Part shown: in pieces, positions 1-64,000 of the stretch
Layout of the letters: each line of letters starts with the position of its first letter
Position numbering within the stretch: the stretch's first letter is position 1
Source of the DNA: an uncultured Actinomycetes bacterium
Lineage (GTDB): Bacteria; Actinomycetota; Thermoleophilia; UBA2241
Length of the DNA stretch: 64,000 nt
NCBI GenBank assembly: GCA_963733255.1
Contig: CAVTCH010000019.1
Location: 452,328 to 516,327, forward strand
Reading direction: 5' to 3'
Translations under genes and position numbers: made by a program
Notes under the pieces: model-generated
What the model was told of the DNA's origin: nothing
What the model saw: the letters and a program-made list of their open reading frames with translations, nothing else
The model's database searches: none

Positions 1-233
1 GCGGCATACACTCACCTCCTATCGCGAATGCTCCCGCAAACGGACGAGTTCATAACGGCCGCGCCATGAGTGTCCCCCCGGCCGGCGCGATGAGCGCGTC
101 CTTGGGCGGCGCGATGGGCGTGTCCCCCGGCCGGGGCGATGAACCTGCCCCTGACCGGCGCAAACGGTGTTTCGGCGGCCGCCGCGGCGGCTACATCGCT
201 ACGGACCGGACACCACGTCGACGGAGGCCCACG

Positions 234-1232
234 ATGGAACACCGAATGTTGGGCAGCAGCGATCTGCGCGTGTCCGAGATCGCGCTGGGATCATGGCTGA
301 CGTATTCAGGGGGAGTCGGCCGGGAGCGCACCGAGGCCTGCACTCGAGCGGCCTTCGAAGCAGGCATCGACTTCTTCGACACGGCCAACGTGTACGGCCG
401 CGGCGCGGCAGAACAGGTCTGGGGCGAGATCCTGTCGAGCTACCCGCGCGACTCCTACGTCCTGGCCACGAAGCTGTTCTGGCCGATGGCCGACGACCAT
501 TCGGGCGGCCTGTCGGCGGGCGAGGTGCACACACAGCTCGACGCCTCGCTCGAGCGCCTGCGCACCGACTACGTCGACCTCTACCAGTGCCACCGCTTCG
601 ACGCCGCGACGCCGATCGAAGAGACGATGGCGGCCCTGAGCGACGTAGTGCGGGCCGGCAAGGCGCGCTGGATCGGCTTCAGCGAGTGGACCCCCGAGCA
701 GATCCGGGCGGCGCTCGAGGTGCCGGGTGCCGAGAAGTTCGTCTCCTCCCAGCCGCAGTACAACCTGCTGTGGCGCGGCCCCGAGGTCGAGGTGTTCGGG
801 CTGTGCTCGCGTCACGGCATCGGTCAGATCGTCTTCTCGCCCCTGGCTCAGGGCGTGCTGACGGGCAAGTACGTCGCACGCCAGGCGGTGCCGGCCGACT
901 CGCGGGCGGCGCATCCGGACATGGGTCAGTTCGTGCAGGGCTGGTTGCGCGAGCCCGTGCTGGAGGCGGTGCAGCGGCTGCGGCCCGTCGCCGATCAGGC
1001 CGGCCTCTCGCTGTCGAACCTCGCGCTCGCCTGGGTGTTGCGCCGCCCCGAAGTCGCTGCGGCGATCGTGGGCGCATCGCGCCCGGAGCAGATCTTCGAG
1101 AACGCCGCCGCGTCGGCCGTGAAGCTCTCTGCCGACACGCTGGCAGCGATCGATGAGGCGCTCGACGGCGTGGCGGTGCGAGAGTTCGTGCTCGCCTACG
1201 GCGCTGCCGCGGGCGTCACGCATCGCCCCTGA
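234..1232 (+). CDS. Aldo/keto reductase family oxidoreductase (Kv-beta/YhdN-like)
   Basis: Translation MEHRMLGSSDLRVSEIALGSW..., typical AKR N-terminus and length (~330 aa). ATG at 234 is preceded by GGAGG. The listed ORF start at 66 looks like a spurious N-terminal extension. Confidence 0.85.
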   Translation: MEHRMLGSSDLRVSEIALGSWLTYSGGVGRERTEACTRAAFEAGIDFFDTANVYGRGAAEQVWGEILSSYPRDSYVLATKLFWPMADDHSGGLSAGEVHTQLDASLERLRTDYVDLYQCHRFDAATPIEETMAALSDVVRAGKARWIGFSEWTPEQIRAALEVPGAEKFVSSQPQYNLLWRGPEVEVFGLCSRHGIGQIVFSPLAQGVLTGKYVARQAVPADSRAAHPDMGQFVQGWLREPVLEAVQRLRPVADQAGLSLSNLALAWVLRRPEVAAAIVGASRPEQIFENAAASAVKLSADTLAAIDEALDGVAVREFVLAYGAAAGVTHRP

Positions 1233-1256
1233 GCAGAGGCGAGGCGGAAGTCACGA

Positions 1257-1320
1257 GTCGTCCTTCAGAAAGGTCGGCGCGGGCGTTGCGAACCGTCCTT
1301 CAGAAGGGCCGGCACAGGCG
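1257..1320 (+). promoter_or_regulatory. Imperfect 29-bp direct repeat x2 (CGTCCTTCAGAARGGYCGGCRCRGGCG) upstream of the repeat-protein/grpE/J-domain operon
   Basis: Two copies at about 1257-1285 and 1292-1320 seen directly in the sequence. No CIRCE or HAIR consensus found. Confidence 0.35.
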
Positions 1321-1537
1321 CCAAGCTCCCCCGACCGTCGCCTGATCTTCCTGCAGACAGCGGAAAAGCACTGTACCTTTCGCCGCCGCTGCCGATGATG
1401 TGAGAGACGATCGGAGTCGGCCGGGGCGCACACCTTCCCACGTGGCGGGCCTGAGATCCACCCGACGCCCGTGCGGCCCGCTCGGACGGCGCCTCTCTCG
1501 TCGGGGCTGGAAGAGGAGACTTGTGGAACTCACGCAG

Positions 1538-3466
1538 ATGACCGACGAAGAGTTGCGCGACTTCGTCCGCTCCCGCTCCAACGCCGAGCTCACGACCATC
1601 CTCACCGCTCGCAGAGCCCGGCGACCGCACTCGCGCCGGCACCTGGCGCACGCACTTCGTTTGCGACCGCTCCGGCCCCGACGCGACGACCAGGAGACAC
1701 ACGACGGCCACACGGAGGAGCTCACGAAGCTCGCGCCCCTGGTGGCCGCCGAGATCGCTCAGCGCCCGCAGGACGCGAGCCTCGCGGCCGTGGCCCGGAT
1801 GCTCGGCAACGGCCTGTCGGCACTCGGTCGCTTTGGCGATGCCCTGGCTCATTTCGAGGAGGCCCAGGCCCTCTACGCGCGCTTCGGGCAGGACGCCGAA
1901 GCGGCCCGCTGCGCCGTCGACCGCGCCTGCATGCTGGCCGCCCTGAATCGCTTTCAGGAAGCCCTCGTGGGCTTCCAGGAGGCGCAGGCCGCCGCCGCGC
2001 GCACCGGCCAGACCGACGAGGCGGCCCGCTGCGCCATGAACTGCGCCGTCATGCTCGCGTGCCTGGGCCGCTTTGAAGAGGCTCTTGCCGGCTTCGACGC
2101 CGTGCGCACGACTTACGCCCGACGCGGTAACGAGGCCGTGGTGGCTCGCTGCACGGTGGGCCACGCCGATGCGCTGCGCGGCCTGGGCCGCGGCCGCGAG
2201 GCGCTGGCCGGTTTCAGGGAGGCGCAGGCCGTCTTTTCGCGACTCGGCGAAAGGACCGAGGCGGCGCGCTGCATGGTGGACGGCGCGTGCGTTCTGCTCA
2301 GCCTGGGCCGCTTTGAGGAAGCTCTGGGCGGATTCGACGAGGCACGGGCCGTCTACGCACGATCCGGGCACGAGGCCGACGTCGCCGACTGCACCATGAA
2401 CCGCGCCGTCGCCTTCGACGGCATGGGCCGCTTCGACGAAGCCCTGGCCGAGTTCGAGGAGGCACGGGCGGTCCACGCGCGCCTCGGGCACGACGTCGCA
2501 TCGGCGCGCTGCACGATGGGTCACGCCAACTCGCTGCGCGGTCTGAGCCGCTTCGACGAGGCCCTGACCGGCTTCGATCGGGCCCAGGCCGTCTTCACGC
2601 GTTTCGGCCAGAAGATCGAAGCGGCCCGCTGCACCGTGAACCGCGCCAACGTGCTCGCCGGACTGGGCCGCTTTGAGGAAGCTCTGGGCGGTTACGAGGA
2701 GGCGCAGAGCATCCTCGTCGGCTTCGGGCAGGAGGCCGAGGTGGCCCTCTGCACGATGAACCGCGCCGTCGCGCTCGCCAACCTGGGGCGCTTTCAAGAG
2801 GCCCTGGCCGACTACGAGAAGGCACAGTCGGTCTTCGGCCGTTGCGGCCAGGATATCGAGGCGGCCCGTTGCACGATGAACCACGCCAACGTGCTCGCCG
2901 GACTGGGGCGCTATCAGGAGGCCCTGACAGGCTACGACGAGACCGGAGCGGTCGTGGCGCAGGCCGGCCAGAAGGCCGAATCGGCCCGCTGCACGATGAA
3001 CCGCGCGGTCGCGCTCGCCGGTCTGGGGCGTTTCCAGGAGGCTCTGGCCGGCTACGACGAGGCACGAGCCGTCTACGCACAGCTCGGTCAGGAGCCCGAG
3101 GTGGCCCGCTGCACGATGAACCGCGCCACGGCCCTTGCCAGCCTCGGTCGCTTTGAGGAAGCCGCGGCCCGCTTCGAGGAGGCCCAAGCCGTCTACCGCC
3201 GCCACGGCCAGGAGATCGACGCGGCCCGCTGCACCCTGGGCCAGGCCAACGCGCTGGCCAGCCTGGGCCGCTTTCAGGAGGCTCTGGCCGGCTTCGAGGA
3301 GGCGCGCACCGTCTATGCGCGCTCCGGCCTGAAGGTCGAAGCGGCCCGCTGCACGATGAACCGCGCGACCGCGCTCAGCAACCTGGGGCGCTTCGATGAG
3401 GCCTCTACCGGCTTCGATGAGGCGCGAGCCGTCTACGCGCGCTTCGGCCAGGAGGCCTGGTCATGA
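1538..3466 (+). CDS. Tandem-repeat helical (TPR-like) protein, about 17 near-identical 40-aa units each carrying a conserved Cys
   Basis: Protein is built of repeats like ARCTMNRAVALANLGRFQEALADYEKAQSVFGRCGQDIEA. ATG at 1538, with an in-frame GTG at 1523 and GAGGAG at 1512. The stop overlaps the grpE ATG (ATGA). Confidence 0.7.
   Translation: MTDEELRDFVRSRSNAELTTILTARRARRPHSRRHLAHALRLRPLRPRRDDQETHDGHTEELTKLAPLVAAEIAQRPQDASLAAVARMLGNGLSALGRFGDALAHFEEAQALYARFGQDAEAARCAVDRACMLAALNRFQEALVGFQEAQAAAARTGQTDEAARCAMNCAVMLACLGRFEEALAGFDAVRTTYARRGNEAVVARCTVGHADALRGLGRGREALAGFREAQAVFSRLGERTEAARCMVDGACVLLSLGRFEEALGGFDEARAVYARSGHEADVADCTMNRAVAFDGMGRFDEALAEFEEARAVHARLGHDVASARCTMGHANSLRGLSRFDEALTGFDRAQAVFTRFGQKIEAARCTVNRANVLAGLGRFEEALGGYEEAQSILVGFGQEAEVALCTMNRAVALANLGRFQEALADYEKAQSVFGRCGQDIEAARCTMNHANVLAGLGRYQEALTGYDETGAVVAQAGQKAESARCTMNRAVALAGLGRFQEALAGYDEARAVYAQLGQEPEVARCTMNRATALASLGRFEEAAARFEEAQAVYRRHGQEIDAARCTLGQANALASLGRFQEALAGFEEARTVYARSGLKVEAARCTMNRATALSNLGRFDEASTGFDEARAVYARFGQEAWS
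1772..3463 (+). repeat. About 17 tandem 120-bp coding repeats (intragenic)
   Basis: Recurrent DNA motif gcggcccgctgcacgatgaaccgcgcc... with 120-bp period. Units are nearly identical at nucleotide level. Confidence 0.8.
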
Positions 3467-4170
3467 CCGACGACCACGCCTGCGACCCGGACGAGCCGGT
3501 GACGCCCCAGATCGACAGTGATCGCACCAGGGTAGACCCCGAGCCATGGGTCGCAAGAGGCAGGTTGCGAGACGCCCTGGCGGAGGCGGTCGCAAGCTAC
3601 GCCTCGACGGACGCGGCCGCGAGGAGCACAGCCCCCGCCGAAACGGCCTTCGGCGATCAGCCCGCCACAGCCTCCGGCGATCGGCCCGCCATGGGCGCGC
3701 CGGCCGAGGCGAACGGACACGCGACGCGCCTGCACCCCGTCGCCACGCCGAGCGGCGACCATCTCGCCCAGCTACAGCGCCTGCAGGCCGATTTCGAGAA
3801 CTACCGCAGACGCGTCCGGCGCGACAGCGAGGCGCTCGCGCTGCACGCCGGCGAGGGCGTGATCGAGTCCCTGCTGCCGGTCGTCGACGGCATGCGGCGG
3901 GCACTCGAGGCGGCCGCACGACACGAGGAGGGGCAGCTCGTCAAGGGCGTGGAGCTCGTCGCTGGCCAGCTGAGCACGGTGCTGGCGAGCCACGGTCTCG
4001 ATGAGGTGCCGGCCGCTCCCGGCATGCCGTTCGACCCGAACGTGCACGAAGCGGTGGCGGCCCAGGAGTCGGCTGCGCACACCGAGGGCATGATCAGCGC
4101 CGTGCTCGAGCCCGGCTACCTGCTCCACGGCAGGCTTCTGCGCCCAGCCCGCGTGATCGTGGCGACGTAG
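3463..4170 (+). CDS. grpE: Nucleotide exchange factor GrpE
   Basis: C-terminal region LQADFENYRRRVRRDSE...PFDPNVHEAV...GYLLHGRLLRPARVIV matches GrpE signature regions. Low-complexity N-terminus is typical. Confidence 0.85.
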   Translation: MTDDHACDPDEPVTPQIDSDRTRVDPEPWVARGRLRDALAEAVASYASTDAAARSTAPAETAFGDQPATASGDRPAMGAPAEANGHATRLHPVATPSGDHLAQLQRLQADFENYRRRVRRDSEALALHAGEGVIESLLPVVDGMRRALEAAARHEEGQLVKGVELVAGQLSTVLASHGLDEVPAAPGMPFDPNVHEAVAAQESAAHTEGMISAVLEPGYLLHGRLLRPARVIVAT

Positions 4171-4173
4171 TCG

Positions 4174-4584
4174 ATGACCGACTACTACCACATCCTGGGA
4201 GTGAAGCGCAGCGCCTCGCACGACGAGATCCGCAAGGCCTTTCGCAAGCTTGCGCGCCGGTACCACCCAGACAAGAACCCCGGCGACAAGGCGTCGGAGG
4301 AGAAGTTCAAGGAGGCCAACGAAGCCCACGGCACGCTCTCCGACCCCGCCAGGCGCAAGCAGTACGACGAGATGCTGCGCCTGGGCGTCGTCGACTCGCG
4401 AGCCGACGACTCTCGGCCCGGCCGGCACGGCTTCGACCCTCGCACGTTCCAGCGCGCCGACCAGGCCTTCCAGATGGGCTGCTTCGGCGACATCCTGGCG
4501 AACCTGTTCGATGGCCTGGATCAGAACGGACGCCGCGGCGCCGACCTGCGGACCGACGTGACGTTCGAGGGCGCCGTCGAGTGA
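4174..4584 (+). CDS. J-domain protein (DnaJ-like co-chaperone, J domain only, 136 aa)
   Basis: [36 protein letters not shown] with the HPD motif. No DnaJ zinc-finger or C-terminal domains. Confidence 0.85.
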
Positions 4585-4708
4585 CGCGCCGCCCGTCCAC
4601 GGCGGGTCGCGTGCTCTTGCCCGGAGCGCGCCGAGGTCCGTGGACGGCGAGCGCCGGCATCAGTACCATGAGCCGAGCCGCGACAACCAGTCTGGGAGAC
4701 GACACGTC

Positions 4709-4912
4709 ATGGACTGCAATCACACCCGGAACCTGACCGCGTGCACCTGCACCTACGAGCCGTGCCCGCGCAAGGGGACCTGCTGCGAGTGCGTGCGCTT
4801 CCACCTCGACATGCGTGAGCTGCCGGCCTGCGTCTTCGACGCCCGTGGCGAGCGCACGTTCGATCGTTCCTTCGAGCATTTCGCCAGGCTGATGGGCGAG
4901 GGTCGCCTGTAA
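4709..4912 (+). CDS. Small Cys-rich protein (CNHTRNLTACTCTYEPCPRKGTCCECVRFH; DUF6485-like)
   Basis: 67-aa ORF from ATG 4709 with GGGAGA upstream and 10 Cys in a conserved-looking pattern. Family assignment is from memory and uncertain. Confidence 0.45.
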   Translation: MDCNHTRNLTACTCTYEPCPRKGTCCECVRFHLDMRELPACVFDARGERTFDRSFEHFARLMGEGRL

Positions 4913-4929
4913 GCCCACCCGTTCCTAAA

Positions 4930-4966
4930 GAGGGAACGCGGCGGGCCGCGTCACGCTGCGCGTGAC
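4930..4966. terminator. Perfect GC-rich palindrome (GGCGGGCCGCGTCACGC..GCGTGACGCGGCCCGCC), likely bidirectional terminator between convergent genes
   Basis: Seen directly. Lies between the stop of the + gene (4912) and the stop of the - gene (5036). Confidence 0.6.
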
Positions 4967-5035
4967 GCGGCCCGCCCTGCGGATGCGTTCGTGTCGAGTG
5001 CCCGGCAGGCAAAAGCCTGCCCTGTCGTTGCGTGT

Positions 5036-6040
5036 CTACTTCACCTTGAGGATCGCAGTCCTCACATGGGTCTGCTTGTTGCCGGCCGCGTCGGTCGCCC
5101 GAGCGACGATCCTGTAGGTGCCTCTGATCAGCGACCTGCGCAGCTTGAACGAGACGGCGACCGTCTTGTTCAGCGCCACGCCGCTCGCGGTGGTGGCGGC
5201 CAGTTTGCGTCCGGTCCTTGTGGTCAGCGTCAGCGACACCTTGGCGGTCGAGCAGCCCGGCATCGCGTCGGTGACCTTCAGGTGGACCTTCAGCACATCG
5301 CCACGGCCGGCATGGCCGGCTCGCACGCTGAGCGGCGCGGGAGCACAGACCGGCACCGGCAGCGAGGCGGCCGAACCGCAATCGAACACGATCGCGGCGT
5401 CGTAGACGGCGGGGCTCGAGCTTGCGTCGATCGTGCCGCAGACGGCGACCTCGTCGCCGAGGGCGACGTCGGCCAGGGTGGTCACGGTCCCGCCGGCCCA
5501 GGCGGCCGGCGAGAACAGCCTCGTGCCCGGGGTGATGGTCACGATCAACGTGCCGCTCAGACCGTCGGTGCCGTGGGCCACGGTCAGGGTCAGCAGATCG
5601 TTGGTCGTGTCGGCGGCGGTGACGGCGCCCACGCAGGCGAAGCGCGGCATGCGCACGCAGACACGCTGCGCCGTGTAGACGGCGGGACTGGAGCTGGCGT
5701 CGACGGTGCCGCAGACCCGCGCCAGCTCACCGACGGTGACCTGGTCGAGGGTGATCGTGGTCGCTTCGGCGCAATGCGGCCCCTCGCGATCCGCCTGCAG
5801 GAAGAGCTGGGTGTCCGGCGTGATGAGCACGGTCAGGGAGCCGGTAAGGCCGTGCGAGCCGTGCGCCACGGTCAGGGTCAACAGGTCGTTCGTCGTATCG
5901 ACGGCGGTGACGGTGCCGGCGGCAAAGAAGGAGTTCGCGTCGCCGCCGGGGATGCACTGGGGGCGAGATTGAGCCAGGGCGGCGGGCACGCAGACAAGAC
6001 AGGCGAGCAGCACGGCGAGGAGAGGAAGGGATCGTTTCAT
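5036..6040 (-). CDS. Secreted protein with internal ~100-aa tandem duplication and Ig-like C-terminus
   Basis: Signal peptide MKRSLPLLAVLLACLVCVPAALAQ from ATG 6040 (GGAGG RBS). Two repeats both contain TTNDLLTLTVAHG...CGT(V/I)DASSSPAVY. Confidence 0.6.
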   Translation of the reverse strand: MKRSLPLLAVLLACLVCVPAALAQSRPQCIPGGDANSFFAAGTVTAVDTTNDLLTLTVAHGSHGLTGSLTVLITPDTQLFLQADREGPHCAEATTITLDQVTVGELARVCGTVDASSSPAVYTAQRVCVRMPRFACVGAVTAADTTNDLLTLTVAHGTDGLSGTLIVTITPGTRLFSPAAWAGGTVTTLADVALGDEVAVCGTIDASSSPAVYDAAIVFDCGSAASLPVPVCAPAPLSVRAGHAGRGDVLKVHLKVTDAMPGCSTAKVSLTLTTRTGRKLAATTASGVALNKTVAVSFKLRRSLIRGTYRIVARATDAAGNKQTHVRTAILKVK

Positions 6041-6240
6041 GGGGCCTCCATGGTCGTGGCAGCAAGGCTCGTCCGTCTGTTCGCCGCTGAGGCGCACAGC
6101 CAGGTCCGGGCGGACCTCGCTCCCCCTTCGGGACACTTCCCTTCTGCTTGTCGGCAGGGATCCCGGAAGGACAAGGCCGCACCGTCACAAAGCATCCCCG
6201 GCTTTGGCAACGGTCCGCGGCCACGTCGGCGCACGCGGCG

Positions 6241-7152
6241 CTACCGGGCGATGGCGCGCAGCTCCCGCCAGGCGGCCAGCACGAACGCCGGGCTGCCGGC
6301 CTGGGCGAAGTGGGGCGCAAGATCGCGGTCCGTGTGAGCCTGGACCGCGGCCCAGATGGCTTTCAGCGCTTCGCGAGTGGCGCTGCCCGGCACACCGTCG
6401 AGCTCCCGCTCCTCGATGCGCCTCACCGGCCGGACCTCCCAGCTGCTGGCGGCGATGAACACCTCGGAGGCGGCCTGAAGATCGCCGACGCGACAGCCGC
6501 GCTCGGCGATCGTGAGGCGTTCCCTGAGCACACGCCGGGTGATCGAGTCGAGGATGCCTTCGCTGAGCGGCGGCGTGCACAGGACGCCGTCGCCTGCGAC
6601 CCAGAACACGGAGCCCGTCTGAGCTTCGAGGACACGCCCGTCCGGGGCCACGAGAAGAGCTTCGTCGAAGCCCCGCTCCCGCGCGAGACGCTGCGCGAGC
6701 ATGTTCGCCGCATAGGAGATCGTCTTGGCCCCGGCAAGGCACGGCCGCGGCTGGTCGGCCACGATGGCGAGAGCCGCGGCGTCCAGGGTCGTCAGGAGCG
6801 GCTGCCCGAGGAGCACTCGATTGCCTCCCCTGGTGAGGACGATGCGCAGGTCGAAGCTCAGGTCGGCCTGGTCGCCGGCGCATAACGCGCCCACAAGCGC
6901 GGCGACGTCGGCCTCGACATCGGTCCGTGAAAAGGGCAGACGCAGCACCTGACAGGAGCGCTCCATGCGGTCGAGGTGATCGGCGAGCAGAAAGGGCTTG
7001 CCGAGATAGACGCGCAAGTATTCGAAGCACCCGTCGCCACGCAGCAGGCCGTCGTCCGTGGCGGGGATCGCGGCGTCGGCGAGGTTGCAGAGCCGGCCGT
7101 TGATCATGGCCTGATACCGCACGGAGCTGAGCGGGCGAGCCGGCGCTACCAT
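6241..7152 (-). CDS. Class IV aminotransferase (D-amino-acid/branched-chain aminotransferase or aminodeoxychorismate lyase family)
   Basis: Fold-type IV PLP enzyme pattern (GDGCFEYLRVY..., TRGG, EAQTGSVFWV). ATG 7152 with AAGGAGG RBS. Confidence 0.8.
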   Translation of the reverse strand: MVAPARPLSSVRYQAMINGRLCNLADAAIPATDDGLLRGDGCFEYLRVYLGKPFLLADHLDRMERSCQVLRLPFSRTDVEADVAALVGALCAGDQADLSFDLRIVLTRGGNRVLLGQPLLTTLDAAALAIVADQPRPCLAGAKTISYAANMLAQRLARERGFDEALLVAPDGRVLEAQTGSVFWVAGDGVLCTPPLSEGILDSITRRVLRERLTIAERGCRVGDLQAASEVFIAASSWEVRPVRRIEERELDGVPGSATREALKAIWAAVQAHTDRDLAPHFAQAGSPAFVLAAWRELRAIAR

Positions 7153-7342
7153 CCGCGCCTCCTTTCCGTAGATGCCCTGACCACCCGGTGCGTCCGACGT
7201 CGCCGTGGGCGCCCGGCTTTCGGCCGGGAAGGCGGATCTCGGCGGACGGACTCTCGTTTTTTCGGCGATCGCCGTACCGAGAGCCTGTGCTAACGTTAGC
7301 ACACCGGCCGCGAGGGACCGGGGGGTACGAAAGGAGCCTTCA

Positions 7343-9037
7343 ATGAGTGAGATCCGCTTGCGGCGGTCGCGGCCGCTACGCTACGCGGCCGGCTGCGTCC
7401 TGCTGATCGTCGCCTTCGTCGTCGCGCTGTCGGCCTGTGGCAGTTCGTCGAACAGCACCACCGGCACGAGCGCCACGCAGTCGGGCACGCCGCAGCGCGG
7501 CGGCACGCTGGTCATGACCTTTCAGGCTGAGCCGGTGACGCTCGACCCGGCCGTCGACTTCGAGGGACCCGGCTGGGCCATGGAGCACTGCCTCTTCGGC
7601 AACCTGCTGAACTACAGCAGCGGACCCGGGGCGGCCGGCACCAAGATCATCGCCGACATGGCGACGGTGGTGCCGACGGTCGCAAACGGCGGCATCACGA
7701 ACGGTGGCAAGACCTACATCTTCCACATCAGGCCGGGCATCAAGTTCGCGCCCCCGGTGAGCCGCGAGGTCACAGCCCAGGACTTCGTCTACAGCTTCCA
7801 GCGCATGATGAGCCTGCCGGCGGCGCCGGCCAAGGGCTACTACAGCGGCATCGTCGGCCTGCAGGCCTTCCTGAACGGCAAGGCCAAGACGATCACAGGC
7901 TACAAGGCGACCGACAACTACACGCTCGAGGTCGACCTGCAGAAGCCGGTCGCCACCTTCCTGAACATCATGGAGATGCCCTTCAGCGCGCCGGTGGCCA
8001 AGGAGTGGGTCGCCAAGTGGGGCTCCCAGATCGGCCGCCACCCCCTGGGGACCGGACCGTACATGCTCGAGCACTGGGTGCCGAGCCAGGACCTCGTGCT
8101 GAAGCGTAATCCCAACTACACCGGCACGGGCGGGTACGTCGACAGCATGCATTTCGAGTACTCGATCACGCCGACGACCGGCATCCTCAAGGTCCAGAGC
8201 GGCGACGCCGACATCGCCGGCGACTACATCCCGCCGGCCAACTACCCGCAGCTGATCGCCAATCCGCAGTGGAAGAGCCAGGTCGTAGCCGAACCGGCCG
8301 TCGCGCTCAACTGCCTGTTCATGAACATCACCGTCAAGCCATACGACAACCTGCTTGTACGGCAGGCCATCGCCTGGTCGATCGATCGCGCCAAGATCGT
8401 CAAGCTGCTCTCGGGCACCGGCATCGCCTTGAACCAGATCTACCCCGCCGGCCTGCCCGGCCATGTCGACGGCGCCGCCGGCAACTTCTACGGCTACGAC
8501 CAGGCCAAGGCCAAGACGCTGCTCACCCAGGCCGGCTACCCCAAAGGCTTCTCGACCACGCTCTACTCGAGCAACGTGGCGCCCTGGCCGACGATCCTCC
8601 AGTCCATCCAGTACGACCTCTCGCAGGTCGGCATCAAGGCTTCGATCAAGCTCCTCGACCAGTCGTCGTACTGGCCGCTGATCGGCAAGAAGGGAGCCGC
8701 CGGCGCCGGCATGAACAACTGGTGGATGGACTACCCCGACCCGTTCGACTTCATCAGCGGCATGCTCAGCAAGAGCACTGCCATCAACCTGGGCAGCAAC
8801 CCGAGCTTCTGGTGGGACCCCAAGATCGAGACGGCGCTGATACAGGCCCAGTCCATGCTCGACCCGGCCGCGCGCCTGGCCAAGTTCGACCAGATGCAGA
8901 CCTACATCATGAGCCAGGCTCCGATCGTGCCGCTGTACCAGTCCGTGGTCACGACGCTGCACTCCAAGCGCACCGGCGGCGTCTACCTGCACCCGGTCTG
9001 GATCTTCGACTACCAGCACTACTGGATCAACAAGTAG
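7343..9037 (+). CDS. ABC transporter substrate-binding lipoprotein, family 5 (peptide/nickel/opine type)
   Basis: Lipoprotein signal (LSACGSS), then SBP_bac_5-like sequence. AAGGAG RBS before ATG 7343. No cognate permease or ATPase genes adjacent. Confidence 0.85.
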   Translation: MSEIRLRRSRPLRYAAGCVLLIVAFVVALSACGSSSNSTTGTSATQSGTPQRGGTLVMTFQAEPVTLDPAVDFEGPGWAMEHCLFGNLLNYSSGPGAAGTKIIADMATVVPTVANGGITNGGKTYIFHIRPGIKFAPPVSREVTAQDFVYSFQRMMSLPAAPAKGYYSGIVGLQAFLNGKAKTITGYKATDNYTLEVDLQKPVATFLNIMEMPFSAPVAKEWVAKWGSQIGRHPLGTGPYMLEHWVPSQDLVLKRNPNYTGTGGYVDSMHFEYSITPTTGILKVQSGDADIAGDYIPPANYPQLIANPQWKSQVVAEPAVALNCLFMNITVKPYDNLLVRQAIAWSIDRAKIVKLLSGTGIALNQIYPAGLPGHVDGAAGNFYGYDQAKAKTLLTQAGYPKGFSTTLYSSNVAPWPTILQSIQYDLSQVGIKASIKLLDQSSYWPLIGKKGAAGAGMNNWWMDYPDPFDFISGMLSKSTAINLGSNPSFWWDPKIETALIQAQSMLDPAARLAKFDQMQTYIMSQAPIVPLYQSVVTTLHSKRTGGVYLHPVWIFDYQHYWINK

Positions 9038-9050
9038 GCGCCGGCATCGG

Positions 9051-9090
9051 CGATCGCGGGGCGGCGGCCGGCGCCGCCGCCCCGCGATCG
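9051..9090. terminator. GC-rich perfect palindrome downstream of the SBP gene
   Basis: CGATCGCGGGGCGGCGG-ccggcg-CCGCCGCCCCGCGATCG seen directly. Confidence 0.55.
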
Positions 9091-9101
9091 CGACGCGTGC
9101 G

Positions 9102-9353
9102 ATGGACGACGCAAAGGCAGCCATCGTGGCCAGCCGTCTCGACGAGGGAAGCGCCCGTGAGGCGCTGCAGCGGCTGATCGCGGCGCTGCTCGAAGTAGAA
9201 GACCGCTACCGCTTCTTGCTCAGCCAGGACATCCTGCGGACCTCACACCAGGACGACGGCGCGCTCGAGGAGCGCCTGGGGCGGCCGATACGACGACTCT
9301 TCGAGCGCGGCAGAGCTGCCGGCGAGTTCTCGCGCTCGCTCAGAGCCGACTGA
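9102..9353 (+). pseudogene. Possible remnant of a TetR-family regulator (C-terminal ligand-domain-like fragment only, no HTH)
   Basis: 83-aa ORF starts immediately after a terminator hairpin. Resembles TetR C-terminal helices but lacks an N-terminal DNA-binding domain. Confidence 0.25.
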
Positions 9354-9427
9354 ATGATGGCCGCCCTGGGCGCCGTGCTCGTGGCCGTTGCCGTCGAGAT
9401 CGCGCCCTGAGCGGGTGCCCTGGAAAG

Positions 9428-9465
9428 GCTGAGATTCGCGGCGCGACCGCGCCGCGAATCTCAGC
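9428..9465. terminator. Palindrome GCTGAGATTCGCGGCGCG..CGCGCCGCGAATCTCAGC at the 3' end of fmdB copy 1
   Basis: Seen directly. Overlaps the stop of the minus-strand gene. Confidence 0.5.
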
Positions 9466-9466
9466 C

Positions 9467-9667
9467 TCAGCCGAACGGACTGCCCGTCGGCGCGCCGCAC
9501 CCGGAGCTCGACCCGGAGCTGCCACTCAGAAAGCTCGAGAACTTCTGGTGTACGTTGCGCGAGCCGCACTTGGGGCATTCCTCCTGCTCGGCCCTGATGA
9601 AGCCGATCGAGAACACCTCGAAGGCGTGATCGCAATCCGCACACACGAAATCGTAAAGTGCCACCAT
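9467..9667 (-). CDS. FmdB-family zinc-ribbon protein (CxxC...CPKCGS), copy 1
   Basis: MVALYDFVCADCDHAFEV...CPKCGSRNVHQKFS... followed by a Gly/Ser-rich tail. Confidence 0.8.
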   Translation of the reverse strand: MVALYDFVCADCDHAFEVFSIGFIRAEQEECPKCGSRNVHQKFSSFLSGSSGSSSGCGAPTGSPFG

Positions 9668-9791
9668 GCCTCGCTTTCTTTCAGTCACTGTGTTGACACC
9701 GGCGCACGGCACGAGCAGACGGTGACGAGCGTGAGCTCGACCCGCCGCGAACCGGCGCTGAGCGGCGCGACCGCGCCGCGGGCGATCAGCC

Positions 9792-9986
9792 TCAGCCGTA
9801 GCTCGTGCGCTGGGCGCCGCACTGGGGGTTCGTCAGTGAGCCGTTGCGCAGGAAGCTCGCCAGCGTCTGGCGCACGTTGCGCGAGCCGCACTTGGGGCAG
9901 CGCTTCTGCTTCTCTTTGATCGCGCTTCGGGTGACGACCCCGAAGGCGTGCTTGCAGTCGGTGCACACGAGATCGAAGTCGGCCAT
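9792..9986 (-). CDS. FmdB-family zinc-ribbon protein, copy 2 (paralog)
   Basis: MADFDLVCTDCKHAFGV...CPKCGSRNVRQTLASF... Start overlaps the stop of the upstream ferredoxin-like gene. Confidence 0.8.
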   Translation of the reverse strand: MADFDLVCTDCKHAFGVVTRSAIKEKQKRCPKCGSRNVRQTLASFLRNGSLTNPQCGAQRTSYG

Positions 9987-10183
9987 CAGCGCACCGACAC
10001 CTCGTCGGCGACCAGCGAGAACACGTGGCAAAGCTGGGTGCAGGCGCCGCACTCGGTGCAGAGCTCGTGATCGATGCGCGGCGCGCTGAAGATGTCGTCC
10101 TGGATGATGGCGCCCTCGGGGCACCTGCTCGCCGCCGGACAGGGGTGGTTCTGGGGGCACGCGCTGACATTGACTGAGATCAT
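9986..10183 (-). CDS. Small 4Fe-4S ferredoxin-like protein
   Basis: CTECGACTQLC (CxxCxxCxxxC) plus a second degenerate Cys cluster. GGGAGA RBS. Confidence 0.5.
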   Translation of the reverse strand: MISVNVSACPQNHPCPAASRCPEGAIIQDDIFSAPRIDHELCTECGACTQLCHVFSLVADEVSVR

Positions 10184-10208
10184 CGAGCTTCTCCCGTGGT
10201 GGTCGGCG

Positions 10209-10550
10209 TTAACTGGATGTTGCCAGGCTCTCCGGTTCGAGCGCGCGAGCGCGCAGCGCGAGTTCGTGGCCGAGGATCTCGTCGATCAGCCGGCAGGCCT
10301 CGGCGAGCCGCGGGTCGACGACCTCCCACAGCACCTGGCCGTCCTGCCGTGTGCGCTTCACCAGGCCTTCGCGCTGCAACACCGCGAGGTGTTGGGAGAC
10401 GTTGGGACGGCTCACGTCGAGCAGTTCGGCGAGCTCGCTCGGCGTGCGTGCCCCACCGCAGAGGCGGTGCATGAGCTCGTGTCGCGTAGGGTTGGCGAGG
10501 GCCGCGAAGACGGCGGCGTGAATGGCGTAGCGCTGTCGATCGTCGTTCAT
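10209..10550 (-). CDS. ArsR/SmtB-family transcriptional regulator
   Basis: NPTRHELMHRL...ELAELLDVSRPNVSQHLAVLQREGLV is a classic ArsR wHTH. Confidence 0.85.
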   Translation of the reverse strand: MNDDRQRYAIHAAVFAALANPTRHELMHRLCGGARTPSELAELLDVSRPNVSQHLAVLQREGLVKRTRQDGQVLWEVVDPRLAEACRLIDEILGHELALRARALEPESLATSS

Positions 10551-10568
10551 GACCCCATTATCACCAAG

Positions 10569-10584
10569 TTTCGCAATTTCGCAA
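10569..10584. promoter_or_regulatory. Tandem TTTCGCAA TTTCGCAA motif in the divergent arsR/osmC intergenic region (candidate operator)
   Basis: Seen directly in the 158-bp AT-richer intergenic region. Confidence 0.3.
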
Positions 10585-10708
10585 CATGGAAATCTGCTTG
10601 TCGGTGTCGTAGACTCTTGGAGAGGCTCTCTGAGAGGCTCCGCGAGACCTGCGTTCGATGTACGCAAGAGAGACGGTTGCACTCTCTCGAAAGAAAGGAT
10701 CCCGACTC

Positions 10709-11101
10709 ATGGACATGCAGATCTACTTTCCGGGCGGCAAGCGCGTCTATGCCGACTTCGCCGGCTTCACCGTCGAGACCGACCAGCCGGCAGGCAGCGG
10801 CGGCGACGGCTCGGCGCCGGCGCCCTTCGACCTGTTCCTGGCCTCGATCGGCACCTGCGCCGGCATCTACGCGCTCGGCTTCATGCAGCAGCGTGGCATC
10901 GACCCGCAGGGTTCCGGTCTCACCATGCGGTCGCACTCCGACCCCGATGTCGGGCTCATCACCAGGATCGAGCTCGAGCTCAAGCTGCCGGCCGGCTTTC
11001 CAGAGAAGTACCGCGACGCCATCGTGAGCGCCATGAACCTGTGTACGGTGAAGAAGCACCTGGCAAAGGCCCCGGCCTTCGAGCTCACCGCGGTGGTCTG
11101 A
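10709..11101 (+). CDS. OsmC/Ohr-family protein
   Basis: MDMQIYFPGGKRVYADFAGFTVETDQP...IGTCAGIY... matches the OsmC fold family. AAAGAAAGGA RBS. Confidence 0.85.
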   Translation: MDMQIYFPGGKRVYADFAGFTVETDQPAGSGGDGSAPAPFDLFLASIGTCAGIYALGFMQQRGIDPQGSGLTMRSHSDPDVGLITRIELELKLPAGFPEKYRDAIVSAMNLCTVKKHLAKAPAFELTAVV

Positions 11102-11682
11102 TGGCCGACGCCTTCGACCCCTGCCACGCCGGTCGCCTCGAAGACCCGGCGCGTCTCGAGTCACTGCCGCCGGAGCACGTCGTGAGACTCCTGCGACTGC
11201 GCGGCGACGAGACCGTCGTCGACTACGGCGCCGGGACCGGCATCTACACCGTGGCGGTGGCGGCCGCCCTGCCGCGCGGACGGGTGATCGCCGTCGAGGC
11301 CCTGCCACAGCTGGCAGAGCTGCTGCGAGCGAAGGTCACCCCGGAGCTCGGCGAGCGGCTCGAGATCGTCGAGACCGACGCCAACGAGGTCGCCGCGCCC
11401 GACGGCCAGGCCGACCGCGTGCTCATGGTCGACGTTCTGCACCACCTGTACGACCAGCCCGCGGCGCTGTCTGAGGTGACGCGCCTGCTGCGCCCCGGCG
11501 GCCGCTTCGTCGTCGTGGACTGGGGCGATCTCGAGCGCCCGGTGGGCCCCCCATGCGGCCACGTTCTCGGTCTTGCCGCGGTGCGCGATCTGATCGCACG
11601 CATGGGCCTCGACGAGATCGAAGCCCACGAACCGCAAACGGAACTGCCGTATCATCTCGTCGTGGTCGCCGCCAAGCCGTAA
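11101..11682 (+). CDS. Class I SAM-dependent methyltransferase (small, ~193 aa)
   Basis: VVDYGAGTGIYT (motif I), RVLMVDVLHH and PGGRFVVVDW. Start overlaps the osmC stop (TGATG). Confidence 0.8.
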   Translation: MADAFDPCHAGRLEDPARLESLPPEHVVRLLRLRGDETVVDYGAGTGIYTVAVAAALPRGRVIAVEALPQLAELLRAKVTPELGERLEIVETDANEVAAPDGQADRVLMVDVLHHLYDQPAALSEVTRLLRPGGRFVVVDWGDLERPVGPPCGHVLGLAAVRDLIARMGLDEIEAHEPQTELPYHLVVVAAKP

Positions 11683-11813
11683 GCCGGCGCGGCGGCGCGG
11701 ACCGAGACGATCAGGCCACGCGGTGCCGCCACGTCGCGCCCGTCGGCCACGCTGACGACGCCGGCGACCGACTTCGTCGTCGCGGCTCAGGCCTGCGGCA
11801 CCACGTGGCGCGC

Positions 11814-12194
11814 CTAGTGTTGGCAGGCGCCGTCCATACCGACCACCGGCAGGCCGCCCTTCACGAAGGCGTCGACCGACGTCTGCACGTCGCTGCCGAG
11901 ACCTGCAAGCACCGCGATGCCGACCTGGTTGAAGCCCATCAGCGGGCGCCCGCCGATGCCGTCGACGACGATGGCGTCGACTTGATGTTCGGCCAACACC
12001 ATCACAGGGGCCATGCAGCCGCCTTCGACATGCGGCGCGTTCTGCAGCACTTCGACCTCACCGATCTTGCCGTCGAGCACGTCGACCATGGTGAAGCACT
12101 CGGCGCGGCCGAAGTGGCCGGAGCGGCGGGCGGTGAGGCCGCCGGGCGCCTCGGAAGGAACGGCGATGCGGATCGTCTTGCTGTCTTCAGTCAT
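11814..12194 (-). CDS. NifX/NifB-like dinitrogenase FeMo-cofactor-binding family protein
   Basis: IAVPSE...GHFGRAECFTMVDV...NAPHVEGGCMAPVMVLAEHQVDAIVVDGIGGRP...GIAVLAG is the Nitro_FeMo-Co fold pattern. AGGAGA RBS. Confidence 0.75.
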   Translation of the reverse strand: MTEDSKTIRIAVPSEAPGGLTARRSGHFGRAECFTMVDVLDGKIGEVEVLQNAPHVEGGCMAPVMVLAEHQVDAIVVDGIGGRPLMGFNQVGIAVLAGLGSDVQTSVDAFVKGGLPVVGMDGACQH

Positions 12195-12240
12195 GAGCCT
12201 CGTTCTCCTATCGATTGAGGAACACGTACGATCGGTGTGA

Positions 12241-12768
12241 TCAGTCGGTGCGACCCCCGGAGCCGCCGCGACGAGCGCGGCAGCCGGGCGGGCTGCCTTG
12301 GCCGGACGGGCTGCCCTGCGCGCAGCGTCCGCGACCGCCGCCGCGCCCGCAGCGAGGGCCGCCGCGCCAGCAGACACCGACGTCGGCAGACCCACACTTC
12401 GGGCACGACGACGCGCGGCTGCTCTCTTCGTCGGCGGTCCACAGCTCCTGGCACGAAAAGCAGCGCCACTGCCGCGGCTCGACGCGATACTGCCCGCCGC
12501 CGATCACGATGGCCTTGCCGCCGACCAGGGCCTCGGCGACCTTGGCCCGGCCGCGCTCGAGCACCCGGCCCACCGTCTGCCGCGAGACGCCCATGGCCGC
12601 GGCCGCCTCCTCGTGACTAAGCCCGTCGAGGTCGACCAGGCGGATGGCTTCGAGCTCGTCGACGGCGAGCGGGAGCTGGTCGAGCTCTCGAGCCGGCACG
12701 CCGGCCGGCTTGAACAGTGTGACTCGCGGGACACCGCCAACGGCGCGCTCAATCGGAGGTCGCGCCAC
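12241..12768 (-). CDS. DUF134 (UPF0251) predicted DNA-binding protein with Cys-rich C-terminal extension
   Basis: TLFKPAGVPARELDQLPLAVDELEAIRLVDLDGLSHEEAAAAMGVSRQTVGRVLERGRAKVAEALVGGKAIVI matches the DUF134 sigma-70-region-4-like core. GTG start. Confidence 0.75.
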   Translation of the reverse strand: MARPPIERAVGGVPRVTLFKPAGVPARELDQLPLAVDELEAIRLVDLDGLSHEEAAAAMGVSRQTVGRVLERGRAKVAEALVGGKAIVIGGGQYRVEPRQWRCFSCQELWTADEESSRASSCPKCGSADVGVCWRGGPRCGRGGGRGRCAQGSPSGQGSPPGCRARRGGSGGRTD

Positions 12769-12875
12769 GGCCCGCTCCAGGAGTTAGTAGCATATGCCCA
12801 TTATAACGACCGGTCCGTCGGCCTTCAAGCGGGCGTTCTCAGGCCGGTCCGTCGCGCCCCTCAAGCCGGCCGGGG

Positions 12876-13397
12876 CTACCGGCCGTACGCCGCCCGGTAG
12901 CGATCGCAGAGCTCGACGTAGGTCTGTTTGAAGACCCGCCAGGCCGCCTTGAACTCGTCGTCGACGGGGCGGTCGAGGAGGCGCGCCGGCACACCCGCGG
13001 CGATGGCCGCCGGCGGCACGACGGCGCGCTGCGGCACGACCGCCCCTTCGGCTACGACCGCCCACTCGCCGACGTCGGCCCAGTCGCTTACGACTGCTCC
13101 CATGCCGATGACCGCGTAGTCGGCCAGGGACGCGTTGTGCACGACGCAGCCGTGACCGAGCGTCACCCACGAACCGATCGTGCAGATCTCGCCGGGGCGA
13201 GCGTGCACCACGCAGTTGTCTTCGATCGCAGAGCAGTCACCCACCACGATCCGTCCATAGTCGCCGCGCAGGCGCGCGCCCGGACCGATCCAGCAGCGAT
13301 CGCCAACGGTCACGTCACCCAGCACATCCGCCGAGGGATGCACCCAGGTCCCTTCGCCCAAGCGGGGGCTCCTGCCCTCAAAGGGAGCCAGGCTCAC
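12876..13397 (-). CDS. Gamma-carbonic-anhydrase-like / hexapeptide-repeat (PaaY/YrdA family) protein
   Basis: Left-handed beta-helix hexapeptide repeats (VGDRCWIGPGARLRGD..., IEDNCVVH..., IGSWVTLGHGCVVH). GTG start overlaps the upstream stop. Confidence 0.85.
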   Translation of the reverse strand: MSLAPFEGRSPRLGEGTWVHPSADVLGDVTVGDRCWIGPGARLRGDYGRIVVGDCSAIEDNCVVHARPGEICTIGSWVTLGHGCVVHNASLADYAVIGMGAVVSDWADVGEWAVVAEGAVVPQRAVVPPAAIAAGVPARLLDRPVDDEFKAAWRVFKQTYVELCDRYRAAYGR

Positions 13398-14143
13398 GAC
13401 CGGCTCACGCCCGACTTCAGGCTCGGGTCAAAGAAGTCGCAGCGCTCTCGGGCGCACTGCGCGTTGCGCGCCGGGTAGCCGCAGCGCACGCCATCATCCG
13501 CCGGCAAGTCGATCGCGAGATGGTCGTGCAGGTAATCGACGGCCGCCCGCACTGCGACTCGCGACGCCCGCTTACAGCAGCGCGGCTCCCCGTCGACCAT
13601 GCGGGCCAGCGCGTGGGCGGTCGCGCCCAGGGCGAGCGAGCGCTGTTCTCCCTTCAGTGGGCTCGCACCCGTGAGAGCGCTGACCGCGACCCCGACGCCG
13701 ACGGCGGCGCCACAGGCGCCGTAGTAGCCACACCACCCGCCCGGCACCTTGGCGGCCCGTTTCAGGGCCCCCTCAAGGCATCCGTCGGGGATCGCGACAC
13801 CGGCGTTGCGGACCGCGGCGATGATCACGCCCGGGACTATGGCGTGGTGCTCGGGACCGTGCATGGGCAACCCCGGATGGGCCATCACCTGTTCGAGGAT
13901 CGCCGCCGGGTCGGCGAGCGTCGTGGTGGTCAGCACGTGCCGTACGGCCTCCATCGCCGTCCTGCCGTGACAGGCGTCGCACACGAAATGTCCCGCGGGG
14001 CAGTAGATGAGCGTCGCCTGCTCCGCGCCGCACAGGTCGCAGACGCGCTCGACAGGATCGGTGGCATAGACCAGGGCCTTGCCGCACACGCCGCAGTCCG
14101 TCATCGATGCCATGTGCTCGGACGTCATCGTGTCGTCGATCAC
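13394..14143 (-). CDS. Cys-rich metal-binding protein of unknown function (possibly DUF5714-like)
   Basis: N-terminal CxxC pairs (DCGVCGK, CDLCGAE, CDACHG), central GPEHHAIVPGVIIAAV and GGWCGYYGACGAA, C-terminal Cys cluster. Family call is tentative. Confidence 0.4.
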   Translation of the reverse strand: MIDDTMTSEHMASMTDCGVCGKALVYATDPVERVCDLCGAEQATLIYCPAGHFVCDACHGRTAMEAVRHVLTTTTLADPAAILEQVMAHPGLPMHGPEHHAIVPGVIIAAVRNAGVAIPDGCLEGALKRAAKVPGGWCGYYGACGAAVGVGVAVSALTGASPLKGEQRSLALGATAHALARMVDGEPRCCKRASRVAVRAAVDYLHDHLAIDLPADDGVRCGYPARNAQCARERCDFFDPSLKSGVSRS

Positions 14144-14209
14144 GAGCTGCGCTGCTGTGCCCGTCCCGCCACAGACGGCGCCGCTCTGACTTCGGGGACG
14201 ATCATGACT

Positions 14210-14620
14210 CTAGAGCACCTGCACGACGTCGGCATCCTCGCAACGCGAGATGTACTCGGCGATGCCGACGATGTCGTCGACCAGGTCGACGAAGTCGTCG
14301 AGCGCGCCGGCGCCCCAGATCTTGCCGGCCGTGCCGCAGCAATGGATGCGGACCTTGCCGTCGACCTTGAGCTTGCGCAAGCTGTCGAGGGGCGCCGGCA
14401 CCGCGTTGCCGGCCATGCCGGCGGCCATCTCCTGGGCCAGCTCGGGGCGGTCGCTGTAAGTGCCGTTGCCGGCCACGTCCTTGCGAAAGGCGTAAGCGCC
14501 GCCGAGCAGCAGGTAGATGTCGACGTCCATGTCGAGAGCCACGGCGCCGCCCGTGACCGTGCTGGTGACGACGAGCTTCTCGAGACTGCCGCTCGCCAGA
14601 CCGATGACCATAGAGCTCAT
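14210..14620 (-). CDS. DsrE/DsrF-like family protein (small, 136 aa)
   Basis: DsrE-fold pattern (IGLASGSLEKLVVTSTV..., VRIHCCGTAGKIWGAG). Purine-rich RBS. Confidence 0.5.
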   Translation of the reverse strand: MSSMVIGLASGSLEKLVVTSTVTGGAVALDMDVDIYLLLGGAYAFRKDVAGNGTYSDRPELAQEMAAGMAGNAVPAPLDSLRKLKVDGKVRIHCCGTAGKIWGAGALDDFVDLVDDIVGIAEYISRCEDADVVQVL

Positions 14621-14681
14621 GGTGTCCCCCTCTGCCTCAGGTGGATGGGTCGCCGCCCGCACTCGCGGTCGTTGAACGCCG

Positions 14682-15212
14682 CTAGATGAACAGATTCACG
14701 TTGGCTTCGTCGGCCTCGCCGAGGTAGGTCGCCACTCCGGCGAACTCGAGCCCGTCGATGAGCTCCTCCTCCTTGAACCCGAGGATGTCCATCGAGAGCG
14801 TGCAGGCGATGAACTTCACGCCCTGCTCCCTGGCGGTGTCGACCAGCTCCTCGAGCGACATGGCGTTGGCCTTCTTCATGACCTGCTTCATGAGCGGCGC
14901 GCCGGCGCCGGCGAAGTTCATCTTGGACAGCCCGAGGTGACGCGTGCCCTTGGGCATCATCTTGCCGAACATGGCCTGCAGGGCGCTCTTTTTGTCGGTC
15001 GTCTGCACCTTCTCGGGCTTACGCAGGATGTTCAGACCCCAGAACGTGAAGAACATGGTGACGTCGTCGCCCATCGCCGCGGCGCCGTTGGCGATGATGA
15101 AGGCGGCCATGACGCGGTCGAAGTCGCCGCTGAACAGGATGATCGTCTTCTTGGTGGTCGTCGCGGGAGCGCTCTCCTCGCTCTCCACGATGGCTTGAGT
15201 CTGTTCGTCCAT
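14682..15212 (-). CDS. DsrE/DsrF-like family protein (COG2044-type, 176 aa)
   Basis: KKTIILFSGDFDRVMAAFIIANGAAAMGDDVTMFFTFWGL...KFIACTLSMDILG... typical of DsrE-family sulfur-relay proteins with a conserved Cys. AAGGGGGA RBS. Confidence 0.6.
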   Translation of the reverse strand: MDEQTQAIVESEESAPATTTKKTIILFSGDFDRVMAAFIIANGAAAMGDDVTMFFTFWGLNILRKPEKVQTTDKKSALQAMFGKMMPKGTRHLGLSKMNFAGAGAPLMKQVMKKANAMSLEELVDTAREQGVKFIACTLSMDILGFKEEELIDGLEFAGVATYLGEADEANVNLFI

Positions 15213-15223
15213 GTCGTCCCCCT

Positions 15224-16201
15224 TCAGGCTACGTAGGCTTCGCGGAGATACTGCGAGATGTCGGTGAAGCGCATCGTGTCGCCGGCCGCGGTGCTCAGGT
15301 TCACGAAGCACATCGGGCACATGGTGACGCAGTCGGGGGCCACGTCGCGTAGCTGGGCCACGCGCTTGGCGGCGTTGGCCGCCGCCTTGGCCGGGTAGAG
15401 CGATTCGATCGGGCCGCCGCAGCACCAGGTCTGACGGCCCGCGTTCTCGGGGTCGCGTACGGTGAGGCCCGCGGCCGCGAGCAGCTCACGCGGTTCGTCC
15501 ACCATGCTCTCGTACCGGGCGAAGACGCACGAGTCGTGCATCACCACCTCACCGGAGCGCCCGGCCGCACCGTTCCCGCTCGCGACGAGCCCCTTCTCGG
15601 CCAGGACTTCGAGGTAGCTGCGGACCTCTACGTCGTAGCCCTGGAGGATCTTCGGATAGACACTGCGCAGCATGGTCGTGGTGTGCGGGTCGATCGTGAT
15701 GACCTGCTTCACGCCGTGCTTTCTGAAGACGGCCTGTACGCGGCGGGCATGGGCGGCCACGACCTCGTCGGCGCCCAGGTCGTAGGCCAGAGCGCCCGAG
15801 TAAAGGTCGTCCTCGTAGAGCGCGCCGAAGGCGACTCCGGCCTTGCGCAGCAGATGGACGACGTTGATCGGGACCTGGTCGTACTGGGCGCGCTCCTGCG
15901 CCGAGGGCCGCGCCATGAAGGCCGAGATGTTCACCAGGCGATTGACCCGGCGCCCGACGCCGGTCAGGCCGGCCAGCCACGAGTCGCCCAGCCGCTGCTC
16001 GGCCTTCACGAGCCCCTCGATGTAGGGGATGAGCTGGTACATCATGCCGGTGTAGAGGACGGTCTCGCCGCCGCGCGGCAACCCAAGGCCCTCGGTCCAC
16101 TTGGTCGAGACTCTGGCGGACAGCGGCAGCACCGACTTACGCAGGCGCAGGTTGTCGGCCAAAATACCGATGACGTCGCCGGTCGGTAGGGGCATGGTCA
16201 T
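15224..16201 (-). CDS. hdrB: Heterodisulfide reductase subunit B-like (HdrB; single C-terminal CCG domain)
   Basis: C-terminal DSC..x33..WCCGGP..x34..CVTMCPMC is a CCG cysteine-rich domain. The N-terminal half has no Cys. AGGAGGA RBS. Confidence 0.8.
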   Translation of the reverse strand: MTMPLPTGDVIGILADNLRLRKSVLPLSARVSTKWTEGLGLPRGGETVLYTGMMYQLIPYIEGLVKAEQRLGDSWLAGLTGVGRRVNRLVNISAFMARPSAQERAQYDQVPINVVHLLRKAGVAFGALYEDDLYSGALAYDLGADEVVAAHARRVQAVFRKHGVKQVITIDPHTTTMLRSVYPKILQGYDVEVRSYLEVLAEKGLVASGNGAAGRSGEVVMHDSCVFARYESMVDEPRELLAAAGLTVRDPENAGRQTWCCGGPIESLYPAKAAANAAKRVAQLRDVAPDCVTMCPMCFVNLSTAAGDTMRFTDISQYLREAYVA

Positions 16202-16207
16202 CTCCTC

Positions 16208-16513
16208 CTAGAGTCCGAAGACGGTACGGTCGATGTGGTGGCGCAGCGTGCGCACGTTTTCGGCGATGTGCACGCCCGACGGACAGTTCTCCTCGCACAT
16301 CTTGCACAGCAGGCACGAGAAGACCGTCTCGGTCTCGGCGCGCACGCGGTCCTCCATGCCCAGGAGCACGTAGCGAAACAGCTTGCGGGGCTGCACCTCG
16401 ACCCCCATCGGGCAGATCGCCGAGCACACGCCGCAGTTCATGCAGGCGTCGGCGTTGAATCCGTCCGCGCGGTCGAGCTCGGCCGCCAGTGCGGGGTTCA
16501 CGAGAACCGTCAT
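16208..16513 (-). CDS. hdrC: Heterodisulfide reductase subunit C-like (HdrC; 2x[4Fe-4S])
   Basis: CMNCGVCSAICPMG and CLLCKMCEENCPSG ferredoxin motifs. ATG overlaps the upstream stop (ATGA). Confidence 0.8.
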   Translation of the reverse strand: MTVLVNPALAAELDRADGFNADACMNCGVCSAICPMGVEVQPRKLFRYVLLGMEDRVRAETETVFSCLLCKMCEENCPSGVHIAENVRTLRHHIDRTVFGL

Positions 16514-16809
16514 GAGCCCTCCCTGGCGATGATCTGATACCGGAAGTAGCCCTCGTCGGTGACTTCCTTGATCTCGGCCAGCCAGCCGTACTTGCGCAGG
16601 CCCATGACCCAGAACATCACCTCGTGGGACGGACGTTCGACGGCCGCCGCGATCTCAGGCACCGTGAGGGGCCCCTCAGCGAGCGCCGCCAGGATGCGGC
16701 GCCGCATCACCTGTTCGTCGCGCACGATCTCGCGCACGTCGCGGTTGCCGGGGGACGCCTCTCTGACGGTCGTGCCGCCGGCGCCGTGGTTGTCGTGTGC
16801 CGGCGTCAT
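16510..16809 (-). CDS. Small conserved hypothetical protein between hdrA and hdrC (winged-helix-like, ~99 aa)
   Basis: C-terminal 99 aa of the long listed ORF (MTPAHDNHG...RRRILAALAEGPLTVPEIAAAVERPSHEVMFWVMGLRKYGWLAEIKEV...). Translationally coupled on both sides (ATGA overlaps). Confidence 0.5.
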   Translation of the reverse strand: MTPAHDNHGAGGTTVREASPGNRDVREIVRDEQVMRRRILAALAEGPLTVPEIAAAVERPSHEVMFWVMGLRKYGWLAEIKEVTDEGYFRYQIIAREGS

Positions 16810-18545
16810 GAGCAGCTCACCTCCAGGAGGCCGTCGATCATGGCCTTGATCTGGGCGTCGGTGTAGCCCTGCAGGTCGATCGCTTCGGTGGGACACACCG
16901 GCACGCAGCCGCCGCAGCCCTTGCAGGCCGTGCGGATGACACCGGCGACCGCCTTGCCGTCGGCCTCGACCTGCTCGAGGGCATCGTAGGGGCAGGCTTC
17001 CACGCACTTGCCGCACCAGGTGCAGGCGTCCGTATCGACCAGCGCCACCATCGGGTCGAGCTCGGCGAAGCCGCGCTTCAGGATGGCGCCGCTTTGCGTG
17101 ACGGCCGCGAGGCCGCTGGCCACCGCTTCGGCCGAGTTCTTGGGCGACTGGCAGGCGCCGCAGATGTAGACGCCGTCGACGACCGTCTCGACGGGGCGCA
17201 GCTTGGGATGGATCTCGTTGAAGAAGCCGTCGTTGCCGACGGGCAGCTTGAGCACGCTGACCAGCTCGCCGTTCTCGCGCGACACCATGCCGGTGACGAG
17301 CACCACGAGGTCGGCCGGGATGGACACCTCTTCGCCGCCGGTGAGCAGGTCGCGAGTGGTGACTTCGAGCCCGCCGGTGACGAGATTCCTCACCGCCGGC
17401 GGCTCGTCGTCGGGCACGCGCAGGTAGACCGAGCCCTTCTCGCGCGACTCGCTCCACAGCAGCTCGTACTTGCCGTAGGTGCGCATGTCACGGTAGAGGT
17501 GGTACTGGCGCAGCGCCGGGTCGCCCTTGGCGGCCGCTTCGAGCGCCGCATGCACGGCGGCCGTGCAACAGTAGCGCGAACAGTACGGGTGCCCGCCCTC
17601 GACGTCTTCGCCCTGACGGCTGCCGACGCAGTAGACGTAGGCGATCGTCTTGACCGGCCGGCCGTTGTACTGCAGCGGCCCGTCCGCCTGGTCGAGCATC
17701 TGCTTGAACTCGGGAAGGGTGACGACTCCCTCCACGCCGTAGCCGAACTCGCCGGCCGCGGGCTCGTAGGTGTCGAAGCCGGTGGCCACGACGACGGAGC
17801 CGACCTCTACTTGGATGGTCTCGAGCTTCTCGCCCTGGATGGCTATCGTCATCTGGTAGTTGCCGAAGCTGCCGCTCTTCCCCATCACCTCGGCATCGGT
17901 GAACACGGTGACGGCCGGATGGCTGCGCACCTTCGCTTCGAGGCCGGCCACCAGGTCGGCGCCATCGCGGCCGTGCGGGTACATCTCACCGAAGCCGGCG
18001 ACCCAGCCGCCGAGCCGTGGCTCCTTCTCTACGAGAAAGACGGAGAGCCCGATCTCGGCCAGCCCGAGGGCCGCCCGCAGACCGGCGATGCCGCCGCCCA
18101 CGACGAGGCTCCTGGGAGTCGTCTCTACGACGATCGGTTCGAGGGGCTCGGTCAGACGCGTGCGGTTGATGCCGGCGCGCACCAGGCGCACCGCCTTCTC
18201 GGTCGCACCTTCGTGGTCGTCGGTGTGCGTCCACGAGCACTGCTCGCGCACGTTCACCTGCGTGTACTGGAAGGGGTTCATACCGGCGCGCCTGGCCACG
18301 TCACGGAAGGTGACCGTGTGCAACTTGGGCGAGCACGAGGCCACGACGAGCGCGTCGAGGCCCTTCTCGTGGGCGTCCTGCACGATCTCCTGCTGGGTCG
18401 CGTCGGAGCAGGTGAACATTGCCGTGCGGGCGACCACGACGTCGGCGTCGTGCTCGACCGCGGCGACCACCTGCTCGACGTCGACGTAGTCGCTGATGTT
18501 GCCGCCGCACTGGCAGACGTACACGCCGATCTTGCGGCCGCTCAT
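16806..18545 (-). CDS. hdrA: Heterodisulfide reductase subunit A (HdrA, full-length methanogen-type)
   Basis: N-terminal HdrA-specific Cys domain KIGVYVCQCGGNISDYVD...FTCSD...ASCSP, FAD site VVGGGIAGLRAALGLAEIG, C-terminal CVGSRQ...CSRYCC and 2x[4Fe-4S] (CTWCGKCVEACP, CKGCGGCVPVCP). Confidence 0.85.
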   Translation of the reverse strand: MSGRKIGVYVCQCGGNISDYVDVEQVVAAVEHDADVVVARTAMFTCSDATQQEIVQDAHEKGLDALVVASCSPKLHTVTFRDVARRAGMNPFQYTQVNVREQCSWTHTDDHEGATEKAVRLVRAGINRTRLTEPLEPIVVETTPRSLVVGGGIAGLRAALGLAEIGLSVFLVEKEPRLGGWVAGFGEMYPHGRDGADLVAGLEAKVRSHPAVTVFTDAEVMGKSGSFGNYQMTIAIQGEKLETIQVEVGSVVVATGFDTYEPAAGEFGYGVEGVVTLPEFKQMLDQADGPLQYNGRPVKTIAYVYCVGSRQGEDVEGGHPYCSRYCCTAAVHAALEAAAKGDPALRQYHLYRDMRTYGKYELLWSESREKGSVYLRVPDDEPPAVRNLVTGGLEVTTRDLLTGGEEVSIPADLVVLVTGMVSRENGELVSVLKLPVGNDGFFNEIHPKLRPVETVVDGVYICGACQSPKNSAEAVASGLAAVTQSGAILKRGFAELDPMVALVDTDACTWCGKCVEACPYDALEQVEADGKAVAGVIRTACKGCGGCVPVCPTEAIDLQGYTDAQIKAMIDGLLEVSCS

Positions 18546-21259
18546 GCCTGCACCTTCACTTTCGCTCCGTCGGCTACCTTTGCCCTCTCGAGGTGGGCGG
18601 CGGCCTGGGCCACCGCGGCGCCCGCGTGGAGGATGGAATCGGGGATATCCTTGGCGCCGGCCGCCGCCCCGGCGACAAAGACGCCCGGCAGGTTGGTCCG
18701 GCCGGGATCCAGGTCTTCGTCGGCCTCGCCGACGTAGTAGTAGTCGTCGAGTGCGAGAGCGCCGTCTTCGAACAGGGCCGGCGCCTCGCCGTTGGGCTGC
18801 ACGCCGACGGCCAGCACGACGAGGTCGTGTTCGGCCTCGGCCGGTTCGCCGCCGTTCTCGATGTCCTCGTACCGCAGCACGAGGTTGCCCTCACCGGTCT
18901 CGGTGATGCCCGAGACGCGGCCTTTGACGAAGTTGGCGCCCATGTCCTTGGCCTGCTGGTAGAACTCGTCGTAGCCCTTCCCCACCGAACGCACGTCGAT
19001 GTAGTAGACAGTCACGTCGGCAAGCGGCAGGGCGCCCATGATGAGCTGGTTCTGCTTGACCGAGTACATGCAGCAGATCTTGGAGCACAGCGGGTTGCCG
19101 ACGGTGTCGTCGCGCGAGCCGGTGCACATGACGTAGGCGATGTTGTCGGGCACCTTGCCGTCGCTGGGCCGCAGCACGGCGTTGTAGGGCCGGGTCGGCG
19201 CCAGAAGGCGGTCCATCTGCATGCCGGTGATGACGTTCTTGTAACGCCCGTAGCCGTACTGTGGCTTGGCGTCGGCGGCAAAGAGCCCGAAGCCGGTGGC
19301 CAGCACGACCGCGCCGACCTCGACGTCGATCTCGCGGCCGCGATCGTCGAGCTTGATGGCGTCGGCCGGACAGGCGTCGACGCAGGCGTGACACTCCGAG
19401 CAGACGCCGCAGTCGAGACAGCGAGCCGCGCCCAGGAACGCCTCGTCTTCGCTCAACGGGCCCTCGGTCTCGCTGAAGTCGGTGGGCGCCGCGCTCATGG
19501 CGGCGCTCGACTCGAACGGCTCGCGACGATCGTACGAGTCCTGCCTGGCAAGCACCTCGGCCTTGTCGACCACCGGCAGCGCCTCGTCGAAGGCGTCGGC
19601 GTCGAGCTCCGCGCCCTGGAGATAGCGGTCGATCATGAAGGCGGCGCGGCGACCCTGACCGACGGCGGTCGTGATCATGGTCGGGCCGGTGACGACGTCG
19701 CCGGCGGCGAACACCTGCGGCACGCTGGTCTGCAGCGTCGCCTCGTCGGCCTTGAGCGTGTGATTGCCGTTGGTCTCGAGGCCGAACGCGTCCGTGTCGG
19801 CGCCCATGCCCGCGGCCACGATGACCACGTCGCACTCCAGACTCTGGCGCTGTGTCTCGTCGTACTCGGGGTGGAAGCGCCCGGCGGGATCGAACACACA
19901 GGTGCAGACCTTGAGCTCGGCGCCCTGCACGCGGCCGTCGCCGGTGAAGTGATCGATGCCCCAGCCGTCGTGCAGCGTGATGCCTTCGGCCTGAGCCTCT
20001 TCGACTTCGAAGTCGTGGGCCGGCATCTCCTCGCAGCACTCGAGGCTGACCTGGTCGACCGAAGCGGCCGCGAGACGGCGCGCGGTGCGCGCCGCGTCGA
20101 TGGCGACGTTACCGCCGCCGACCACCAGGACGCGCTTGCCGGAGAGCTCGACGGGCTCGCCGAGCTTGACGGCTCGCAGGAACGCCAGCGCACTCTGCAC
20201 GCCGGCGAGCTCTTCGCCGGGCACCCGCAGGCCCACCGACTTGTGCGTGCCGGTAGCCAGCAGCACAGCGTCGAAGCCGTCGTTTGCGAGCGCCGTCGCG
20301 TTCTCGACACGCACGCCGGTGGCGATCTCGACTCCGATCGCCGTGACGTTGGCGACGTCGTGGTCGACGACCTCGTTGGGCAGCCGGTACGCGGGGATGG
20401 CGAGGCTCAGCATGCCGCCCGGCTTGGGCGCCGCCTCGAAGATCTTGACGCCGTAGCCGCGGCGCGCGAGCTGCCAGGCGGCGGTGAGGCCGGCCGGACC
20501 CGACCCGACGACGGCGACCTTCTTGCCGTTGGGCTCGGGCTGTGCCGGGGCCTGCGGCTCGGCCTGGCCGTAGCGCCGGTCCGCGATGAAACGCTTGAGA
20601 CGACGGATCGGCAGTGGACCTTCGATCTCGCCGCGCGTGCACTCGTCCTCGCAGGGCGCATAGCAGGCGCGCCCGAGGCTGCCTACCAGCGGTGTGGTCT
20701 CCAGCACCAGGTCGAACGCCTGGTCGTATTCGCCGCTGCGCACCCGTGCCACGTAACCGTGCGCCTTGATGCCGGCCGGGCAGTTGTAGGTGCAGGGCGA
20801 GACGCCGGCGCGGTCGATGACCGCCTTCTTGGGCACCGCCTGCGGAAACGCGATATATGCCGCCCGTCGCGACACCATGTCGGCGTTGAACTCGTCGGGC
20901 ACGGCCACGTTGCAGGCCATCTCGCACAGGCGGCAGCCGGTACAGGCGGCCTCGTCTATGAACTTGGGCTTCTGGCGGACGGTGGCGTGGTAGCCGCCGT
21001 TGCCGTCGCCGCGGATGCCGTCGACCTCGGCGTAGGTGAGCACATCGATGTTGGGATGGTGGATGGTGGCGGCCATCTTGGGGGTGGAGATGCAGCTCGC
21101 GCAGTCGAGTGTCGGAAACACCTTGCTGAGCAGGATCATCTTGCCGCCGACGCTGGCCTGCTTTTCGACGACGAGCACCTTGTAGCCCATGTCGCCCAGC
21201 TTGAGCGCCGACTCCATCCCCCCGATGCCGCTGCCGACCACCAGAGCGTCGTACTTCAT
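18542..21259 (-). CDS. HdrA-like / glutamate-synthase-small-subunit (GltD-like NAD(P)H) fusion protein (HdrL-like, 905 aa)
   Basis: N-terminal FAD site plus FPTLDCASCI (HdrA signature) and ferredoxin insert. Middle SPCTYNCPAGI, GKKVAVVGSGPAGLTAAWQLARRGYGVKIFE, AAGD (GltD-like). C-terminal HdrA half (CTGSRDD, CSKICC). Confidence 0.8.
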   Translation of the reverse strand: MKYDALVVGSGIGGMESALKLGDMGYKVLVVEKQASVGGKMILLSKVFPTLDCASCISTPKMAATIHHPNIDVLTYAEVDGIRGDGNGGYHATVRQKPKFIDEAACTGCRLCEMACNVAVPDEFNADMVSRRAAYIAFPQAVPKKAVIDRAGVSPCTYNCPAGIKAHGYVARVRSGEYDQAFDLVLETTPLVGSLGRACYAPCEDECTRGEIEGPLPIRRLKRFIADRRYGQAEPQAPAQPEPNGKKVAVVGSGPAGLTAAWQLARRGYGVKIFEAAPKPGGMLSLAIPAYRLPNEVVDHDVANVTAIGVEIATGVRVENATALANDGFDAVLLATGTHKSVGLRVPGEELAGVQSALAFLRAVKLGEPVELSGKRVLVVGGGNVAIDAARTARRLAAASVDQVSLECCEEMPAHDFEVEEAQAEGITLHDGWGIDHFTGDGRVQGAELKVCTCVFDPAGRFHPEYDETQRQSLECDVVIVAAGMGADTDAFGLETNGNHTLKADEATLQTSVPQVFAAGDVVTGPTMITTAVGQGRRAAFMIDRYLQGAELDADAFDEALPVVDKAEVLARQDSYDRREPFESSAAMSAAPTDFSETEGPLSEDEAFLGAARCLDCGVCSECHACVDACPADAIKLDDRGREIDVEVGAVVLATGFGLFAADAKPQYGYGRYKNVITGMQMDRLLAPTRPYNAVLRPSDGKVPDNIAYVMCTGSRDDTVGNPLCSKICCMYSVKQNQLIMGALPLADVTVYYIDVRSVGKGYDEFYQQAKDMGANFVKGRVSGITETGEGNLVLRYEDIENGGEPAEAEHDLVVLAVGVQPNGEAPALFEDGALALDDYYYVGEADEDLDPGRTNLPGVFVAGAAAGAKDIPDSILHAGAAVAQAAAHLERAKVADGAKVKVQA

Positions 21260-21696
21260 GCTGCCGATGCCTTTCGGGAGGGGCCGAGCTTGGTCAGGGA
21301 CGCGGAGAACTCGTGCATGTAGTTGGTAAAGGGCTCGGCACAGACCGAGCAGATGGCCGCCATGCGCAGCCGCTGGGGCTCATAGCCGTGGTCCACGAGC
21401 AACGCCTGAGCGTCGGCCATGATCTGTGAGGTGCGCTCGCTGCAGTCGGACAGGTAGGCGCATTCGTCGCCGTCAGCGGCCACGAAGACGCCGTCGAAGC
21501 CCTGCTGGATCGCGTAGAGCGCCCAGCTCGGCTTGATGCCGCTCGTGCAGGGCACGCTGATCACCATGACGTTGGGCGAGTAGTGCATGTGCGAGCTGCC
21601 GGCCAGATCGATGCCCGGGTCGGAGATGTTGTTGGTCGAAAGCACAAGGATGCGCGGCTCGAAGCCCTGCTCGTCGCGTGACTGCAGATCCGCCAT
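21256..21696 (-). CDS. mvhD: MvhD/FlpD-like hydrogenase delta-subunit family protein
   Basis: VISVPCTSG...GFDGVFVAADGDECAYLSDCSE aligns to the MvhD core. The N-terminal CCxxC motif is replaced by LSTNNIS. Confidence 0.7.
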   Translation of the reverse strand: MADLQSRDEQGFEPRILVLSTNNISDPGIDLAGSSHMHYSPNVMVISVPCTSGIKPSWALYAIQQGFDGVFVAADGDECAYLSDCSERTSQIMADAQALLVDHGYEPQRLRMAAICSVCAEPFTNYMHEFSASLTKLGPSRKASAA

Positions 21697-21698
21697 CA

Positions 21699-21950
21699 CT
21701 ACTTCATCTTCTTGACGTACAACTTCATGAAGCTGGGCTCCTCGACCACGCCGAGAAACTCATGGCCCATCTTCTTGCACCAGGCGGGAAGGTCTTTCTG
21801 GGTGCCGGTGTCAGTCGCCTGGACCTCCATGACGCCGCCCACCGAGACACTCGGGATGCCCTTCTTGGCGGCCAGGATGGGGCCCGGGCACGACGTGCCT
21901 CGCGCGTCCACGACCTTCTCTACCTGGATGGTGCTGAGGTCTTCTGACAT
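21699..21950 (-). CDS. tusA: TusA-like sulfur carrier protein
   Basis: VDARGTSCPGPILAAKKG...EVQATDTGTQKDLPAWCKKMGHEF with the CPxP motif. AAGGAGAGGA RBS. Confidence 0.75.
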   Translation of the reverse strand: MSEDLSTIQVEKVVDARGTSCPGPILAAKKGIPSVSVGGVMEVQATDTGTQKDLPAWCKKMGHEFLGVVEEPSFMKLYVKKMK

Positions 21951-22093
21951 GGTCCTCTCCTTCACGATGGTGGGGCCTGAGGCCCGGTCCTGCTGCTTGT
22001 GTTTGTGAACTCTTTCGCAAGGAACGGCGTGCAAGGGCGTCGTTCGCTCCTGCGATGGGCTGTGATCTATCCCCTGGCTCGCTTGCCGGTGTT

Positions 22094-22540
22094 CTAGGCC
22101 GACGCCACCGTGGCGACCGGCTCTGAAGGCTGTGCCGAAGCTGCCGGCGTCTCGGCTGCCGGTGACGGCGCCGCGTCGAGCCGCTCGGCGGCCTGCAGCG
22201 ACTCGCCCTGCGCCTGATGCTGTTCCACCAGCGCCTGGCGGATCAGGGCGCACGCCTGCAGGAACTTCTGATTGGTGACGTGGTAGTAGACCGTCTGGGC
22301 CGCTTTGCGCGACGCGACGAGCCGACGCTCTTTGAGCACGCGCAGATGCTGCGACACGTTGTGCACAGAGATGCCGATCTCAATCGCCAGATCGCCGACG
22401 CACTTCTCGCCGTCGCCGAGTGCGTGCAGAAGTGCCTGGCGATGCTCGTTGGCGAGCGCCTTGCAGAGCTCGGCGTGCATGCGAAAGAGAGGCTCGAGGT
22501 CGGTTGTGGGGGTGTCTGTGATGTTGTCCGTTATTTGCAT
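22094..22540 (-). CDS. ArsR-family transcriptional regulator (sHdrR-like position upstream of the hdr array)
   Basis: LANEHRQALLHALGDGEKCVGDLAIEIGISVHNVSQHLRVLKERRLV is an ArsR wHTH. Co-directional, immediately upstream of tusA. Confidence 0.8.
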   Translation of the reverse strand: MQITDNITDTPTTDLEPLFRMHAELCKALANEHRQALLHALGDGEKCVGDLAIEIGISVHNVSQHLRVLKERRLVASRKAAQTVYYHVTNQKFLQACALIRQALVEQHQAQGESLQAAERLDAAPSPAAETPAASAQPSEPVATVASA

Positions 22541-22723
22541 ACTTGCTTATATACTACAACGCAGCGACGAGCGTCAAGCGCTCGTAGGCCCGCACCGACG
22601 GCCTTACCCGCGGGCAGGACTACCGGTCGTGCCCCGCCCGGTAGCGCTCGCGGGAGCGGGTCGAACGAGCGCACCGTGACCTTCGCGGTATCATCGATAG
22701 ACCCCAACGAACGAGGAGCGTGC

Positions 22724-23038
22724 ATGGCTGAGGCAAGGATCGAGAGCGGTGTCTGCGGCATGACGACCACCGTGCGGACCACGAGCGCAGGGCGCAGCGT
22801 CCGCGTCGAGTTCGAAAGCGACTGCGGCTACGTGCAGGCCCTGGCGGAGGCGCTGAGCGAGGTCGACCCGTTCCGAGAGATCAGCTACCGCGGCGAGGGT
22901 CCCCTCACCCTGCGCCTCGCGGCGGAGCACCTCGTGCACCCGGCCTGTCCGGTGCCGGCGGGCACGATCAAGGCTATCGAGGTAGCGGCGGGGCTGGCGC
23001 TGCCCAAGGACGCACACATTCGACCCAGCAAGGACTGA
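22724..23038 (+). CDS. Hypothetical protein (104 aa)
   Basis: ATG 22724 with GAGGAG RBS. No recognisable domain. Confidence 0.4.
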   Translation: MAEARIESGVCGMTTTVRTTSAGRSVRVEFESDCGYVQALAEALSEVDPFREISYRGEGPLTLRLAAEHLVHPACPVPAGTIKAIEVAAGLALPKDAHIRPSKD

Positions 23039-23044
23039 CACCGT

Positions 23045-23080
23045 CAGGGGGCGGGAGTGCTTTCGCACTCCCGCCCCCTG
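23045..23080. terminator. Perfect 16-bp-stem palindrome (CAGGGGGCGGGAGTGC-tttc-GCACTCCCGCCCCCTG), bidirectional terminator
   Basis: Seen directly between convergent genes. Confidence 0.6.
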
Positions 23081-23135
23081 GTCTTCTTCTCAGTCGCCGG
23101 TCTTCCGCTCCGCCGGCGCACCTCGGTCGCCGTCT

Positions 23136-24809
23136 CTACGCCGCCGGCATACCTTCGAGCGCCGGTTCTCCGGCCGGCTCACAGGTCCCGAGTACCTCGT
23201 CGCACGGCTCCGGGCGACCCTTGTGCCGCGCGGAGCTGAGCCGTAGCGACCCGGTCCAGGTGGTGACCAGCGCCACCAGGAAGCCGGCGAAGATCACGCC
23301 GCTGGCGACCGCCAGACCCACGGAGAAGCCGTGCGTCAGCGCGGTGGCCAGGACGTGTGGCGACAGGCCTCCGCCCGCGCCGGAGGCCGCCGCATTGCCG
23401 GCCTGCGCCGCGGCCCCGCCGGCGGCGTGCGCCGCGGCCGCCGCGGCCGCTGTCTGCGACTTGACACTGCCGGCGACTGCCGTCCAGGCGATCGTGCCGA
23501 TCGCCGCCAGGCCGATCGAGCCGCCGATCTGCTGCCCGACGTTGAACAGGCCCGATGCCGCACCGGCCTCGTCGTCTCTGAGGTGCGAGACCACCATCAG
23601 GGTCATCGGCACGAACAGCAGGCCCATGCCGAGGCTGACCAGAAGTTGACCCGGCAGCAGGTTCACGAGGTAGCTGCCGTGCGGGTCGAGCCGCGACAGG
23701 TACAGAAAGCCGGCGCTCGCCAGGAGTGGACCGGCCAGCACCAGCGGCCGCACGCCCACCCGCACGACGAGCACGCGAGCCACCAGCGTGCTGACGATGA
23801 TGATCACGATCGGGAAGGGCAGCCAGGCCAGCCCTGCCTTGATCGGGCTGTAGCCCCAGATCGTCTGCACGTAGAGGGTCAGAAAGAAGAACACGGCGAA
23901 CAGCGCCGTGCCGAGCAGCAGCGAGATCACGTAGGCGCCCGAGCGCCGGCGCGACCTGAGCAGGTGCAGCGGCAGCTCGGGGTGGCTGCTGCGCAGCTCG
24001 ATGGCCACAAACGAGACGAGCAGCAGCGCGGCGGCGGTGAGCGAGGCGATCGTCTGGAACTGACCCCAGTGCGACACGCCGTTGCTGCCCGCGGCCGCGT
24101 GCGTCAGGCCGTAGACCAGCAGCGCAAGGCCCGCCGTGCTCGTGATCACGCCGGGGATGTCGAGGCGACTCTTGAGCCGGACCGACGACACGAGGGCGAT
24201 CGGCGCCAGGACGAGGACCGCGATGCCGATCGGCACATTGACGAAGAGCACCCACCGCCACGACACGTAGGTGGTGAGGATCCCGCCCAGCAGCAGTCCT
24301 ATGGCGCCGCCCGCGCCGCTCATACCGGCATAGACGCCGAGGGCGCGGGTACGCGGGGGTCCCATGGGAAAGGTGGTGGCGATCAGGGCCAGGGCGGTCG
24401 GTGCGATCAGCGCGGCGCCCGAGCCCTGCAGCACGCGAGCAGAGAGCAGCCACCACTGGGTGGTGGCGAAGCCGCCCAGCAGCGACCCGACCGAGAAGAC
24501 GGCGATCCCGACGATGAAGATGCGCCGCCGCCCGTAGATGTCGCCCAGCCGTCCGCCCAGCAGCAGCAGGCTGCCGAACGAGAGCGCATAGGCGGTGACG
24601 ATCCATTCAAGGCCAGCGCCGCTGAAACCCAGTGAGCGCTGGATGTGGGGCAAGGCGACGTTCACTATCGTCGCGTCGAGCACGATCATCAACTGCGCCG
24701 TGGCGATCACGAAGAGCGCGAGGCCAAGGTGGCGCGGCACGTTCTTGGCCGGCTGCGGGGGCGGCGCGGGCGACGAGGCCGCCGCGGCCACGTGTGTCTG
24801 TGAAGCCAT
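23136..24809 (-). CDS. MFS transporter, DHA2-family-like 14-TMS drug/H+ antiporter
   Basis: LDATIVNVALPHIQRSLGF...GRLGDIYGRRRIF with many TM segments. GGAGGGAGA RBS. Confidence 0.85.
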   Translation of the reverse strand: MASQTHVAAAASSPAPPPQPAKNVPRHLGLALFVIATAQLMIVLDATIVNVALPHIQRSLGFSGAGLEWIVTAYALSFGSLLLLGGRLGDIYGRRRIFIVGIAVFSVGSLLGGFATTQWWLLSARVLQGSGAALIAPTALALIATTFPMGPPRTRALGVYAGMSGAGGAIGLLLGGILTTYVSWRWVLFVNVPIGIAVLVLAPIALVSSVRLKSRLDIPGVITSTAGLALLVYGLTHAAAGSNGVSHWGQFQTIASLTAAALLLVSFVAIELRSSHPELPLHLLRSRRRSGAYVISLLLGTALFAVFFFLTLYVQTIWGYSPIKAGLAWLPFPIVIIIVSTLVARVLVVRVGVRPLVLAGPLLASAGFLYLSRLDPHGSYLVNLLPGQLLVSLGMGLLFVPMTLMVVSHLRDDEAGAASGLFNVGQQIGGSIGLAAIGTIAWTAVAGSVKSQTAAAAAAAHAAGGAAAQAGNAAASGAGGGLSPHVLATALTHGFSVGLAVASGVIFAGFLVALVTTWTGSLRLSSARHKGRPEPCDEVLGTCEPAGEPALEGMPAA

Positions 24810-24881
24810 GTGGGTCTCCCTCCACACTCGAGCCGGACGGCGGACGGACGAACCCCCTCGTCGTCCGGGATAAGTGGACCA

Positions 24882-24895
24882 AATCAGTCCTGATT
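24882..24895. promoter_or_regulatory. Inverted repeat AATCAG-TC-CTGATT upstream of the MFS gene (candidate operator)
   Basis: Seen directly, about 75 bp upstream of the start. Confidence 0.25.
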
Positions 24896-25029
24896 GTCCT
24901 ACCGCAGGATGACGCGGGCGAAACCCCATCTGCGGCCGTACGATGTCGCGCGCCGGCGGGGGACTTGCCTGGCTAGGTGTGGCTGAGGTCGCTCGACGAG
25001 AGGCGCGAGCCTGACGAGCCTCGCGAGCT

Positions 25030-25962
25030 TCAGCCCCCGCGGCTCGACTTGCGTGCGCTCTCCAGCTGAGCGAGCGTCGGAATGCCCTTGTTGCCGAGCT
25101 GGGTGACCTTCAGTCCCGCAGACCAGGCGGCGGTGTCGAAGCACTCGGCGGGCGCCAGGCCCCGGGCGAGCGCCCAGGCGTACGCGCCGTGGAAGGTATC
25201 GCCGGCTCCGCAGGAATCCACCGCGAGCAGCGGAGCGGCACCCCAGCGCCGCAGATGCTCGGGCCCCTTCCCCGTCGTGAAGAGCCCGCCCTTTGGCCCC
25301 TGGGTCACCCCGAGCACCCCCCGGCCGGTGTCGCTCCAGAGTTCGCGGGCCGCCCTTTCCGCCGGCTGCCCCATCTCCCTCAGCACGTACTTCTCGGGCG
25401 CTATCACGTGATCGGCGCGCCCCAGCAGGCCTCGCGTCCACGGTCGTCCGGACCCTGTATCGAGGACCGTGGTCAGGCCCCGCTTCTCACATTCGTCGAG
25501 CGCCGCCGTCGCAAGGAGCTCGTCGGTCGAGTCCAGAAGGGCGACGTCGACTCCTTCAAGAAAGTCGGGCAGTCGCTCGATCGTACGCGCGTCGGCCATG
25601 GGCTGCGGCAGCCAGATGATCGTCCGGGTCGCATCGCCCCGCGCCAGGATGACGGCCGAGTGCTGCGAGGGCTGGTCGTAGGCGACCCACGTGCAGTCCA
25701 CGCCCTCGGCGTCCAGTTGTTCCCTGAGGACCTGGGCATGCGTGCCGGTCCCGCACGTCGCCAGAAGCCTGGTGGGGCCTCCCAGTCTCGACGCCGCGAT
25801 CGCACCCCGACCCGCCAGTCCCCCCACCGCCGTCTGATGCTCGAGCGCAGGAGTCACTGAGTCGGCCTTGGGATAGTCGTCGAGGACGTACAGGTAGTCG
25901 ACCGTCGCCATCCCTATCATCGCGACCACCGGCCGACGGCTCGGTCCCGGTTCAGCACTCAT
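25030..25962 (-). CDS. PfkB-family carbohydrate kinase
   Basis: VAMIGMATVDYLY...GG...GAIAA... and C-terminal DSCGAGDTFHGAYAWALA (PfkB signature 2). Confidence 0.85.
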   Translation of the reverse strand: MSAEPGPSRRPVVAMIGMATVDYLYVLDDYPKADSVTPALEHQTAVGGLAGRGAIAASRLGGPTRLLATCGTGTHAQVLREQLDAEGVDCTWVAYDQPSQHSAVILARGDATRTIIWLPQPMADARTIERLPDFLEGVDVALLDSTDELLATAALDECEKRGLTTVLDTGSGRPWTRGLLGRADHVIAPEKYVLREMGQPAERAARELWSDTGRGVLGVTQGPKGGLFTTGKGPEHLRRWGAAPLLAVDSCGAGDTFHGAYAWALARGLAPAECFDTAAWSAGLKVTQLGNKGIPTLAQLESARKSSRGG

Positions 25963-25967
25963 GCAGA

Positions 25968-26018
25968 CCTCTCGTGGTCATTCGTTCTCGTGATCGTCCG
26001 CTCTCGTGATCATTCGCG
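25968..26018. promoter_or_regulatory. Three imperfect 17-bp direct repeats (YCTCGTGRTCRTYCG) in the divergent pfkB/aldolase promoter region
   Basis: Seen directly. Confidence 0.35.
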
Positions 26019-26150
26019 GACGCCACGATCCTAACACCGGCCACCCATTCCCAGCCGCGGGCCGGTCCGACCTGCGTGCCCCAAAGGCGGATTCGGTACA
26101 ATCGCTACAATCCCCGATACGGATCCACGACCCCCTGAAGGAGACTGTCC

Positions 26151-27431
26151 ATGACGTACGCAGAGGATTTCGAGAAAGCCCTCCAGGTAGGCCGTCCGCC
26201 CAACATCAAGGCCCTGTTTCCGAACTCCAGGGCGCTGCTCGTGAGCGGCAAGGTCGTCGACCGGGCGATGCGGGCCAAGGGCAAGGCCATCGCGATGGCC
26301 GCGAACGGCCGCAACACGTTCGCCATCCGCGGGGCGCTGCGGGCGGCGCAGCGGGCCAACGCCGTCGTCATCATCGAGATCGCCAAGTCGGAGGGCGGGC
26401 AGAAGGCCTACTGCCCGGTGAACTACTGGAACATGGCGCGCATCGTCGACGCTCTCTGCAACGAGATGGGCATCACCGTCCCCGTCGCCGTGCACGCCGA
26501 CCACTACGGCATCAAGAACGACCAGGACCTCGAGGCGGCCAAGGTCGAGGTCCCCACCATGTTCGAGGCGGGTATCACGTCGATCGCCATCGACGCGTCG
26601 CACCAGCCCAACGACCGGAACCTGCTCGCCAACCTCGCCATCAACCCCTTCATCCCGGCGTGGTCGGGGCTCGAGACCGAGGTCGGCGAGATCAAGGGCT
26701 CCAGCGGGCTGTCGACCCCCGACGAGGCGCTCTTTCTCATCAAGGGCCTCAACGCCCACGGCATCTTCGCCGACTGGATCGCGTTGAACAACGGCACCAC
26801 GCACGGCATCGAGGCGTCGTCGGCCGGCATCCAGGTCGAGCTCACCGCCGAGGTCCACGCGGCCCTCACGCCCTACAACGTGAGCGGCGCCCAGCACGGC
26901 ACCTCGGGCAACAGCTCCGAGCGGCTCCGTGAGATCGCCGACAGGACCCACACGACCAAGGCCAACGTGGCCACCGCCCTCCAGATGATCTCCTGGGGCC
27001 TCGAGGTCAACGACTACGGCAACGCTCAGCTCGACGCCGACGGGGCCTTCATCAAGGTCAAGGGCGAGGGTGTGACCGAGGAGATGTGGGCCGACGTCGT
27101 CGCCTACGCCGACGAGAAGGGCTGGAAGAAGGGCGACTACAAGAACCTGAACCTGCCCTTCGAGAACAGGTTCTTAGCCCAGCCCGCCGACATCCGCGCG
27201 CGCATGGCCAGGCGGGTCGAGGACTTCGCCTACAAGATGATGACCGAGGTCCTCAACGGGCAGGACACAGCGCCGCTCGGCGTCGAGGCGATCCTGGCCG
27301 CCGGCTCCCACGACCTCAAGCCCAAGGTGGGACGGCTCGAAGACCCCGGCGAGTGGACCGAGGCGAAGATCGTCGAGAGGGCGCAGTCGCTCGACAGCGA
27401 CAAGGGCGCCGCGGGGCATTTCGACGACTGA
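26151..27431 (+). CDS. Class II (metal-dependent) ketose-bisphosphate aldolase family protein (long form)
   Basis: AVHADHYG (HxDHG-like), EVGEIKGSSG and NNGTTHG resemble class II FBA/tagatose-bisP aldolase motifs. GAAGGAGA RBS. Confidence 0.6.
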   Translation: MTYAEDFEKALQVGRPPNIKALFPNSRALLVSGKVVDRAMRAKGKAIAMAANGRNTFAIRGALRAAQRANAVVIIEIAKSEGGQKAYCPVNYWNMARIVDALCNEMGITVPVAVHADHYGIKNDQDLEAAKVEVPTMFEAGITSIAIDASHQPNDRNLLANLAINPFIPAWSGLETEVGEIKGSSGLSTPDEALFLIKGLNAHGIFADWIALNNGTTHGIEASSAGIQVELTAEVHAALTPYNVSGAQHGTSGNSSERLREIADRTHTTKANVATALQMISWGLEVNDYGNAQLDADGAFIKVKGEGVTEEMWADVVAYADEKGWKKGDYKNLNLPFENRFLAQPADIRARMARRVEDFAYKMMTEVLNGQDTAPLGVEAILAAGSHDLKPKVGRLEDPGEWTEAKIVERAQSLDSDKGAAGHFDD

Positions 27432-27464
27432 GAGCGGCGGGCGCGGCCCGCGGGAGCGCTTCTC

Positions 27465-29027
27465 TCAGAGATCGTCCGAACGGGCGTTCTCGAGCGCCGG
27501 CGAGAGCTTGGCCCCGAGCCGGCGCGCGAAGTCGAGCTCCGCGTCGCTGAACACCCGCACGCTTCTGCCATAGAGGAGCAGACAACCGGTCACGACATCG
27601 TCGCTCAGCAGCGGCACCGTCAGCACCGAGCGCAGCCCGTGGGTGGCGGCCAGACCCACGTCGGTGGCGGCGGCCTGCATGTCGGCGGTGGCGAAGGGCT
27701 GCCTGTAGGCCACGGCGCGGGTGGCGTTGGGAGCCTGGCTGCGCGTCAGCCGCAGCCCGACCTGGGCGGCGTCGAGACCACACTGCCAGCGCACCACCCA
27801 GACCGACCCCTCGCGCAGCTCGATGGCGCCGGCATCGCACGAAAGGGCCCGCACCGCTTCGTCGAGGCTGCCCTGCAGGATCGCACTGAGCTCGAGCGTC
27901 GAGCCGACCAGAGAGTCGAGCGCGTCGAGCGCGTCGTCCAGCCCGGCGCGAGCGGCCGGCTCCCGGGCTTCGACACAAACCTCTGCCGGGTTCGCGAGGG
28001 GCCGCTCTCTCGATACCTCGGGCTCCGCGGCCCCGACCCCGAGCTCCTCTGTCGTGGCCCGGCACCGCTCGGGCGCCCGGCCCTCTTCCCCGCCGGACTT
28101 GCGGTCGGTGAGATCCTCGACGATGGCGGCGAACCTGTCGGGGCCACAGCAGACCGCGGCGACACGCAGCCGGCGCTCCGTCGCTGTGCAAGCGGCCTCG
28201 CAGACGAAGGGTTCGCCGCCGGCGGCCACGCGGGCGTACTCGGCAAGGTGGGGCGTGTCGCCGGCGCCCGACAGCTCGCTGACAAGCTGCCCGCGGACAT
28301 GCTCGACCGCACAGCCCGTGTGGCGCTCGAAAGCCGGATTCGCGTCGAGGATACGAAGGTCGAGCGCACGGCCCCCCTCGTCCCCCTCGTCGACCACCTC
28401 GCACAGAGCGACACCTTCGGCCATGTTCTCGAACAGCGCCCGGAAGCGCCGTTCGCTGTCGCTCAGCGCTCTCAGATAGCCGTCGCGCTCGGCCTCGGCG
28501 GCCCGATGTGGCAACCTCGTACCGACCGAAGCGTGGACCGGGCCCTCGGCTGGCGACGGCGCCCGCCGGACCGCTCGCATGACGAGGAGCACTTCGAGAC
28601 CGCCGTCGACGTTCAGGGTCATCTCGTCGCAGAGCCGCGACATGAGAAACAGGCCACGACCGCGCTCGCTCGCGGGGTCGGGCGCCGGCTCGGGATCGAA
28701 GGCGGCGGTGTCGAAGCCGCGCCCCCTGTCTTTGACCAGGACCCGCAGGTCGTCACCCTGAAAACCAAGGAAGATCTCGATCTGCTCGGCCGAACCGCCG
28801 TGGCTGATCGCGTTGGTGCAGGCCTCGTCGACACAGAGCACCATGTCTTCGACGGTCCGCTGCTCGGCGCAGTAGAGCGTCAGGTAGTCGCGAGCGAAAC
28901 CGCGGATGCGCGACAGGCACACGGCCTGCGGGTCTGCCGCGAAGCGCTGCCGCGGCGTCGAGGTGACCACGGTCTGAGCCCGAAGGGGCACTGCGGGCTC
29001 AGCGACGCACGACGATCTGCTGTCCAA
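27465..29027 (-). CDS. Multi-domain sensor: N-terminal HATPase_c (RsbW/SpoIIAB-like anti-sigma kinase) - PAS - GAF
   Basis: VDEACTNAISHGG...DRGRGF...GRGLFLM (HATPase). RFRALFENMAEGVALC (PAS). C-terminal GAF-like region. Start codon uncertain (TTG at 29027). Confidence 0.7.
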   Translation of the reverse strand: MDSRSSCVAEPAVPLRAQTVVTSTPRQRFAADPQAVCLSRIRGFARDYLTLYCAEQRTVEDMVLCVDEACTNAISHGGSAEQIEIFLGFQGDDLRVLVKDRGRGFDTAAFDPEPAPDPASERGRGLFLMSRLCDEMTLNVDGGLEVLLVMRAVRRAPSPAEGPVHASVGTRLPHRAAEAERDGYLRALSDSERRFRALFENMAEGVALCEVVDEGDEGGRALDLRILDANPAFERHTGCAVEHVRGQLVSELSGAGDTPHLAEYARVAAGGEPFVCEAACTATERRLRVAAVCCGPDRFAAIVEDLTDRKSGGEEGRAPERCRATTEELGVGAAEPEVSRERPLANPAEVCVEAREPAARAGLDDALDALDSLVGSTLELSAILQGSLDEAVRALSCDAGAIELREGSVWVVRWQCGLDAAQVGLRLTRSQAPNATRAVAYRQPFATADMQAAATDVGLAATHGLRSVLTVPLLSDDVVTGCLLLYGRSVRVFSDAELDFARRLGAKLSPALENARSDDL

Positions 29028-29064
29028 AACGATCTCATCCTGTCCAGAGAGTGACGGTCCGCGC

Positions 29065-29132
29065 CTCGAGACGATGGGCGACTCGAGACGACGGGCTGCT
29101 CGAGACGATCGGCGACTCGAGACGATGGACTT
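29065..29132. repeat. 17-bp tandem repeat x4 (CTCGAGACGATGGGCGA-like) in the promoter region of the sensor gene
   Basis: Seen directly. Confidence 0.7.
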
Positions 29133-29188
29133 CTAGATGGGATCGCCGGCTTCCTGCCTGCGGGCGTTGCAAAGCGCCCCCAGGGCTC

Positions 29189-29620
29189 TCACTTCACCGT
29201 GACGACGGCGTGCATGGCGGCCAGCGTCTTGTGGATCGAGCACTCGTAGAAGTACACGCCCTTGGCCGAGAACGTGAAGCTGAACGATTGGCCCGGGCTT
29301 AGGGTCGTGCTGGCGAAGACGCTCGTCGTCGTCGTGTTGAGCGCGATGCTCTTGGTCGAGACGACGTTGTGAGGGACGCTGTCGTCGTTCGTCCAGGTCA
29401 CCTTGGTGCCGGGCTTCACGGTCAGCGAGTGCGGTGTGAAGGAGAAGTTCTGGATCACGACGGTGGCGCCTGCGGCCGTGGCGCTGGGCGTGCTCGCCGG
29501 TGTGGACGTGCCGCCGCTTGACGAGCTACCGCCGCAAGCGGCCATGACCACGGTGAGCACGAGCACGGTAGCGATGCCGGGCAGCGACCCTGTCCGGACT
29601 CTTGCGAAGCCGATCTTCAT
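29189..29620 (-). CDS. Cupredoxin (plastocyanin/pseudoazurin-like blue copper) lipoprotein
   Basis: Lipoprotein signal (VVMAACGGSS). Type-1 Cu ligand pattern H(PHNV)...C-x2-H-x4-M (YFYECSIHKTLAAM). AGGAGGA RBS. Confidence 0.8.
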   Translation of the reverse strand: MKIGFARVRTGSLPGIATVLVLTVVMAACGGSSSSGGTSTPASTPSATAAGATVVIQNFSFTPHSLTVKPGTKVTWTNDDSVPHNVVSTKSIALNTTTTSVFASTTLSPGQSFSFTFSAKGVYFYECSIHKTLAAMHAVVTVK

Positions 29621-29836
29621 ATGGGGCGTTCCTCCTGCGGTCAGCGGTCCGATCGAGGGGTCCGATCGAGGGCTGCCTTTTCCCGCTGCCTTTCCCCGTC
29701 GCCGACCGGCGGAGACCGTTCAGCCGGCCCGGATGTGGGTCCCCTATTGCCCGTCAGGTGGCATCAGGTGCGCGCCGACTGGGTAGTGAGGGGGTGCGAT
29801 CGAGGTTCTGACCATCGGCCTGTGAAGGGAGAGGCT

Positions 29837-30127
29837 ATGACCACAAGCAGCGAAGAGCTCGCCGCCGTGGAGATCAACGGCAGCAGCCTGCCCCATTCTC
29901 ATGCCGTGCTCATCGAGACCTCGCGGGGCTGGCACATCGAGCTCGACGACGTGCCCGCCGACAGCTGCCCGTTCGTCCGGGCGCGCTGTGAGATCAGCTT
30001 CGACACCTGGGAAGGGGACCACTACGCAGGGACCGTCGCGGCCAGCTTCGCCACCGACGACGCCGGCTACCTGCTTCTGACCGGCGTCGGAGAGCTGCGG
30101 CGCAGCGCCGCCGCGGATGTCGCCTAG
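29837..30127 (+). CDS. Hypothetical protein (97 aa)
   Basis: ATG with GAAGGGAGAGG RBS. No known domain recognised. Confidence 0.4.
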   Translation: MTTSSEELAAVEINGSSLPHSHAVLIETSRGWHIELDDVPADSCPFVRARCEISFDTWEGDHYAGTVAASFATDDAGYLLLTGVGELRRSAAADVA

Positions 30128-30262
30128 AGCGGCTGTCGCCCGGGCAGGAGCCGGCTCACGCGGCCTTGCCTGCCCGGCGCGCCCGCGGTGACCGGGCGAA
30201 CGCTGCCCGCGACCGTGCTCGCCTGACGCGTCGCATCTTCGCCCAGGATCCACGACAGGATC

Positions 30263-30874
30263 GTGATCTACAGCGTCGGACACTCTTCGCTTGCGTTGCC
30301 GGAGTTCGAGGCGCTGCTGGCCGGAGCTGCCGTCACGACCCTGTGGGATATCCGCTCGTACCCCACGTCGCGCTGGCCGTGGTTCGCCCGCGCGGCGCTC
30401 GAGGAGCGCCTTGTGAGCAGCGGCGTACAGTACCGCTGGACGAAGGCCCTCGGCGGGCGCCAGGCGGCGCCGCACCACGGCGCGCCGTCGCGAGGGGAGA
30501 TCACGCCGCCGGACGGTGGCGGCGCGCCCACGCTCTTTGCGGCGCCGCCCGGCGGCGCCGCGAGCTGGCAGTCAGAGGGCTTCTCGAACTACATGTGGTA
30601 CATGGCCGGCGAGGAGTTCCTGGCAGCGGCGGCCGAGCTGTTACAGGCCGGTCGCCGCGGCGACCTCGCGATCATGTGCGCCGAGGCGCTCTGGTGGCGT
30701 TGCCACCGTGCGATGGTCGCCGACTTCGTCGTCTACGCCGGGGGCGAGGTCGTCCATCTGCAGCCGCGGCGCACGCTCCACAGCGCCGTCATCGGGGATC
30801 GTCTCGCACGCTATGCGCCCGAAGTGGTAGCCGCCTGGGACACGTATCTCGCCGCACCCGGGAGCACGTCGTGA
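30263..30874 (+). CDS. DUF488-family protein
   Basis: VIYSVGHSSLALPEF...WDIRSYPTSR matches the DUF488 N-terminus. GTG start. Confidence 0.7.
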   Translation: MIYSVGHSSLALPEFEALLAGAAVTTLWDIRSYPTSRWPWFARAALEERLVSSGVQYRWTKALGGRQAAPHHGAPSRGEITPPDGGGAPTLFAAPPGGAASWQSEGFSNYMWYMAGEEFLAAAAELLQAGRRGDLAIMCAEALWWRCHRAMVADFVVYAGGEVVHLQPRRTLHSAVIGDRLARYAPEVVAAWDTYLAAPGSTS

Positions 30875-30946
30875 GTGTCGCTGTGCGGCGGCCCGCGTCG
30901 GCCGGGCGGCCGATGCTCTATAGTCGGCTCTGAAAGGAGCCGCCGC

Positions 30947-32221
30947 ATGACAGACTATCTGAAGAAGGCCCCGCCCAGGGCCGCGGCCGACCAGACCCAG
31001 GTCCGCGAGACGGTGGCGGCGATCATCGCCGACGTGCGCGTCCGCGGCCTCGATGCCGTGCGTGCCTACTCGCACCGGTTCGACGGCTGGGATCCACCCA
31101 CGTTCAAGGTCGGCCCCGACGAGGTCGAGCGCGCCCGCGCGGCCATCGCGCCCGAGGTGCTCGCGTCGCTCGACTTCGCTCACATCCAGATCAGGGACTT
31201 CGCCGAACGCCAGCGCGCCAGCATGAGCGACTTCGAAGTCGAGACGCTGCCCGGCGTCTTCCTGGGCCAGAAGCAGATCCCCGTGCGCAGCGCCGGGGCC
31301 TACGTACCGGGCGGCAAGTACCCCATGCTGATGTCCGCCCAGATGAGCGTGCTCACCGCCAAGGTCGCCGGCGTCGAGCGCGTGGTGGCCTGCGCACCGC
31401 CCTACGAGGGCCGCGGGATGTTCCCTGAGATGCTCTGGTCGATCGCGCTCGCCGGCGCCGACGAGATCTGGTGCGTCGGGGGTGTCCAGGCGCTCGCCCT
31501 CATGGCCTGCGGCGCCGAGGGTTACGAGCCGGTCGACTTCATCGCGGGGCCCGGCAACATGTACGTCGCCGAAGCCAAGCGCCAGCTCTTTGGCGAGGTC
31601 GGCATCGACCTGCTGGCCGGGCCCACCGAGATCCTCGTGATCGCCGACGACGCGGCCGACCCGCGCGTGGTGGCGGCCGACCTGCTGGGCCAGGCCGAGC
31701 ACGGGCCGACCTCACCGGCGATCCTCGTCTGCCTGTCGCGAGCCGTCGCCGAAGCGGTCGCCACCGAGATCGAACGCCAGCTCCCCGAGCTGCCGACCCG
31801 CGAGGTAGCCGCACGATCGTGGACCGACTACGGCGAGATCGTCGTGGTCGCCGACCGCGACGAGGCGGTGGCGGTCGCCGACGGCTACGCGCCCGAGCAT
31901 CTCGAGGTACAGACGGTCGATCCCGGGTGGTACCTCGAGCACCTCCGCAACTACGGCACGCTCTGCGTGGGCGAAGAGGCCACGATCACATTCTCCGACA
32001 AGGCGATCGGCACCAACCACACGTTGCCGACGGGCCGCGCGGCGCGCTACACGGGTGGCCTGTGGGTCGGCAAGTTCTTGAAGACGGTCACCTATCAGCG
32101 CTGCACGCGGGAGGGCGCGCTCACGATCGCCCCGCACGCCGGCCGCCTGGCCGACGCCGAGCACATGATCGGCCACGGCAAGACCGCCTACCTGCGCATG
32201 GACAAGTACGGCACTGTGTGA
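30947..32221 (+). CDS. hisD: Histidinol dehydrogenase family protein (HisD or paralog)
   Basis: SAGAYVPGGKYP, LLAGPTEILVIADD, IAGPGN, GQAEHGP. AAAGGAG RBS. Not in a his operon. Confidence 0.8.
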   Translation: MTDYLKKAPPRAAADQTQVRETVAAIIADVRVRGLDAVRAYSHRFDGWDPPTFKVGPDEVERARAAIAPEVLASLDFAHIQIRDFAERQRASMSDFEVETLPGVFLGQKQIPVRSAGAYVPGGKYPMLMSAQMSVLTAKVAGVERVVACAPPYEGRGMFPEMLWSIALAGADEIWCVGGVQALALMACGAEGYEPVDFIAGPGNMYVAEAKRQLFGEVGIDLLAGPTEILVIADDAADPRVVAADLLGQAEHGPTSPAILVCLSRAVAEAVATEIERQLPELPTREVAARSWTDYGEIVVVADRDEAVAVADGYAPEHLEVQTVDPGWYLEHLRNYGTLCVGEEATITFSDKAIGTNHTLPTGRAARYTGGLWVGKFLKTVTYQRCTREGALTIAPHAGRLADAEHMIGHGKTAYLRMDKYGTV

Positions 32222-32329
32222 GCAGCCGCGCTACCGGCCGCGTCACTGGCCGCGTTATTGGAAGGGCTACCGACGGTGTTACCGACCGCGTTTGCGGCCG
32301 CGGGCGGCGCGAGGCCGCTCCCCCGCGGC

Positions 32330-32608
32330 CTACAGGCCGGTACCTCGCTCGCGCTTGTGGGTGAGACACGCCTCGCAGTAGTCGTCCTGGTTGTAGACCG
32401 ACAGCAGGGCCTGACAGCGCCGACATCGGCGCGCGACCCTCTGGGCGTCCCAGTCCGCCGTCTCCTCGCGGAGGCGCTGGCGCTCGGACGAGAGGAGCCT
32501 GAAGCCGGAGTCCGCGAGGCAGTGAAGGCAGCGTCCGGTGTCCATCTCCGAGCCGAGACCGGCGAGCTTGGCGCCACACGACCTGCAGTAGACGTACCGA
32601 TAGGGCAT
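32330..32608 (-). CDS. Small Cys-rich zinc-ribbon-like hypothetical protein
   Basis: CRSCGAK...CLHC...CRRCQ...CEAC gives four CxxC pairs. Confidence 0.35.
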   Translation of the reverse strand: MPYRYVYCRSCGAKLAGLGSEMDTGRCLHCLADSGFRLLSSERQRLREETADWDAQRVARRCRRCQALLSVYNQDDYCEACLTHKRERGTGL

Positions 32609-32794
32609 GGAGTCCAGACTACCATCGTGTCGCGCGATGGAGGTCGATCAGGCCGGCGCCACCTCAGGCCGGATCGCCGGATCGGCGGCGCCGTCAATCT
32701 GATCGAGCGGCCGCGGAGCAGGCGCGCCCGACGCAGCGGTTTCTGAGGGGCCGCTACCGGGTAGCTTGGCGCTCGGCTTCCAAGGAGGGCTGCG

Positions 32795-33262
32795 ATGCAG
32801 GGTGAAGCAAGGGTGATCGACGAGCTCAACGCCAGACTGGCCGAGGAGCTCACCGCCATCAATCAGTACATGGTCCACGCGGAGATGTGCGACGACTGGC
32901 ACTACAAGCGCCTGGCGGACCCCATCAAGCAGCGTTCGATCGTGGAGATGAAGCACGCCGAGCGGCTGATCGAGCGCATCCTCTTTCTGGACGGCCGCCC
33001 GATCGTCAGCAACCTCAACGAGATCCATATCGGCGGCGCCGTCCCGGACATGCACGCCAACGACCTGGCCATCGAAGTCGACGCCGTCAAGGCCTACAAC
33101 GAGAGCATCCACGTCTGCGCCGATCTGAAGGACGACGGCAGCAAGGAGATGCTCGAGGCGATCCTCGCCGACGAAGAGGGCCACGTCGACTGGCTCGAGG
33201 CCCAGCTCGCCCAGATCGAGCAGGCCGGCCGCGAGAACTACCTGGCTGAGCAGATCGAGTAA
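32795..33262 (+). CDS. bfr: Bacterioferritin
   Basis: MQGEARVIDELNARLAEELTAINQYMVHAEMCDDWHYKRLA...EMKHAERLIERILFLDG is highly characteristic. AAGGAGGG RBS. Confidence 0.9.
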   Translation: MQGEARVIDELNARLAEELTAINQYMVHAEMCDDWHYKRLADPIKQRSIVEMKHAERLIERILFLDGRPIVSNLNEIHIGGAVPDMHANDLAIEVDAVKAYNESIHVCADLKDDGSKEMLEAILADEEGHVDWLEAQLAQIEQAGRENYLAEQIE

Positions 33263-33298
33263 ACGGCACAGACCCGACCGCGGCTCGACCGGCTCAAG

Positions 33299-35080
33299 CT
33301 AGGCGCGCGCCGAAACCTCTTCTGACGCCACAGGCTCAGGCTGGGCGCCGGCGCTGCGGACGTCGTCGTCGAGCAGCGCCAGCGCCTTGGCCGCGACGGT
33401 CGCCCTGAAGGCCAGCCTCAGTGCCGACAGGGAGTCCGGTCCCTGGTACGGCGCCTTGAGCCGGAGCTTCACGCGGAAGGGCAGGAGCACCTTCGCCGGC
33501 TTCACCGCCGCGACCACCTGATGGCGGACGCCGGTCGGCGTGTGGCCGGGCGCCGCCAGCGCGGCGAGCAGCGTCATGGCGGCGCCTTCGTCCAAGACGT
33601 TCTCGATGGCGCTCGAGGTCAACGTATCGACGATCGTCCGCAGGATACCCTCGTCTTCGAGGAACATGCTGTCGTCGGGGACAGAGGCGTACCGCGCGAG
33701 CGGGATCGAGCGCGTCCTGCGGTCGACGATCGCCGGGAGGGCCCGGCCGTATCTGCGCAGCTCCTCGGGGAGGGTGCGAGCCACCGCGACGACGCGCCGT
33801 GACAGCAGCGGGTTCACCACCTCGACGTAGCGGCACTTGATCTCGGTCAGCGGGGCCAGCGCGTAGGGGATGTAGACCTGATGGCTGAGACGGTCACGGT
33901 ACACCGTGGGCCCCTCGTCGGCGCGCGGCTGCAGACGCTGTGGCCAGTGCTGCTCGGCCAGGCCGAGGCGATGCACGAGGTGGCCTTCGGGGTAGTCGCC
34001 GACGAGCGTGCCGTGCGCGTGCCGGCGCGCCCCGTCGTGGGTGGCCATTCGAGTCCGCACGACGAGGGGCTCGTCGCCGCGGATGACGCCGTACGCGCCT
34101 TCGGCGTACAGGTCGCGCCACATCGCGCAGCCGTCGACGTAGGCGGCGAAGGCGTCGGTCGAGCCCTCTCCGAGCTCGATGAAGCGCTGGAACGCGAGGC
34201 TGAGACCTTCGGCCGGTCGGTCGAAGTACAGATACCGGTGCTTGGCGTGAAAGCGCCGGGCGACGACGCGCGCGACGTAGGCGTCGGACAGCGGGTTGCC
34301 GGGAGACTCGCGCGTCGTCCAGGTGATGCACCTCGGCGTGCGTCCGGCGCGGTCCAGGCCCTCGAGGATGGCGCGACTGTCGCGACCGCCCGAGAGCGGC
34401 AGAAGCCAGCGCTCCGTGTCGATGTCGAGGTTGGCGCAGCTCCAGCCCACCGCATCGCGCAGGCGGTCGAGGTGCTCGCGGACACTGCCCGGCTCCGGCA
34501 CGAAGAAGGCCGGCTGCTGGACCAGCTCCTCCCGCCACGTGCGCCGGTCCAGGGTGAGCCGTGAGTCTGACGGCAGGCGCTTGACGCGCTCGTCCCACAC
34601 GGCGTCGGGGCCGAGCGTGCCGCACACCAGAAACCATGTCACGGCCTCGCGGTTCAGGTTGAGACCACCGAGCAGGGCGACCACCGCCCGTTGCGAAGTG
34701 GACACGATGAGGCGCCGCTCATCGAGCGCGTACCAGAGCGAGCGGGTCGCGGTCGCGTCGGTCACGAGCTCGACGGTCTCATGGTCGTATCTGACGAGCG
34801 CGTACGTACCGTCGGGCGGCTCGCTGCCGACCTGCCACCACTGACCCGCGGGGCCGATGGTCACGCCGATCATGACGGCACCGTCGGTCACGGAGACGCC
34901 CTCGGGGGACGGATTCACGACCACCCCGCGCAGGTCGGGCGCGTCGATCACCTGGACCGGGCGGGCCTCGATGTTGTCGGGTGACAGTCGTTCGGCGACT
35001 CGCAGGAGTCGCGCGCTCGAGTCGAGCGCGCCGCCGTCGCCGCGCTCCGCGCGCACGCACTCAAGGATGAGATCCGCCAT
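33299..35080 (-). CDS. Asparagine synthetase B-family protein lacking the N-terminal nucleophile Cys
   Basis: PP-loop LPLSGGRDSRAIL (SGGxDS). N-terminus MADLILEC... has no Cys2. Confidence 0.7.
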   Translation of the reverse strand: MADLILECVRAERGDGGALDSSARLLRVAERLSPDNIEARPVQVIDAPDLRGVVVNPSPEGVSVTDGAVMIGVTIGPAGQWWQVGSEPPDGTYALVRYDHETVELVTDATATRSLWYALDERRLIVSTSQRAVVALLGGLNLNREAVTWFLVCGTLGPDAVWDERVKRLPSDSRLTLDRRTWREELVQQPAFFVPEPGSVREHLDRLRDAVGWSCANLDIDTERWLLPLSGGRDSRAILEGLDRAGRTPRCITWTTRESPGNPLSDAYVARVVARRFHAKHRYLYFDRPAEGLSLAFQRFIELGEGSTDAFAAYVDGCAMWRDLYAEGAYGVIRGDEPLVVRTRMATHDGARRHAHGTLVGDYPEGHLVHRLGLAEQHWPQRLQPRADEGPTVYRDRLSHQVYIPYALAPLTEIKCRYVEVVNPLLSRRVVAVARTLPEELRRYGRALPAIVDRRTRSIPLARYASVPDDSMFLEDEGILRTIVDTLTSSAIENVLDEGAAMTLLAALAAPGHTPTGVRHQVVAAVKPAKVLLPFRVKLRLKAPYQGPDSLSALRLAFRATVAAKALALLDDDVRSAGAQPEPVASEEVSARA

Positions 35081-35249
35081 CAGTCCCCGCCCCCCGCTTC
35101 AGCCTTCGGCTCTCGCGCCGGTTCCGGCTGTACATAGTACGTACGCCATGCGTCGTCGTCTACCGGCCCGCACCCCAGGCGCAGAGTCGCCTTCGAGATC
35201 GGCGTGGCCCACGCGGGCAACGACGTTCTCGATCTGTGCGAAACGGAGC

Positions 35250-37154
35250 TCAGGCGGCGGCCGGCTCGCGCCCGCCGGTCAGCGCCGCCCGGGCGCGGGC
35301 GGCGCGCACCGCCTCCGTGAGCGTCACGATGTCGTAGACGCCGTAGTGACGGCGGCCGTTGATGAAGAACGTGGGTGTCCCTGTGACGCCGCTCAGGTCG
35401 GCGCTGTCGACATCGCGGGCGATATGGGCGGCGCCGGAGTAGCGGCGCAGGTCGTCGGAGAAACGCTCCTCATCGAGCCCGAGCTCACGGGCGAAGCCGA
35501 GCAGGTCCGACATGCGCAGCTTGTCCTGATGGGCCAGCAGGCGATCGTGCATCCCCCAGAAAGCGCCCTGCGCCGCCGCGGCCTCCGAGGCCTCGGCGGC
35601 AAGCTGCGCCGAGGGATGCACGTCGTTCAGGGGCAGATGCCGCCACACGTAGCGCACGTCGCCCGAACCCGCCAAGAGCTCACGCACGACCGCTTCCGCC
35701 TGCCCGCAGAAGGGGCACTCGAAGTCGGCGTACTCGACGAAGGTCACGGGCGCGTCGCGCGGTCCGCGCACGTGGTCGTGCTCGTTGTCGACCGGTACGG
35801 CCAGGTCGACGATCGGCTCCGACGAGCCGAGCAGCGCCCGCAGCCGGGAGCGCCGCGGCAGCAGGTCGATCAGGCGAAACACCGCCCACGTCGAGCAGGC
35901 GGCGAGGAGCGCGGCGCTGAGCACACCGATCGTCGCCTCCTCGAGCCGCAGGCCGCTGAAGGCGAGGCTCGCCACGAGCAGGGAGACGGTGAAGCCGACT
36001 CCCGCGGCCGCGCCCCCGCCGACGACCGCCGCCCAACCGACCGGTGGCCGCAAACGACCACCGCTCATCCGGTTCACGAGCAGCGAGGCGCCGAGGATAC
36101 CGACCGGCTTGCCGACCACGTAGCCGGCCACGATGCCCAGCGTGATGGGCGACGTGAACGCCCGCGAGAGAGAGCCGCCACTCAACTGGACGCCGGCGTT
36201 CGCCAGCGCGAACAGAGGCACGATGACGTAGCTCGTCCACGGGTGCAGGCGCGCCGCCAGGCGCTCGTTCCCAGAGATCGCCGACTCGACGCCGCTGCGC
36301 GCGGCCCGGGCGAGCTCGGGAGTCGGCTGCTCCCTGAAGAGCCGAAAGCGCTCACTCGCCCGCTCGAGGTCCGGGCGAGCCGCGGGGTAGGCGTACACCA
36401 TGAGTCCCAGGACCAGGCCGACCACGACCGGATCGACGCCCGACTCGTACAGCGCGATCCAGGCGCCCAGGCCAAAGGCCCCGTAGATCAGCCCGAACCG
36501 GCGCCCACCGCGGCGCAGCACCACGGCGCAGGCCAGCAGGCCGATCGCGGAGAGCAGCGGCAGCACGGCGATCGAACGGCTGTACACGGTCGCGATGACC
36601 ACCAGGGCGACCAGGTCGTCGACCACGACGACGGTCAGCACGAAGGCGCGCAGGCGCCCCGGCAGCTTCGGTCCGACGAGCGCCAGAACGCCGAGGGCGA
36701 ACGCGGTGTCGGTCGACATGGCCACGCCCCAGCCGTGCGCGGCTCCGCCGCCGGCGTTGAACGCCAGGTAGATCAGCACCGCCGCGGCCATACCCGACAG
36801 GCCGGCCAGAACGGGAAGGGCCGCGCGCCGTCGCTCGCGCAACTCGCCCAGGTCGAACTCGCGCCGAGCTTCGAGCCCGACGACGAAGAAGAAGAACGTC
36901 ATGAGGCCGCTGTTGACCCAGTGCCGCAGGTCCAGCGCGATCGCCGCCGAGCCCAGGTGCACCGAAAGCTTCGTCTGCCAGAGCGTGACATACGACGACG
37001 GCGCCAGGTTCACCCACAGGAGCGCGACGACGGTGGCCCCGAGCAGCACGGTGGCGCTACCCGTCTCGGTGCGCAGGAACTCGCGCAGCGGCGTCTCGAG
37101 GTTGCGCGTCCAGGCGGTGCCGCGCGCGAGCGGCCTCGGCTGCGCCTCAGCCAT
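35250..37154 (-). CDS. nhaA: Na+/H+ antiporter NhaA fused to C-terminal DsbA-like thioredoxin domain
   Basis: NhaA TM core (LWVNLAPS..., [13 protein letters not shown]) plus C-terminal [11 protein letters not shown] ... [14 protein letters not shown] at 37154, with TTG alternative at 37184. Confidence 0.85.
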
Positions 37155-37180
37155 GTCGGGCTCGTGGTCTGAACGGCCCT

Positions 37181-37807
37181 TCAAGCAGCGAGGCGATCGA
37201 CCATCTCGGACGCAGTCAAATGAGCCACATAGACCGGCGCCCCGGGCTGGATCTTGCGCCCGCCCTGAGCAAGGCTGCCGACGTCCACCGGGTCGAAGCC
37301 GATCTCGTCGATCAGGGTGGCCACGGCGCGTTTGGCCTCAGTGTCATCGCCGGCCAGCGGCACGGCCAGCCGTCCGCCCGCGCCCCGCGGCCTGCCCTCG
37401 TCGGCCAGCACATCCCAGCGCACCGCGTTGAACGCCTTGACGAGACGCGCTTGCGGCAGATGCTCCTGCAGGAGCTCGCTCGACGTCAGGCGGTCGTCGT
37501 CGAGCTCAGGGAAGTGGCCGTCGCGCTGCGGGTAGTAGTTGTCGGTATCGACGACGATCTTGCCTCTGACCGGCTCGGGCGGCACCGTGCGGTACTGCCC
37601 CAGCGGTATCGAGACGATGACCACATCACCGTACCGGGCGGCCTCATCGACGGTCAGCGCCCGCGCGTTCGGGCCCAGGCTCGCCACGCGCGCCTCCAGC
37701 GAGTGCGGTCCGTGGGCGTTGGCCAGCGCAATGTCGTGGCCGGCGGCGGCGAGCTTGGCGGCCAGGGTACCGCCGATGTGGCCGGCGCCGATGATCCCTA
37801 TCTTCAT
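37181..37807 (-). CDS. NADP-binding F420-dependent-NADP-reductase (Npd/FNO)-like oxidoreductase
   Basis: [28 protein letters not shown]... is a Rossmann F420_oxidored-type N-terminus. Confidence 0.6.
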
Positions 37808-37892
37808 GTTCCACCTCACTGGTTGCGTCACGACGGCCCGCGCGCCGTCGCCGTTTGGCCGGCGCTCCGAGCGCCGGTGTTCCTTGCGCAAA

Positions 37893-38531
37893 TCAGTCCA
37901 GCGGCCAGCGGCCAAGTACTTCGCGGGCGGTGCCGAAGGCGCCGAGCCGGCATGCCGCGAGAGCCGTCACGATCACCTCGAAGGGCTGAAACGAGTTCGT
38001 CAAGCCTGAGGCCAACCGTTCGTCGCCCAGGCCGAGCGAAAGGTGCGGAGAATACTCCTGCCCGGTGCCGTCGACCGCGAACCGTTCGACGTATCTGACC
38101 GTCCCGTCGCCTACGGGCGACTCTCCCGGCAGCGCAAAGAAGGCCGCCCGGCTGAGCCTCGGGGCGGCCAGCGAAGCCAGCGCCGCGACGAGCTCCATCT
38201 GCAGAGTCGCGAGCGCCGGCCGCCGCTCGACATCTGCGCTGACCAGGACGATCGGCGGCGTGGTGTCCAGGGCGCCTGTGACCAGGCCGATCGCCGAGAG
38301 CCGAAGGTCACCGGTCCGCCTCGTCTCGGCGACCACCGCGGCGGCCGCCAGGACCGCGTCGAGATCGGCGCCGGCGATGGGCCGCTGCAGGACGGTGATG
38401 TGCGGCAGATGCGTCTCGTCAAAAGCGAAGCCGGAGCCCAGGTCGTCCCGCAGCGCCGCATTGAGGGCTTCGACTCGCTTCCGCGTCTCATCGTCGGGAA
38501 CGAGAAGCAGGTTGATCGCGAGCTCGTTCAC
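37893..38531 (-). CDS. 2H phosphoesterase superfamily protein (LigT/2'-5' RNA ligase-like)
   Basis: Two H-x-T/S-x motifs (HITVLQ, HLSLGL). GTG start. Confidence 0.55.
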   Translation of the reverse strand: MNELAINLLLVPDDETRKRVEALNAALRDDLGSGFAFDETHLPHITVLQRPIAGADLDAVLAAAAVVAETRRTGDLRLSAIGLVTGALDTTPPIVLVSADVERRPALATLQMELVAALASLAAPRLSRAAFFALPGESPVGDGTVRYVERFAVDGTGQEYSPHLSLGLGDERLASGLTNSFQPFEVIVTALAACRLGAFGTAREVLGRWPLD

Positions 38532-38712
38532 GTAGGACGCAGGTCGTCGTCATGCCGGCGGCCACACAGCACGCAGCGGAAGCGGCACAAAGAGTCCAGC
38601 TCCATGAGAGGCCTCGCCTTGGAGCACAGGTCCGATACCCGCAAGGTGCTCGCTGGCGCTCCGGCTCAAACGGAGCGCTCGGCCTAGCGACGGCGCGACC
38701 CCGGCGGGGCGC

Positions 38713-40440
38713 TCAGGAGTCGAAGGGCGGTGAGTGCGGCCCGGAGTCGACGGGCGGGGGCGGCCCCTCGTCGGCCTTGCGAGAGGCCAGCACGTCGGCT
38801 GCGCGCACGCCGAGATACACCTCCACTCGTCCGCCCATCGTCGAAAGATCGAGGCCCAGGACCTGCTCTATGCGCGCCAGGCGTTTGCGCAGCGTGTTGC
38901 GGTGCAGATACAGCCCGTCCGCCGTTTCGCTCACCGAGCAGCCGTGCGCCAGATAGGCGTGTAACGTAGCGTCGAGCTCAGAGCCGCGGCTATCGTCGGC
39001 GTCGCGCAGACGATCGACGACGCCCGCCTTCAGGCTGCGCAACGTTTCCCCAGACAGGCTGTCGAGGATCACGTACCGCCCGCCCATGTCCTCGAACACC
39101 GTCACGAACGATCCTGCGCTGCCGGCCGGCCCGTGCCGCAGCGCAAGCCGCGCTTGCCCGGCGGCACGCGGCACACTTTCGATGCCGGTCATCGACGCGG
39201 ACACGCCGATCGCGATCCCCGACAGGTTCATGCGGCCGGACAGCGCCGCCGCGATCTCATCAAAGAGACCTCGCGCCGCCGGCCCGGACACCGCGCCGGG
39301 AGTCGGACACAACACCAGCCCCTGGTCCGCATCCCAGTCGGCGAGGAACGGCAGGGCGCGCTCCCCGAACACCTCGTCGACACCGGCGAGCATCGTCTCG
39401 ACGAGCTCACCCGACGCGGGGCGGCCGCTCGACGGCGTCGTGACCGCAAGCGCGGCCACGCGCCATGGGGTGTTCGGCTCGATGCCGTGATACGAGAGAC
39501 GCTCGGCGAGCTCGGCCGAGTTGCCGCGCTGGTAGAGCAGCCGCTCGAGCAGGCCGGAACGAGTGCGGTGGATATCGCCGAACGCATGCCTGCCCGTGAG
39601 CTCGACCTCGAGAAGACGCTGCGCGAACGACAGCGACGCGTCGGCCAGCTCGGAGATGAGTCGCCCGGCCGGATAGGCGACGAGAAGGAGCTGCCGGACA
39701 CTCCCGGCACGGCGCACCTCGCGGAATCCGACGTAGCGATCGTCGAGCTCGAAGAAGGAGCGCGGCGCGCCCTGCTCCACGAGACGCCTGTACTCGCGCC
39801 AGGCCCGCGCGGCGAACTCGTCGTCGTCTGCCGACCCGCGGGCGGCGGACCACCGGGCCACGGTCGCGCCTCGGCGGTCGAGCACCGCGGCGTCGGCGTC
39901 GAGCAGCTCGGCCAGCCGGCGAACGAGAGCCTCGACACTCTGCTCGTCGAGAAGGGCTTCCACGAGATGCTGCTGCATCGCCACGCTGCGACGCAGGCGG
40001 TGCATGTCGCGCGAAGTGAACGCGTTGAAGACGTAGCTCGTGACCCGTCGGAACGGCGTCTCAGGGGGAACGCGAAGCACCGGCAGACCCTCGTCGTCGC
40101 CGGCAGCCAGCATCACGTCGGGGATGGCGCTCACGTTGGGCGTGATGGCGACCCCGACGCCGACCATGCCGCTGCGTTTGAGCAGGCGCACGAGCTCGGC
40201 CCCTGATTCGGGGTTGCCTTCGAGCCGCGGTCCGGTCGTGAGGACGACGCTTCCCTGCACCATCCAGGGAGTGGGATCGTCGAGGTCGCCGATGTAGACC
40301 GCTTCAATCGCCCGCGACAACCCGGCGTGCCCGGCGACGACCTCGAGGTGAAGGTCGCGCGCCTGCGCGAGCTCGGCGACCGTCAGACTCGCCTCGAGCG
40401 AGGAATGGTCGGGCGAGAGAGGTGAAGTGTGCGACTGCAT
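38713..40440 (-). CDS. PucR/CdaR-family transcriptional regulator
   Basis: C-terminal PucR HTH (LHAYLAHGCSVSETADGLYLHRNTLRKRLARIEQVLGLDL) and N-terminal PucR-type sensory domain. Confidence 0.8.
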   Translation of the reverse strand: MQSHTSPLSPDHSSLEASLTVAELAQARDLHLEVVAGHAGLSRAIEAVYIGDLDDPTPWMVQGSVVLTTGPRLEGNPESGAELVRLLKRSGMVGVGVAITPNVSAIPDVMLAAGDDEGLPVLRVPPETPFRRVTSYVFNAFTSRDMHRLRRSVAMQQHLVEALLDEQSVEALVRRLAELLDADAAVLDRRGATVARWSAARGSADDDEFAARAWREYRRLVEQGAPRSFFELDDRYVGFREVRRAGSVRQLLLVAYPAGRLISELADASLSFAQRLLEVELTGRHAFGDIHRTRSGLLERLLYQRGNSAELAERLSYHGIEPNTPWRVAALAVTTPSSGRPASGELVETMLAGVDEVFGERALPFLADWDADQGLVLCPTPGAVSGPAARGLFDEIAAALSGRMNLSGIAIGVSASMTGIESVPRAAGQARLALRHGPAGSAGSFVTVFEDMGGRYVILDSLSGETLRSLKAGVVDRLRDADDSRGSELDATLHAYLAHGCSVSETADGLYLHRNTLRKRLARIEQVLGLDLSTMGGRVEVYLGVRAADVLASRKADEGPPPPVDSGPHSPPFDS

Positions 40441-40491
40441 GGTGCAACACTACAGCGAAGTGCGCCGGCACACCCGCGATCACCGCCCACG

Positions 40492-40563
40492 GACGACAGT
40501 GGTCCGGCGGACGACAGTGGTCCGGCGGACGACAGTGGTCCGGCGGACGACAGTGGTCCGGCG
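40492..40563. repeat. 18-bp perfect tandem repeat x4 (GACGACAGTGGTCCGGCG) plus a degenerate 5th unit, intergenic
   Basis: Seen directly between the pucR start and the ADH stop. Confidence 0.85.
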
Positions 40564-40612
40564 GGCGCGACGACGCGGGGGGTAGCGCGCCGCGCCCGCC
40601 GGTGTGCCGGCG

Positions 40613-41776
40613 TCAGGCCGAATAGGCCTCCCGGAACAGCTTGAGGTAGTCCTCGTAACCGATCTCCCGGGCGTTGTCGGGCGAGCAGACGTGGTCTGCC
40701 GACAGGCGCGCCAAGGCTTCGAGGTCGTCGCTCGTGAGAGTCTCCAGCTCGCGCAATCCGGGCAGGCCGATCTGAGCGCTGAGGGCGCGGGTGGCCCCGA
40801 CCAGTGAACGCGCCGCTTCGGCGTCGGTCATGCCGGGCTTGCCGGCGCCCAGCGCCCGGGCGACGGCCGCGTGTCGGGCCGGGTCCGCTTCGAGGTTGAA
40901 CTCGAGCACGAACGGCAGGAAGACAGCACAGGCGACGCCGTGCGGCGTGCCGCGCAGGCCACCGAGGCTCTCCCCCATGCAGTGCACGGCGCCCACGTCG
41001 GCGTTCATGAACGCCATGCCGGCCAGCGTGCTCGCGAGGAGCATGTCACAGCGGGCGACGGTGTCGCCCCCGTCCTGGACCGCCGCCGGCAGCGCGTGGG
41101 CGATCAGTTCGATCGCTCGCAAGGCAAGAGCGTCGCTCACGGGGTTTGCCACCTGGCAGGTATACGCCTCGATGGCATGGACCAGGGCGTCAGCGCCGGT
41201 CGCGGCGGTCACGTTCGCCGGTAGCGATGCGGTGAGGTCGGGATCGACGATCGCCACGTCGGGGGCGATCCTCGGGTCGAGAAGGGTCATCTTGTAGCGG
41301 TGCTCTTCGTCGGTGATGACGGCGACCCACGTCACCTCGCTGCCGGTGCCCGCGGTCGTGGGCACGGCCAGCATGGGCAGCGGCTCCTTCTCGAGCTGCC
41401 GCGGGTCCTCCCAGTCCTTGACCCGGCCGCCGTTGGTCACGAGCGCCGCGGCCGCCTTGGCGGTGTCCAGGGCACTCCCCCCGCCCAGCCCGACGATGCC
41501 TTGCGCACCGAAGGCGACCGCGGCCGCCGCAGCGGCGCAGCACTCACGGTCGGATGGATTGGCGGAGACATCGCTGAAGACGGCCGACTCGACGCCCGCC
41601 TCACCGAGGGCCTCACGCGCTTTGTCGGCGAGGCCGGCGGCGACGATCCCAGGGTCGGTCACAAGCAGGACACGCTGACCCGCCAGAGCGCGCGCTTCGC
41701 CGCCCAGCTCCGCCAGCCTTCCCGCGCCAAAGACGATCCTGGTGCCGAGCTGATAGGTGAAACTCATGTCAGCCAT
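40613..41776 (-). CDS. Iron-containing alcohol dehydrogenase (lactaldehyde reductase/FucO-like)
   Basis: GGGSALDTAKAAA, AVPTTAGTGSEVT and His-rich metal site (HAIEAY..., HCMGESLGG). Confidence 0.85.
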   Translation of the reverse strand: MADMSFTYQLGTRIVFGAGRLAELGGEARALAGQRVLLVTDPGIVAAGLADKAREALGEAGVESAVFSDVSANPSDRECCAAAAAAVAFGAQGIVGLGGGSALDTAKAAAALVTNGGRVKDWEDPRQLEKEPLPMLAVPTTAGTGSEVTWVAVITDEEHRYKMTLLDPRIAPDVAIVDPDLTASLPANVTAATGADALVHAIEAYTCQVANPVSDALALRAIELIAHALPAAVQDGGDTVARCDMLLASTLAGMAFMNADVGAVHCMGESLGGLRGTPHGVACAVFLPFVLEFNLEADPARHAAVARALGAGKPGMTDAEAARSLVGATRALSAQIGLPGLRELETLTSDDLEALARLSADHVCSPDNAREIGYEDYLKLFREAYSA

Positions 41777-41857
41777 CTCCTCTGTCCTCCTTGCGAAGAC
41801 ACCTTTGCCGCACAGAGCCGGGCGAAGCGCGAAGTCAGACCGCGACCTCCCCCGCCG

Positions 41858-42793
41858 TCACGCCATGACGAGAGCGGCAACTGCCTTCTCGGTGTGCATG
41901 CGGTTCTCGCCCTGGTCCCAGAAGACGCAGTAGGGGCTTTCGATGACCTCGTCGACCATGTCCTCGCCGCGCGTGCCGGGCAGGCAGTGCATGTAGATCA
42001 CGTCGGGCTTGGCCATCTGGATGACGCGCATGTTGACCTGGTAGGGGGCGAAGTCCTTGACGCGCTGTTCCCTGTTCTCGGTGGCCATCGAGTGCCAGGT
42101 GTTGCCGTAGATCACGTCGGCGGCGGTGGCGACCTCTTCGAGATCCCTGGTGTAGACGATCTTCGACCCGCTGAGCCTGGCCCACTTCTGCGCGACGGCG
42201 AGCTGCTCGGCGTTCGGCTGATAGTCGTCGTTGGGCTGCGCCGCGTAGAAGTCCATGCCCGTCATGGCGCAGCCCATCATGAGCGAGTGGCAGACGTTCC
42301 AGATGTCGCCGAGATAGCCGACCTTGAGACCCTTGTAGGCGACCTTCTTCTCTTTGATCGTCATGAGGTCGCAGAGCCCCTGGCAGGGGTGCGTCTCGTT
42401 GGTCAGCGCGTTGATCACCGGGTTGCGCATGTACTGCGCAAACTCCTCGACGACCTCCTGGCCGAAGGTGCGGATGAACAGGCCCTCGCAGTAACGATCG
42501 ATGATGCGCGCCGTGTCGCGGATGGGCTCGCCACGACTGGTCTGCATCTGGTCGGGGCTCATGTAGAAGGTCTGGCCGCCGAGCTGAGCGATACCGGCCT
42601 GAAAGCTCAGGCGTGTGCGCGTCGACAGCTTCTCGAAGATCAGGGCCACGGTCTTTCCCTGCAGCGGCTGGTAGATCTCGCCCATGGCGCGCTTGCGCTT
42701 GAGCTCTATCGCGGTGTCCACCAGATAGCCGACTTCTTCGGGTGTGAAGTCGGCGAGCTTCAGGAAGTCTTTGCCCTTGAAATGATGCTGCAT
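41858..42793 (-). CDS. Ornithine carbamoyltransferase (catabolic type likely; could be another ATCase/OTCase-family transferase)
   Basis: STRTR, HPCQ and HCLP motifs. N-terminus MQHHFKGKDFLKLADFTPEE resembles E. coli ArgI/ArcB-like OTCases. GAGAGGAGAAG RBS. Confidence 0.85.
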   Translation of the reverse strand: MQHHFKGKDFLKLADFTPEEVGYLVDTAIELKRKRAMGEIYQPLQGKTVALIFEKLSTRTRLSFQAGIAQLGGQTFYMSPDQMQTSRGEPIRDTARIIDRYCEGLFIRTFGQEVVEEFAQYMRNPVINALTNETHPCQGLCDLMTIKEKKVAYKGLKVGYLGDIWNVCHSLMMGCAMTGMDFYAAQPNDDYQPNAEQLAVAQKWARLSGSKIVYTRDLEEVATAADVIYGNTWHSMATENREQRVKDFAPYQVNMRVIQMAKPDVIYMHCLPGTRGEDMVDEVIESPYCVFWDQGENRMHTEKAVAALVMA

Positions 42794-42985
42794 GTGCTTC
42801 TCCTCTCGATCAGCTCCAGCGGAGCTGCGTGCTTCGACCACGGCCATCACGGCAGACATCAGGGAATGCCACCCGCCGTCCCGACCCGCCGGGGATCAGG
42901 GGTCGCCGTCGCCTCCCTTGCCGCCTGCGGCCCGGCCGGGACCGGCCGACTTGCCGATCCCGGCCGGGCCGCGCGACAGCACCGT

Positions 42986-44458
42986 TCAGACGGGCTTCTC
43001 CAGACTTGCCAGCTCCCGATCGCTCTCTTCGATCGCCGCCCGCTCCGACGCGGGATCGAAGTTGCGCACCAGGATCAGGTAGACGATCGCGGTCACGACG
43101 GCGCCCACGATCCACGAGATGTCCACGCTGTTGATCTGCTTGGCCAGAGGCCCTGTGTAGTAGCTCTTCAGGGTGACCAGGTTGAGCAGCACCATGAAGG
43201 GGATCTCGGCGATGAAACCGGCGGCGTAGGCGATCAGGCCGTTGCGTGACCAGACTCCGTAGAGGCCGTGGGGCTTGAAGATCTCGATGATGGCGTAGTG
43301 CCCGCGGCGCACGAAGAAGAAGTCGATCAGGTTGGTCACCGTCCACGGCACCAGCAGGTAGAGCATGAGCGTGAGGACGGTATCGACGACGCCGACCGCG
43401 CTCGTGGAGATCAGCTTGGCGATCACGAACCAGATCACCGTCAGGCCCAGGATGGTGACCACCCTGGCTCCCCGGGTCGGGGTGACCTTGCGGAACGAGT
43501 CGACGCCGGCCAGGGTCGTCAGCATGCCGCCGTAGGCGTTCATGCCCATGGTCGCCGCCAGGGCGATCGCCGACAGAAGGGCCGTCACCGAACCGAGATA
43601 ACCGAACACGTTGTTGCCGGCCGTCTTCAAGCCGACCAGCCCGTCGGTCGCGCCCAGCCGGATCGCCAGCCAGGCGCCCAGCGCGATCAGCCAGATGGCC
43701 GGGGTCGCGGCGCCGGCGAACACGTAGCCGATGATCTTGCCCTTCGGCGTGTCGCGCGGCAGATAGCGCGAGTAGTCGGACACGTAGCCCGCGTAGGTGA
43801 TGTTGTAGGCCGCGGCGGCGGAGAACTGAGCCATGAAGCCGGTCCAGTTGAAGCCGTAGGGCGTGTGGCTCGTGACGTGGCCGGCGTGGCCGGTGAGCAC
43901 GGCGATCGAGATGATGGCCACGAGCGGCAGCAGGATGTACAGCAGCCATCTGAAGACGCGGTGCACCCAGTCGTGGCCGTAGATCGCCAGCAGAGCGGCG
44001 CCGACGGTCGCCACGACGGCGACCAGGTTGGCGTTCCAGCCGAACGTGCCGTGCAGCCCTTCGGAGAGAAGCACCTGGTCGGCGACGTTGAACGCCATGT
44101 AGGTGAACAGCACGGCAAACAGGGCGACGATGACTCCCCGGAACCCGAACTGGGCGCGCGACTGGATCATCTGAGGCAGCCCGAAGGTCGGGCCCTGGCT
44201 GGCGTGGAAGGCCATGAAGCAGGTGCCGACCAGGATGCCGGTCGTGCCGGCAAAGATCGTCCACCAGAGCGACAGGCCAAAGGCCGGCCCGATGAAACCG
44301 ATCGGGATGGTGAAGTACTGGAAGTTGCCCAGGAACCACAGAGGCGCCTGCTGCCAGGTCTTGCCGTGACGCTCGTTGTCCGGGATCCAGTCGATCGAGC
44401 GCACCTCAATGCCACGAATGCCGTTCGATGAGCGTGCGGGTTTGGTCTCAGTTGCCAT
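42986..44458 (-). CDS. NCS1-family nucleobase:cation symporter (cytosine/purine/hydantoin/allantoin permease type)
   Basis: 12-TMS protein with NCS1-like N-terminus (WIPDNERHGKTWQQAPLWFLGNFQ). AGGGGAG RBS. Confidence 0.85.
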   Translation of the reverse strand: MATETKPARSSNGIRGIEVRSIDWIPDNERHGKTWQQAPLWFLGNFQYFTIPIGFIGPAFGLSLWWTIFAGTTGILVGTCFMAFHASQGPTFGLPQMIQSRAQFGFRGVIVALFAVLFTYMAFNVADQVLLSEGLHGTFGWNANLVAVVATVGAALLAIYGHDWVHRVFRWLLYILLPLVAIISIAVLTGHAGHVTSHTPYGFNWTGFMAQFSAAAAYNITYAGYVSDYSRYLPRDTPKGKIIGYVFAGAATPAIWLIALGAWLAIRLGATDGLVGLKTAGNNVFGYLGSVTALLSAIALAATMGMNAYGGMLTTLAGVDSFRKVTPTRGARVVTILGLTVIWFVIAKLISTSAVGVVDTVLTLMLYLLVPWTVTNLIDFFFVRRGHYAIIEIFKPHGLYGVWSRNGLIAYAAGFIAEIPFMVLLNLVTLKSYYTGPLAKQINSVDISWIVGAVVTAIVYLILVRNFDPASERAAIEESDRELASLEKPV

Positions 44459-44510
44459 GGCAAGCTCCCCTATCGCTTGTCGCAAAGGACTGTTGCGCGC
44501 TGGGCACCGT

Positions 44511-45395
44511 CTAGTTCCTTTCTGTAGAGGACGACGAACCGGTCAACGCCGTCGCCGGCGCGCTGACTGCTGCGTAGAGTTCCGGTCGGCGATCTCGCAG
44601 TTGCGAGCCATAACCCGCTCTTGCCTCGTCGGTGCGATCGTGGTCGATCGTGGCGACCAGCAGTCCGTCGGGCTCGTCGCCGAGGCCGGTCACCGGGCGG
44701 CCGAGACAGTCGACCACGCGGGAGTGACCCGAGAACCGCGCCTCACCGTCGACGCCGCAGCGGTTGACCGCGATCATGGGAGTGACGTTGTCGTAGGCGC
44801 GGGCCGCGACGGCGAGGTCCCAGTCCTCGACGTAGGGATCCTCCCAGGCGCCGATCGTCACCAGAAGGTCGGCTCCGGCAAGGGCGTGCGTGCGCGCGAC
44901 CTCAGGAAAGGCCGCGTCCCAGCAGATCATCACGCCGAGCCGACCGATCGACGTGGCGATGCTCGCCAGATCGTCGCCGTTCGCAAAGAAGCGACGCTCG
45001 CTCTCGAGACAGTGAGTCTTGCGATACGAGGCGATCGGCCGGCCGTTGCGCTCGAACACGGCCGCCGAGTCGTAGATGAGCCCGGAGGTGGCGGAGGCCT
45101 CCGCATAGCCCGCGACGAGCACGACATCAAGCTCCGCGGCGAGGCTCGCCAGGCGCCGCAAGCTCTCGCCCTCGGGCCAGCGTTCTGCCAGCGAGCTGAA
45201 CGCCCGACCGGCCGAGTACCCCGTCACGCCCAGCTCCGGGACCACGAGAAGGTCGAGCTGCGGATGCTCCGCCTTCATCGTCCGGCCCAGACGCTCGATC
45301 TTCGAGACGTTCGCGGCCGGATCGCCGGTGATCGACACGAGCTGCAGACCACCGGTCACGATGGCGGATGGGCGCGATCGCGGCATCGCGCTCAC
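44511..45395 (-). CDS. Carbon-nitrogen hydrolase (nitrilase superfamily; N-carbamoyl amidohydrolase-like)
   Basis: E-K-C triad context (VVPELGVTGY, YRKTHC, GVMICWD). Confidence 0.8.
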   Translation of the reverse strand: MSAMPRSRPSAIVTGGLQLVSITGDPAANVSKIERLGRTMKAEHPQLDLLVVPELGVTGYSAGRAFSSLAERWPEGESLRRLASLAAELDVVLVAGYAEASATSGLIYDSAAVFERNGRPIASYRKTHCLESERRFFANGDDLASIATSIGRLGVMICWDAAFPEVARTHALAGADLLVTIGAWEDPYVEDWDLAVAARAYDNVTPMIAVNRCGVDGEARFSGHSRVVDCLGRPVTGLGDEPDGLLVATIDHDRTDEARAGYGSQLRDRRPELYAAVSAPATALTGSSSSTERN

Positions 45396-45398
45396 GAC

Positions 45399-46256
45399 TC
45401 AGGCGTCTCGCAGAAGCGGGAAGGTCATGCAGTGCGGACCGCCACCGCCTTTGAGGATCTCCGTGATCTCGGGGGCGATGACACTCAGGCCCAGTGCCCG
45501 GAGTCTCTCGTTGACAGCCGAGTTGCCGGCAAAGGTCAGCACCCGATCGTCACCGAGCGCCTGGATGTTGCAGTGGTGCTTGAGAACGCCGGCGCTGGGC
45601 ACCTCGATCAGCTCGAACCCGCGCTTGCGCAACATGCGCAGGAAGTGCTCGGGCATCTGCTCGACCGCGCAGACGGCGACGCCGGGTGCGACGATGTTGA
45701 ACGCCATGTCCAGGTGCAGGTTCTTCGACGGGATCTGGATGCCGGTGACCGTGTAGCCCAGCGGTTCCAGGATCTCGGCGGCGTTGCGCAACCCTTCCCA
45801 GTCGGTGCGAGCCGCGATGCCGTGCACGATGGTGGACTCATCGAGCAGCCAGAAATCGCCGCCTTCGAAGGTCCCCCGGCTCACCTTGCCGACGACGGGT
45901 ATGCCGAGCTCGCGGATCTTCTTCAGGTAGTGAAGGTCCTCGCCCTGGCGGATGGGCTCCCGGAAACTGCCGATCAACGCCCCCTCGGCGACACAGACGC
46001 CGAAGTCCCGGGCGTAGACCATGTACGGCAGCTCGGGATCGGGCTCGATGAGCACGACCTCGACTCCGGCGTCGCCGTACGCCTGGACGAGCTCGGCATG
46101 CTCGCGACGGAAGGCCGCCTCGTCGGGTCGCTCACCACGCGCCAGCACACCCCGCGTGATCTCGTTGATGGGCTGGAAGTTGAAGAACTCCGGTGGGCAA
46201 AGGAGCACCCTGCGAAGCTTGCCCGTCGCGTTTTGCACGTATCGCTGATCGGCCAT
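45399..46256 (-). CDS. Amidinotransferase-superfamily hydrolase (DDAH / arginine-deiminase / agmatine-deiminase-like)
   Basis: C-terminal GGGGPHCMT catalytic-Cys motif. About 285 aa. GGGAGGAG RBS. Confidence 0.6.
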   Translation of the reverse strand: MADQRYVQNATGKLRRVLLCPPEFFNFQPINEITRGVLARGERPDEAAFRREHAELVQAYGDAGVEVVLIEPDPELPYMVYARDFGVCVAEGALIGSFREPIRQGEDLHYLKKIRELGIPVVGKVSRGTFEGGDFWLLDESTIVHGIAARTDWEGLRNAAEILEPLGYTVTGIQIPSKNLHLDMAFNIVAPGVAVCAVEQMPEHFLRMLRKRGFELIEVPSAGVLKHHCNIQALGDDRVLTFAGNSAVNERLRALGLSVIAPEITEILKGGGGPHCMTFPLLRDA

Positions 46257-46414
46257 CTGCGTGTGCTCCTCCCTCGAAACAAGAGTGTGAGGAGAACGTA
46301 TGCACTGCGCCGACACCGAAGAAGTGGACTCGCGCACAGGATGTGTGGCTGCCGAGGTGCGCGCGCACACTCGTCTCGCGTGGTCTTTGGACCACGCTTC
46401 CGGGGCCGAGACAC

Positions 46415-47158
46415 CTATACCCAGACGATCAGCACCTGCTTCATCGCCTGGACGTAGGGGTGGTCGGCGCAATCGACCGACACCAGGCGCAGCCGCAGAT
46501 CGAGGTCGGCGTACTCGGCATGCCCCGCCTGGATCAGGAGGCGCTTGGCCTTGCGATCGTAGTACGGCTCAGGCGGCGCTGCCGTGGTCTTGCCGGCTTC
46601 GAGCAGGGGTTCGATGCTCGTCGCCCTTCTGAGGCCGAGCCCGTGGGAGAGACGGTCGCTTCGAGTGGCGTAGGTCCACTTGCCTTCCGCGGTCTCCGTC
46701 ACCTGAAGAAAGACGGTGTAGCCGTCGACCGTGACCATGTGGGTCTGGCGTCGCGCGTACCGCCGCCGGGGATCGGTGTAGCGCCGGCAGGCGCAGAGGG
46801 CGTTGATCCTGCGGTTGTCCAGGATATCGGCTCTTCCGACCTGCGCCAGGATGTCCTGCGTGAGGCGGCGGTCCCAGTCGGGCCTGGTCTCGAGGCTCGC
46901 CTCGACCAGGAGCTCGTCGACGAGGCTGAGCGACAGGAGCTCCTGCCCGTTCGGCAGGAGCCCACAGATGAGCTCGGTGATGGGGCAGGTGTCGTTTGCG
47001 ATGAGGTCGAGCACCGCGGCATACGGGGGCACGAGGAAGTGGTCTCCTCGCTCTCGCGCCTGAGCGATCCGCTGGTTCACGTCGGCGACCAGCCTGCGGC
47101 GCAGGTCCGGCCGGAGATCGCCCATCTGCATGTCTGAGCGTTTCATCGCTTCGGTCAT
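46415..47158 (-). CDS. Hypothetical protein (248 aa)
   Basis: GGAGAGAG RBS. No domain recognised. Confidence 0.4.
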   Translation of the reverse strand: MTEAMKRSDMQMGDLRPDLRRRLVADVNQRIAQARERGDHFLVPPYAAVLDLIANDTCPITELICGLLPNGQELLSLSLVDELLVEASLETRPDWDRRLTQDILAQVGRADILDNRRINALCACRRYTDPRRRYARRQTHMVTVDGYTVFLQVTETAEGKWTYATRSDRLSHGLGLRRATSIEPLLEAGKTTAAPPEPYYDRKAKRLLIQAGHAEYADLDLRLRLVSVDCADHPYVQAMKQVLIVWV

Positions 47159-47482
47159 CTCTCTCCGTGCCTTCTGGGGGGCCTGGCGTCGTTCGGTGTC
47201 GGCGGCACGTCGACAGGCGAGCCGGCGTGCGTAGATGAGTATCCCACAGAGGTGACATGCGGGCGGCGATGGGCGTACCGGTCGCAGCCGAACGAGATGC
47301 CCCTTCAGGCGTTCTCGAGGGTGCGTTGCCCAGGCAGGGCCGTCGCTGCCCACCACACCCTGATGTTCCCTGCGCCCGGGGATGGACCCGGCCACAATCG
47401 GGTATCATGCCGAGCCGACCGTTCCGTCGCTCACCGGCAGCGATCTGGTCCCGGCCCGCTTTCAGCGAAGGGAGCCCTGACG

Positions 47483-48481
47483 GTGCACCACGTCTACCAT
47501 ATGAGTTACCTCCAGGCGATCGTCATCGGCATCATCCAGGGCATCACGGAGCTCTTCCCGATCTCAAGCCTGGGCCACACGGTGCTCATCCCCTCGTGGT
47601 TCGGAGGGAGCTGGGCCACGCTCGTCAAGCAAGAGTCCATGGCCGAGAGCCCCTACCTTGCCTTCATCGTTGGGCTGCACCTCGCCACCGCCGTCGTGCT
47701 CATCGGCTTCTACCTGCGCGAGTGGACGCGCATCGTGACCGGTCTGGTGCGCTCCGTCGCCAGGCGACGCATCGCCACCGACAGCGAGCGTCTGGCGTGG
47801 CTCATAGTGCTGGCCACGATCCCGGTCGGGATCCTCGGTCTTGTCTTCGAGCATCAGTTCCGCGTGCTCTTCGCCAAGCCGGGGGTCGCGGCGTTCTTTC
47901 TGATGTTCAACGGCCTGATCCTGTTCGCCGGAGAGCTGTACCGGCGGCGCAACCTGCGCCTGACCACGCAAGGACGCCGACCTGAGGCCGCGGAGACGCT
48001 GCACGTGGCGGCGTCGAGCACGGGCCGACCCGCCGAAACGAAGACCCGCTTCCGCGACGAGCGCATCGTGCCGATGGACGAAGCCGCCGAGCACGAGCTG
48101 GGGCATGTCGGCTTCGGCAGCGCTCTGGTGATCGGCGCCTCCCAGGCGCTGGCGCTGCTGGCCGGCATCAGCCGCGAAGGCGTCGCCATGACCGGCGGCC
48201 TGTTCCGCGGCCTCAACAACGAGAACGCCCTGCGTTTCTCGTTCCTGCTCTCGACCCCCGTGATCCTCGCGGCCGGGCTCCTCAAGCTGCCGGACCTGAC
48301 CGGCCCGCTCGGCGCCGGTGTCCGCGGTCCGGTCCTGGCCGGCGCCGTCGCCGCTGCCGCCTCGTCACTGTTTGCGATCGTCTTTCTGTCGCGCTGGTTC
48401 AAGACTCGCACGCTGGTGCCGTTTGCCGTCTACTGTCTGGCGTTCGGGCTGATCTCGCTCGTGCACTTTGCGATCTTCTGA
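47483..48481 (+). CDS. uppP: Undecaprenyl-diphosphatase UppP (BacA)
   Basis: IIQGITELFPISSLGH signature. GTG 47483 preceded by GAAGGGAG, with alternative ATG at 47501. Confidence 0.85.
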   Translation: MHHVYHMSYLQAIVIGIIQGITELFPISSLGHTVLIPSWFGGSWATLVKQESMAESPYLAFIVGLHLATAVVLIGFYLREWTRIVTGLVRSVARRRIATDSERLAWLIVLATIPVGILGLVFEHQFRVLFAKPGVAAFFLMFNGLILFAGELYRRRNLRLTTQGRRPEAAETLHVAASSTGRPAETKTRFRDERIVPMDEAAEHELGHVGFGSALVIGASQALALLAGISREGVAMTGGLFRGLNNENALRFSFLLSTPVILAAGLLKLPDLTGPLGAGVRGPVLAGAVAAAASSLFAIVFLSRWFKTRTLVPFAVYCLAFGLISLVHFAIF

Positions 48482-48538
48482 CCGCAGGCGGCTCACCCGG
48501 TCTCACACCCCGACCCGACGGCAGCTCACCCCATGCCC

Positions 48539-49777
48539 TCAGACCGCTTCCGCCTCGTCGGTGTCCGTCTGGTCGGAGATCTCGCCGCGCGCCCCTTTTC
48601 GCGCCTGACGCAGGAACTTCAGCCCGATGATCGGATACACGAAGATGGAGACCAGGCCGGCGGCCACCAGGGCCACGGCCGTGCGCGGTCGCATCTGCCC
48701 CTCCTCCAGGCCTATGGCGGTGATGACCACGATCATCGGCAAGCCGGTGGCCGAGAAGAACATCAGCGCGCGCCGTTCGAGCCTGCTCAGCCGCCGCCGG
48801 TAGAGCAGCACCGGCAGCCCCCGCACAACGAGCATGGCGATCAGGAGCACGGGGATCGCGAGCAGGATCCAGGGGTCGCGGCCGATCGTGCCAAGGTCAA
48901 AACTCAAGCCGGTCGCCACGAAGAAGACCGGTATGAAGACGCCGTAGCCGATCGTGTGCAGCCGCACGGCGACCGTCTCGGCCTCGGGACCGCCACTGGC
49001 CAGGCGTACGATCATGCCCGCAGCGAAGGCCCCCAGCAGAGCGTCGAGGCCAAGGGCGAAGGCCAGCAGGACCAGCGCGACGAGCACGAGCAGCGACAGG
49101 CGCACGGCAAGCTGAGCGCTGGTCTGCATCGTCTCGTGGACCAGCCGCACGACCCGCGGCGGGCGCCAGCGCGCCGACAGCACCGCGATCGCCACGGCGG
49201 CGACGGCGAACAGGACGAGCAGCAGCGCGTTCGCCGAAGGCCGCCGCACGCCGAGCAACACGGTGACGGCGACGATCGGGCCGAACTCGCCGACGGTCCC
49301 CACCGCGAGCACGAACGGCCCGAAGCGCGTGTCCAGCACGCCCTCGTCGCGCAGGATGGGCAGCAACGGCCCCAGCGCGGTGGTCGACAGCGCCAGGCCG
49401 ACGAAGAGCGCCGAGAGCACGAGACCGGTCGCCTGCAGCAGGCCGGCGATGGCCAGACCCAGAACGACCGAGATGGCCCAGCCCGCGCCGGCCAGCCCGA
49501 TCGGCCGGCCCTCGACGCGCCGCGGCTCGACTTCGTACCCGGCCAGGAAGATCAGGTACGACAGGCCGAACCTGGCGAAGATGTCGACCAGGTCGGTGCG
49601 CGAAGCGATGCCCAGCACGGAAGGCCCGATGAGAATGCCGAGCCCGATCTCGGCGACGATGCTGGGAATGCGCGGCCGCCGCACGAGGTCGGCGAGCAGC
49701 ACCGCAACGACGCCCGCGGCCACCACGAGGCAGAGGCTGCCCAGGTCTGCCTCACTGATCGTCACCGCGGCGATCAT
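48539..49777 (-). CDS. Cation:proton antiporter (CPA1/CPA2, Na+/H+ exchanger family)
   Basis: 12-13 TMS with IAEIGLGILIGPSVLG and FLAGYEV motifs. Confidence 0.8.
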   Translation of the reverse strand: MIAAVTISEADLGSLCLVVAAGVVAVLLADLVRRPRIPSIVAEIGLGILIGPSVLGIASRTDLVDIFARFGLSYLIFLAGYEVEPRRVEGRPIGLAGAGWAISVVLGLAIAGLLQATGLVLSALFVGLALSTTALGPLLPILRDEGVLDTRFGPFVLAVGTVGEFGPIVAVTVLLGVRRPSANALLLVLFAVAAVAIAVLSARWRPPRVVRLVHETMQTSAQLAVRLSLLVLVALVLLAFALGLDALLGAFAAGMIVRLASGGPEAETVAVRLHTIGYGVFIPVFFVATGLSFDLGTIGRDPWILLAIPVLLIAMLVVRGLPVLLYRRRLSRLERRALMFFSATGLPMIVVITAIGLEEGQMRPRTAVALVAAGLVSIFVYPIIGLKFLRQARKGARGEISDQTDTDEAEAV

Positions 49778-50306
49778 GGTCGTCGCCTCCGCATCGGCCC
49801 CGGGGGTCGCCTCTTTGCCGGCCGGCGGGCCCGCGTCGCCCCTCGCCGCAGTCTTCCCCACCGACCGCGGAACCCTGCCGAGCGCCGTTACGGGAGCGCG
49901 GGAGACGCACCGGCCGCACATCTCCACAGGCCCTGGCACGTTTCGTCCGGACTGCATCGAGAAGCCATGTCGCCGGGCCGCGGCTCGACCAGAGAGCGAA
50001 TCACCCGAAACGGGTGAGGGCGGCCCCCGGGTTCACAGCTAGCCTGAATCCGACCATGCGACGCGCTACACCACCAGAAGGACATCGTGATGGCCCAGCC
50101 TCACAGCGAAGCCGGTCGACGGCAGCAGTTCGCTGCGCAGGTCGGCCAAGCCGGCTCCGACAGGCAACGACGCCCCAACGAGCCGATGAAGTGACTAGTG
50201 CTACACTCGCAATGAGCGTGCTGGTGGACGTGACGCGATCCCGCTGCCCGGATGGCAAAGTCACGGAGGGGCATGGCATGGTGAGACGGCCGGTCTCGGT
50301 GCCGTC

Positions 50307-52583
50307 ATGACGACCAGGCATCCCGACAAGTGGCACGGGCCCGCAGTGCCGGAGGTACCTGCGGACAAAGCCGAGCCCCTTGTGCCCCCCGCCTATACCC
50401 TGCGACCTCTCGAGTCGCGACTGCGTCCGCCGCGACCTTCTCTGGCGCTCGTGCGGCGCGACTCACTGCTTGCCTTCCTGGCGGCCTCGACCGCGCCGTT
50501 GACGCTCGTCTCGGCTCCGGCCGGCGCCGGCAAGACGACCCTGTTGCTGCAGTGGTTCGACGAGAGCACGCTGCCCAAGACCTGGCTGACGCTCGCCGCC
50601 GACGCCGACGACCCCGTCGTCCTGCTGACCTATCTCGCCCTCGCCCTGGGCCGCGTGGCCGATACCGGCCCCACCGTGCTGGAGTGGCTGCGCCTGCCGG
50701 CGCCGCCTATCCGCGAGGCGATCCTGCCGACTCTCGCTGCGGCGCTGGCCGCCGCGCCGCCGTTTCTGGTCGTGCTCGACGACGGCCAGCGCCTTACCGC
50801 GGAGCCCTGCTGGCAGTTGCTGGCCGTGCTGTTCGAGGCGCTGCCCGCCGACGCCCGCGTGGCGATCGCCACGCGCCGCGACCCCGAGATCCCGCTCGCT
50901 CGACTGCGCGCGGCCGGCCGCCTGGCCGAGCTGCGTTTCGCCGAGCTCGCCCTCAACGATGGCGAGGCGACACGGCTGCTGGAGATGAACGGCCATCACG
51001 CCGACGAGCAGGTCGTCGCGGCCCTGCTGGGTGTCACCGAAGGCTGGGCGGCGGGCCTTTACCTGGCGGCCCTGTCGAGCGACGCCAAGGGTGTCGCACG
51101 CGGCGGGCCGCCCGGCGACCGGCGCGAGGTGGGGCGCTACCTGACCAGCGAGGTGCTGGCCCAGCAGACGGCCGAGCTGCGCCACTTCATGCTCGAGACC
51201 TCGATCCTCGAGCGACTCTGCCCCGACCTCTGTCGCGCGGTCACCGGCCGCGACGACTCCGACGAGCTGCTGCGCCGCCTGGCGGGCGAGAACCTCTTCG
51301 TCTGGGCTCTGGATGAAGACGAGACGTGGTACCGCTACCATCACCTCTTCGCCGAGCACCTGCAGGCGGAGCTCGCGCGGCGGCCGCGTGCCGAAGTCGC
51401 CCGCCTGCACGCGCGCGCCGCCCGCTGGTTCGAAGCCGAAGACGAGGTCGAGAACGCCGTACGACACTGGCTGGCGGCAGGCGAGGTGGCGAGCGCCGCG
51501 GCGGTCGTCGGTCGCATCGCCCTGGACTATCTGTATCGCAGCGGCCACGTGGAGACGGTGCGCCGCTGGCTCGAGCTGTTCAGCGACGAGCAGATCCAGA
51601 GCGACGTGCCACTCACCCTGGTGGCCGGCCTGGTCTACACGGCAAGCGGCGATCCCAGGTTGGGAGGTCTGTGGGCTGGTGCGACGTTGGGCGAACGTCT
51701 CGACGATAGCCTCACTCCCGACGGAGGCATCACGCTGTGCGGCCTGCAGGCGTTGCTGCGGGCGGTCACGAGTGCCGAGGGCGTGACGCGGATGCGCGCG
51801 GACGCCGAGCTGGCCGCCTGCCCGCAGGCCGCCTTCAGCCCCCTTTGGCGCTCAGGGGCGGGCGCCCTTCTCGGGTACGCCCGGTGGCTGCTGGGCGACA
51901 ACGCGGGGGCGCGCGACGTCCTTTGTCTCGCGGTCCGGGAAGGGCGAGCGTCGAACGTGAATGCGGAGCTCGGTGCGCTCGGTCACTTGTCGCTTGTCGC
52001 TGCCGATGAAGACCGCTGGGACGAGGCGCGATCATGGGCCGACCAGGCCAGGCGGCGCTTCGCGGAATCACAGTTTGCCCGTATCCCACCCATGGTGGTG
52101 GTCTTTCTTGCTCAGGCCAGAGTGCTCGCTCACCAGGGCGCCGCCGATGCCGGCGACCCGGCCGCCGTGGCTGCCGCCATGTTCGAGCAGGGAGAGCTGT
52201 GGCCGTGGGCGGCGACCCTGACGGCCACGATTCTTGCCGAGGTGTACTTCGACCTCGGCGAGATGGAAGCGGCACAGCGCTGGACGAGCGCCGCCACCGG
52301 CTGCCTTGTTGGCTGGCCGGACGCCGGCATCCTGCGAGATCGGGTGGCACGACTCACCTCGAGCTTGCTGGCGCGCCGCGGCGTTCAGTCACTGACCCGG
52401 GCCGAAAGCCGGGTACTGGAGTTGCTTCCCACGCAACTCTCGGGCGACGAGGTCGCCACCCGCCTGGTCGTCTCGCCCAACACCGTGAGGTCTCACGTCC
52501 GCGCCATCTACCGCAAGCTGGGTGCGAGCTCGCGAACACAGGCCGTAGAACGCGCCCGCGAGGTCGGCCTCCTGGCGAAGTAG
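50307..52583 (+). CDS. LAL-type (MalT-like ATPase) LuxR-family transcriptional regulator
   Basis: P-loop SAPAGAGKTT near the N-terminus, long helical/TPR-like middle, C-terminal LuxR HTH (ESRVLELLPTQLSGDEVATRLVVSPNTVRSHVRAIYRKLG). Start codon uncertain (no clear SD). Confidence 0.8.
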   Translation: MTTRHPDKWHGPAVPEVPADKAEPLVPPAYTLRPLESRLRPPRPSLALVRRDSLLAFLAASTAPLTLVSAPAGAGKTTLLLQWFDESTLPKTWLTLAADADDPVVLLTYLALALGRVADTGPTVLEWLRLPAPPIREAILPTLAAALAAAPPFLVVLDDGQRLTAEPCWQLLAVLFEALPADARVAIATRRDPEIPLARLRAAGRLAELRFAELALNDGEATRLLEMNGHHADEQVVAALLGVTEGWAAGLYLAALSSDAKGVARGGPPGDRREVGRYLTSEVLAQQTAELRHFMLETSILERLCPDLCRAVTGRDDSDELLRRLAGENLFVWALDEDETWYRYHHLFAEHLQAELARRPRAEVARLHARAARWFEAEDEVENAVRHWLAAGEVASAAAVVGRIALDYLYRSGHVETVRRWLELFSDEQIQSDVPLTLVAGLVYTASGDPRLGGLWAGATLGERLDDSLTPDGGITLCGLQALLRAVTSAEGVTRMRADAELAACPQAAFSPLWRSGAGALLGYARWLLGDNAGARDVLCLAVREGRASNVNAELGALGHLSLVAADEDRWDEARSWADQARRRFAESQFARIPPMVVVFLAQARVLAHQGAADAGDPAAVAAAMFEQGELWPWAATLTATILAEVYFDLGEMEAAQRWTSAATGCLVGWPDAGILRDRVARLTSSLLARRGVQSLTRAESRVLELLPTQLSGDEVATRLVVSPNTVRSHVRAIYRKLGASSRTQAVERAREVGLLAK

Positions 52584-52646
52584 AGGGCTCTGTCCGGAGC
52601 CGGCGCTGCCCTGACGCGAACCACGCGCGGCGGCGCGATGCGCTGG

Positions 52647-54113
52647 TCAGGCGCCCGTCGCGATCTCGATCCGTCCTTGCCTGATCGCCTTGGTCACGAG
52701 CTCGTAGTCGCGCTCGGCCTGGTCGGCATAGGCTTCGGCGAAGTCGGCGATGACCTGATCGAAGTGGTCACTCGAGCCGATGTAGGCGGCGATCGCCATG
52801 CGATCGCCGGAGCGAGCGTGAGCGCGGGCCAGGGTCCAGCCGCAGAGCCCGGCGTACACTCCCAGGCCGGCCGGTCGCACGCGATCGACCGGGATCGCCC
52901 CTTTGAGGTCGTGAAGCTGACGCCAGTAGAGGTCGCGGCGCGCCGGACCGCTGGCCCGCACCCAGCCCAGAAAGGTGTCGCTGGCCGCCTGCATCAGGCG
53001 CTGGCCGGTCACGACGCGGTGGCCGTGGTTCGCGTAGCGGCTGCGACCGGCATAGGCCTCGAGCACCGAAGGTCCGGCCTCCTTGAGCTGCAGGATCAAC
53101 GGATCGCCGTCGTCGCGACCCATGAACAGCGCGATCAGATCCCAGGTACCGACGCTGCCCACACCGACCACCTTGAAGGCCAGGTCGACGAAGGCGTAGC
53201 GGTCGAGCAACGTGCGCCACTCGTCGGAGAGGGTGCGGCGGTAGTCGGCAAAGGCGCGGCGACCGACATCTTCCATGGCGGCCTGTTCCGCGGTGAGGTG
53301 GGCGATGAGTGGCGGCCGGTCGACAAAGCGCGGCACGCCGTCGATCAGGGTGGTGAGCTTGTGGAACGCCTCGATGCTGTTGTGTGTCCGCGCCTTGGCG
53401 ACCATCGCCATGGTCGTCTTGGCGCGAGCGCCGGCGGTCTCCTTGACGATGGCCAGGGCGTCCTCTGCCGTTACGCGCGAATACCAGACCGTGCGGTTGT
53501 CCAGGGTCGCATAGCGGGCCATCCAGGTGCGATACGAGCACACCGCGGCCAGTGCCGCATCGTGGCCCTGGGCGGCCGTGAAGCCCCGTTCGCGAGCGGC
53601 GATGACAATGCTCGTGGCCAGGCGCTTGAGGTCCCACTCCCAGGGCCCGGGCGCGGTCTCGTCGAAGTCGTTGACGTCGAAGATCAGGCTGCGGTTGGGC
53701 GCGGCGAAGACACCGAAGTTCATGAGGTGAGCGTCGCCGCAGAGCTGCACCCTCAGACCTGAGGTGGGCGTCGTTGCAAGGTCGGCGGCCATGGCCAGAG
53801 CCGCCCCACGGTAGAAGGCAAACGGGGAGACCGACATACGGCCCCAGCGCACCGGTACCAGCCCGGGGACACGGCCTGCGTCCTGACTGCGCAGTAAGGC
53901 GACGGGATCGGGGCGCTCCGCCGCCGGTCTCCAGACCGCGTGTGCCGAGCGCGGCGCCACCTGGCGAGCCGCCCTGCCCAGGGCGGCGTGCTCACGGGCC
54001 GCCTGCCAACCCCCGTTGACGAGCGCCAGCGGCGCGCTTCGGGGTCGCGTCACCCGCTCTTCCTCGATCGCGATCCAGGTAGCCAGCGTTTGGGCCGTGC
54101 CTTGTCTGCCCAT
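52647..54113 (-). CDS. DUF2252-family protein
   Basis: SPFAFYRGAALAMAADL...LCGDAHLMNFG...FDVNDFDET... is typical DUF2252. Start chosen at MGRQGT, so uncertain. Confidence 0.7.
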   Translation of the reverse strand: MGRQGTAQTLATWIAIEEERVTRPRSAPLALVNGGWQAAREHAALGRAARQVAPRSAHAVWRPAAERPDPVALLRSQDAGRVPGLVPVRWGRMSVSPFAFYRGAALAMAADLATTPTSGLRVQLCGDAHLMNFGVFAAPNRSLIFDVNDFDETAPGPWEWDLKRLATSIVIAARERGFTAAQGHDAALAAVCSYRTWMARYATLDNRTVWYSRVTAEDALAIVKETAGARAKTTMAMVAKARTHNSIEAFHKLTTLIDGVPRFVDRPPLIAHLTAEQAAMEDVGRRAFADYRRTLSDEWRTLLDRYAFVDLAFKVVGVGSVGTWDLIALFMGRDDGDPLILQLKEAGPSVLEAYAGRSRYANHGHRVVTGQRLMQAASDTFLGWVRASGPARRDLYWRQLHDLKGAIPVDRVRPAGLGVYAGLCGWTLARAHARSGDRMAIAAYIGSSDHFDQVIADFAEAYADQAERDYELVTKAIRQGRIEIATGA

Positions 54114-54387
54114 CTCCACCCCGGGGCCGGCGATTTCGTCCGCTTGCAGGTCTACGGAGGTGGTTCCCCTTCCACCAGTCCGCCAGTCGTCGATGCGTGG
54201 CACCCGGCGTGCTCGGGCCCTCAGGGCTCGGGGCAGGTTGACCCTCGCCCGCGACGTGGGTACTTTCACAGGATCGACGCGCCCAGCTTCGGCGACGGCC
54301 TGAGCGCTCGGCAGAAGGGAGTGACCAACGCCTTCGAGACGACCCCCACTGGCAACCATCGCGGGACTGGCGGCGATCGTCGTCTGC

Positions 54388-54948
54388 GTGGCGCTCGCGG
54401 TGGTGGCCTACGCCTACTATCCGCGGGCCTTCAGTCCGGCCGCCAACTGGATCAGCGACCTGGGTGACACCCTGCTCAGCCCCCGGGGCTCGATCTTCTT
54501 TCGAGTCGACATGGTCACCGTCGGCGCGGTGCTGGTTGCCTTCTTCGTCGGACTTTCATCCTGGCATCACGGCCAGCGTCTCATCTTCAGGGCGTTCCTT
54601 GGCCTCGGCCAGTTCAGCGGCCTGGTCGCCGCCGCGGCCCTGATGATGACCGGCTTCTACTCAGAGAACGACTCGGCGGCTCACGCGATCTGGGTCACCG
54701 TCCTGTTCATCGCCATGGCGAGCGCCGTCTGGTTCATCGGCTGGGCGCCGGTGTGGCATCCCCGTCTGCCCCGAAGGGTCCCCTATGTGGCCTGGGTCGC
54801 CTGCGCAGCCGACCTGGTCGCGATCATCGCCCATCGCCACTGGCTGGAGTGGCTCGCGGTAGCGCTGCTGCTGTGCTTCGTGGCCGCGGTCGCCCTGGGG
54901 ACCTGGACGATGACCCCGAGTCAGGTGTCCGGCGATCGTTCGCCCTGA
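54388..54948 (+). CDS. Integral membrane protein (DUF998-like)
   Basis: Multiple hydrophobic segments. Start may lie upstream. Confidence 0.45.
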   Translation: MALAVVAYAYYPRAFSPAANWISDLGDTLLSPRGSIFFRVDMVTVGAVLVAFFVGLSSWHHGQRLIFRAFLGLGQFSGLVAAAALMMTGFYSENDSAAHAIWVTVLFIAMASAVWFIGWAPVWHPRLPRRVPYVAWVACAADLVAIIAHRHWLEWLAVALLLCFVAAVALGTWTMTPSQVSGDRSP

Positions 54949-55001
54949 CGGCTCGGTCAACTCACGCCGCGCCGGCCGCACGCGATAGAGTACTTGCTGC
55001 C

Positions 55002-56447
55002 GTGAGCACCGACATCCGCTACATCGTGCTTTCCGACGCCCATCTCGGCGCCGCCAACAGCATCCTCACGCCGACGAAGGCCGAGGAGGCCAGGGGCGAG
55101 CGAGACCAGGCCGGTACCGTCATGAGCGGCCTGATCGACTGCCTCGCGACCCTGGTCGCCGCAAACCAGGGCGACCGCTTGCCGACCCTGGTCGCCTCGG
55201 GTGACCTGCTCGACCTCGCCCTCTCGCCGCCGGAGCAAGCCGTGCCGGTCCTGGGCCGGCTGCTGGTCGGCCTCTTGGCGCCGCGGCGGCCCGTCGTCGA
55301 CCACGAGGTCATCCTTCTGCCCGGCAACCACGACCACATCCTCTGGGAGTACACCCGAGAGCACTGGCTCGAGAAGCACCTGTCCGAGGTCATCCAGGGA
55401 GATCTCGCGGCGCCGGCGATGCGCCATCGCATCGGCCCGATGTGGCTCGACGAGCAGCCGCGCTACGAGGCCCCGCTGGTGTCGGAGGTCATGCGCGGAA
55501 CGGCACACCTGGACGACGCGCGCCTGCGCGTGCTCTACCCCGACCTGGCGCTGGCATCCTCCGATGGCAGTCGGGTCGTGCTGATCACCCACGGCCACTA
55601 CATCGAGTCGGTCAGCAAGGTCATGTCGGGGTTCCTGCGGACCCTCGCACCGAACGTGCCCGAGCCACTCGACGTCGAGACCATGGAGCAGGAGAACTGG
55701 CCCTGGCTCGACTTCTTCTTCTCGTCGATGACGCGCTCGGGCAGAGCCGGAGCGCTCGTGGAGAGCATCTACGACGCGCTGCAGGACGAGGCGGCCCTGT
55801 CTCGACTGCTCGATGAGGTGGCGCGCAGCATGACGGTCAAGAGCGGTCGCCTGGTGGGCACCGCGGAACGCCTCGGCATTCGCTGGGGCGTCGGGGCGCT
55901 GGTCGACATGATCGCCTCTGCGCGCGAGCGGGGCGTCACGACGGAGCTGCTGACCAAAGACACCCGGGACGGCCTTGGCAAGTACCTCGTCTCGCTGCGC
56001 TCGCGCCTCCGGGAAGACGGCCGCGCTCTGCCCAACGATGCCGCGCTGATCATCGGTCACACCCACAAGCCCTTTTGCCAATGGTGGCCCGACGCCTCCT
56101 GGCCGGGCGGCGGGCTGCGGGTTCACAACACCGGCGGCTGGGTGGTCGATCACGCCACGGCCCAACCCCTGATGGGAGGCGCGGTGGCGCTGGTCAGTGA
56201 CGATCTCGACGTGGCGCTCGTGCGACTCCACCAGCAGATCGACGACCCGCAGGACTGGCACGTCACGATCGATGCGATCGACGGCGACGGCTCGGAGGCG
56301 GCCTTCGCCGCCCATCTGCGCGCGCTGATCGAGGGCCACCCCGGCGTCTTTGCCTCGCTGGTGGACAGAGCGGCGCAGGCCGTGCGTGACCGGCGAGCCG
56401 CCAACCAGCTCCTGCTCGACAGTCGCCCGGAGATGCTGGGAGGCTAG
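55002..56447 (+). CDS. Calcineurin-like metallophosphoesterase with long C-terminal extension
   Basis: IVLSDAHLG and LLPGNHDH metal-binding motifs. GTG start with a weak SD. Confidence 0.7.
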   Translation: MSTDIRYIVLSDAHLGAANSILTPTKAEEARGERDQAGTVMSGLIDCLATLVAANQGDRLPTLVASGDLLDLALSPPEQAVPVLGRLLVGLLAPRRPVVDHEVILLPGNHDHILWEYTREHWLEKHLSEVIQGDLAAPAMRHRIGPMWLDEQPRYEAPLVSEVMRGTAHLDDARLRVLYPDLALASSDGSRVVLITHGHYIESVSKVMSGFLRTLAPNVPEPLDVETMEQENWPWLDFFFSSMTRSGRAGALVESIYDALQDEAALSRLLDEVARSMTVKSGRLVGTAERLGIRWGVGALVDMIASARERGVTTELLTKDTRDGLGKYLVSLRSRLREDGRALPNDAALIIGHTHKPFCQWWPDASWPGGGLRVHNTGGWVVDHATAQPLMGGAVALVSDDLDVALVRLHQQIDDPQDWHVTIDAIDGDGSEAAFAAHLRALIEGHPGVFASLVDRAAQAVRDRRAANQLLLDSRPEMLGG

Positions 56448-56525
56448 GGCCGTGAGGCCGTCGAGGTCGGCCTGATCGTCCGGCAGCTCCAACCGCCGCG
56501 CCTCGAGCCGTGAGCCCCCGCCCCC

Positions 56526-58535
56526 CTACGCCCAGCCCTCGAGCTCATCCCTATGTTCCCAGGCCCTCAGCCGCCGCATGCGGCGCCGCACCACGATCGA
56601 CGGACAGATCAGCAGGGCGGCGAGCAGCAGCACGGCCGCGGCGACCCGCAGACGGGCCGCGGTATGAGAGACGGGCGGGGGAGGGCTGCCGCCCCCGCCC
56701 CCCAGCGCGCCGCCGCTCACCTGGCCGATGCTCACGGGGACGCCGCTGATCGCACCCGCCGTGGCTCCCCCAGACGTGGCGACCTGCTGCTCGCTGGGCA
56801 CGACCAGGTCGGCTCCGCTCGTATTCGAGGTCGAGCCCGACGTGCCGGCCGTGCCGCTGCCGCCCAGGTCGATGCTCGTGCCCTGACCGGCGCCGACGCC
56901 CGTGCCGCTGCCCGCGCCGCCCACACCGGTGCCGGTGCCTGTGCCGGTTCCTGAGGCGGTGCCGTTGCCACCGGTCGCGCCACCGTTGCCTGAGCCAGTC
57001 GATTTGGTCTGGCCGGTCGTGTAGGTGAGCACGACATCGTTCAGCGAAGGCGCGAGCCACAGGTCGGTCTTGCGGGGCGCGTTGAGCACGAAGTCGAACC
57101 TGATCGTCGAGGTGACCGCACCGCGCACCGAGTAGCTGCCGGGGCGACGGAACTCGCGCCGATGTCCGTCCGCCAGGTAGTAGTGGACCGTCACCGACGT
57201 GCCGTTCAGCGTGCTGGCCCTCACGCGCAGCGTCACCAGATGGGCCTGCGTGGCTCCGCTTGCCAGGCGGAAGGTCTTCGTGTCGGCCTGGGCGCCGCCG
57301 CTGTTACCGATCAGGGCGACGTACTGGGCGCTCGTGTCGCACACCAGCAGGGCGCCGTCGATCCTGTCAGTGGCGACACCCGCCGGGGGCGCTCCGCTGG
57401 CGCGCTCGGCCAGCCGGGGAGCGGCGAGCGAGCCGGCGCTGCCGAGCCCGCTCGAGCTCCAGACGACGTCGTGGTCAGCGTTCACCTCGATCACCCGTCC
57501 GTTGCCCGTGTCGGCGATCAGCACGTCGCCGTTCGACTCAATCCCGGCGCCCAGTGGGCCGTTCAGATACCCGCCGCCGGCGCCGGCCACGCCCGAGACG
57601 CCATACTGCCACGACGGCGCCGTGCCACCGCTGACCACCTTGATGACCCGGTCGGCGCGCAAGTCGGTGATCAGGGTGGAGCCATCGCTTTCGCGCTCGA
57701 CGTCGGTCGGGCCCTCGAGCTGGTCGGCGCCGGTGCCGGGCGTGCCGCCGTAGCGCCACACCACATCGCTGGGATCTGCCCAGTTCACCTCGAGCACCTT
57801 GGGCGCGCTCGCCGCCTCGTCGGCGATCAGTACGGCCGGCCCGGAGTCGCCGGTGCCGTTCGCGACGTACTCTGCGCAAACGGGATCGGACAGCGCGTCG
57901 GCGCCGGTCCCCGTGTAGCTCCACAAGAGAGCGTCGGCGTTGTCGCGGTCGACCGCAAACACGCGCCCCGCGCCCGAGTCGGCGATGATGACGATACGGT
58001 GGCCGTCGCTGCCCCTCGTGAACTGCCACGTCCACGACGGCGTCTGAAGGACCGGGTCACCTGCGCCGCCAGCGTACGACCACACCGGCGTGACGCCGGC
58101 CGACAGTATCTTGACCTGACCGCCGCAGCAGACCAGCTCCGTGCCATCGGACAGCCATTGTGCCGACCCCAGGCCGCCGCCCGCCGCCCCTGTGGCCCGC
58201 GACCACAGGATCCTGCGGCCGAGCGTGAGCGTCTTGTCGGTGCCGCCGCTGACCTGAAGCCCACTGCTGCGGCGCTGCGAGAGACCGGTCAGGTAGAAGG
58301 CGTGACCCGGTGTGCCGAGCGCAAGGGTCGCGGTGTTTGCGCTCGCGCCGGCGCTCGCCGACGCCAGGGCGGCGCCCAGGGCGAGCACAGCGACGGCGGC
58401 CGCCACTGCGAAGAGCGACACGACCAGGCCGGGAGGCGGCGCCGAGGAAGCGGTCGAGGTCGTCGGGCGGCCCGGGGATGCCGAAGAGGCGGTCCCTCTT
58501 CTCGGCCGAGAAGTCGGATGCGTGGCCGGTCTCAT
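56526..58535 (-). CDS. Membrane-anchored NHL/YVTN-type beta-propeller protein with Gly/Thr/Ser-rich linker and C-terminal TM segment
   Basis: N-terminal signal-anchor (LVVSLFAVAAAVAVLALGAALASA). Repeated blades (IIADSGAGRVFAVD, LIADEAASAPKVLEVN, LITDLRADRVIKV, LIADTGNGRVIEVN). Linker GTGTGTGTGVGGAGSGTGVGAG. C-terminal TM plus RRRMRR. Confidence 0.6.
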   Translation of the reverse strand: MRPATHPTSRPRRGTASSASPGRPTTSTASSAPPPGLVVSLFAVAAAVAVLALGAALASASAGASANTATLALGTPGHAFYLTGLSQRRSSGLQVSGGTDKTLTLGRRILWSRATGAAGGGLGSAQWLSDGTELVCCGGQVKILSAGVTPVWSYAGGAGDPVLQTPSWTWQFTRGSDGHRIVIIADSGAGRVFAVDRDNADALLWSYTGTGADALSDPVCAEYVANGTGDSGPAVLIADEAASAPKVLEVNWADPSDVVWRYGGTPGTGADQLEGPTDVERESDGSTLITDLRADRVIKVVSGGTAPSWQYGVSGVAGAGGGYLNGPLGAGIESNGDVLIADTGNGRVIEVNADHDVVWSSSGLGSAGSLAAPRLAERASGAPPAGVATDRIDGALLVCDTSAQYVALIGNSGGAQADTKTFRLASGATQAHLVTLRVRASTLNGTSVTVHYYLADGHRREFRRPGSYSVRGAVTSTIRFDFVLNAPRKTDLWLAPSLNDVVLTYTTGQTKSTGSGNGGATGGNGTASGTGTGTGTGVGGAGSGTGVGAGQGTSIDLGGSGTAGTSGSTSNTSGADLVVPSEQQVATSGGATAGAISGVPVSIGQVSGGALGGGGGSPPPPVSHTAARLRVAAAVLLLAALLICPSIVVRRRMRRLRAWEHRDELEGWA

Positions 58536-58542
58536 TCCTCGC

Positions 58543-59754
58543 CTACCCGTCGCGGCCGTCGGGGATGAGGTGGACCGCCGCGGCCGGGATGACGAGCTCG
58601 ACGGCGGCGCCCGGCGCCGCCTCGAAGCCGTCGCCGTAGGCGCGCGGCACGAAGACGGTCAATCCCCCGGCGTCGACCGCGACCAGCCGGCCGTTGGCCG
58701 TCTCGCGCACGTCCACGACGTGGGCCGCGACGACGTTGTCGGCGAGCGGCAAGTGACCGTCGGCCACGCCCCGCCGCAGCACGATGTCGTCGGCGCGCAC
58801 GACCGCGGTCACCGGACCGCTGGTGGTCAGCGCGCCGCGAGCCGCTGCGTCCGCGCGCAGCACCAGGCCATCGGCCAGCGTCACCTCGCAACCGTCACTC
58901 TTGCCGAGCGAGCGAGCCGTCGCTGCCAGCACGTTGCGCGCCCCGGTGAGCCGCGCCACGGCAGCGCTGGCCGGGTGTGCGACGACCTCGTCGATCGGGC
59001 CGTCCTGGATAATTCGGCCGGCGATCAGCACGACGCAGCGGCGTGCCACCGCGAGCGCCTCGTCGAGACTGTGGGTGACGTGGATCATGGTCATGGCGAA
59101 CCGTTCATGCACCCTGACCAGCTCGGCCTGAAGCTCTTCGCGCGCCTCCGGATCGAGGGCGCTGAGCGGTTCGTCGAGCAGCAGCGCGCGGGGACGGGCG
59201 GCGAGCGCGCGGGCCAGCGCGACGCGCTGGCACTCACCGCCCGACAGCGTGCCGGGCCGGCGTCCGAGCAAGGCCGCGACGCCGAGCGCCTCGGCCACCT
59301 CGCGGACGCGGGCATTCCAGTCGGTGGCACTCGCGTGGGTCCGAGCGCCGCCGTCTTCCCCACTGGCCCGCGCCCGGTTCACGTAGCTCGCCTGCGGGGC
59401 GCCATCGCCGTTCACCCGCGAGCGCACGCCGGTCCAGCGCGCGAGCCCGCCGCCCGTGACCGTGGGTCCGAAGGCGATGTTGCGGGCCACCGTCAGGTGG
59501 GGGAACAGCAGCGGCCGCTGGCCGACCAGGCCGATGCCGCGGCGTTCGGGCGGCGCGCCGGTCACGTCGCGCTCGCCGGCCGCGATGCGACCCGCCGCGG
59601 CAGGCCGCAGGCCGGCGAGCGCCTCGAGCAGCACGCTCTTGCCGGCGCCGCTCGGACCCACGACGGCGAGGTACTCGCCGTCGGCCACCGCCAGATCGAC
59701 GGGACCGAGCGCGAAGCCGCCGGCGCGCACCTGCAGGGCGTCGGCGCGGATCAT
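58543..59754 (-). CDS. ABC transporter ATP-binding protein, ModC/WtpC-like with C-terminal TOBE/MOP-like domain
   Basis: Walker A GPSGAGKS, LSGGECQRVALARAL, DEPLSALD, and a C-terminal beta-rich domain. Start overlaps the permease stop (ATGA). Confidence 0.8.
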   Translation of the reverse strand: MIRADALQVRAGGFALGPVDLAVADGEYLAVVGPSGAGKSVLLEALAGLRPAAAGRIAAGERDVTGAPPERRGIGLVGQRPLLFPHLTVARNIAFGPTVTGGGLARWTGVRSRVNGDGAPQASYVNRARASGEDGGARTHASATDWNARVREVAEALGVAALLGRRPGTLSGGECQRVALARALAARPRALLLDEPLSALDPEAREELQAELVRVHERFAMTMIHVTHSLDEALAVARRCVVLIAGRIIQDGPIDEVVAHPASAAVARLTGARNVLAATARSLGKSDGCEVTLADGLVLRADAAARGALTTSGPVTAVVRADDIVLRRGVADGHLPLADNVVAAHVVDVRETANGRLVAVDAGGLTVFVPRAYGDGFEAAPGAAVELVIPAAAVHLIPDGRDG

Positions 59755-60605
59755 GCCCGCTCCTCGCGCCGGCCCGACATGGCGCGCACCACGATGAAGA
59801 CCACCAGTGCGACCAGCACGATCAGCAAGGCGGCCGGCTTGGCGGCGTTCAGGCCGAGACCTTCGAAACGTTCGTAGACGAGCACCGACATGGTCTTCGG
59901 GTTGTAGGCGAGGATGACGATGGCGCCGAACTCGCTCATGCCGCGCGCCCACATGAGCAACGCGCCGGCCAGCACGCCGCGGCGCGCCAGCGGCAGGGCG
60001 ATGCGCCAGAAGGCGACCCCGGGCGTGGCGCCCAGCGTGCGGGCCACCCGCTCGTAGCCGGGGTCGACCAGGGCGAAGGCCTCGCGAGCGGTGTCGACGA
60101 GAAACGGCAGGCTCACGAAGAGCATGGCCACCACGATGCCGGCCAGCGTGTCGGTGAAGGCGATGCCGAGGTGGGCGAAGCCGCGCCCGAACACGCCCGT
60201 ACGGCCGAAGACCAGCAGCAGCGCGAGACCGGCAGCGGTATGCGGAAAGACGATGGGCAGATCGATCAGGCCCTCGATCAGGCGCTTGCCGGCGAAGTTG
60301 CGGCGCGCCAGAAGATAGGCGAGGGGCACGCCGAACAGCGCCGCCAGCAGCGTAGCCAGCAGGGCCGCCTCGATCGAGGTGAACAGGGCCTGACGCACGT
60401 CGGCGGCGCGCATCGTGCTGATCAGCTCGTGCAGGCCGGTACCGGTGACCAGGGCGACGAGCGGGGCTGCCACGAAGATGAGCAGGATGAAGCCGAGCCC
60501 CCACGACACGACGGCGAAGGCGGCGGGGCGGCGGCGAGGCCGTACGGCCTCGCCGCCGCCCCGCCCCTTGCGCCCCTCGAGCGTGCCGGAGCCGGCCACG
60601 TTCAC
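59751..60605 (-). CDS. ABC transporter permease, ModB/CysTW-like
   Basis: Six TMS with an EAA-like loop (ARTLGATPGVAFWRIALPLAR). Confidence 0.8.
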   Translation of the reverse strand: MNVAGSGTLEGRKGRGGGEAVRPRRRPAAFAVVSWGLGFILLIFVAAPLVALVTGTGLHELISTMRAADVRQALFTSIEAALLATLLAALFGVPLAYLLARRNFAGKRLIEGLIDLPIVFPHTAAGLALLLVFGRTGVFGRGFAHLGIAFTDTLAGIVVAMLFVSLPFLVDTAREAFALVDPGYERVARTLGATPGVAFWRIALPLARRGVLAGALLMWARGMSEFGAIVILAYNPKTMSVLVYERFEGLGLNAAKPAALLIVLVALVVFIVVRAMSGRREERA

Positions 60606-60633
60606 GGCGTCCGCCCCAGATTCGTCCCCGCGC

Positions 60634-61764
60634 TCACGGCATCTGCCCCGCCTTCAGCGGCGCGCACAGCGGGCGTAGTGCCGCCGGCAACGCGTCGTAG
60701 TGGTCGACGAGCGCCGGCGTGATCGAGGGCTGATCGTCGGCCGCCAGGATGGCGCGCCCCTTGGGTCCCAGCAGAAAGGCGATGAAGCGCGCCGCGCCGA
60801 CCGGATCGCCGGCGGTGCTGGGGATGGTCACCGCGTAGGCGATCGGCGCACCCACGAAGACCGGCTTGACGCCGGCGAAGCGCTGAAAGGCGATCGAGAC
60901 GGCGACGCGGGCGTAGTCGGCGGCGTGGCTCTGCGAACCCAGATCGATCGCGGCCGGCAGTCGCACGAAGGGCAGGTGGTGCTGGCGGGCGACGCTCTCG
61001 TACTCGAAGGCGCAGTCGAGGTCGCCGGCCTCGAGCAGGGCGACCAGCTCGATGCTGGCGTCGCGTAGCACAAGACCGGTCCCCGACACGGCGTCGAGCA
61101 GCTCGGGCACGTCGACCACGTCGCGGCCGTCGCCGCTCGTCAGGGTGACGGGCGGCGAAAAGCGGCCGACCGTGACATCGGCGAAGAGGTGGTCGTCGTG
61201 GTAGTAGCGCTGCGCCAGGTCGAGCACCATGAGGGCCCGGTAGCCGGTGGCGTCGAAGCGCGGGTCGGCCAGGCCGAACTGCACGCCCGGGGTGGTGAGC
61301 GCGCGGATCCAGTCGCCCGAGGCAAAGAGCTTCGCGTACCTGCTGCTCGGCGCGTAGGCCAGCACCATGCGGTTGGTGGCAAAGACGGCGTACCAGTCCG
61401 CGGTCGGGTGCTTGGCGTCCTCCATCATGAGCGACACGAGGCTGGCGTCGGCGGAGGTGAGCACGTCGAAGCTGCGACCCAGGTCGGCGACCTGCCTGAT
61501 GACCTGGATGCTGCCATGGCTCTCGGTCTGCACACGCACGCCGGGGTGCGCCTGCTGGTAGGCCTGGGCCAGGCGGCCGAACGGGATGATGAGGCTGTCG
61601 GCGTCGACCAGCGACACGGTCGTGTCGGACGACGAGTGTGAGCAGGCGCCGGTCACGACCACACCCAACAGCGCGGCGGCGGCCAGCACCAGCGCCGCGG
61701 CCGCGCGCCAGCGCAGCCCCGCCGTCGCTCCCGCCCGCCTGCGACCGGTCATCGCCACCCTCAC
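60634..61764 (-). CDS. ABC substrate-binding lipoprotein, molybdate/tungstate (ModA/WtpA/TupA) type
   Basis: Lipoprotein signal (LLGVVVTGACS), periplasmic-binding type-II fold. Start overlaps the upstream gene stop. Confidence 0.7.
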   Translation of the reverse strand: MRVAMTGRRRAGATAGLRWRAAAALVLAAAALLGVVVTGACSHSSSDTTVSLVDADSLIIPFGRLAQAYQQAHPGVRVQTESHGSIQVIRQVADLGRSFDVLTSADASLVSLMMEDAKHPTADWYAVFATNRMVLAYAPSSRYAKLFASGDWIRALTTPGVQFGLADPRFDATGYRALMVLDLAQRYYHDDHLFADVTVGRFSPPVTLTSGDGRDVVDVPELLDAVSGTGLVLRDASIELVALLEAGDLDCAFEYESVARQHHLPFVRLPAAIDLGSQSHAADYARVAVSIAFQRFAGVKPVFVGAPIAYAVTIPSTAGDPVGAARFIAFLLGPKGRAILAADDQPSITPALVDHYDALPAALRPLCAPLKAGQMP

Positions 61765-62807
61765 TTGGGACGCAGCCGCACCTCGGTGATGCGTCCGATC
61801 GACTGGTCGTCGGTCAGGCCGGGGCCCACGAGGCGCAGCGGGAAGTAGTCGGGCGTGAGCGACTCACCGTCCATCTGGCCGGCCAGGATCCAATTCTTGT
61901 GCTTCAGCAGGTCGCGTGAGCTCAGAAAGGTCGTGACGCCGTTGGCCGCGATCAGCTCGACCCGGTAGCCCTTCGCGGCGAGCTTCACGTTGAACGCCCC
62001 GGCGCCGTGGGTGCGGCGATCGTCGACCGAGCCGACCACGAGCCACAGCGGAACGCCGGTCCAGCGCTGCCCCGACGAGTCCGAGTACTCACTGCCGTGG
62101 CAGCCCGGCGAGGCGCACGACACATACGACGCCTGCGTCAGCGTCGAGCTCGTATGGCCCTGCACCGCTACCTGCCACTGGCCCAGCGACTTCTTGACCT
62201 CGAGCCTGTCGACCCAGCGCACCGACCAGTGGCCGTCGACCACGACGTCGGCCCTAGGCTCGGCGAAGACCAGGTGCAGGGGGCCGTCCTCGGACGGGTC
62301 GAGCGGCTTGCCCTGGTGCCGGTAGGCAAGCACGAGCGTGAGCTTGGCCGCCGGCGGGCGTTCGGCGCCGGTCACCGGGTCGTAGGTGATGAAGTCGCCG
62401 CCGGCCGCCTGTCTGGCCGAGAAGGTCATGCCGTAGCCGTCCTTGGCGAGCACGGTGACGCCGTAGGAGGGATCGATGCCGCCGACCTGCGACGAAAGCT
62501 CGGAGAGCGGCACGCCGGTGTACTGGGTGGGGGCCGTGATCACCCCGACGCTGTTCTTGATGCCGGCGTAGCCGGTGTACGACGGCAGCGCCTCGAGTTG
62601 CGCCAAGGTGAACGATTTGCTGCCCTTTGCTCCGACGACGGTGACCACGACCGGTCCAGCCGGACTCTGCGACGCAGCGGTCGAGCCCGCCGAGCCGCAG
62701 CCGCCGAGGCCGCCGATGGTCAGCACCGCGGCCAGCACGAGCGCGGGGACGAGGAGCACGAGGACGATCAGACCGGCCGGCCTCGTGACGATGCTGCGAT
62801 GGCTCAT
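61761..62807 (-). CDS. Lipoprotein with tandem sulfite-oxidase-fold-like (YedY/MsrP-like molybdopterin-binding) half-domains, paralog 1
   Basis: Lipobox LGGCGS. FTLAQLEALP...YTGVPLSEL (first half, no Cys). CHGSEYSDSSGQRWTGVPLWLVVG...FPLRLVGPGLTDDQSIGRITEVRL (second half; compare YedY C-x11-W-GFPL and [25 protein letters not shown]). AAAGGA RBS. Confidence 0.45.
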   Translation of the reverse strand: MSHRSIVTRPAGLIVLVLLVPALVLAAVLTIGGLGGCGSAGSTAASQSPAGPVVVTVVGAKGSKSFTLAQLEALPSYTGYAGIKNSVGVITAPTQYTGVPLSELSSQVGGIDPSYGVTVLAKDGYGMTFSARQAAGGDFITYDPVTGAERPPAAKLTLVLAYRHQGKPLDPSEDGPLHLVFAEPRADVVVDGHWSVRWVDRLEVKKSLGQWQVAVQGHTSSTLTQASYVSCASPGCHGSEYSDSSGQRWTGVPLWLVVGSVDDRRTHGAGAFNVKLAAKGYRVELIAANGVTTFLSSRDLLKHKNWILAGQMDGESLTPDYFPLRLVGPGLTDDQSIGRITEVRLRPK

Positions 62808-62846
62808 GGCCGTCCTTTCGGCGCTCTCGTGCAAAACGGCAGGTGG

Positions 62847-62877
62847 GCGGGCGGGGCGCCTGCGGCGCCCCGCCCGC
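62847..62877. terminator. GC-rich palindrome (GGGCGGGGCGCC-tgc-GGCGCCCCGCCC) between the two paralogous SO-fold-like genes
   Basis: Seen directly. Confidence 0.45.
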
Positions 62878-62891
62878 GACACTCCTTCTCG

Positions 62892-63998
62892 TTACTTCAG
62901 CGGCAGCAGCACGACGCGCGTGACGCGGCCGATCTCCTGCGAAGCCTTGAGGCGCGGGCCGACCAGACGCAGCGGGAACGTAGAGCTGCCGAGCGTCAGG
63001 CCGTCGCGAGTCCAGGCGAGCACGACGTTGCGCCGGCCGTCGCCCTGGTAGACGATCAGGCGCGAGCTCACGATTCGCTTCAGCCCGGTCGAGGAGATGA
63101 CCTCGACGCGGTAGCCCTTGGTCGCGCGGACCGCATTGAAGGTCATGGTATTGCCGCCGTCGACCTCACCGACCAGCATGTAGAGCGGCACGCCGCGCCA
63201 CTTGTGGGCGAGCGTCGTGTAGGCGCCGTTGTGCGAGAATTCGTGGCAGTTCACGCAACTGGAGTAGTCGTTTCGCCTGATCGTGCGCGTCTGTCGCACG
63301 CCGTTGATCTTGAGCCCGGTGAGCTTGAGGCTCCAGTCCTTGGCCACCGAATCGACCACGTTCAGCTTGACGAGGTACTTGACGCTGTCGCTGCCGGTCA
63401 TGACCACGTTCTCGCTCGTGGCATTGCCGTCGGCGACCGCCAGGCGCAGAGGGCCGTCGCCGGCGGGCGGCGGACTCGGGTCGAACACGTGGCCGGCGGG
63501 ATCGCTGTACAGGAGGATCGGCGCGAACGGCCCAGTGTAGCTCGTCGACGACACCGGCTTCTTGGTGGTCGCGTCGTACAGCTGGGTCATCTGATCGACG
63601 TTGGTCAGCTGCGCGTCGGAGTACGTCTGCACGTAGTCGTCGGACCCGATGAACTCCACCGACTGGTTCGCGCCGAGCGGCGCGCCCAGCACATCCTCGA
63701 GGACGTCGGACAGCGCGATCCCCGACACGGCGTCGGGACCGTAGACGATGTTGCCGCTGTTCATGAACCCGGTCCAGCCGTTGAACACGGCGGCGCCCGG
63801 ACTCGACGCGGGCAGCGCCTGCAGGTCGGCCAGCGTGTACTCCTTCACGAAGGCGCCGTTGTGGCCCACCTGCAAGACGACGCTGGGCGACGGCGAGGGC
63901 CACGGCGTGGTGCCGAGGGCGGTCCCGCCGCGCGTCGCCCCCCGCGCCACGCTTCCGGCCAGCACGACACTGGCGGCCAGGATCGCGGCGACGACCAC
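62892..63998 (-). CDS. Paralog 2 of the SO-fold-like tandem-domain secreted protein (5' end probably beyond window)
   Basis: EYTLADLQALP...GWTGF...GIALSDVL (first half). CVNCHEFSHNGAYTTLAHKWRGVPLYMLVG...FPLRLVGPRLKASQEIGRVTRVVL (second half). Signal-peptide-like N-terminus runs to the window edge. Confidence 0.45.
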   Translation of the reverse strand: MVVAAILAASVVLAGSVARGATRGGTALGTTPWPSPSPSVVLQVGHNGAFVKEYTLADLQALPASSPGAAVFNGWTGFMNSGNIVYGPDAVSGIALSDVLEDVLGAPLGANQSVEFIGSDDYVQTYSDAQLTNVDQMTQLYDATTKKPVSSTSYTGPFAPILLYSDPAGHVFDPSPPPAGDGPLRLAVADGNATSENVVMTGSDSVKYLVKLNVVDSVAKDWSLKLTGLKINGVRQTRTIRRNDYSSCVNCHEFSHNGAYTTLAHKWRGVPLYMLVGEVDGGNTMTFNAVRATKGYRVEVISSTGLKRIVSSRLIVYQGDGRRNVVLAWTRDGLTLGSSTFPLRLVGPRLKASQEIGRVTRVVLLPLK

Positions 63999-64000
63999 CA

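Follow-up and report, generated by a model that had tools for sequence, protein, structure and literature searches.

What kind of enzyme would be made by ten adjoining genes in which Hdr-type flavin and iron-sulfur subunits stand between sulfur carriers and a regulator is the question raised by this locus, which lies in a 64,000-nucleotide stretch of DNA (the window) from an uncultured, high-GC Actinomycetes bacterium. All ten co-directional minus-strand genes of the initial annotation were found at their coordinates (22540..14210), and its gene inventory was borne out by Pfam and NCBIfam profile searches. These genes, and the two that follow them, are:

22094..22540, minus strand: ArsR/SmtB-family regulator (148 aa), first gene of the set
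21699..21950, minus strand: TusA sulfur carrier (83 aa; PF01206, 4e-19; CPGP motif with active-site Cys C21)
21256..21699, minus strand: MvhD/FlpD-type [2Fe-2S] electron-transfer subunit (147 aa; PF02662, 4e-29)
18542..21259, minus strand: HdrL, an HdrA/GltD fusion (905 aa; Fer4_20 + Pyr_redox_2 module between HdrA halves)
16806..18545, minus strand: HdrA (579 aa; 467 bits to the HdrA2 model)
16510..16809, minus strand: hyp, a winged-helix protein (99 aa; cysteine-free)
16208..16513, minus strand: short HdrC-like 2x[4Fe-4S] ferredoxin (101 aa; 2x CxxCxxCxxxCP; Fer4_17/Fer4_8)
15224..16201, minus strand: HdrB-like CCG protein (325 aa; PF02754, 1e-11)
14682..15212, minus strand: DsrE2-type sulfur carrier (176 aa; DrsE_2, 6e-64; Cys137)
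14210..14620, minus strand: second, divergent DsrE-family protein (136 aa; Pfam DrsE_2, 5e-3; Cys95)
13394..14143, minus strand: DUF5714 Cys-rich protein (PF18978, 4e-55)
12876..13397, minus strand: hexapeptide-repeat (left-handed beta-helix) protein (PF00132, 3e-18)

The gene arrangement is far beyond chance. Five junctions of the ten-gene set overlap, four of them as ATGA (MvhD/HdrL, HdrL/HdrA, HdrA/hyp and hyp/HdrC) and one by a single nucleotide (TusA/MvhD), which upholds the operon-like packing that had been proposed; the junctions downstream of hyp/HdrC have gaps of 6, 11 and 61 nt. A 143-nt gap separates arsR from tusA, which is preceded by a strong ribosome-binding site (GGAGAGG), and a TTGACG-18-TATATA-like putative promoter, 7-9 nt ahead of the arsR ATG, reads as leaderless. 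The operon may continue into the DUF5714 and hexapeptide-repeat genes, the former starting 66 nt past the second DsrE-like gene and sharing a 4-nt, ATGA-type overlap with the latter; from arsR to the hexapeptide gene, the coding strand has a single terminator-like site (13461-13438), which lies within the DUF5714 gene. Close relatives alone (L001, L013 and L020) have DUF5714 downstream of the module, and it may be a 3′ extension of the operon peculiar to this lineage; in nine other loci a homologue of the hexapeptide gene lies upstream on the opposite strand.

HdrA has a Cys domain (CQCGGNI) at the N-terminus and a 2x[4Fe-4S] domain at the C-terminus, together with an FAD domain and an HA4-type cluster site, and its cysteines are conserved. 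Its description as methanogen-type stands, as it scores 391 bits with methanogen HdrA and 108 bits with sHdrA 6TJR, but it is not full-length as had been claimed: residues 1-231 of the HdrA2 model align on 5-235 of the query, 5odc_A is matched in two stretches (1.4e-115; query 240-574 on 313-650), and it has lost the inserted 2x[4Fe-4S] ferredoxin domain, the equivalent of residues ~237-312 in 5ODC HdrA. The FPTLDCxxC motif is also absent, a variable YPHGRDG being found in its place. For HdrL, the Pfam and NCBIfam domain coordinates confirm a 905-aa HdrA-GltD fusion, in which the thioredoxin-reductase-like flavin domain of HdrA, without the N-terminal and C-terminal domains, holds a GltD/NfnB-like NAD(P)H-FAD-2x[4Fe-4S] module (residues ~150-610) placed within the 'inserted ferredoxin' domain. 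The HdrA parts match PDB 9sfi, 8rvu and 5odc, and the insert matches 9bov, 9n5u (NfnA), 8oh5, 4ylf and 5jca, being nearest to the NADPH-binding NfnB/Stn/GltD structures. FPTLDCxSC, the HA4-type C712/725/729/730, GSGPAG and GGGNVAxDxAR are conserved, and with the last two motifs intact in the only NAD(P)H-type module, the proposed role of HdrL as the NAD(P)H port could be retained. MvhD, which among NCBIfam models best matches the C-terminal MvhD domain of HdrA2, has five conserved cysteines and is likely the electron wire, as suggested before. In a paralogous cluster of another genome (L003) both HdrA paralogues are fused in one 1133-aa protein, which supports an HdrA/HdrL heterodimer.

The HdrC-like protein does have the two CxxCxxCxxxCP motifs reported for it, with eight invariant cysteines, but not a methanogen-like length, since its 101 aa are about half of the methanogen HdrC models (profile lengths 144-198); it reaches 48 bits with TIGR03290 against a cut-off of 160, and also matches the qmoC N-terminus. 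In the HdrB-like protein the CCG domain is confirmed and the HdrB label is overstated, since there is one CCG motif instead of two: a single PF02754 domain (219-302) holds the only conserved cysteines (C225, C260, C261, C295 and C298), which points to one noncubane [4Fe-4S] cluster, in contrast to the two of methanogen HdrB. The match to methanogen HdrB itself is marginal (E=0.09), the best PDB match being 9ojn, an 'iron-sulfur-binding reductase'. Orthologues of this protein are 55-92% identical across phyla, and its cysteine-free N-terminal half is very highly conserved, with invariant YDLG and TxDPHTT; the AF2 model is too poor for active-site inspection. The AF2 model of hyp (pLDDT 78) has an H-H-H-beta hairpin fold, for which Foldseek found only generic ArsR/MarR winged helices (E>=2.5e-3). 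Hyp comes from a small family (291 of 1.84 billion representatives), its core has a pI of 5.4, and in every context seen the gene lies 3′ of an HdrA-type gene and 5′ of HdrC or QmoC, with clean, in-frame fusions to the HdrA C-terminus in P0357 and P0362. It probably serves the complex as a subunit or adaptor, although its DNA-binding fold counts against this and it could be a second regulator.

From these sequences we propose that a soluble HdrA/HdrL complex couples NAD(P)H to persulfide/disulfide chemistry on TusA/DsrE2, a reading to which we would give an even chance. The nearness of the HdrL insert to NADPH-binding modules supports it, as do the single CCG motif of the HdrB-like protein, with its five invariant cysteines, and the carriers themselves. 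TusA C21 is 100% conserved (50 orthologues) and DsrE2 C137 is conserved in 98% of orthologues; DsrE2 reaches 95 bits with NF047629 (cut-off 210) and matches PDB 3pnx (2e-36) and 2qs7 (9e-18). The second DsrE-like protein aligns with DsrE2 (hhalign probability 91%, E 9.5e-7), C95 on C137, and its gene is confined to part of the loci (about 11-14). A gene-neighbourhood comparison, as had been suggested in the initial annotation, shows the core, TusA-MvhD-HdrL-HdrA-hyp-HdrC-HdrB, with its order unchanged in 62 of 80 species-level genomes (12 of the 18 others are cut by contig ends), from at least four phyla: Actinomycetota, Dormibacterota, Chloroflexota and Desulfotomaculum-group Bacillota. Intact domain and cofactor motifs, conserved across 50-79 orthologues, argue for the sulfur-carrier reading together with the translational coupling and the gene order kept across phyla. 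Three independent layouts pair the core with TusA and DsrE-family genes, with DsrE2 downstream, with an upstream DsrE2-TusA-DsrE-TusA set, or, in archaea, as DsrE2-TusA-MvhD-HdrA'-HdrA-hyp-QmoC, which upholds their assignment as recurrent partners. No other conserved neighbour appeared around the 80 loci, which strengthens the reading; a cysteine-desulfurase-like gene upstream in five loci also favours it.

The habitats point the same way. By record titles, the genomes with the module come largely from anoxic habitats (peat, lake sediment) or strict anaerobes, and include culturable sulfate reducers and not known sulfur oxidisers, which supports the same reading and leaves the 'aerobic-looking genome' of the initial annotation without support. 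Some isolate labels of relatives hint at anaerobic digesters. TusA-MvhD-HdrA'-HdrA-hyp also persists in more distant relatives, either without the NAD(P)H insert or with a QmoC-like membrane subunit at the end (174-188 bits across the whole length of the model). In one of them, L085, TusA/DsrE2 are kept with this subunit in place of HdrC-HdrB; TusA linkage can thus do without a CCG site, which counts against the sulfur-carrier reading as stated, and the TusA-interacting site may lie elsewhere, for example at a flavin subunit or MvhD. The regulators bear on it in both directions. The ArsR protein (HTH_5, 1e-10; NF033788, 6e-22) scores under the BigR/TsoR equivalog cut-offs, and its nearest structures are HlyU, SmtB, NolR, BigR and SqrR, with cysteines at different positions: across 25 orthologues, C26 and C97 never vary and C47 is kept in 88%. 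It is sHdrR-like in gene position only; C26/C97 are off the canonical SqrR/BigR/HlyU/sHdrR positions, which weighs against the reading. In its favour, Actinomycetota loci have an ArsR with two invariant cysteines and Bacillota loci a CsoR-family protein with two conserved cysteines, both families including persulfide sensors.

Among known systems, identity with sHdr was rejected (HdrA is methanogen-type, HdrC1B1 is lacking, and there is no lbpA among the ~60 window ORFs scanned with Pfam, the short ones covered in part), as were Flx-Hdr, Mvh-Hdr and apr-linked Qmo. The absence of lbpA agrees with the initial annotation. Given the HdrA bit scores, and with no HdrC1B1, etfAB/emo or FlxABC at the locus, the earlier 'sHdr + Flx/Mvh hybrid' is not the best description. 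Comparison across loci puts it instead in a family built on two HdrA paralogues, MvhD and a small winged-helix protein, which resembles Qmo/QmoAB-HdrCB and has QmoC-ending relatives. Full-text literature searching found no publication describing the TusA-MvhD-HdrL-HdrA-hyp-HdrC-HdrB arrangement, in line with the initial annotation, which was not aware of its having been characterised. The D. reducens locus Dred_1325-30 is similar in composition (HdrC, HdrB, a large NADH-domain HdrA, HdrA and MvhD), is more than 20-fold up on sulfate and was proposed to bring NADH electrons to DsrC by bifurcation (PMC4759654), which lends further support to the sulfur-carrier reading; in D. autotrophicum, HdrL/mvhD pairs were proposed as NADH entry points (PMC2702500).

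The proposed enzyme would be a soluble Hdr/Qmo-type oxidoreductase with several flavins and iron-sulfur clusters, accompanied by sulfur-carrier partners and a repressor. HdrA and HdrL would form a heterodimer, comparable to the methanogen HdrA homodimer or QmoA/QmoB, with its sole pyridine-nucleotide site on the NfnB/GltD-like FAD module of HdrL, wired to the HdrA-type flavin through the split 'inserted ferredoxin' clusters. The MvhD [2Fe-2S] cluster, the HdrA C-terminal ferredoxin domain and the HdrA N-terminal cluster would link the two halves, and electrons would pass from the HA4-type cluster of HdrA through the two cubane clusters of HdrC to the HdrB-like subunit, whose single noncubane cluster would be the site of thiol/sulfane-sulfur chemistry, as in the single-CCG enzyme DsrK; hyp would be a structural or docking subunit. 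We infer that the substrate is TusA/DsrE2-bound sulfur, as a cysteine persulfide or in a TusA-S(n)-DsrE2 bridge (a protein 'heterodisulfide'), and that the direction is most likely NAD(P)H-driven reduction, with sulfide released and the carriers regenerated, in a role of oxygen-independent persulfide/polysulfide turnover or detoxification. The thiol-containing ArsR repressor probably controls expression of the module. Ferredoxin may be a third partner through bifurcation, which is thermodynamically doubtful when driven by NAD(P)H, since persulfide/sulfide couples are low-potential acceptors and the ferredoxin-exit domain of HdrA is lost.

The opposite direction, in which TusA/DsrE2-delivered sulfane sulfur would be oxidised at the Hdr-like core of a lipoate-independent sHdr counterpart, HdrL reducing NAD(P)+ directly instead of LbpA-lipoate and dihydrolipoyl dehydrogenase, seems unlikely to us, since it is not evident that sulfane sulfur could reduce NAD(P)+ favourably unless another partner drove the reaction, the locus has no sHdrC1B1 (the proposed catalytic pair), HdrA is methanogen-type, and the module is found in sulfate reducers and in MAGs largely of anoxic origin, not in sulfur oxidisers. 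It would nonetheless account for an adjoining ArsR gene, for a built-in NAD(P) module that could stand in for lbpA, and for hdrA-hyp-hdrC-hdrB flanked by tusA and dsrE, which mirrors the rhd-tusA-dsrE-hdrC1B1-hdrA-orf2-hdrC2-hdrB2 order of sulfur oxidisers (PMC2754497); sHdrB3 of type II sHdr also binds a single noncubane cluster (literature).

It is similarly improbable that the complex is a Flx-Hdr-type bifurcating NAD(P)H dehydrogenase, reducing DsrC or a low-molecular-weight disulfide together with ferredoxin, with TusA/DsrE2 as loosely associated helpers. The shared composition with the D. reducens locus and the D. autotrophicum pairs speak for it. NfnB-like modules are a known bifurcating flavin site; however, translational coupling joins tusA to mvhD, no partners other than TusA/DsrE are constant across the layouts, dsrC, dsrAB and apr are absent from the window and the 20-kb flanks examined, and HdrA has no ferredoxin-exit domain. 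Moreover, methanogen HdrB (5ODC) uses two noncubane clusters for heterodisulfide reduction, against one here.

Biosynthetic sulfur mobilisation in anaerobes, with the Hdr-like core giving or taking two electrons as a TusA persulfide from sulfide or cysteine desulfurase is made or recycled for Fe-S, molybdenum cofactor or tRNA thiolation, is suggested by sporadic neighbours (Mrp/NUBPL ParA, Nitro_FeMo-Co, DUF1847, MoaE, TrmO, DUF134, DUF5714 and a class-V aminotransferase) and by TusA being a known hub for Moco and tRNA thiolation. It is quite unlikely, as none of the cofactor-related neighbours occurs in more than 11 of the 80 loci, an eight-subunit, three-flavin machine would be excessive for such a task, and control by a repressor fits an inducible role better than a housekeeping one. 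Finally, a soluble Qmo-type complex giving electrons to a dissimilatory sulfur enzyme, APS reductase or another, with its genes elsewhere, is very improbable, for although two HdrA paralogues with an MvhD module, HdrC and HdrB are the make-up of QmoAB-HdrCB/HdrAACB (PMC6397845, PMC10504309) and distant relatives have the QmoC-like ending, neither the window nor Desulfotruncus arcticus has aprBA or sat beside the module, Desulfotomaculum-type sulfate reducers have a separate apr-linked qmoAB-hdrCB (literature), and neither an NAD(P)H insert nor a link to TusA/DsrE is a trait of Qmo.

Judging from its sequences, the unstudied complex is an Hdr-related iron-sulfur flavoenzyme that most likely carries electrons between NAD(P)H and sulfur bound to small carrier proteins, and since the module recurs in dozens of species, culturable sulfate reducers included, this is testable.

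Profile searches of each ORF (Pfam and NCBIfam) bore out the presence of the ten-gene minus-strand module reported in the initial annotation. Ten consecutive genes run from 22540 to 14210 on that strand.

Genes of the module (22540 to 14210), in order along the minus strand
Gene 1, minus strand: ArsR/SmtB regulator (profile search)
Gene 2, minus strand: TusA with the CPGP cysteine (profile search)
Gene 3, minus strand: MvhD/FlpD protein (profile search)
Gene 4, minus strand: HdrL, 905 aa, both ends HdrA and the middle (about 150-610) a GltD/NfnB-type NAD(P)H-FAD-2x[4Fe-4S] module (profile search)
Gene 5, minus strand: HdrA, 579 aa (profile search)
Gene 6, minus strand: hyp, 99 aa (helix-turn-helix matches, all below threshold)
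Gene 7, minus strand: HdrC-like ferredoxin, 101 aa, 2x[4Fe-4S] (profile search)
Gene 8, 15224-16201, minus strand: CCG-domain protein (HdrB-like), 325 aa (profile search)
Gene 9, minus strand: DrsE_2/DsrE2 protein (profile search)
Gene 10, minus strand: second DsrE-like protein (weak profile match)

Profile-profile alignment (hhalign) identified the second DsrE-like protein as a divergent member of the DsrE family, with 91% probability and with its Cys95 opposite the active-site Cys137 of DsrE2. TusA and MvhD overlap by 1 nt, ATGA overlaps join MvhD/HdrL (4 nt), HdrL/HdrA, HdrA/hyp and hyp/HdrC, and a Shine-Dalgarno-like sequence accompanies every gap from HdrC onward (6, 11 and 61 nt). The arsR ATG lies about 7-9 nt downstream of a promoter-like element, TTGACG-18 nt-TATATA (22541-22590, minus strand), a distance that suggests a leaderless arsR transcript, and tusA, 143 nt beyond arsR, has its own strong GGAGAGG ribosome-binding site. 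Inverted-repeat searches for an operator upstream of arsR and tusA returned weak GC-rich palindromes only, and an Rfam scan of the whole window returned no match. A DUF6951 gene (22727-23038, plus strand; 103 aa with several cysteines) is divergent from arsR, and a perfect 18-bp GC-rich hairpin (23043-23082) ends both this gene and a convergent MFS transporter gene (23136-24929, minus strand).

Directly downstream of the operon are a DUF5714 gene and a hexapeptide-repeat gene, which overlap each other by 4 nt and which, in the window lineage only, may be on the operon transcript; a simple scan of the operon stretch found one coding-strand terminator-like site, inside the DUF5714 gene. DUF5714 also belongs to an uncharacterised 'anaerobe Fe-S' gene set that recurs next to the module and its relatives, together with DUF134, Nitro_FeMo-Co (PF02579), a Mrp/NUBPL ParA protein with Fer4, DUF5320 and DUF1847 (window 12241-14143, minus strand; related loci L082 12593-12985, L083 6152-12408, L007 11594-12544 and L077 16832-17518); in the window, DUF134 is behind a promoter-like site at 12828-12800. 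Farther away, a 644-aa ORF (35250-37184, minus strand) joins a NhaA-type Na+/H+ antiporter (PF06965) to a C-terminal DsbA/thioredoxin-like domain. The only other window locus possibly related to sulfur or molybdenum, 40 kb from the operon, is at 59751-62882 (minus strand), where a sulfite-oxidase-family molybdopterin domain protein (PF00174, 61761-62882) is directly upstream of an ABC transporter (SBP_bac_11 binding protein and permease).

Relatives of the CCG protein formed 1,576 clusters in the protein database at E<=1e-3, the best 120 of the 1,576 being 78-100% identical; across phyla the subunit is 55-92% identical, and a 100%-identical HdrB was located on a 1.7-kb contig. In GTDB contigs, with one genome per species, 94 places held a relative, and 80 of these were taken for comparison by tblastn with all window proteins. 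This gene-neighbourhood comparison, which the initial annotation had proposed, recovered the seven-gene core TusA-MvhD-HdrL-HdrA-hyp-HdrC-HdrB in the same order in 62 of the 80 species-level loci; of the remaining 18, 12 are truncated by contig ends, four fail the coverage filter only, and two differ (L042 and the Nitrospirales locus L080). When the flanking ORFs of the 80 loci were clustered no further conserved neighbour emerged, the best non-module family reaching 11 of 80. The loci belong to MAGs of Thermoleophilia/Gaiellales, Acidimicrobiia and other Actinomycetota, and to Dormibacterota, Chloroflexota and Desulfotomaculum-group Bacillota. Cultured carriers, all from the last-named group, are Desulfotruncus arcticus, D. 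alcoholivorax, Desulfoscipio geothermicus, Desulfotomaculum copahuensis and a Desulfallas sp., and pure cultures exist for the first three (DSM 17038, DSM 16058 and DSM 3669, respectively), so that the function of the module is directly testable. Habitats given in record titles are peat (palsa, bog, fen, SPRUCE) and lake sediment, many MAGs being unlabelled, and some isolate labels suggest anaerobic digesters. The earlier description of the genome as aerobic-looking finds no backing in the window, where no gene shows an aerobic lifestyle and the other genes are housekeeping genes, transporters, a cupredoxin and a ferritin.

The description of HdrA as full-length and methanogen-type has to be narrowed, since the protein aligns with methanogen HdrA 5odc_A (E 1e-115) in two stretches that skip the inserted ferredoxin domain (about 237-312). 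The window HdrA is therefore not the six-[4Fe-4S] HdrA of methanogens, and the FPTLDCxxC motif absent from it is kept in HdrL. Its conserved cysteines retain the N-terminal Cys domain, a CX15CX3CC (HA4-type) site and the C-terminal 2x[4Fe-4S] domain; it scored 390.7 bits to 5odc_A vs 108.4 to sHdrA 6tjr_A. The best profile match of HdrA, HdrL and MvhD is HdrA2, all far below the equivalog cut-offs (467 vs 1100 bits), and the best structural matches are 5odc, 8rvu and 9sfi. HdrL has HdrA domains together with a glutamate-synthase-small-subunit-like NAD(P)H module and lies beside mvhD; it lacks the N-terminal and C-terminal HdrA domains, and its GltD module separates the two cluster motifs (C106-C116 and C614-C630) of the 'inserted ferredoxin' domain. 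The insert (about 150-610) matches NfnB, Stn and GltD structures in the PDB (E 1e-43 to 1e-91; NfnB-type modules 1e-53 to 1e-91), and 62 orthologues conserve its two dinucleotide motifs, GSGPAG and GGGNVAxDxAR. In comparison with NfnAB, Stn and GltD, the module is internal to a HdrA paralogue and has no NfnA-type partner.

The name HdrB likewise needs restricting, as the window protein has one CCG domain (PF02754) vs two in methanogen HdrB, and its match to methanogen HdrB 8rvv_B is marginal (E 0.09). Across 79 sequences its only conserved cysteines are C225, C260, C261, C295 and C298, the predicted ligand set of a single noncubane [4Fe-4S] cluster. The N-terminal half (15224-15830, residues about 1-205) is cysteine-free and almost invariant, conserved like the cluster-binding half, with invariant residues D141, D171 and H173 and the invariant motifs DLYSGxLxYDLG and TxDPHTT; these motifs show a weak alignment to the second half at its CCG and CPxC positions. 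Perhaps this half is a CCG domain that degenerated and gained a different Asp/His site; the idea stays a guess because hhalign of the N-terminal against the C-terminal half was not significant. The AF2 model of the subunit has a pLDDT of 52.8, too low to be of use. HdrC is about half the size of methanogen HdrC and still holds 2x[4Fe-4S].

The locus had been called an sHdr/Flx/Mvh hybrid. As in sHdr loci, tusA and dsrE-family genes flank the hdr-like cluster, an ArsR-type gene is nearby, and a small ORF lies exactly between hdrA and hdrC, a likeness of position; the reduced cluster content of the terminal HdrB recalls sHdrB3, which has one noncubane cluster. The known sHdr types are shdrC1B1AHC2B2 with lbpA (type I) and shdrC1B1AHB3-etfAB-emo (type II). 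In type I the shdrC1-shdrB1 pair upstream of shdrA is the proposed catalytic unit, with two noncubane clusters, sHdrA is short (about 340 aa, with FAD and one [4Fe-4S]), and a small hyp/sHdrH protein, homologous from one sHdr locus to the next, sits between shdrA and shdrC2. In contrast, the window operon has no HdrC1B1 pair, lbpA, lipoate-maturation genes or etfAB/emo, it includes MvhD and HdrL, its HdrA, which has a cluster domain at either terminus, is long and resembles that of methanogens, and the carriers are not known sulfur oxidisers. In the window and the 62 related loci the shdrC1-shdrB1 pair is absent, one hdrC and one hdrB gene both lie downstream of hdrA, and mvhD and hdrL lie upstream. 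No GCV_H/lipoyl (LbpA) match was obtained in the roughly 60 window ORFs scanned, some short ORFs falling outside the scan, and no Etf or EMO-type gene occurs in the window flanks; HdrC and HdrB are separate genes, not fused as in sHdrB3. Membership in sHdr was therefore rejected on gene content and HdrA type. The PDB represents sHdr proteins by sHdrA only, and a tblastn of HdrA against 72,556 plasmids returned matches in Ilyobacter and Picosynechococcus only, with no sHdr locus; for sHdrH, neither a sequence nor a fold turned up in the literature consulted. We favour a reductive direction, because the carriers are largely anaerobes, the oxidative C1B1 pair is absent and the repressor families resemble controllers of persulfide-detoxifying operons; an oxidative, lipoate-independent analogue of sHdr, for all the likeness of the surrounding genes, is unlikely.

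The reductive reading has a second rival in a DsrC reductase of the Flx kind. FlxABCD-HdrABC of Desulfovibrio also combines a pyridine-nucleotide entry module, a MvhD-like wire and HdrABC-like proteins, and the Desulfotomaculum reducens locus Dred_1325-1330, which is sulfate-induced and has five protein types including a large HdrA with an NADH domain, was proposed to pass NADH electrons to DsrC by bifurcation (PMC4759654). The same five protein types make up part of the window operon, a likeness of composition, but the gene order is another, and descriptions of the Dred locus give it a formate dehydrogenase gene but no TusA, DsrE or hyp. FlxA, FlxB and FlxC are also missing from the window operon, which has only the MvhD-like (FlxD-type) protein and carries its NAD(P)H site as an insert in HdrL. 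We consider a Flx-like DsrC reductase improbable. No hydrogenase gene occurs in the window flanks or among the conserved neighbours, so that MvhD is present without an MvhAG (or Fdh/F420 module) partner there. The module shares with MvhAGD-HdrABC and Methanosarcina HdrA2B2C2 the HdrA domain order, the HA4-type CX12-15CX3CC site, MvhD and the 2x[4Fe-4S] of HdrC, but differs in having no hydrogenase, no inserted ferredoxin domain in HdrA, one CCG motif instead of two and a half-size HdrC. Membership in methanogen HdrABC and in Flx-Hdr was thus rejected, their defining features not being found. The fusion itself has a precedent in HdrL of Desulfobacterium autotrophicum, a HdrA/glutamate-synthase fusion beside mvhD with one locus of tandem hdrL/hdrA (PMC2702500; Strittmatter et al. 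2009). Set side by side from the descriptions, the fusion idea and the mvhD adjacency are the same, whereas the D. autotrophicum loci include selenocysteine, have dsrABC or formate dehydrogenase genes linked to them, and have no described tusA, dsrE or hyp.

The sulfur carriers and a small repressor recur with the core in varying arrangement. Layout A, that of the window, is ArsR-TusA-core-DsrE2(-DsrE); layout B has a divergent ArsR followed by DsrE2-TusA-DsrE-TusA-core; and in Bacillota loci a divergent CsoR-family gene takes the place of ArsR. TusA was recognised by PF01206 (68.8 bits), with the motif DARGxxCPGP 90-100% conserved, and is under the E. coli TusA equivalog cut-off (50 vs 78 bits). 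DsrE2 was recognised by PF13686 (215 bits) and matched 3pnx (2e-36) and 2qs7 (9e-18), the latter described as DsrE2B in the literature, with C137 98% conserved; its score to NF047629 (95 bits vs an equivalog cut-off of 210) implies that it is not an equivalog of Allochromatium DsrE2. A role of the module in biosynthetic sulfur mobilisation we hold to be quite improbable. A class-V aminotransferase (cysteine-desulfurase-like, PF00266) lies just upstream in five layout-B loci (e.g. L039, 190-1602).

The position of the window ArsR had been likened to that of sHdrR, a likeness that does not extend to its cysteines. The sulfane-sulfur-sensing ArsR subfamily (SqrR/BigR/HlyU/YgaV/SoxR/sHdrR) has two canonical cysteines, Cys50 and Cys116 of sHdrR, whereas the invariant C26 and C97 of the window ArsR are not at the SqrR/BigR/HlyU/sHdrR sensor positions; in HlyU alignments the first canonical Cys falls opposite H39 and the second near V105 (extrapolated past the alignment), and the BigR model gave 44 vs 155 bits. 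A thiol switch at non-canonical positions is plausible. The CsoR-family (PF02583) regulators of the Desulfotomaculum group (L061 3662-4000, minus strand; L063, L064, L067, L068, L074 and L059) have their conserved cysteines in DCRDCGD and LACH motifs, a pattern unlike the C-H-C of Cu-CsoR and presumably also unlike that of CstR.

To judge by gene content, the architecture is closest to Qmo and to QmoAB-HdrCB/HdrAACB, though not apr-linked. QmoABC and its soluble form QmoAB-HdrCB/HdrAACB, known from Gram-positive sulfate reducers and some sulfur oxidisers, share with the module two different HdrA-type flavoproteins, a MvhD-type module and a HdrC-type ferredoxin, all of which were found here (the paralogues being fused in L003), and the QmoABC family ends in HdrB or a membrane cytochrome-b-like domain, as relatives of the module end in a full-length QmoC-like protein. 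Unlike Qmo, the window module has MvhD as a separate protein, a GltD/NfnB insert in one HdrA paralogue, an extra winged-helix subunit and a constant TusA/DsrE linkage, and lacks linkage to aprBA/sat. Service as a Qmo-like electron donor to AprAB, which that kinship might recommend, is highly improbable, with no aprBA or sat in the window flanks or among the conserved neighbours and no apr, sat or dsr found adjoining the module in D. arcticus (L061).

Selected relatives of the module (HdrA', HdrA paralogue)
L085, Archaeoglobales MAG, 2568-8465: DsrE2-TusA-MvhD-HdrA'(434)-HdrA(645)-hyp-QmoC-like
L083, another lineage, 6607-9503: HdrA'(459 aa)-hyp-QmoC-like
L086: TusA-MvhD-HdrA'(436)-HdrA(641)-hyp-HdrC-HdrB
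L003 12831-19336 and L005 13636-18800, minus strand, second divergent module copy: ArsR-TusA-MvhD-fused HdrA'-HdrA (1133 aa, no GltD insert)-hyp-HdrC-like

Across this series two different HdrA-type flavoproteins are constant, as are MvhD, the winged-helix protein and a HdrC-type ferredoxin domain, with TusA/DsrE genes attached. Two parts vary: the window type has the NAD(P)H insert and L085 and L086 lack it, and the terminal unit is a soluble HdrB with a single CCG in some members and a membrane QmoC domain in others. The QmoC-like proteins, a HdrC domain followed by a multi-helix membrane domain, match the qmoC model end to end (174-188 bits vs a cut-off of 300) with the expected membrane domain present, and the L085 and L083 variants look like a TusA-linked Qmo-like complex with no adjoining apr genes. 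The paralogous cluster of L003 and L005, in some Thermoleophilia, is on the opposite strand a few kb from the module. In L082 (an 89%-identical relative) two more large HdrA-like/FAD-oxidoreductase and ferredoxin genes (602 and >662 aa; 18569-20975) lie 8 kb downstream of the module, so these Actinomycetota carry several Hdr-type systems.

The small protein hyp has 291 relatives in a profile search of 1.84 billion representatives, and a relative directly follows a HdrA-type gene in every genomic context opened. Two clean in-frame fusions of the HdrA C-terminus to hyp were also found (P0357 and P0362). Because of this constant place and these fusions, hyp is a dedicated partner of this HdrA type and probably a subunit. 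Its AF2 model (pLDDT 78) is a winged helix of three helices and a beta-hairpin whose likeness in structure searches is to generic ArsR/MarR domains alone; the protein lacks cysteine, has an acidic core (pI 5.4) and might instead be a second regulator. Other apparent fusions, with HdrC or long tails (P0264, P0279, P0294, P0316, P0318 and P0342), were rejected as wrong-frame artefacts of high-GC assemblies. They are read-through of overlapping high-GC genes in public metagenome calls, with long Arg/Pro/Ala-rich stretches, and would mislead Rosetta-stone arguments. In a single case (P0302) a Cys-less TusA-like domain is fused to hyp.

By analogy with Nfn and with the methanogen Hdr structure, reportedly that of Wagner and colleagues from 2017, which served as template for the wiring, we infer a route of electrons from NAD(P)H to the sulfur of TusA/DsrE2. 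NAD(P)H would reduce the NfnB-like FAD of HdrL, from which the two NfnB-like clusters and the split inserted-ferredoxin clusters would lead to the HdrL flavin, and MvhD with the C-terminal and N-terminal clusters of HdrA would lead on to the HdrA flavin. From the HA4-type cluster of HdrA, electrons would then pass through HdrC to the CCG subunit and its single noncubane cluster, the place where a sulfur-sulfur bond carried by TusA/DsrE2 would be reduced, either a persulfide or a bridge of the type TusA-S(n)-DsrE2. The complex would be expected to contain 3 FAD, 1 [2Fe-2S], about 11 cubane and 1 noncubane [4Fe-4S]. The TusA site may lie elsewhere than on the CCG subunit, since the TusA linkage is kept in L085 without any CCG protein, and bifurcation is doubtful because electron delivery to ferredoxin is attributed to a domain that HdrA no longer has and because persulfide performs poorly as a high-potential acceptor.

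Flavin-based electron bifurcation and cytoplasmic sulfur energy metabolism are built mainly from Hdr-type modules. To our knowledge few combinations have been characterised (Mvh-Hdr, HdrA2B2C2, Flx-Hdr, Qmo and sHdr), and among them only the window module hard-wires a built-in NAD(P)H port to a TusA/DsrE relay. Each component and several combinations are already known. In the literature we found no description of TusA translationally coupled to MvhD-HdrL-HdrA-hyp-HdrC-single-CCG HdrB with DsrE2, nor of the family tie to the QmoC-ending and insert-free variants, although either may be mentioned in the tables of comparative reviews. The module is widespread, strongly conserved and mechanistically unusual. 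A larger proposal, which we advance tentatively and with more doubt than confidence, is that the window holds the founding example of an unrecognised ancient TusA-coupled family, built on a HdrA-paralogue heterodimer with MvhD and a winged-helix 'H', in three forms: soluble and NAD(P)H-linked (the window), soluble and insert-free, and membrane QmoC-ending. The family would be an anaerobic reductive sister of sHdr with a common A-H-C-B core, and the window form the first enzyme in which NAD(P)H is coupled, perhaps through flavin-based bifurcation/confurcation, to reduction of a protein-bound persulfide or a TusA-S(n)-DsrE2 'protein heterodisulfide'. The series with and without the GltD insert, and with HdrCB vs QmoC endings, offers a natural experiment on the kinship of Qmo, sHdr and methanogen Hdr. 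The module occurs in at least 62 species-level genomes, including those of abundant uncultured soil and peat Actinomycetota, Dormibacterota and Chloroflexota, and, should the inferred function hold, it would define how protein-bound sulfane sulfur is turned over in anaerobes without oxygen-dependent persulfide dioxygenases and would also provide a path by which the pyridine-nucleotide pool feeds the cycling of sulfur in wetland soils.

Follow-up and report, generated by a model that had tools for sequence, protein, structure and literature searches.

In a 64-kb stretch of DNA from a member of the Actinomycetota (the window), we found an operon with the gene order tusA-mvhD-hdrL-hdrA-wHTH-hdrC-hdrB-dsrE2-dsrE2B-like, in which the hdrB gene encodes a single-CCG protein and the genes are ATGA-coupled (Table 1). 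Four consecutive ATGA start/stop overlaps link mvhD, hdrL, hdrA, the wHTH gene and hdrC, including one between the mvhD stop and the hdrL start and another between the hdrL stop and the hdrA start, implying that these genes encode co-translated subunits. The preliminary description had placed hdrL beside a second HdrA-type flavoprotein, MvhD and HdrC/HdrB, and this arrangement is confirmed. No hydrogenase genes were found near mvhD. The tusA start codon is preceded by a ribosome binding site; tusA is kept upstream of mvhD, and dsrE2 is likewise kept, in related loci of classes A and B.

Table 1. Positions and identifying features of the cluster and of the HdrL segments within the window.
Feature	Position	Strand	Assignment	Residues
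ArsR/SmtB-family regulator	22094..22540	minus	Pfam HTH_5; heads the cluster	
tusA, sulfur carrier	21699..21953	minus	About 84 aa from Met101 of a longer ORF; Pfam TusA, E 2.9e-18	Motif RGTSCPGP
mvhD	21256..21699	minus	[2Fe-2S] electron-transfer subunit; Pfam FlpD, E 4.3e-29	
hdrL	18542..21259 (including stop)	minus	905-aa HdrA-type flavoprotein with nested GltD/NfnB-like module; ATG-to-stop ORF, Pfam, NCBIfam, PDB phmmer, AF2, Foldseek	
HdrL aa 1-150	20810..21259	minus	First half of HdrA thioredoxin-reductase-like FAD domain, and first [4Fe-4S] motif of inserted ferredoxin domain	GSGIGG 9-14; FPTLDC53ASC56 (Cys197 equivalent); first [4Fe-4S] C106, C109, C112, C116
HdrL aa 151-619	19403..20809	minus	Inserted GltD/NfnL-like module; Pfam Fer4_20, Pyr_redox_2, NF009410, PDB alignments	FeS cysteines C156, C160, C199, C203, C207 and C614, C617 (RCLDC); FAD fingerprint G252-G257; NAD(P)H fingerprint G381-A386
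HdrL aa 620-905	18545..19402	minus	Second [4Fe-4S] motif of inserted ferredoxin domain, and second half of FAD domain; aligns with HdrA 291-570	Second [4Fe-4S] C620, C623, C626, C630; FAD-domain cluster C712, C725, C729, C730
hdrA partner, 579 aa	16806..18545	minus	N-terminal cluster domain, FAD domain with cluster, C-terminal 2x[4Fe-4S] ferredoxin domain; aligns with 5odc_A 4-234 and 313-650 only	N-terminal cluster domain C11, C13, C46, C71, C103; FAD-domain cluster C306, C322, C326, C327
wHTH-like small protein, 99 aa	16510..16809	minus	ATGA-coupled between hdrA and hdrC; from translating the hdrA-hdrC gap	
hdrC-like, 101 aa	16208..16513	minus	2x[4Fe-4S]; Pfam Fer4_17, Fer4_8	C24, C27, C30, C34; C67, C70, C73, C77
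hdrB-like, 325 aa	15224..16201	minus	Single CCG motif; Pfam CCG, one stretch 219-302	C225-x34-C260C261-x33-C295-x2-C298
dsrE2, sulfur carrier	14682..15215	minus	About 177 aa from Met71 of a longer ORF; Pfam DrsE_2, E 1.6e-63; NCBIfam SulfCarrDsrE2	
DsrE2B-like, 150 aa	14210..14662	minus	PDB 2QS7, E 7e-8	

The smaller proteins depart in several ways from a standard Hdr set. The HdrB-like protein does not have the canonical two-CCG plan, where each CCG domain binds a non-cubane [4Fe-4S] cluster: its residues 1-224 contain no cysteine, all five conserved cysteines lie in the C-terminal third, and the same five are conserved in five related loci (L001, L002, L003, L013 and L022). Among solved structures, the one matching it best is 9ojn_A, an 'iron-sulfur-binding reductase'. 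The HdrC-like protein also matches TIGR03290 and the N-terminal part of the NCBIfam qmoC model. The wHTH-like protein has only weak HTH_20 and PF0610-like matches and no solved relative that we could find; its gene sits at this place throughout the class A and B loci, and it probably serves as a subunit or chaperone, not as a free regulator. The ArsR/SmtB regulator has weak, non-diagnostic matches to HlyU, SmtB, BigR and SqrR, and is kept in L001, L003, L013, L018 and L022. The DsrE2B-like protein has no Pfam match, its homologues lie beside tusA/dsrE2 in L017 and L019-L021, and it is probably a second sulfur carrier; its structural match, 2QS7, has been termed a DsrE2B sulfur transferase (PMC11094781).

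HdrL was earlier described as an HdrA of HdrL type into which a GltD/NfnB-like NAD(P)H/FAD module is built, and both HMMER searches and PDB alignments bear this out. Pfam profiles place Fer4_20 at aa 154-229 and Pyr_redox_2 at aa 246-536 (E 8.6e-43), and NCBIfam NF009410 covers aa 142-650 (453 bits). Outside this region, phmmer aligns HdrL with solved HdrA (9sfi/8rvu; E 4e-102), matching aa 5-150 to HdrA 146-290 and aa 615/618-895 to HdrA 291-570. Because the flanking HdrA residues are contiguous (290/291), the middle region is a true insertion, and its insertion point, flanked by C106-C116 and C620-C630, separates the first from the second [4Fe-4S] motif of the inserted ferredoxin domain. The motifs cited in the preliminary description are all present, including the FAD fingerprint VVGSGIGG (aa 7-14), FPTLDCASCI (aa 48-57), AAGD (aa 518-521), CTGSRDD (aa 712-718), CSKICCMYS (aa 725-733) and two longer stretches of 11 and 31 letters (aa 154-164 and 245-275). 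That description had also called the C-terminal half canonical; the CTGSRDD...CSKICCMYS region does align with HdrA, but the C-terminal ferredoxin domain is absent. No HdrL residues match HdrA 1-145 or 571-654 in the PDB phmmer alignments; the protein starts at its FAD fingerprint and departs from the plan of MvhADG-HdrABC-type HdrA, whose four domains are an N-terminal cluster domain, a TrxR domain, an intact inserted ferredoxin domain and a C-terminal ferredoxin domain, in having neither the first nor the last of these.

The inserted module is a circularly permuted GltD/NfnL-like FAD/NAD(P)H unit, nested in the split inserted ferredoxin domain. Its best PDB match is NfnA of NfnABC (9bov_A, E about 1.6e-91 to 3e-91, aa ~160-630); it also aligns with 9n5u_A, StnC 8oh5_C, NfnB 4ylf_B (E 2e-61), GltD (E ~1e-43) and 5jca_L, and the proposed resemblance to GltD/NADPH-oxidoreductase models holds for Pfam, NfnA, NfnB and GltD alike. 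The RCxxCG segment is permuted to the C-terminal side, and is shared, at a weak E-value, with GltD residues 26-51 and NfnA residues 543-568. In a single-chain AF2 model (pLDDT 89.9, pTM 0.85; linker ~570-600 of low confidence), Foldseek superimposes the HdrA part, on both sides of the insertion, on solved HdrA (TM by target 0.89-0.94) and the insert on NfnB/GltD (TM by target 0.71-0.78; 4ylf_B, rmsd 2.6 Å, TM 0.78).

The fusion is also well supported as a real gene. The third-position GC of hdrL is 0.91, uniform and in one frame, a value that genuine genes of this ~69% GC window typically show. HdrL is matched over its full length, at 78-92% identity, by more than 120 clusters of ~900-aa proteins, and its end-to-end architecture is repeated in dozens of 50%-identity cluster representatives, among them distant relatives, and in genomes of several phyla. 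All 22 FeS-ligand cysteines of HdrL, including those of aa 1-150 and of the insertion point, are invariant or nearly so among 55 diverse HdrLs (31-92% identity). On these observations and the confident model, we reject a misassembly or two-gene read-through, a concern raised with the first description, as having virtually no chance of being correct.

The closest parallels of the insert bear on which coenzyme it uses. NfnA proteins of the NfnABC/Stn Bfu-type transhydrogenases (9BOV, 9N5U, 8OH5) have the same permuted order, with RCLxCG after the flavin domain, and the NfnA FAD is the entry of NADPH to a [4Fe-4S] chain, which would parallel the HdrL insert. However, NfnA also contains a fused Fdh/NuoG-like domain and is accompanied by NuoF/NuoE-like subunits, with no HdrA. 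NfnB/NfnL of NfnSL shares with the insert two sets of [4Fe-4S] ligands and the FAD/NADPH fold, but not the Y-R-R pocket that follows beta-2 and holds the 2'-phosphate of NADPH. This NADPH-binding Y-R-R is present in five of five solved relatives and kept in about half of diverse HdrLs, whereas the window HdrL has S405-L406-E407 at that site. A GxGxxA fingerprint is classically a sign of NADP. The signals in HdrL therefore conflict, since it carries GxGxxA but ends beta-2 with an acidic residue and has lost both arginines, which is NAD-like; judged by the replacement of Y-R-R with S-L-E, the coenzyme may be NADH.

The neighbouring HdrA (HdrA579) had been taken as full-length. Instead, three features are missing from it: the inserted ferredoxin domain (5odc 235-312), the FPTxDCxxC/Cys197 motif and the E356/K409 pair, residues at the flavin (M. 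thermolithotrophicus numbering) that have been used to identify bifurcating HdrAs (PMC9430772). HdrA579 has K281/H332 at these positions, and by alignment mapping HdrL has D683/K735, where an Asp in place of the Glu makes a bifurcating-type assignment soft. HdrL supplies each feature that HdrA579 lacks: the Cys197-type cysteine, the inserted ferredoxin domain and the acidic/Lys pair. The pattern of HdrA579 (no inserted ferredoxin domain and no Cys197 motif) recurs in all class A and B partners, and the complementarity is kept in 14 class A and B loci. It suggests that HdrL and HdrA579 are the complementary halves of an asymmetric heterodimer, by analogy with tandem ANME HdrAs, for which complementarity between Cys197 and the N-terminal domain has been published and heterodimers have been proposed (PMC9012536, PMC12054007).

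The HdrA of Moorella thermoacetica (1487 aa) corresponds to the window's HdrL and HdrA579 fused into one chain: an N-terminal ferredoxin and TrxR-like domain interrupted by GltD, followed by an HdrA without the inserted ferredoxin domain (922-1487) (PMC9430772). The fused form also occurs in L009, L015, L079 and many representatives of ~1480-1530 aa. In the window, by comparison, two separate, ATGA-coupled genes encode the pair, with ~38-41% identity to the Moorella-type class. Both Moorella TrxR domains contain the E/K pair, while HdrL has D/K and its partner K/H, and the acceptor module there is MetFV (methylene-THF) rather than the one-CCG HdrB and sulfur carriers found here. The window pair is thus a natural two-gene version of the fused enzyme, and could help to assign the roles of flavins in this enzyme family.

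On balance, we consider that the hdrL product is probably the subunit through which NAD(P)H electrons enter a heteromeric iron-sulfur flavoprotein complex of Hdr/Qmo type that acts on TusA/DsrE2-bound sulfur, and not a stand-alone enzyme. Its arrangement can be modelled on the homologous homodimer of the solved MvhADG-HdrABC complex, as described in PMC9012536. HdrL and HdrA579 would pair asymmetrically as a heterodimer and share a single [4Fe-4S] cluster at their interface, ligated by the N-domain cysteines of HdrA579 and Cys56 of HdrL. NAD(P)H, probably NADH, would reduce the GltD-type FAD, acting as a converter from two-electron to one-electron transfer as in NfnA of NfnABC. From there, the electron path would run along the module's two clusters, on through the pair in the split ferredoxin domain and by way of the interface cluster to the HdrA-type FAD of HdrL, which would be the sole flavin with bifurcation-type residues (D683/K735). 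The complex would thus contain the two HdrA-type flavins that were first proposed, plus a third of GltD type.

From this flavin, one branch would lead through the C712/C725/C729/C730 cluster to HdrC and on to the one non-cubane cluster expected in the single-CCG HdrB. MvhD, docked on the C-terminal ferredoxin domain of HdrA579, would provide a third port to ferredoxin or another partner and would permit bifurcation or confurcation. The sulfur-carrier genes within the operon indicate the likely substrate; by this conserved gene linkage only, HdrB would act on a disulfide, persulfide or thiosulfonate carried by TusA, DsrE2 or DsrE2B, and the complex would be an oxidoreductase that links NAD(P)H to sulfur bound on its carriers. 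Oxidation of NADH has a precedent in the purified MetFV-HdrABC-MvhD complex of M. thermoacetica (PMC5861303). Bifurcation may not occur, as persulfide/sulfide couples are not obviously positive enough for NADH-dependent reduction of ferredoxin.

To our knowledge, few bacterial HdrABC-like complexes have an assigned natural substrate; DsrC has been put forward in sulfate reducers, but none has been proposed for organisms without Dsr. The combination of sulfur carriers, a simplified one-CCG HdrB and a built-in NAD(P)H input offers a concrete, assayable reaction.

The HdrL architecture is already published and is no discovery in itself, having appeared as HdrL (2009), as the N-terminal half of M. 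thermoacetica HdrA, as ANME-1 HdrA-NfnB (2022) and as "type III HdrA" (2025) (PMC2702500, PMC9430772, PMC9012536, PMC12054007). In Desulfobacterium autotrophicum, HdrL1-3 were described as a 'heterodisulfide reductase/glutamate synthase fusion' bearing a binding site for NAD(P)H, with mvhD adjacent, and one locus has tandem hdrL/hdrA with hdrB and hdrC (PMC2702500). Syntrophobacter fumaroxidans carries hdrABC next to mvhD and hdrL (Sfum_0819-0824), with abundant proteins in the presence of sulfate (PMC5947623). Compared by published descriptions, these sulfate-reducer proteins share with the window a GltD-fused HdrA and a co-located mvhD. The window differs in having no selenocysteine, an actinomycetotal host, a one-CCG HdrB, a conserved wHTH gene and, within the operon, tusA, dsrE2 and the DsrE2B-like gene, where DsrC is the proposed acceptor in sulfate reducers. 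The ANME-1 proteins (HdrA9-11) and the type III HdrAs of methane-metabolising archaea have a similar ~500-aa NfnB/GltD-like insertion in the inserted ferredoxin domain, proposed to swap ferredoxin access for NAD(P)H (PMC9012536, PMC12054007); unlike HdrL, these proteins are archaeal, tied to CoM-S-S-CoB metabolism and derived from HdrA classes A6/A1. Within the literature that we searched, the tusA/dsrE2 operon context around HdrL is new.

The alternative that survives best, though we regard it as unlikely, is a type II Qmo-like complex of dissimilatory sulfate/sulfite metabolism that serves APS reductase or the quinone pool, with a QmoA-like HdrL, a QmoB-like HdrA plus MvhD, HdrCB in place of QmoC as in Gram-positive sulfate reducers, and TusA/DsrE2 loosely associated. 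QmoABC is likewise built from a short HdrA-like protein and a longer one that includes an MvhD-like part, together with an HdrC-like subunit in which a membrane domain may or may not be present (PMC4911364), and QmoAB-HdrBC variants, with HdrCB swapped for QmoC, are known. Some class A loci even have a QmoC-like membrane subunit in place of HdrC and HdrB, so that the acceptor there may be a quinone and not a thiol substrate: L018 has an HdrC-like fusion, and L005 has a full-length QmoC-like protein (NCBIfam qmoC positions 4-360 of 360), although its 207 bits fall below the cut-off of 300. At the level of architecture, however, Qmo has no NAD(P)H module, and in the window mvhD is a separate upstream gene. 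Moreover, tusA and dsrE2 lie consistently within the operon, while apr, sat and dsr genes were not found in the 64-kb window; none of the 56 window genes scanned has an Apr or Sat domain, and there is no aprBA/sat linkage.

The presence of TusA and DsrE-family genes, the hallmark companions of sHdr clusters (PMC11094781), and of an ArsR-type regulator at the head of the operon would also fit an oxidative, sHdr-like direction, where sulfane sulfur bound to TusA/DsrE is oxidised and the electrons reach NAD(P)+ via the GltD-like module; GltD/Nfn-type modules are reversible in principle. Nonetheless, we find this direction quite improbable. The second HdrB/HdrC pair of the sHdr core (hdrC1B1-A-hyp-C2B2) and the lipoate-binding protein LbpA were not found among the window genes scanned, and the one-CCG HdrB is unlike HdrB1/HdrB2. 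The HdrAs are not of the ~350-aa sHdrA type, with 6tjr_A as only a distant match (E 1.5e-39) to the C-terminal half. The window also has the NAD(P)H module and MvhD, and MvhD is not known to be a core component of sHdr.

The preliminary description had proposed that HdrL is by itself a self-contained NAD(P)H:ferredoxin/disulfide bifurcating core; such a core could have two bifurcating flavins, of NfnB and HdrA type, as suggested for ANME-1 HdrA-NfnB. We consider this highly improbable, even though HdrL retains D683/K735, two bifurcation sites were suggested by Chadwick 2022, and the insert is, over the Foldseek alignment, 37% identical to Thermotoga maritima NfnB, an enzyme type whose FAD bifurcates (PMC5861303). 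Without the N-terminal and C-terminal ferredoxin domains of HdrA, HdrL has neither a docking domain for MvhD nor a complete interface cluster, and is thus not self-contained. Pfam searches revealed no NfnA/NfnS-like partner ([2Fe-2S] and FAD, FNR-like) in the operon or neighbouring genes. The insert also scores higher against NfnA of NfnABC (311 bits) than against NfnB (213 bits), and the NfnA flavin of Csac NfnABC is the NADPH entry point, judged to be non-bifurcating, at the end of the FeS chain (PMC11829005). Finally, the module occupies the ferredoxin-facing domain, making a ferredoxin site on HdrL itself doubtful; the same argument appears in PMC12054007.

Returning to the NAD(P)H-entry role of HdrL, the distribution of related loci allows a broader and more tentative proposal. 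Linkage of tusA, dsrE2 and the DsrE2B-like gene to the core was found in Thermoleophilia, Gaiellales and Acidimicrobiaceae, and in MAGs labelled Bacillota, Gemmatimonadetes and proteobacterium. Using window proteins as queries, only the tusA-to-dsrE2 core recurs in the 8-kb flanks of related loci. It is possible, though we would not yet favour it, that the operon represents a widely distributed, uncharacterised class of asymmetric Hdr/Qmo-type complexes whose 'heterodisulfide' is TusA/DsrE2-bound sulfur. In the Actinomycetota-type complex, an independently acquired NAD(P)H dehydrogenase would have replaced ferredoxin access, yielding a cytoplasmic NAD(P)H:carrier-persulfide (or thiosulfonate) oxidoreductase that possibly bifurcates via MvhD.

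The core of HdrL is 54-55% identical to the insert-free short HdrAs of the tusA/dsrE2 cluster, versus ~40% to other HdrLs, suggesting from these identities that the insert of window-type HdrL was acquired separately. The insert-free orthologues, together with the variation between YRR and SLE, provide natural controls for a change of partner on an electron-bifurcating scaffold. Insert-free versions of the core with tusA/dsrE2 linkage were found in Bacteroidales, Thermoproteota and Hodarchaeota, and the Hodarchaeota locus carries an additional YedE/YeeE and a second TusA.

The hdrL gene is one open reading frame with an ATG start, encodes 905 aa and has a third-position GC content of 0.91, against about 69% GC for the window as a whole. 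The preliminary description had called its product an HdrA with an inserted GltD-like module; this identity proved correct, and all of the quoted motifs were found (aa 48–57, 154–164, 245–275, 518–521, 712–718 and 725–733). Pfam assigns aa 154–229 to Fer4_20, the GltD/DPD N-terminal FeS domain, and aa 246–536 to a pyridine-nucleotide-disulfide-oxidoreductase fold (E 8.6e-43). Together with matches of aa 153–625 to NfnA of NfnABC (9bov_A), StnC (8oh5_C), NfnB (4ylf_B), NfnL (5jca_L) and GltD, these assignments confirm the GltD-like nature of the middle region. When compared to solved HdrA (9sfi, 8rvu and 5odc), aa 5–150 match residues 146–290 and aa 615/618–895 match residues 291–570, both with E about 1e-100. 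Because the HdrA residues matched by the two flanks are contiguous, the GltD-like region is a true insertion. The alignment places the insertion point between the two CxxCxxCxxxC motifs (C106–C116 and C620–C630) of HdrA's inserted ferredoxin domain, and it also shows that HdrL lacks HdrA's N-terminal cluster domain and C-terminal ferredoxin domain.

A segment ending in ...SEDEAFLGAARCLDCG (HdrL aa about 594–618) sits C-terminal to the flavin domain within the insert and resembles N-terminal residues 26–51 of GltD and residues 543–568 of NfnA, with a weak E-value for the 32-aa probe and a conserved motif. Going by this order of motifs, the insert is a circular permutation with an NfnA/StnC-type topology, which puts its N- and C-terminus at the FeS end. 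In the coenzyme pocket, five of five solved relatives have Y-R-R, and HdrL and its Thermoleophilia relatives have S-L-E. The Y-R-R form is that of the NADPH-dependent NfnB and GltD. Across diverse HdrLs, the pocket (aa 401–414, window 20018–20059) is dimorphic, with YRR in about half and (S/C)LE in about half, and both forms are present within the tusA/dsrE2-linked class. S-L-E points to NADH and the GxGxxA fingerprint points the opposite way, and we lean towards NADH as the coenzyme of HdrL. The FAD of the insert's closest solved relative serves as a non-bifurcating entry point for NADPH (PMC11829005).

The neighboring 579-aa HdrA had been described as full-length, which was not borne out. 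It matches 5odc_A over residues 4–234 and 313–650 only, so that the whole inserted ferredoxin domain is missing, and it shows GEMYPHGRDGADLV at the FPTxDCxxC position of HdrA, leaving it without an equivalent of Cys197. The cluster in the N-terminal domain of an HdrA takes its completing ligand, Cys197, from the second HdrA in the solved Mvh-Hdr complex. In tandem ANME HdrAs these features are divided between the two proteins, and Chadwick et al. consider heterodimers probable (PMC9012536). The complementarity of HdrL and the 579-aa HdrA is exactly the tandem ANME pattern and is kept in all 14 related loci examined. The E356/K409 pair (M. thermolithotrophicus numbering) has been cited as a marker of bifurcating HdrA flavins (PMC9430772). 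The equivalent residues are D683/K735 in HdrL, whose close relatives all have D or E plus K, and K281/H332 in the 579-aa protein, where partner HdrAs never have E/K. If any HdrA-type flavin bifurcates here, these residues suggest that it is HdrL's. At three related loci (L009 7959–12383, L015 7923–12446 and L079 9054–13523), HdrL and its partner HdrA are fused in single ORFs of 1474–1507 aa followed by mvhD, which is the published M. thermoacetica HdrA architecture, with many representatives of 1470–1530 aa.

Genes of the hdrL operon, in gene order
Gene	Position in window	Strand	Place in order
arsR	22094-22540	-	first gene
tusA	21699-21953	-	after arsR
mvhD	21256-21699	-	between tusA and hdrL
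hdrL	18542-21259	-	between mvhD and winged-helix gene, ahead of hdrA
hdrA	16806-18545	-	between mvhD and winged-helix gene, after hdrL
99-aa winged-helix gene	16510-16809	-	between hdrA and hdrC
hdrC	16208-16513	-	between winged-helix gene and hdrB-like gene
hdrB-like	15224-16201	-	after hdrC
dsrE2	14682-15215	-	after hdrB-like gene
150-aa protein gene	14210-14662	-	last; PDB 2QS7 match

ATGA overlaps occur at four consecutive junctions, from mvhD through hdrC, an arrangement that argues for co-translation of the subunits, among them the small winged-helix protein. The gene for this 99-aa protein is masked by a spurious 315-aa ORF (16510..17457) and shares ATGA overlaps with hdrA on one side and hdrC on the other. 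It keeps the same position in every class A and class B locus (defined below) and recurs in a second Hdr cluster of L013, a related locus; no solved or curated relative of its product was found. The HdrB-like protein has a single CCG motif (C225, C260, C261, C295 and C298) and no Cys ahead of residue 225, a pattern common to five orthologues. With this motif, the protein would bind a single non-cubane cluster instead of two. The 150-aa protein matches PDB 2QS7 (E 7e-8), a DsrE2B-type sulfur transferase (PMC11094781); its DsrE2B link comes from this entry only, with no Pfam or NCBIfam match and no BLASTP match to DsrE2. Its homologues adjoin tusA/dsrE2 in Bacteroidales and archaeal loci. PDB matches of the ArsR regulator to persulfide-sensing BigR/SqrR and to metal-sensing types were all equally weak. 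Internal operon signals were no more frequent than chance in a promoter and terminator scan, and neither the Rfam nor the tRNA scan had a hit in the window.

We surveyed related loci at one genome per GTDB species. Class A loci have the operon as in the window, HdrL included, and occur in Thermoleophilia (85–88% identity), Gaiellales, Acidimicrobiaceae, Actinomycetes and MAGs labelled proteobacterium, Bacillota and Gemmatimonadetes. The identity to Thermoleophilia makes it probable that the window's own host belongs to that taxon. Class B loci, hosted by Bacteroidales, Thermoproteota and Hodarchaeota, keep dsrE2, tusA, mvhD and the winged-helix gene. In the position of HdrL they carry a 432–452-aa HdrA from which the insert is exactly absent (aa 150–619 deleted), followed by a 349–385-aa protein with an HdrC-like N-terminus and no membrane domain by Pfam. 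After the insert-free cluster, the Hodarchaeota locus (L021 8575–11071) also encodes another TusA, a sulfur transporter of the YedE/YeeE type (PF04143) and an ArsR regulator. Other HdrLs, at 38–41% identity, form class C; mvhD is present in their loci and tusA/dsrE2 absent, and some of the proteins have an N-terminal domain while some are HdrA fusions. Identity of the HdrL core is 54–55% with the class B short HdrAs and only about 40% with class C cores. These values indicate that the lineage linked to tusA/dsrE2 probably gained its insert independently of other HdrLs, which agrees with work on archaea that inferred multiple insertions (PMC12054007).

The architecture of HdrL is published and widespread. 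A 2009 study defined HdrL as a fusion of heterodisulfide reductase with glutamate synthase, encoded alongside MvhD, and one of its loci had tandem hdrL/hdrA plus hdrB and hdrC (PMC2702500). Growth with sulfate gives S. fumaroxidans abundant HdrABC/HdrL and MvhD proteins (PMC5947623). The 1487-aa HdrA of M. thermoacetica, in which a GltD-interrupted TrxR domain is fused to an HdrA without the inserted ferredoxin domain (PMC9430772), amounts to the HdrL and HdrA pair in one chain, and the purified MetFV-HdrABC-MvhD complex oxidises NADH (PMC5861303). The same insertion is found in the ANME-1 HdrA-NfnB (2022; PMC9012536) and in 'type III HdrA' (2025; PMC12054007), for both of which NAD(P)H was proposed in place of ferredoxin. 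We found no published description of the tusA/dsrE2-linked operon in the openly searchable literature, whether sought as TusA/DsrE2/MvhD/HdrA, as QmoC/MvhD/TusA or as Hdr of Thermoleophilia or Gaiellales. As far as could be checked, the system around HdrL is an undescribed variant of Hdr/Qmo-type complexes, its parts being the complementary split pair, the one-CCG HdrB, the conserved small subunit, the TusA/DsrE2/DsrE2B carriers and the insert-free orthologues.

Domain content, cofactor-ligand conservation, complementarity, translational coupling and the conserved sulfur-carrier linkage frame the most likely mechanism. HdrL and the 579-aa HdrA would form an asymmetric dimer with a single interface cluster. 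NAD(P)H would reduce the GltD-type FAD. From there, electrons would reach the HdrA-type FAD of HdrL by way of four [4Fe-4S] clusters, of which the module and the split ferredoxin domain have two each, and then the interface cluster. One branch would continue over HdrL's own cluster and HdrC to HdrB, whose only catalytic cluster may act on a disulfide, persulfide or thiosulfonate on TusA, DsrE2 or DsrE2B. MvhD, on the C-terminal ferredoxin domain of the 579-aa HdrA, would be a third port and could allow bifurcation or confurcation. The operon provides a testable substrate hypothesis.

A first rival is a Qmo-like service to Apr or quinone. The subunit logic of QmoABC and QmoAB-HdrCB parallels that of the window's complex, and 'type II' Qmo is closer to HdrA and occurs with or without Apr/Dsr (PMC4911364; PMC10504309). 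Among class A loci, L005 encodes a QmoC-like protein instead of HdrC and HdrB (12720–13955). It has an HdrC-like ferredoxin part and a membrane domain of NarI type, and scores 207 bits with NCBIfam qmoC, under the cut-off of 300. At the same place, L018 has a 313-aa HdrC-like fusion (12732–13673) with the ferredoxin part only and no membrane domain detected. The 64-kb window has no dsr, apr or sat genes, and its remainder encodes housekeeping functions. A second, less likely rival is an sHdr-like oxidative role, in keeping with the TusA and DsrE-family genes. A third, unlikely one would make HdrL a self-contained bifurcating enzyme; its chain has both flavin modules and the D/K pair, but the HdrA domains that it lacks speak against this reading.

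The weakest rival, that the hdrL fusion is an artefact of misassembly, as the preliminary description had cautioned, is rejected by full-length relatives, shared architecture, invariant cysteines and a confident single-chain model. HdrL has full-length relatives at 78–92% identity in more than 120 protein clusters, each about 900 aa long and named, where a name is given, 'FAD-dependent oxidoreductase [Thermoleophilia bacterium]' or 'heterodisulfide reductase subunit A'. In a wider search of 1.84 billion 50%-identity representatives, many of the best 150 matches are end-to-end and fall into three size groups: one of about 900 aa, one of about 1100 aa that adds an HdrA N-terminal domain, and one of about 1480–1530 aa in which HdrL is fused to a second HdrA. 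Each FeS-ligand cysteine is invariant or nearly so in 55 aligned HdrL-type proteins of 31–92% identity. The AlphaFold2 model from this diverse alignment has pLDDT 89.9 and pTM 0.85, with low certainty only in the linker (about 570–600) and the C-terminal tail; it replaced a discarded run on 50 close homologues (pLDDT 60.9, pTM 0.50). By Foldseek, the model aligns with solved HdrA across the insertion (TM by target 0.89–0.94) and its insert with NfnB and GltD (0.71–0.78; rmsd 2.6 Å to 4ylf_B), and no PDB entry spans both parts (TM by query <=0.48).

A dissimilatory sulfur island in this window was rejected, since its dsr, apr and sat genes are lacking. Between the MFS transporter gene and arsR, a near-perfect hairpin (23043–23082; 18-bp stem, 13 GC pairs) is probably a terminator separating their transcription units. 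At 59751–62882 (-), a protein with a molybdopterin-binding domain of the sulfite-oxidase type is encoded beside an ABC permease and a solute-binding protein (SBP_bac_11), and nothing tied it to the Hdr operon. The region 3′ of the operon (11814–14143, -) encodes DUF5714, hexapeptide-repeat, DUF134 HTH and Nitro_FeMo-Co (NifX/NifB-like) proteins, in that order. The DUF5714 protein aligns with the first half of the NCBIfam model 'metal-binding double selenoprotein MbdU' at 172 bits against a cut-off of 600, and only the hexapeptide gene recurs by the cluster, in the related loci L001 and L013. At 35250–37184 (-), an NhaA-type Na+/H+ antiporter carries a fused C-terminal DsbA/thioredoxin-like domain.

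Follow-up and report, generated by a model that had tools for sequence, protein, structure and literature searches.

A PucR-linked gene cluster in a soil actinobacterium as a probable operon for guanidino carboxylic acid catabolism

The arginine deiminase pathway (ArcA/ArcB/ArcC/ArcD) uses a pentein-fold Cys hydrolase to turn a guanidino into a ureido group, followed by phosphorolysis by an OTC-family transcarbamylase. Similarly, the agmatine pathways (AguA-PTC-CK-AguD and AguA-AguB) consist of a deiminase and then a transcarbamylase or a nitrilase-superfamily N-carbamoyl amidohydrolase. In the guanidinobutyrase route, a ureohydrolase of the arginase-fold superfamily converts 4-guanidinobutyrate to GABA and urea. 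Related hydrolases are DDAH (P. aeruginosa PA1195, human DDAH1), the N-terminal domain of the arginine dihydrolase ArgZ/AgrE, which gives ornithine directly and needs no transcarbamylase, and the putative citrullinase CtlX, a short ADI-superfamily hydrolase of arginine-related catabolism found via genomic context (PMC9007349). Here we describe a cluster that combines a deiminase candidate with both a transcarbamylase and a CN-hydrolase. Judging from gene content and active-site residues, it is probably a PucR-controlled operon for the catabolism of a guanidino carboxylic acid without the α-ammonium group of arginine.

The window, the 64,000-nt stretch of DNA analysed, belongs to a soil actinobacterium whose genome is 95% complete. 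Its relevant features are:

38713..40440, minus strand: PucR-family regulator, 575 aa, last gene of the unit (Pfam PucR, GGDEF_2, HTH_30)
40490..40564, no strand: tandem repeat in the gap from the Fe-ADH stop to the pucR start (Tandem Repeats Finder)
40613..41776, minus strand: Fe-ADH, an iron-type (group III) alcohol dehydrogenase, 387 aa (Pfam Fe-ADH, ADH_Fe_C)
41858..42793, minus strand: OTC-family transcarbamylase, 311 aa (Pfam OTCace_N, OTCace)
42986..44458, minus strand: divergent NCS1-family permease, 490 aa (Pfam Transp_cyt_pur, 122.7 bits)
44511..45395, minus strand: CN-hydrolase of the nitrilase superfamily, 294 aa (Pfam CN_hydrolase)
45399..46256, minus strand: deiminase candidate, pentein-fold DDAH/ADI superfamily, Tyr type, 285 aa (Pfam DDAH_eukar, ADI)
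46257..46420, minus strand: operon upstream region with Shine-Dalgarno GGGAGGAG, conserved blocks and a palindrome
46415..47158, minus strand: orphan conserved hypothetical gene, 247 aa, outside the unit

The unit comprises five genes and pucR, all on the minus strand and separated by gaps of 3, 52, 192, 81 and 172 nt from the deiminase gene down to pucR, which falls just outside the 40613-47158 interval of the original prediction. These genes are also grouped in related genomes, with their order permuted, so the arrangement is not due to chance, and a PucR gene adjoins the deiminase-transcarbamylase pair in many related loci. The original prediction had counted six co-directional genes on this strand; all are present, but the sixth, the 247-aa ORF, is a real gene unrelated to the unit. 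It is coding-like (GC3 0.87) with no Pfam or NCBIfam match, and is absent from the related clusters compared. We place it outside the unit because its 12 homologues lie in neighbourhoods unrelated to the cluster and because conserved non-coding blocks and the Shine-Dalgarno sequence intervene between it and the deiminase gene. These blocks, identified by aligning six upstream regions, are conserved in five related loci, and the palindrome at 46378-46397 is private to the window's genome. The tandem repeat has a period of 18 bp in 4.2 copies with 100% matches (score 150) and may be a regulator site or terminator-like.

The deiminase candidate starts with MADQRY; a protein identical to it, also of 285 aa, is already recorded. 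Its C-terminus reads GGGGPHCMT, as had been noted for an amidinotransferase-superfamily enzyme, and its AlphaFold model (pLDDT 90.7) matches DDAH, ArgZ/AgrE, NnhA and AGAT at ~22% identity. The closest superposition is with the similarly sized ArgZ/AgrE domain (rmsd ~2.5 Å, TM 0.82-0.86); DDAH gives TM 0.76-0.87, at only ~22-24% identity. All scores against NCBIfam equivalogs lie far under the cut-offs, the best being DDAH models; the DDAH equivalogs score 86, 70 and 55 against cut-offs of 300-450. The arcA model yields 58.6 against 489, and ArcA is longer at ~410 aa. AguA belongs to PF04371, unlike this enzyme with its DDAH/ADI Pfam families.

Alignment with P. aeruginosa DDAH shows that Asp66, Arg85, Arg132, His162 and Cys249 are retained, equivalent by constant offset to Asp79, Arg98, Arg145, His173 and Cys274 of human DDAH1. 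Asp60, equivalent to human Asp73, is replaced by Tyr (LPYMVYARD). In human DDAH1, Asp79 forms the guanidine clamp, Arg98 and Arg145 contact the carboxylate and Asp73 the α-amino group (PMC10958460). Across 78 members of the deiminase family, R83, D84, R103, E131, R150, H181, D183 and C276 are invariant, and the Asp73-equivalent is Y, V, I, N, L or H but in no case D. The Arg pair that we read as carboxylate binders could be structural, as it is invariant family-wide. Because both guanidine-clamp Asp are retained (ARD, HLD), unlike in CtlX, which has Asn at both positions (FPNN, HTN), the enzyme's target is most likely a guanidino group, not citrulline or another ureido compound. ArgZ also differs here, with Asn (TAN) at the clamp Asp of ARD.

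The transcarbamylase ORF is open to 42859, and the 311-aa start was chosen since orthologues have 311-312 aa. Of the canonical OTCase motifs originally reported, STRTR, HPCQ and HCLP are indeed present, together with the Lys of FxKxSxRT. However, DxxxSMG, the motif defining OTCase (PMC4581275), is changed to NTWHSMA, and GDIWN replaces GDxNN. Judged by the former change, the protein is not a fully canonical OTCase. D231 of OTC and D227 of PTC are listed as direct binders of the second substrate in the same review (PMC4581275). The equivalent residue is Asn in the cluster's protein. We take Asp231 of OTC to pair specifically with the α-ammonium group, as in the OTC-PALO structures; the review lists it as an ornithine binder only. 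In the phylogeny, 39 of the 42 pair-linked transcarbamylases form one clade with that of the window (support 91/96), which stands apart from canonical OTCs, the genome's own OTC and PTC. The cluster stands apart from housekeeping arginine synthesis: a canonical OTC with DTFTSMG is encoded elsewhere in the genome.

These residues bear on the most ordinary reading of the locus, namely catabolism of arginine, citrulline or methylarginine. A short ADI or DDAH would then form citrulline, a catabolic OTC would release ornithine and carbamoyl phosphate, and the CN-hydrolase would be a citrullinase like Francisella Ctu. Consistent with this, the transcarbamylase passes the cut-off of the NCBIfam OTC equivalog TIGR00658 (356.6 bits, cut-off 280.85) and has Pyrococcus OTC as its best solved relative, the deiminase scores best with DDAH models, and no canonical arcA was found in the window's genome. 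Moreover, the citrulline ureidase of Francisella is a CN-hydrolase (PMC9007349). The reading is nevertheless unlikely, as the α-amino-binding Asp is replaced in both enzymes, DxxxSMG is lost, the transcarbamylase clade is separate and the genome has its own canonical OTC. In addition, both carrier genomes tested, Pseudomonas lundensis and Levilactobacillus mulengensis, contain a canonical arcA adjoining a canonical OTC besides the cluster.

An agmatine variant would make the deiminase an agmatine deiminase analogue, the transcarbamylase a PTC and the CN-hydrolase AguB, with the Fe-ADH acting after putrescine oxidation. AguB is the best NCBIfam model for the CN-hydrolase (130 bits, far from its cut-off of 410), N-carbamoylputrescine amidohydrolase is among its nearest solved structures, and clostridial deiminase relatives adjoin a PotABCD-like polyamine-type ABC importer and a class-III aminotransferase. 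On the other hand, the transcarbamylase does not display the PTC markers: it has Lys instead of Gln in FxKxSxRT, lacks the (Y/W)(G/W)(V/L/I) loop and the C-terminal extension, carries Asn at the Asp227 position and scores 262 with TIGR04384 against a cut-off of 500. The deiminase keeps both carboxylate-binding Arg. Furthermore, Levilactobacillus (DVWYGLY, Gln) and Listeria aquatica (DVWYGLY loop, Gln in FxQxSxRT; the copy looks split) carry a PTC-type gene besides the pair, and we regard this variant as improbable. Thus arginine, citrulline, methylarginine and agmatine, which the original prediction had considered as substrates, are disfavored, since the ammonium-pairing Asp is lost in both enzymes and the carboxylate binders are retained.

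The pair itself is widely conserved, whereas DDAH lacks this genomic tie to a transcarbamylase. Around deiminase relatives, 47 of 80 loci contain an OTC-family gene and 27 a carbamate kinase. The distribution of the pair spans phyla, and carbamate kinase and an antiporter often accompany it, similar to the exchanger-type carrier and kinase of the arginine deiminase pathway; enteric loci show the order LysR, transcarbamylase, APC permease, deiminase, carbamate kinase and SSF. The two substrate-binding positions also vary together: a Tyr-type deiminase occurs with an Asn transcarbamylase in 23 of 24 loci, and a Val/Ile/Leu-type deiminase with a Met transcarbamylase in 13 of 17. Together with the separate clade and the canonical OTC elsewhere, this conservation bears out the idea of a non-canonical guanidino/ureido cluster with a carbamoyltransferase and an amidohydrolase route.

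The window differs from the arginine deiminase pathway in having no carbamate kinase, as originally noted, but a CN-hydrolase, an NCS1 permease and an Fe-ADH. Neither a protein query nor the arcC model detected a carbamate kinase in the whole 95% complete genome; the gene is present in 81 of 89 genomes of the order. The missing kinase would fit a biosynthetic role, in which the transcarbamylase would use carbamoyl phosphate to make a ureido compound destined for a secondary metabolite, with no connection to the neighbouring genes. Precedents are DPTCase and DBTCase, Asp-replaced OTC-family enzymes that serve antibiotic biosynthesis (PMC4581275). But no NRPS, PKS or tailoring genes were found nearby, carbamate kinase and exchanger-type carriers are linked to the pair in 27 loci, and the irreversible hydrolytic deiminase reaction supplies the same ureido compound, all of which makes such a role highly improbable.

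The CN-hydrolase begins 3 nt past the deiminase stop and contains PEL, YRKTH and ICWD blocks, consistent with the E-K-C triad reported earlier. Its seven orthologues in the order (62-72% identity) directly follow the deiminase gene. We propose that it is an N-carbamoyl (ureido) amidohydrolase or, alternatively, an upstream-acting amidase. The permease, whose start is the ATG after GGGGAG, reaches only 58 bits with TIGR00800 (cut-off 353), has no solved relative by sequence and in relatives always occurs together with the CN-hydrolase. It is proposed to take up the substrate or a precursor.

NCS1 carriers are known to transport cyclic ureides (hydantoins, allantoin) and nucleobases rather than guanidino acids, and the regulator belongs to the PucR (purine catabolism) family. 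Hence the imported compound might be a cyclic or purine-derived guanidino/ureido substrate, such as guanidino-hydantoin or a creatinine-like ring, with the pentein enzyme and the CN-hydrolase acting on ring-derived intermediates and the transcarbamylase removing a terminal carbamoyl group. In agreement with this, the cluster also encodes a PF04199 'cyclase'-type amidohydrolase and an additional permease in the closest relatives. It is doubtful nonetheless, as no hydantoinase, allantoinase or other ring-opening enzyme was found in the window's cluster, other phyla pair the core with APC or DcuC carriers and not NCS1, and the transcarbamylase retains most OTC-like contacts for a linear carboxylate substrate.

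The Fe-ADH matches no NCBIfam equivalog at cut-off; among solved structures, it is closest to oxidoreductases for methanol, 1,3-propanediol and lactaldehyde. Orthologues with 69-78% identity lie inside the cluster in loci L008, L010 and L014; in locus L029, a distant orthologue is coupled to a CN-hydrolase. We propose an accessory redox step.

For the guanidino carboxylic acid operon, 4-guanidinobutyrate is our leading guess for the substrate based on the residue pattern; other ω-guanidino acids or 2-oxo/2-hydroxy arginine analogues are possible. The compound or its precursor would be imported by the NCS1 permease. The deiminase would convert guanidino to ureido plus ammonia via the Cys-His covalent mechanism of DDAH and ADI, and the transcarbamylase would phosphorolyse the ureido acid to the ω-amino acid and carbamoyl phosphate. 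As an irreversible bypass, the AguB-like CN-hydrolase, which is closest to N-carbamoylputrescine amidase, may hydrolyse the same ureido acid, releasing the amine together with CO2 and ammonia; a less probable role is to produce the guanidino acid by acting on its amide precursor. Finally, the Fe-ADH may act on a downstream aldehyde or alcohol, such as one arising once the amino acid is transaminated. Guanidinobutyrase would serve the same substrate class and yield the same amino acid, but it releases urea where the proposed route would release ammonia and carbamoyl phosphate. Circumstantial support comes from 4-ureidobutyrate, a stool metabolite that decreases after antibiotics (PMC11543857).

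Some features fit this route less well. Because no carbamate kinase was found, ureido phosphorolysis would be thermodynamically unfavourable, which makes the direction of the transcarbamylase uncertain here, and a transcarbamylase and an N-carbamoyl hydrolase within one operon would be partly redundant. The cluster lacks genes for an aminotransferase or aldehyde dehydrogenase that would process GABA, which leaves the Fe-ADH without an obvious substrate. The recurring oxidoreductase takes three forms (Fe-ADH, Zn-ADH and D-2-hydroxyacid dehydrogenase), which may point to a substrate with a hydroxy or oxo group; plain 4-guanidinobutyrate has neither.

We found no paper describing such a pathway. 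Automatic annotation would call its key enzymes "ornithine carbamoyltransferase" and "DDAH". Overall, the operon appears to be related to the arginine and agmatine deiminase pathways as a third, so far unstudied type.

The core of the cluster is formed by two uncharacterized and mis-annotated enzyme families, a protein of the DDAH/ADI (pentein) fold, here called the deiminase, and an OTC-family transcarbamylase; the kind of system that they make up is itself known. They are encoded in a unit with the following genes, given in order of transcription:

45399-46256, minus strand: DDAH/ADI-fold protein of 285 aa (first)
44511-45395, minus strand: CN-hydrolase (second)
42986-44458, minus strand: NCS1 permease (third)
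41858-42793, minus strand: OTC-family protein (fourth)
40613-41776, minus strand: Fe-type alcohol dehydrogenase, Fe-ADH (fifth)
38713-40440, minus strand: PucR-family regulator (sixth)

Only 3 nt separate the deiminase stop from the CN-hydrolase start, and 52 nt lie between the CN-hydrolase stop and the NCS1 ATG, which is preceded by a GGGGAG site. The original prediction had counted six co-directional genes; five of them stand, while the sixth, an ORF of 247 aa at 46415-47158 (minus strand), is missing from related clusters and has its homologs elsewhere in unrelated neighborhoods. Within a window of ~70% G+C this ORF has a GC3 of 0.87 and a codon-position G+C pattern like that of a real gene, and 12 homologs with 68-89% identity occur in related actinobacteria; searches against Pfam, NCBIfam and Atlas matched no family. 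One homolog, present in two copies, adjoins a YkuD-domain gene both times. A strong Shine-Dalgarno sequence lies in the interval between the ORF and the deiminase gene, together with blocks that five related loci share (GGTGTnC..GCACC, GGTGCA..GTCCACTT and ATACGTTC), so the deiminase gene is most likely the first gene of the operon. A perfect palindrome (GCGTGGTC-CAAA-GACCACGC) lies at 46378-46397, ~120-140 nt upstream of the deiminase start. This GTGGTC-N4-GACCAC element was not pursued as a lead: it occurs in no related locus, and the window contains no more near-matches to it than expected by chance. Promoter and terminator scans gave nothing above shuffled sequences. The spacer from the Fe-ADH stop to the start of pucR contains a perfect 18-bp tandem repeat of 4.2 copies (40490-40564, unit CGGACGACAGTGGTCCGG), each unit of which includes a short inverted repeat; the array may serve as a set of regulator sites or as a transcript-end structure.

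The AlphaFold model of the deiminase (pLDDT 90.7) matches DDAH in Foldseek with an E-value of ~1e-17, and superposes about equally well on DDAH, the N-domain of ArgZ/AgrE, NnhA and amidinotransferases, at ~22% identity. The catalytic pair and the guanidine clamp are aligned (C276, H181, D84 and D183). Compared with Pseudomonas aeruginosa DDAH, the enzyme keeps Asp66, Arg85, Arg132, His162 and Cys249, which a constant numbering offset maps to Asp79, Arg98, Arg145, His173 and Cys274 of human DDAH1. In the human enzyme Asp79 clamps the guanidine, Arg98 and Arg145 bind the carboxylate and Asp73 binds the α-amino group (PMC10958460). At this last position (Asp60 in the bacterial enzyme) the deiminase carries Tyr78, within LPYMV. 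The original prediction had proposed an analysis of specificity motifs, and a comparison of 78 family members extends the picture: catalytic, clamp and Arg positions are invariant, and the Asp73 position is occupied by Tyr, Val, Ile, Asn, Leu or His, never by Asp (0/78). Its scores fall well short of every NCBIfam equivalog. The three DDAH models, with cut-offs of 300, 340 and 450 bits, give 86, 70 and 55 bits. ArcA is longer (~410 aa), and its model TIGR01078 gives 58.6 bits against a cut-off of 489, compared to 525-539 for the true arcA genes of two genomes that carry the family. ArgZ has Asn at the first guanidine clamp (TAN) where the deiminase has Asp (ARD), and its domain model NF052232 scores 60 against a cut-off of 450. 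In the putative citrullinase CtlX the two guanidine-binding positions are both Asn (FPNN and HTN; PMC9007349), whereas the deiminase keeps both clamp aspartates (YARD and HLD). Judged by these scores and residues, the deiminase is neither a DDAH nor an ADI. We infer a single-step hydrolase whose target would be a guanidino group on a molecule with a carboxylate and without an α-ammonium.

The partner enzyme shows a similar departure on the side of its second substrate. All motifs quoted in the original prediction, including those of the CN-hydrolase and the deiminase, are present in the sequence, and the carbamoyl-phosphate site of the transcarbamylase is complete (STRTR, HPCQ and HCLPGTRG). 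Its description as an OTCase with canonical motifs holds for this site only: the ornithine-recognizing loop DxxxSMG, which defines OTCases (PMC4581275), is replaced by NTWHSMA, and GDxNN by GDIWN. D231 in OTC and D227 in PTC bind the second substrate directly (PMC4581275). The nearest solved relative is a Pyrococcus OTC, and automatic annotation would name the protein OTC because it passes the cut-off of TIGR00658 (356.6 bits against 280.85). A putrescine carbamoyltransferase (PTC) is not indicated either. The window enzyme has Lys (FEKLSTRTR) where PTC has Gln in FxQxSxRT, lacks the YGLY loop (the (Y/W)(G/W)(V/L/I) 230-loop), lacks the ~20 extra C-terminal residues that mark PTCs (311 aa against 348 aa for the Levilactobacillus PTC) and scores 262 against a cut-off of 500 with TIGR04384. 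A maximum-likelihood tree places it with 39 of the 42 deiminase-linked transcarbamylases in one clade of 40 rows (support 91/96), apart from the canonical OTC clade (100/99), from the OTC of the window's own genome and from PTC. Hence the phylogeny called for by the original prediction finds neither OTC nor PTC, and the canonical OTC is a separate gene: located elsewhere in the genome, it has DTFTSMG and scores 414.8 bits. By its motifs and its place in the tree, the cluster "OTCase" is not a canonical OTCase. Orthology to the housekeeping argF was likewise not borne out, given that separate canonical gene and the conservation of the deiminase-transcarbamylase pair across phyla. In a third OTC-family paralog of the genome (L003, G000:C13:117544-118455) the HPxQ and SMG motifs are missing; the model that fits it best is that for PTC, at 302 bits (cut-off 500).

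Relatives of the deiminase are encoded in 241 stretches of the species-representative genomes scanned. Among the 80 loci fetched from these, 47 have an OTC-family gene nearby and 27 a carbamate kinase. In Atlantibacter, Serratia, Scandinavium and Pseudomonas lundensis the block comprises LysR, transcarbamylase, APC permease, deiminase, carbamate kinase and an SSF carrier; in Klebsiella, Paenibacillus, Enterococcaceae and many Clostridia it comprises transcarbamylase, a DcuC-type carrier, deiminase, D-2-hydroxyacid dehydrogenase, carbamate kinase, SSF and PucR. The two active sites vary together. Deiminases with Tyr at the Asp73 position are accompanied by Asn as the first residue of the transcarbamylase loop in 23 of 24 loci, and those with Val, Ile or Leu by Met in 13 of 17. 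As kin are not independent, this pairing shows co-inheritance of matched active sites and is not a statistic. In the Val/Ile-type loci (L055, L062, L074 and 13 others) the deiminase is always flanked by the DcuC-type carrier and the D-2-hydroxyacid dehydrogenase, and in most the transcarbamylase has MSHYSMG or a close variant, the exceptions being L064 and L068 with an OTC-clade enzyme carrying NVWAAMH. These loci look like a distinct pathway variant of Klebsiella, Paenibacillus, Enterococcaceae and Clostridia. Two genomes with the pair also contain canonical arcA beside canonical OTC, and Levilactobacillus additionally has a true PTC, which makes the pair a third system and not a replacement. 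The clusters of Serratia quinivorans and P. lundensis (L031 and L035) share 83-88% DNA identity over >10 kb, a similarity that points to recent horizontal transfer between orders.

Several loci depart from this organization. The Tyr-type deiminases of Clostridium tyrobutyricum (L041) and of L037 have no transcarbamylase nearby and adjoin a PotABCD-like ABC importer, PucR and a class-III aminotransferase; clostridial Asn-type relatives likewise lack the transcarbamylase. In Listeria aquatica (L078, L090 and L095) deiminase and linked transcarbamylase look truncated or interrupted, with split ORFs and an in-frame TAA, a sign that the copy may be decaying; in the same genome a gene of the PTC type (L090) also appears split.

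Within the order of the window's genome the deiminase occurs in 29 of 89 genomes (10 of the 32 of high quality) and is an accessory trait. Its nearest relatives, at the level of the cluster, belong to uncultured Thermoleophilia and other Actinomycetota of soil and sediment. The runs listed for the region include no RNA; all are DNA from soil and freshwater-sediment metagenomes of a single study. Seven other genomes of the order have CN-hydrolase orthologs (62-72% identity), always directly after the deiminase gene and, in the fetched loci, always with an NCS1 gene. The closest relative, L007, encodes deiminase, CN-hydrolase, NCS1, a PF04199 cyclase-type hydrolase, an APC permease, a 332-aa protein of unclear family, transcarbamylase and PucR. 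Other Thermoleophilia loci have carbamate kinase and a Zn-ADH without the CN-hydrolase/NCS1 module. In the window, L010 and L014, Fe-ADH adjoins the transcarbamylase instead, with the two blocks permuted.

The CN-hydrolase contains the PEL, YRKTH and ICWD blocks (Pfam CN_hydrolase, 173 bits), and the Glu-Lys-Cys triad is present as assigned by these motifs. It is closer to N-carbamoylputrescine amidase than to aliphatic amidases or formamidases, at 130 bits with the AguB model TIGR03381 (cut-off 410). With moderate confidence we regard it as a hydrolytic route from the ureido acid; alternatively, it could act as an amidase and produce the guanidino acid from an amide. In a Bacillota MAG (L029) the deiminase neighbors are PucR, an M20 amidohydrolase, CN-hydrolase, Fe-ADH and an NMT1-type binding protein, with no transcarbamylase, and Fe-ADH overlaps the CN-hydrolase stop; the CN-hydrolase/Fe-ADH pairing thus recurs outside Actinomycetota.

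As the original prediction stated, the window has no carbamate kinase, and none was found in its 3.1-Mb genome (95% complete), nor was a canonical arcA; 81 of the 89 genomes of the order have the kinase. CN-hydrolase and carbamate kinase never occur together within the fetched loci. Substitution of one for the other was rejected at the genome level: of the seven other genomes in which a CN-hydrolase ortholog adjoins the deiminase gene, at least six also encode a carbamate kinase at some locus, the match in one of them (G014) being partial. The main role of the window transcarbamylase may be to provide biosynthesis with carbamoyl phosphate, or the unassembled 5% may contain the kinase gene.

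The class of pathway named in the original prediction, ureido/guanidino catabolism, proved right, while suggested substrates such as citrulline and methylarginine are unlikely because the residues that pair with the α-ammonium are replaced. The substrate would be a guanidino carboxylic acid without an α-ammonium, processed as in a deiminase-type energy pathway from guanidino to ureido compound and on to amine and carbamoyl phosphate. The simplest candidate is 4-guanidinobutyrate, whose ureido product would be 4-ureidobutyrate, a stool metabolite that drops after antibiotics and has no assigned origin (PMC11543857). Against a plain ω-guanidino acid counts the recurrence of an oxidoreductase in three unrelated forms (Fe-ADH, Zn-ADH and D-2-hydroxyacid dehydrogenase). 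Since, in addition, Tyr of the deiminase and Asn of the transcarbamylase could hydrogen-bond a 2-hydroxy or 2-oxo group, 2-oxoarginine and argininic acid remain candidates, as do cyclic precursors imported by the NCS1 carrier. This permease reaches PF02133 (122.7 bits) but scores 58 with TIGR00800 against a subfamily cut-off of 353, and sequence search found no solved relative. Two further clues were discarded. As 4-hydroxybutyrate dehydrogenase the Fe-ADH scores 259 bits against a cut-off of 500, below several other equivalogs. Corynebacterium glutamicum GabR is a PucR-family regulator tied to GABA (PMC7652997); the family regulates many pathways and does not discriminate.

Tentatively, and with slightly less than even confidence, we propose that the 285-aa pentein enzymes and their OTC-like partners define several guanidino-acid deiminase pathways that run in parallel (types Tyr/Asn, Val/Met and Leu/Met) and differ in carrier and oxidoreductase. 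Next to the deiminase pathways for arginine and agmatine they would form a third class, yield ATP via carbamate kinase in gut and fermentative bacteria and explain microbial metabolites like 4-ureidobutyrate, the window holding the soil-actinobacterial form with a hydrolytic bypass. The open-access full-text literature returned nothing relevant on a guanidino-acid deiminase, a cluster of DDAH and carbamate kinase or a ureidobutyrate transcarbamylase. In source databases the deiminase family goes by "DDAH" and, in a few entries, by "nitrate reductase", and NCBIfam scores would name the transcarbamylase an ordinary OTC. With the pair so mislabeled, metabolic reconstructions of its soil, gut and food carriers misinterpret arginine metabolism and overlook a catabolic route that may yield ATP. 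Among cultured carriers, Serratia quinivorans, Pseudomonas lundensis, Atlantibacter subterraneus and Slackia exigua represent the Tyr type, and Klebsiella indica and K. spallanzanii the Val type; Clostridium tyrobutyricum is another. If confirmed, the pair would add one new deiminase and one new carbamoyltransferase activity. Its paired active-site substitutions are a clean natural example of folds retuned to new substrates.
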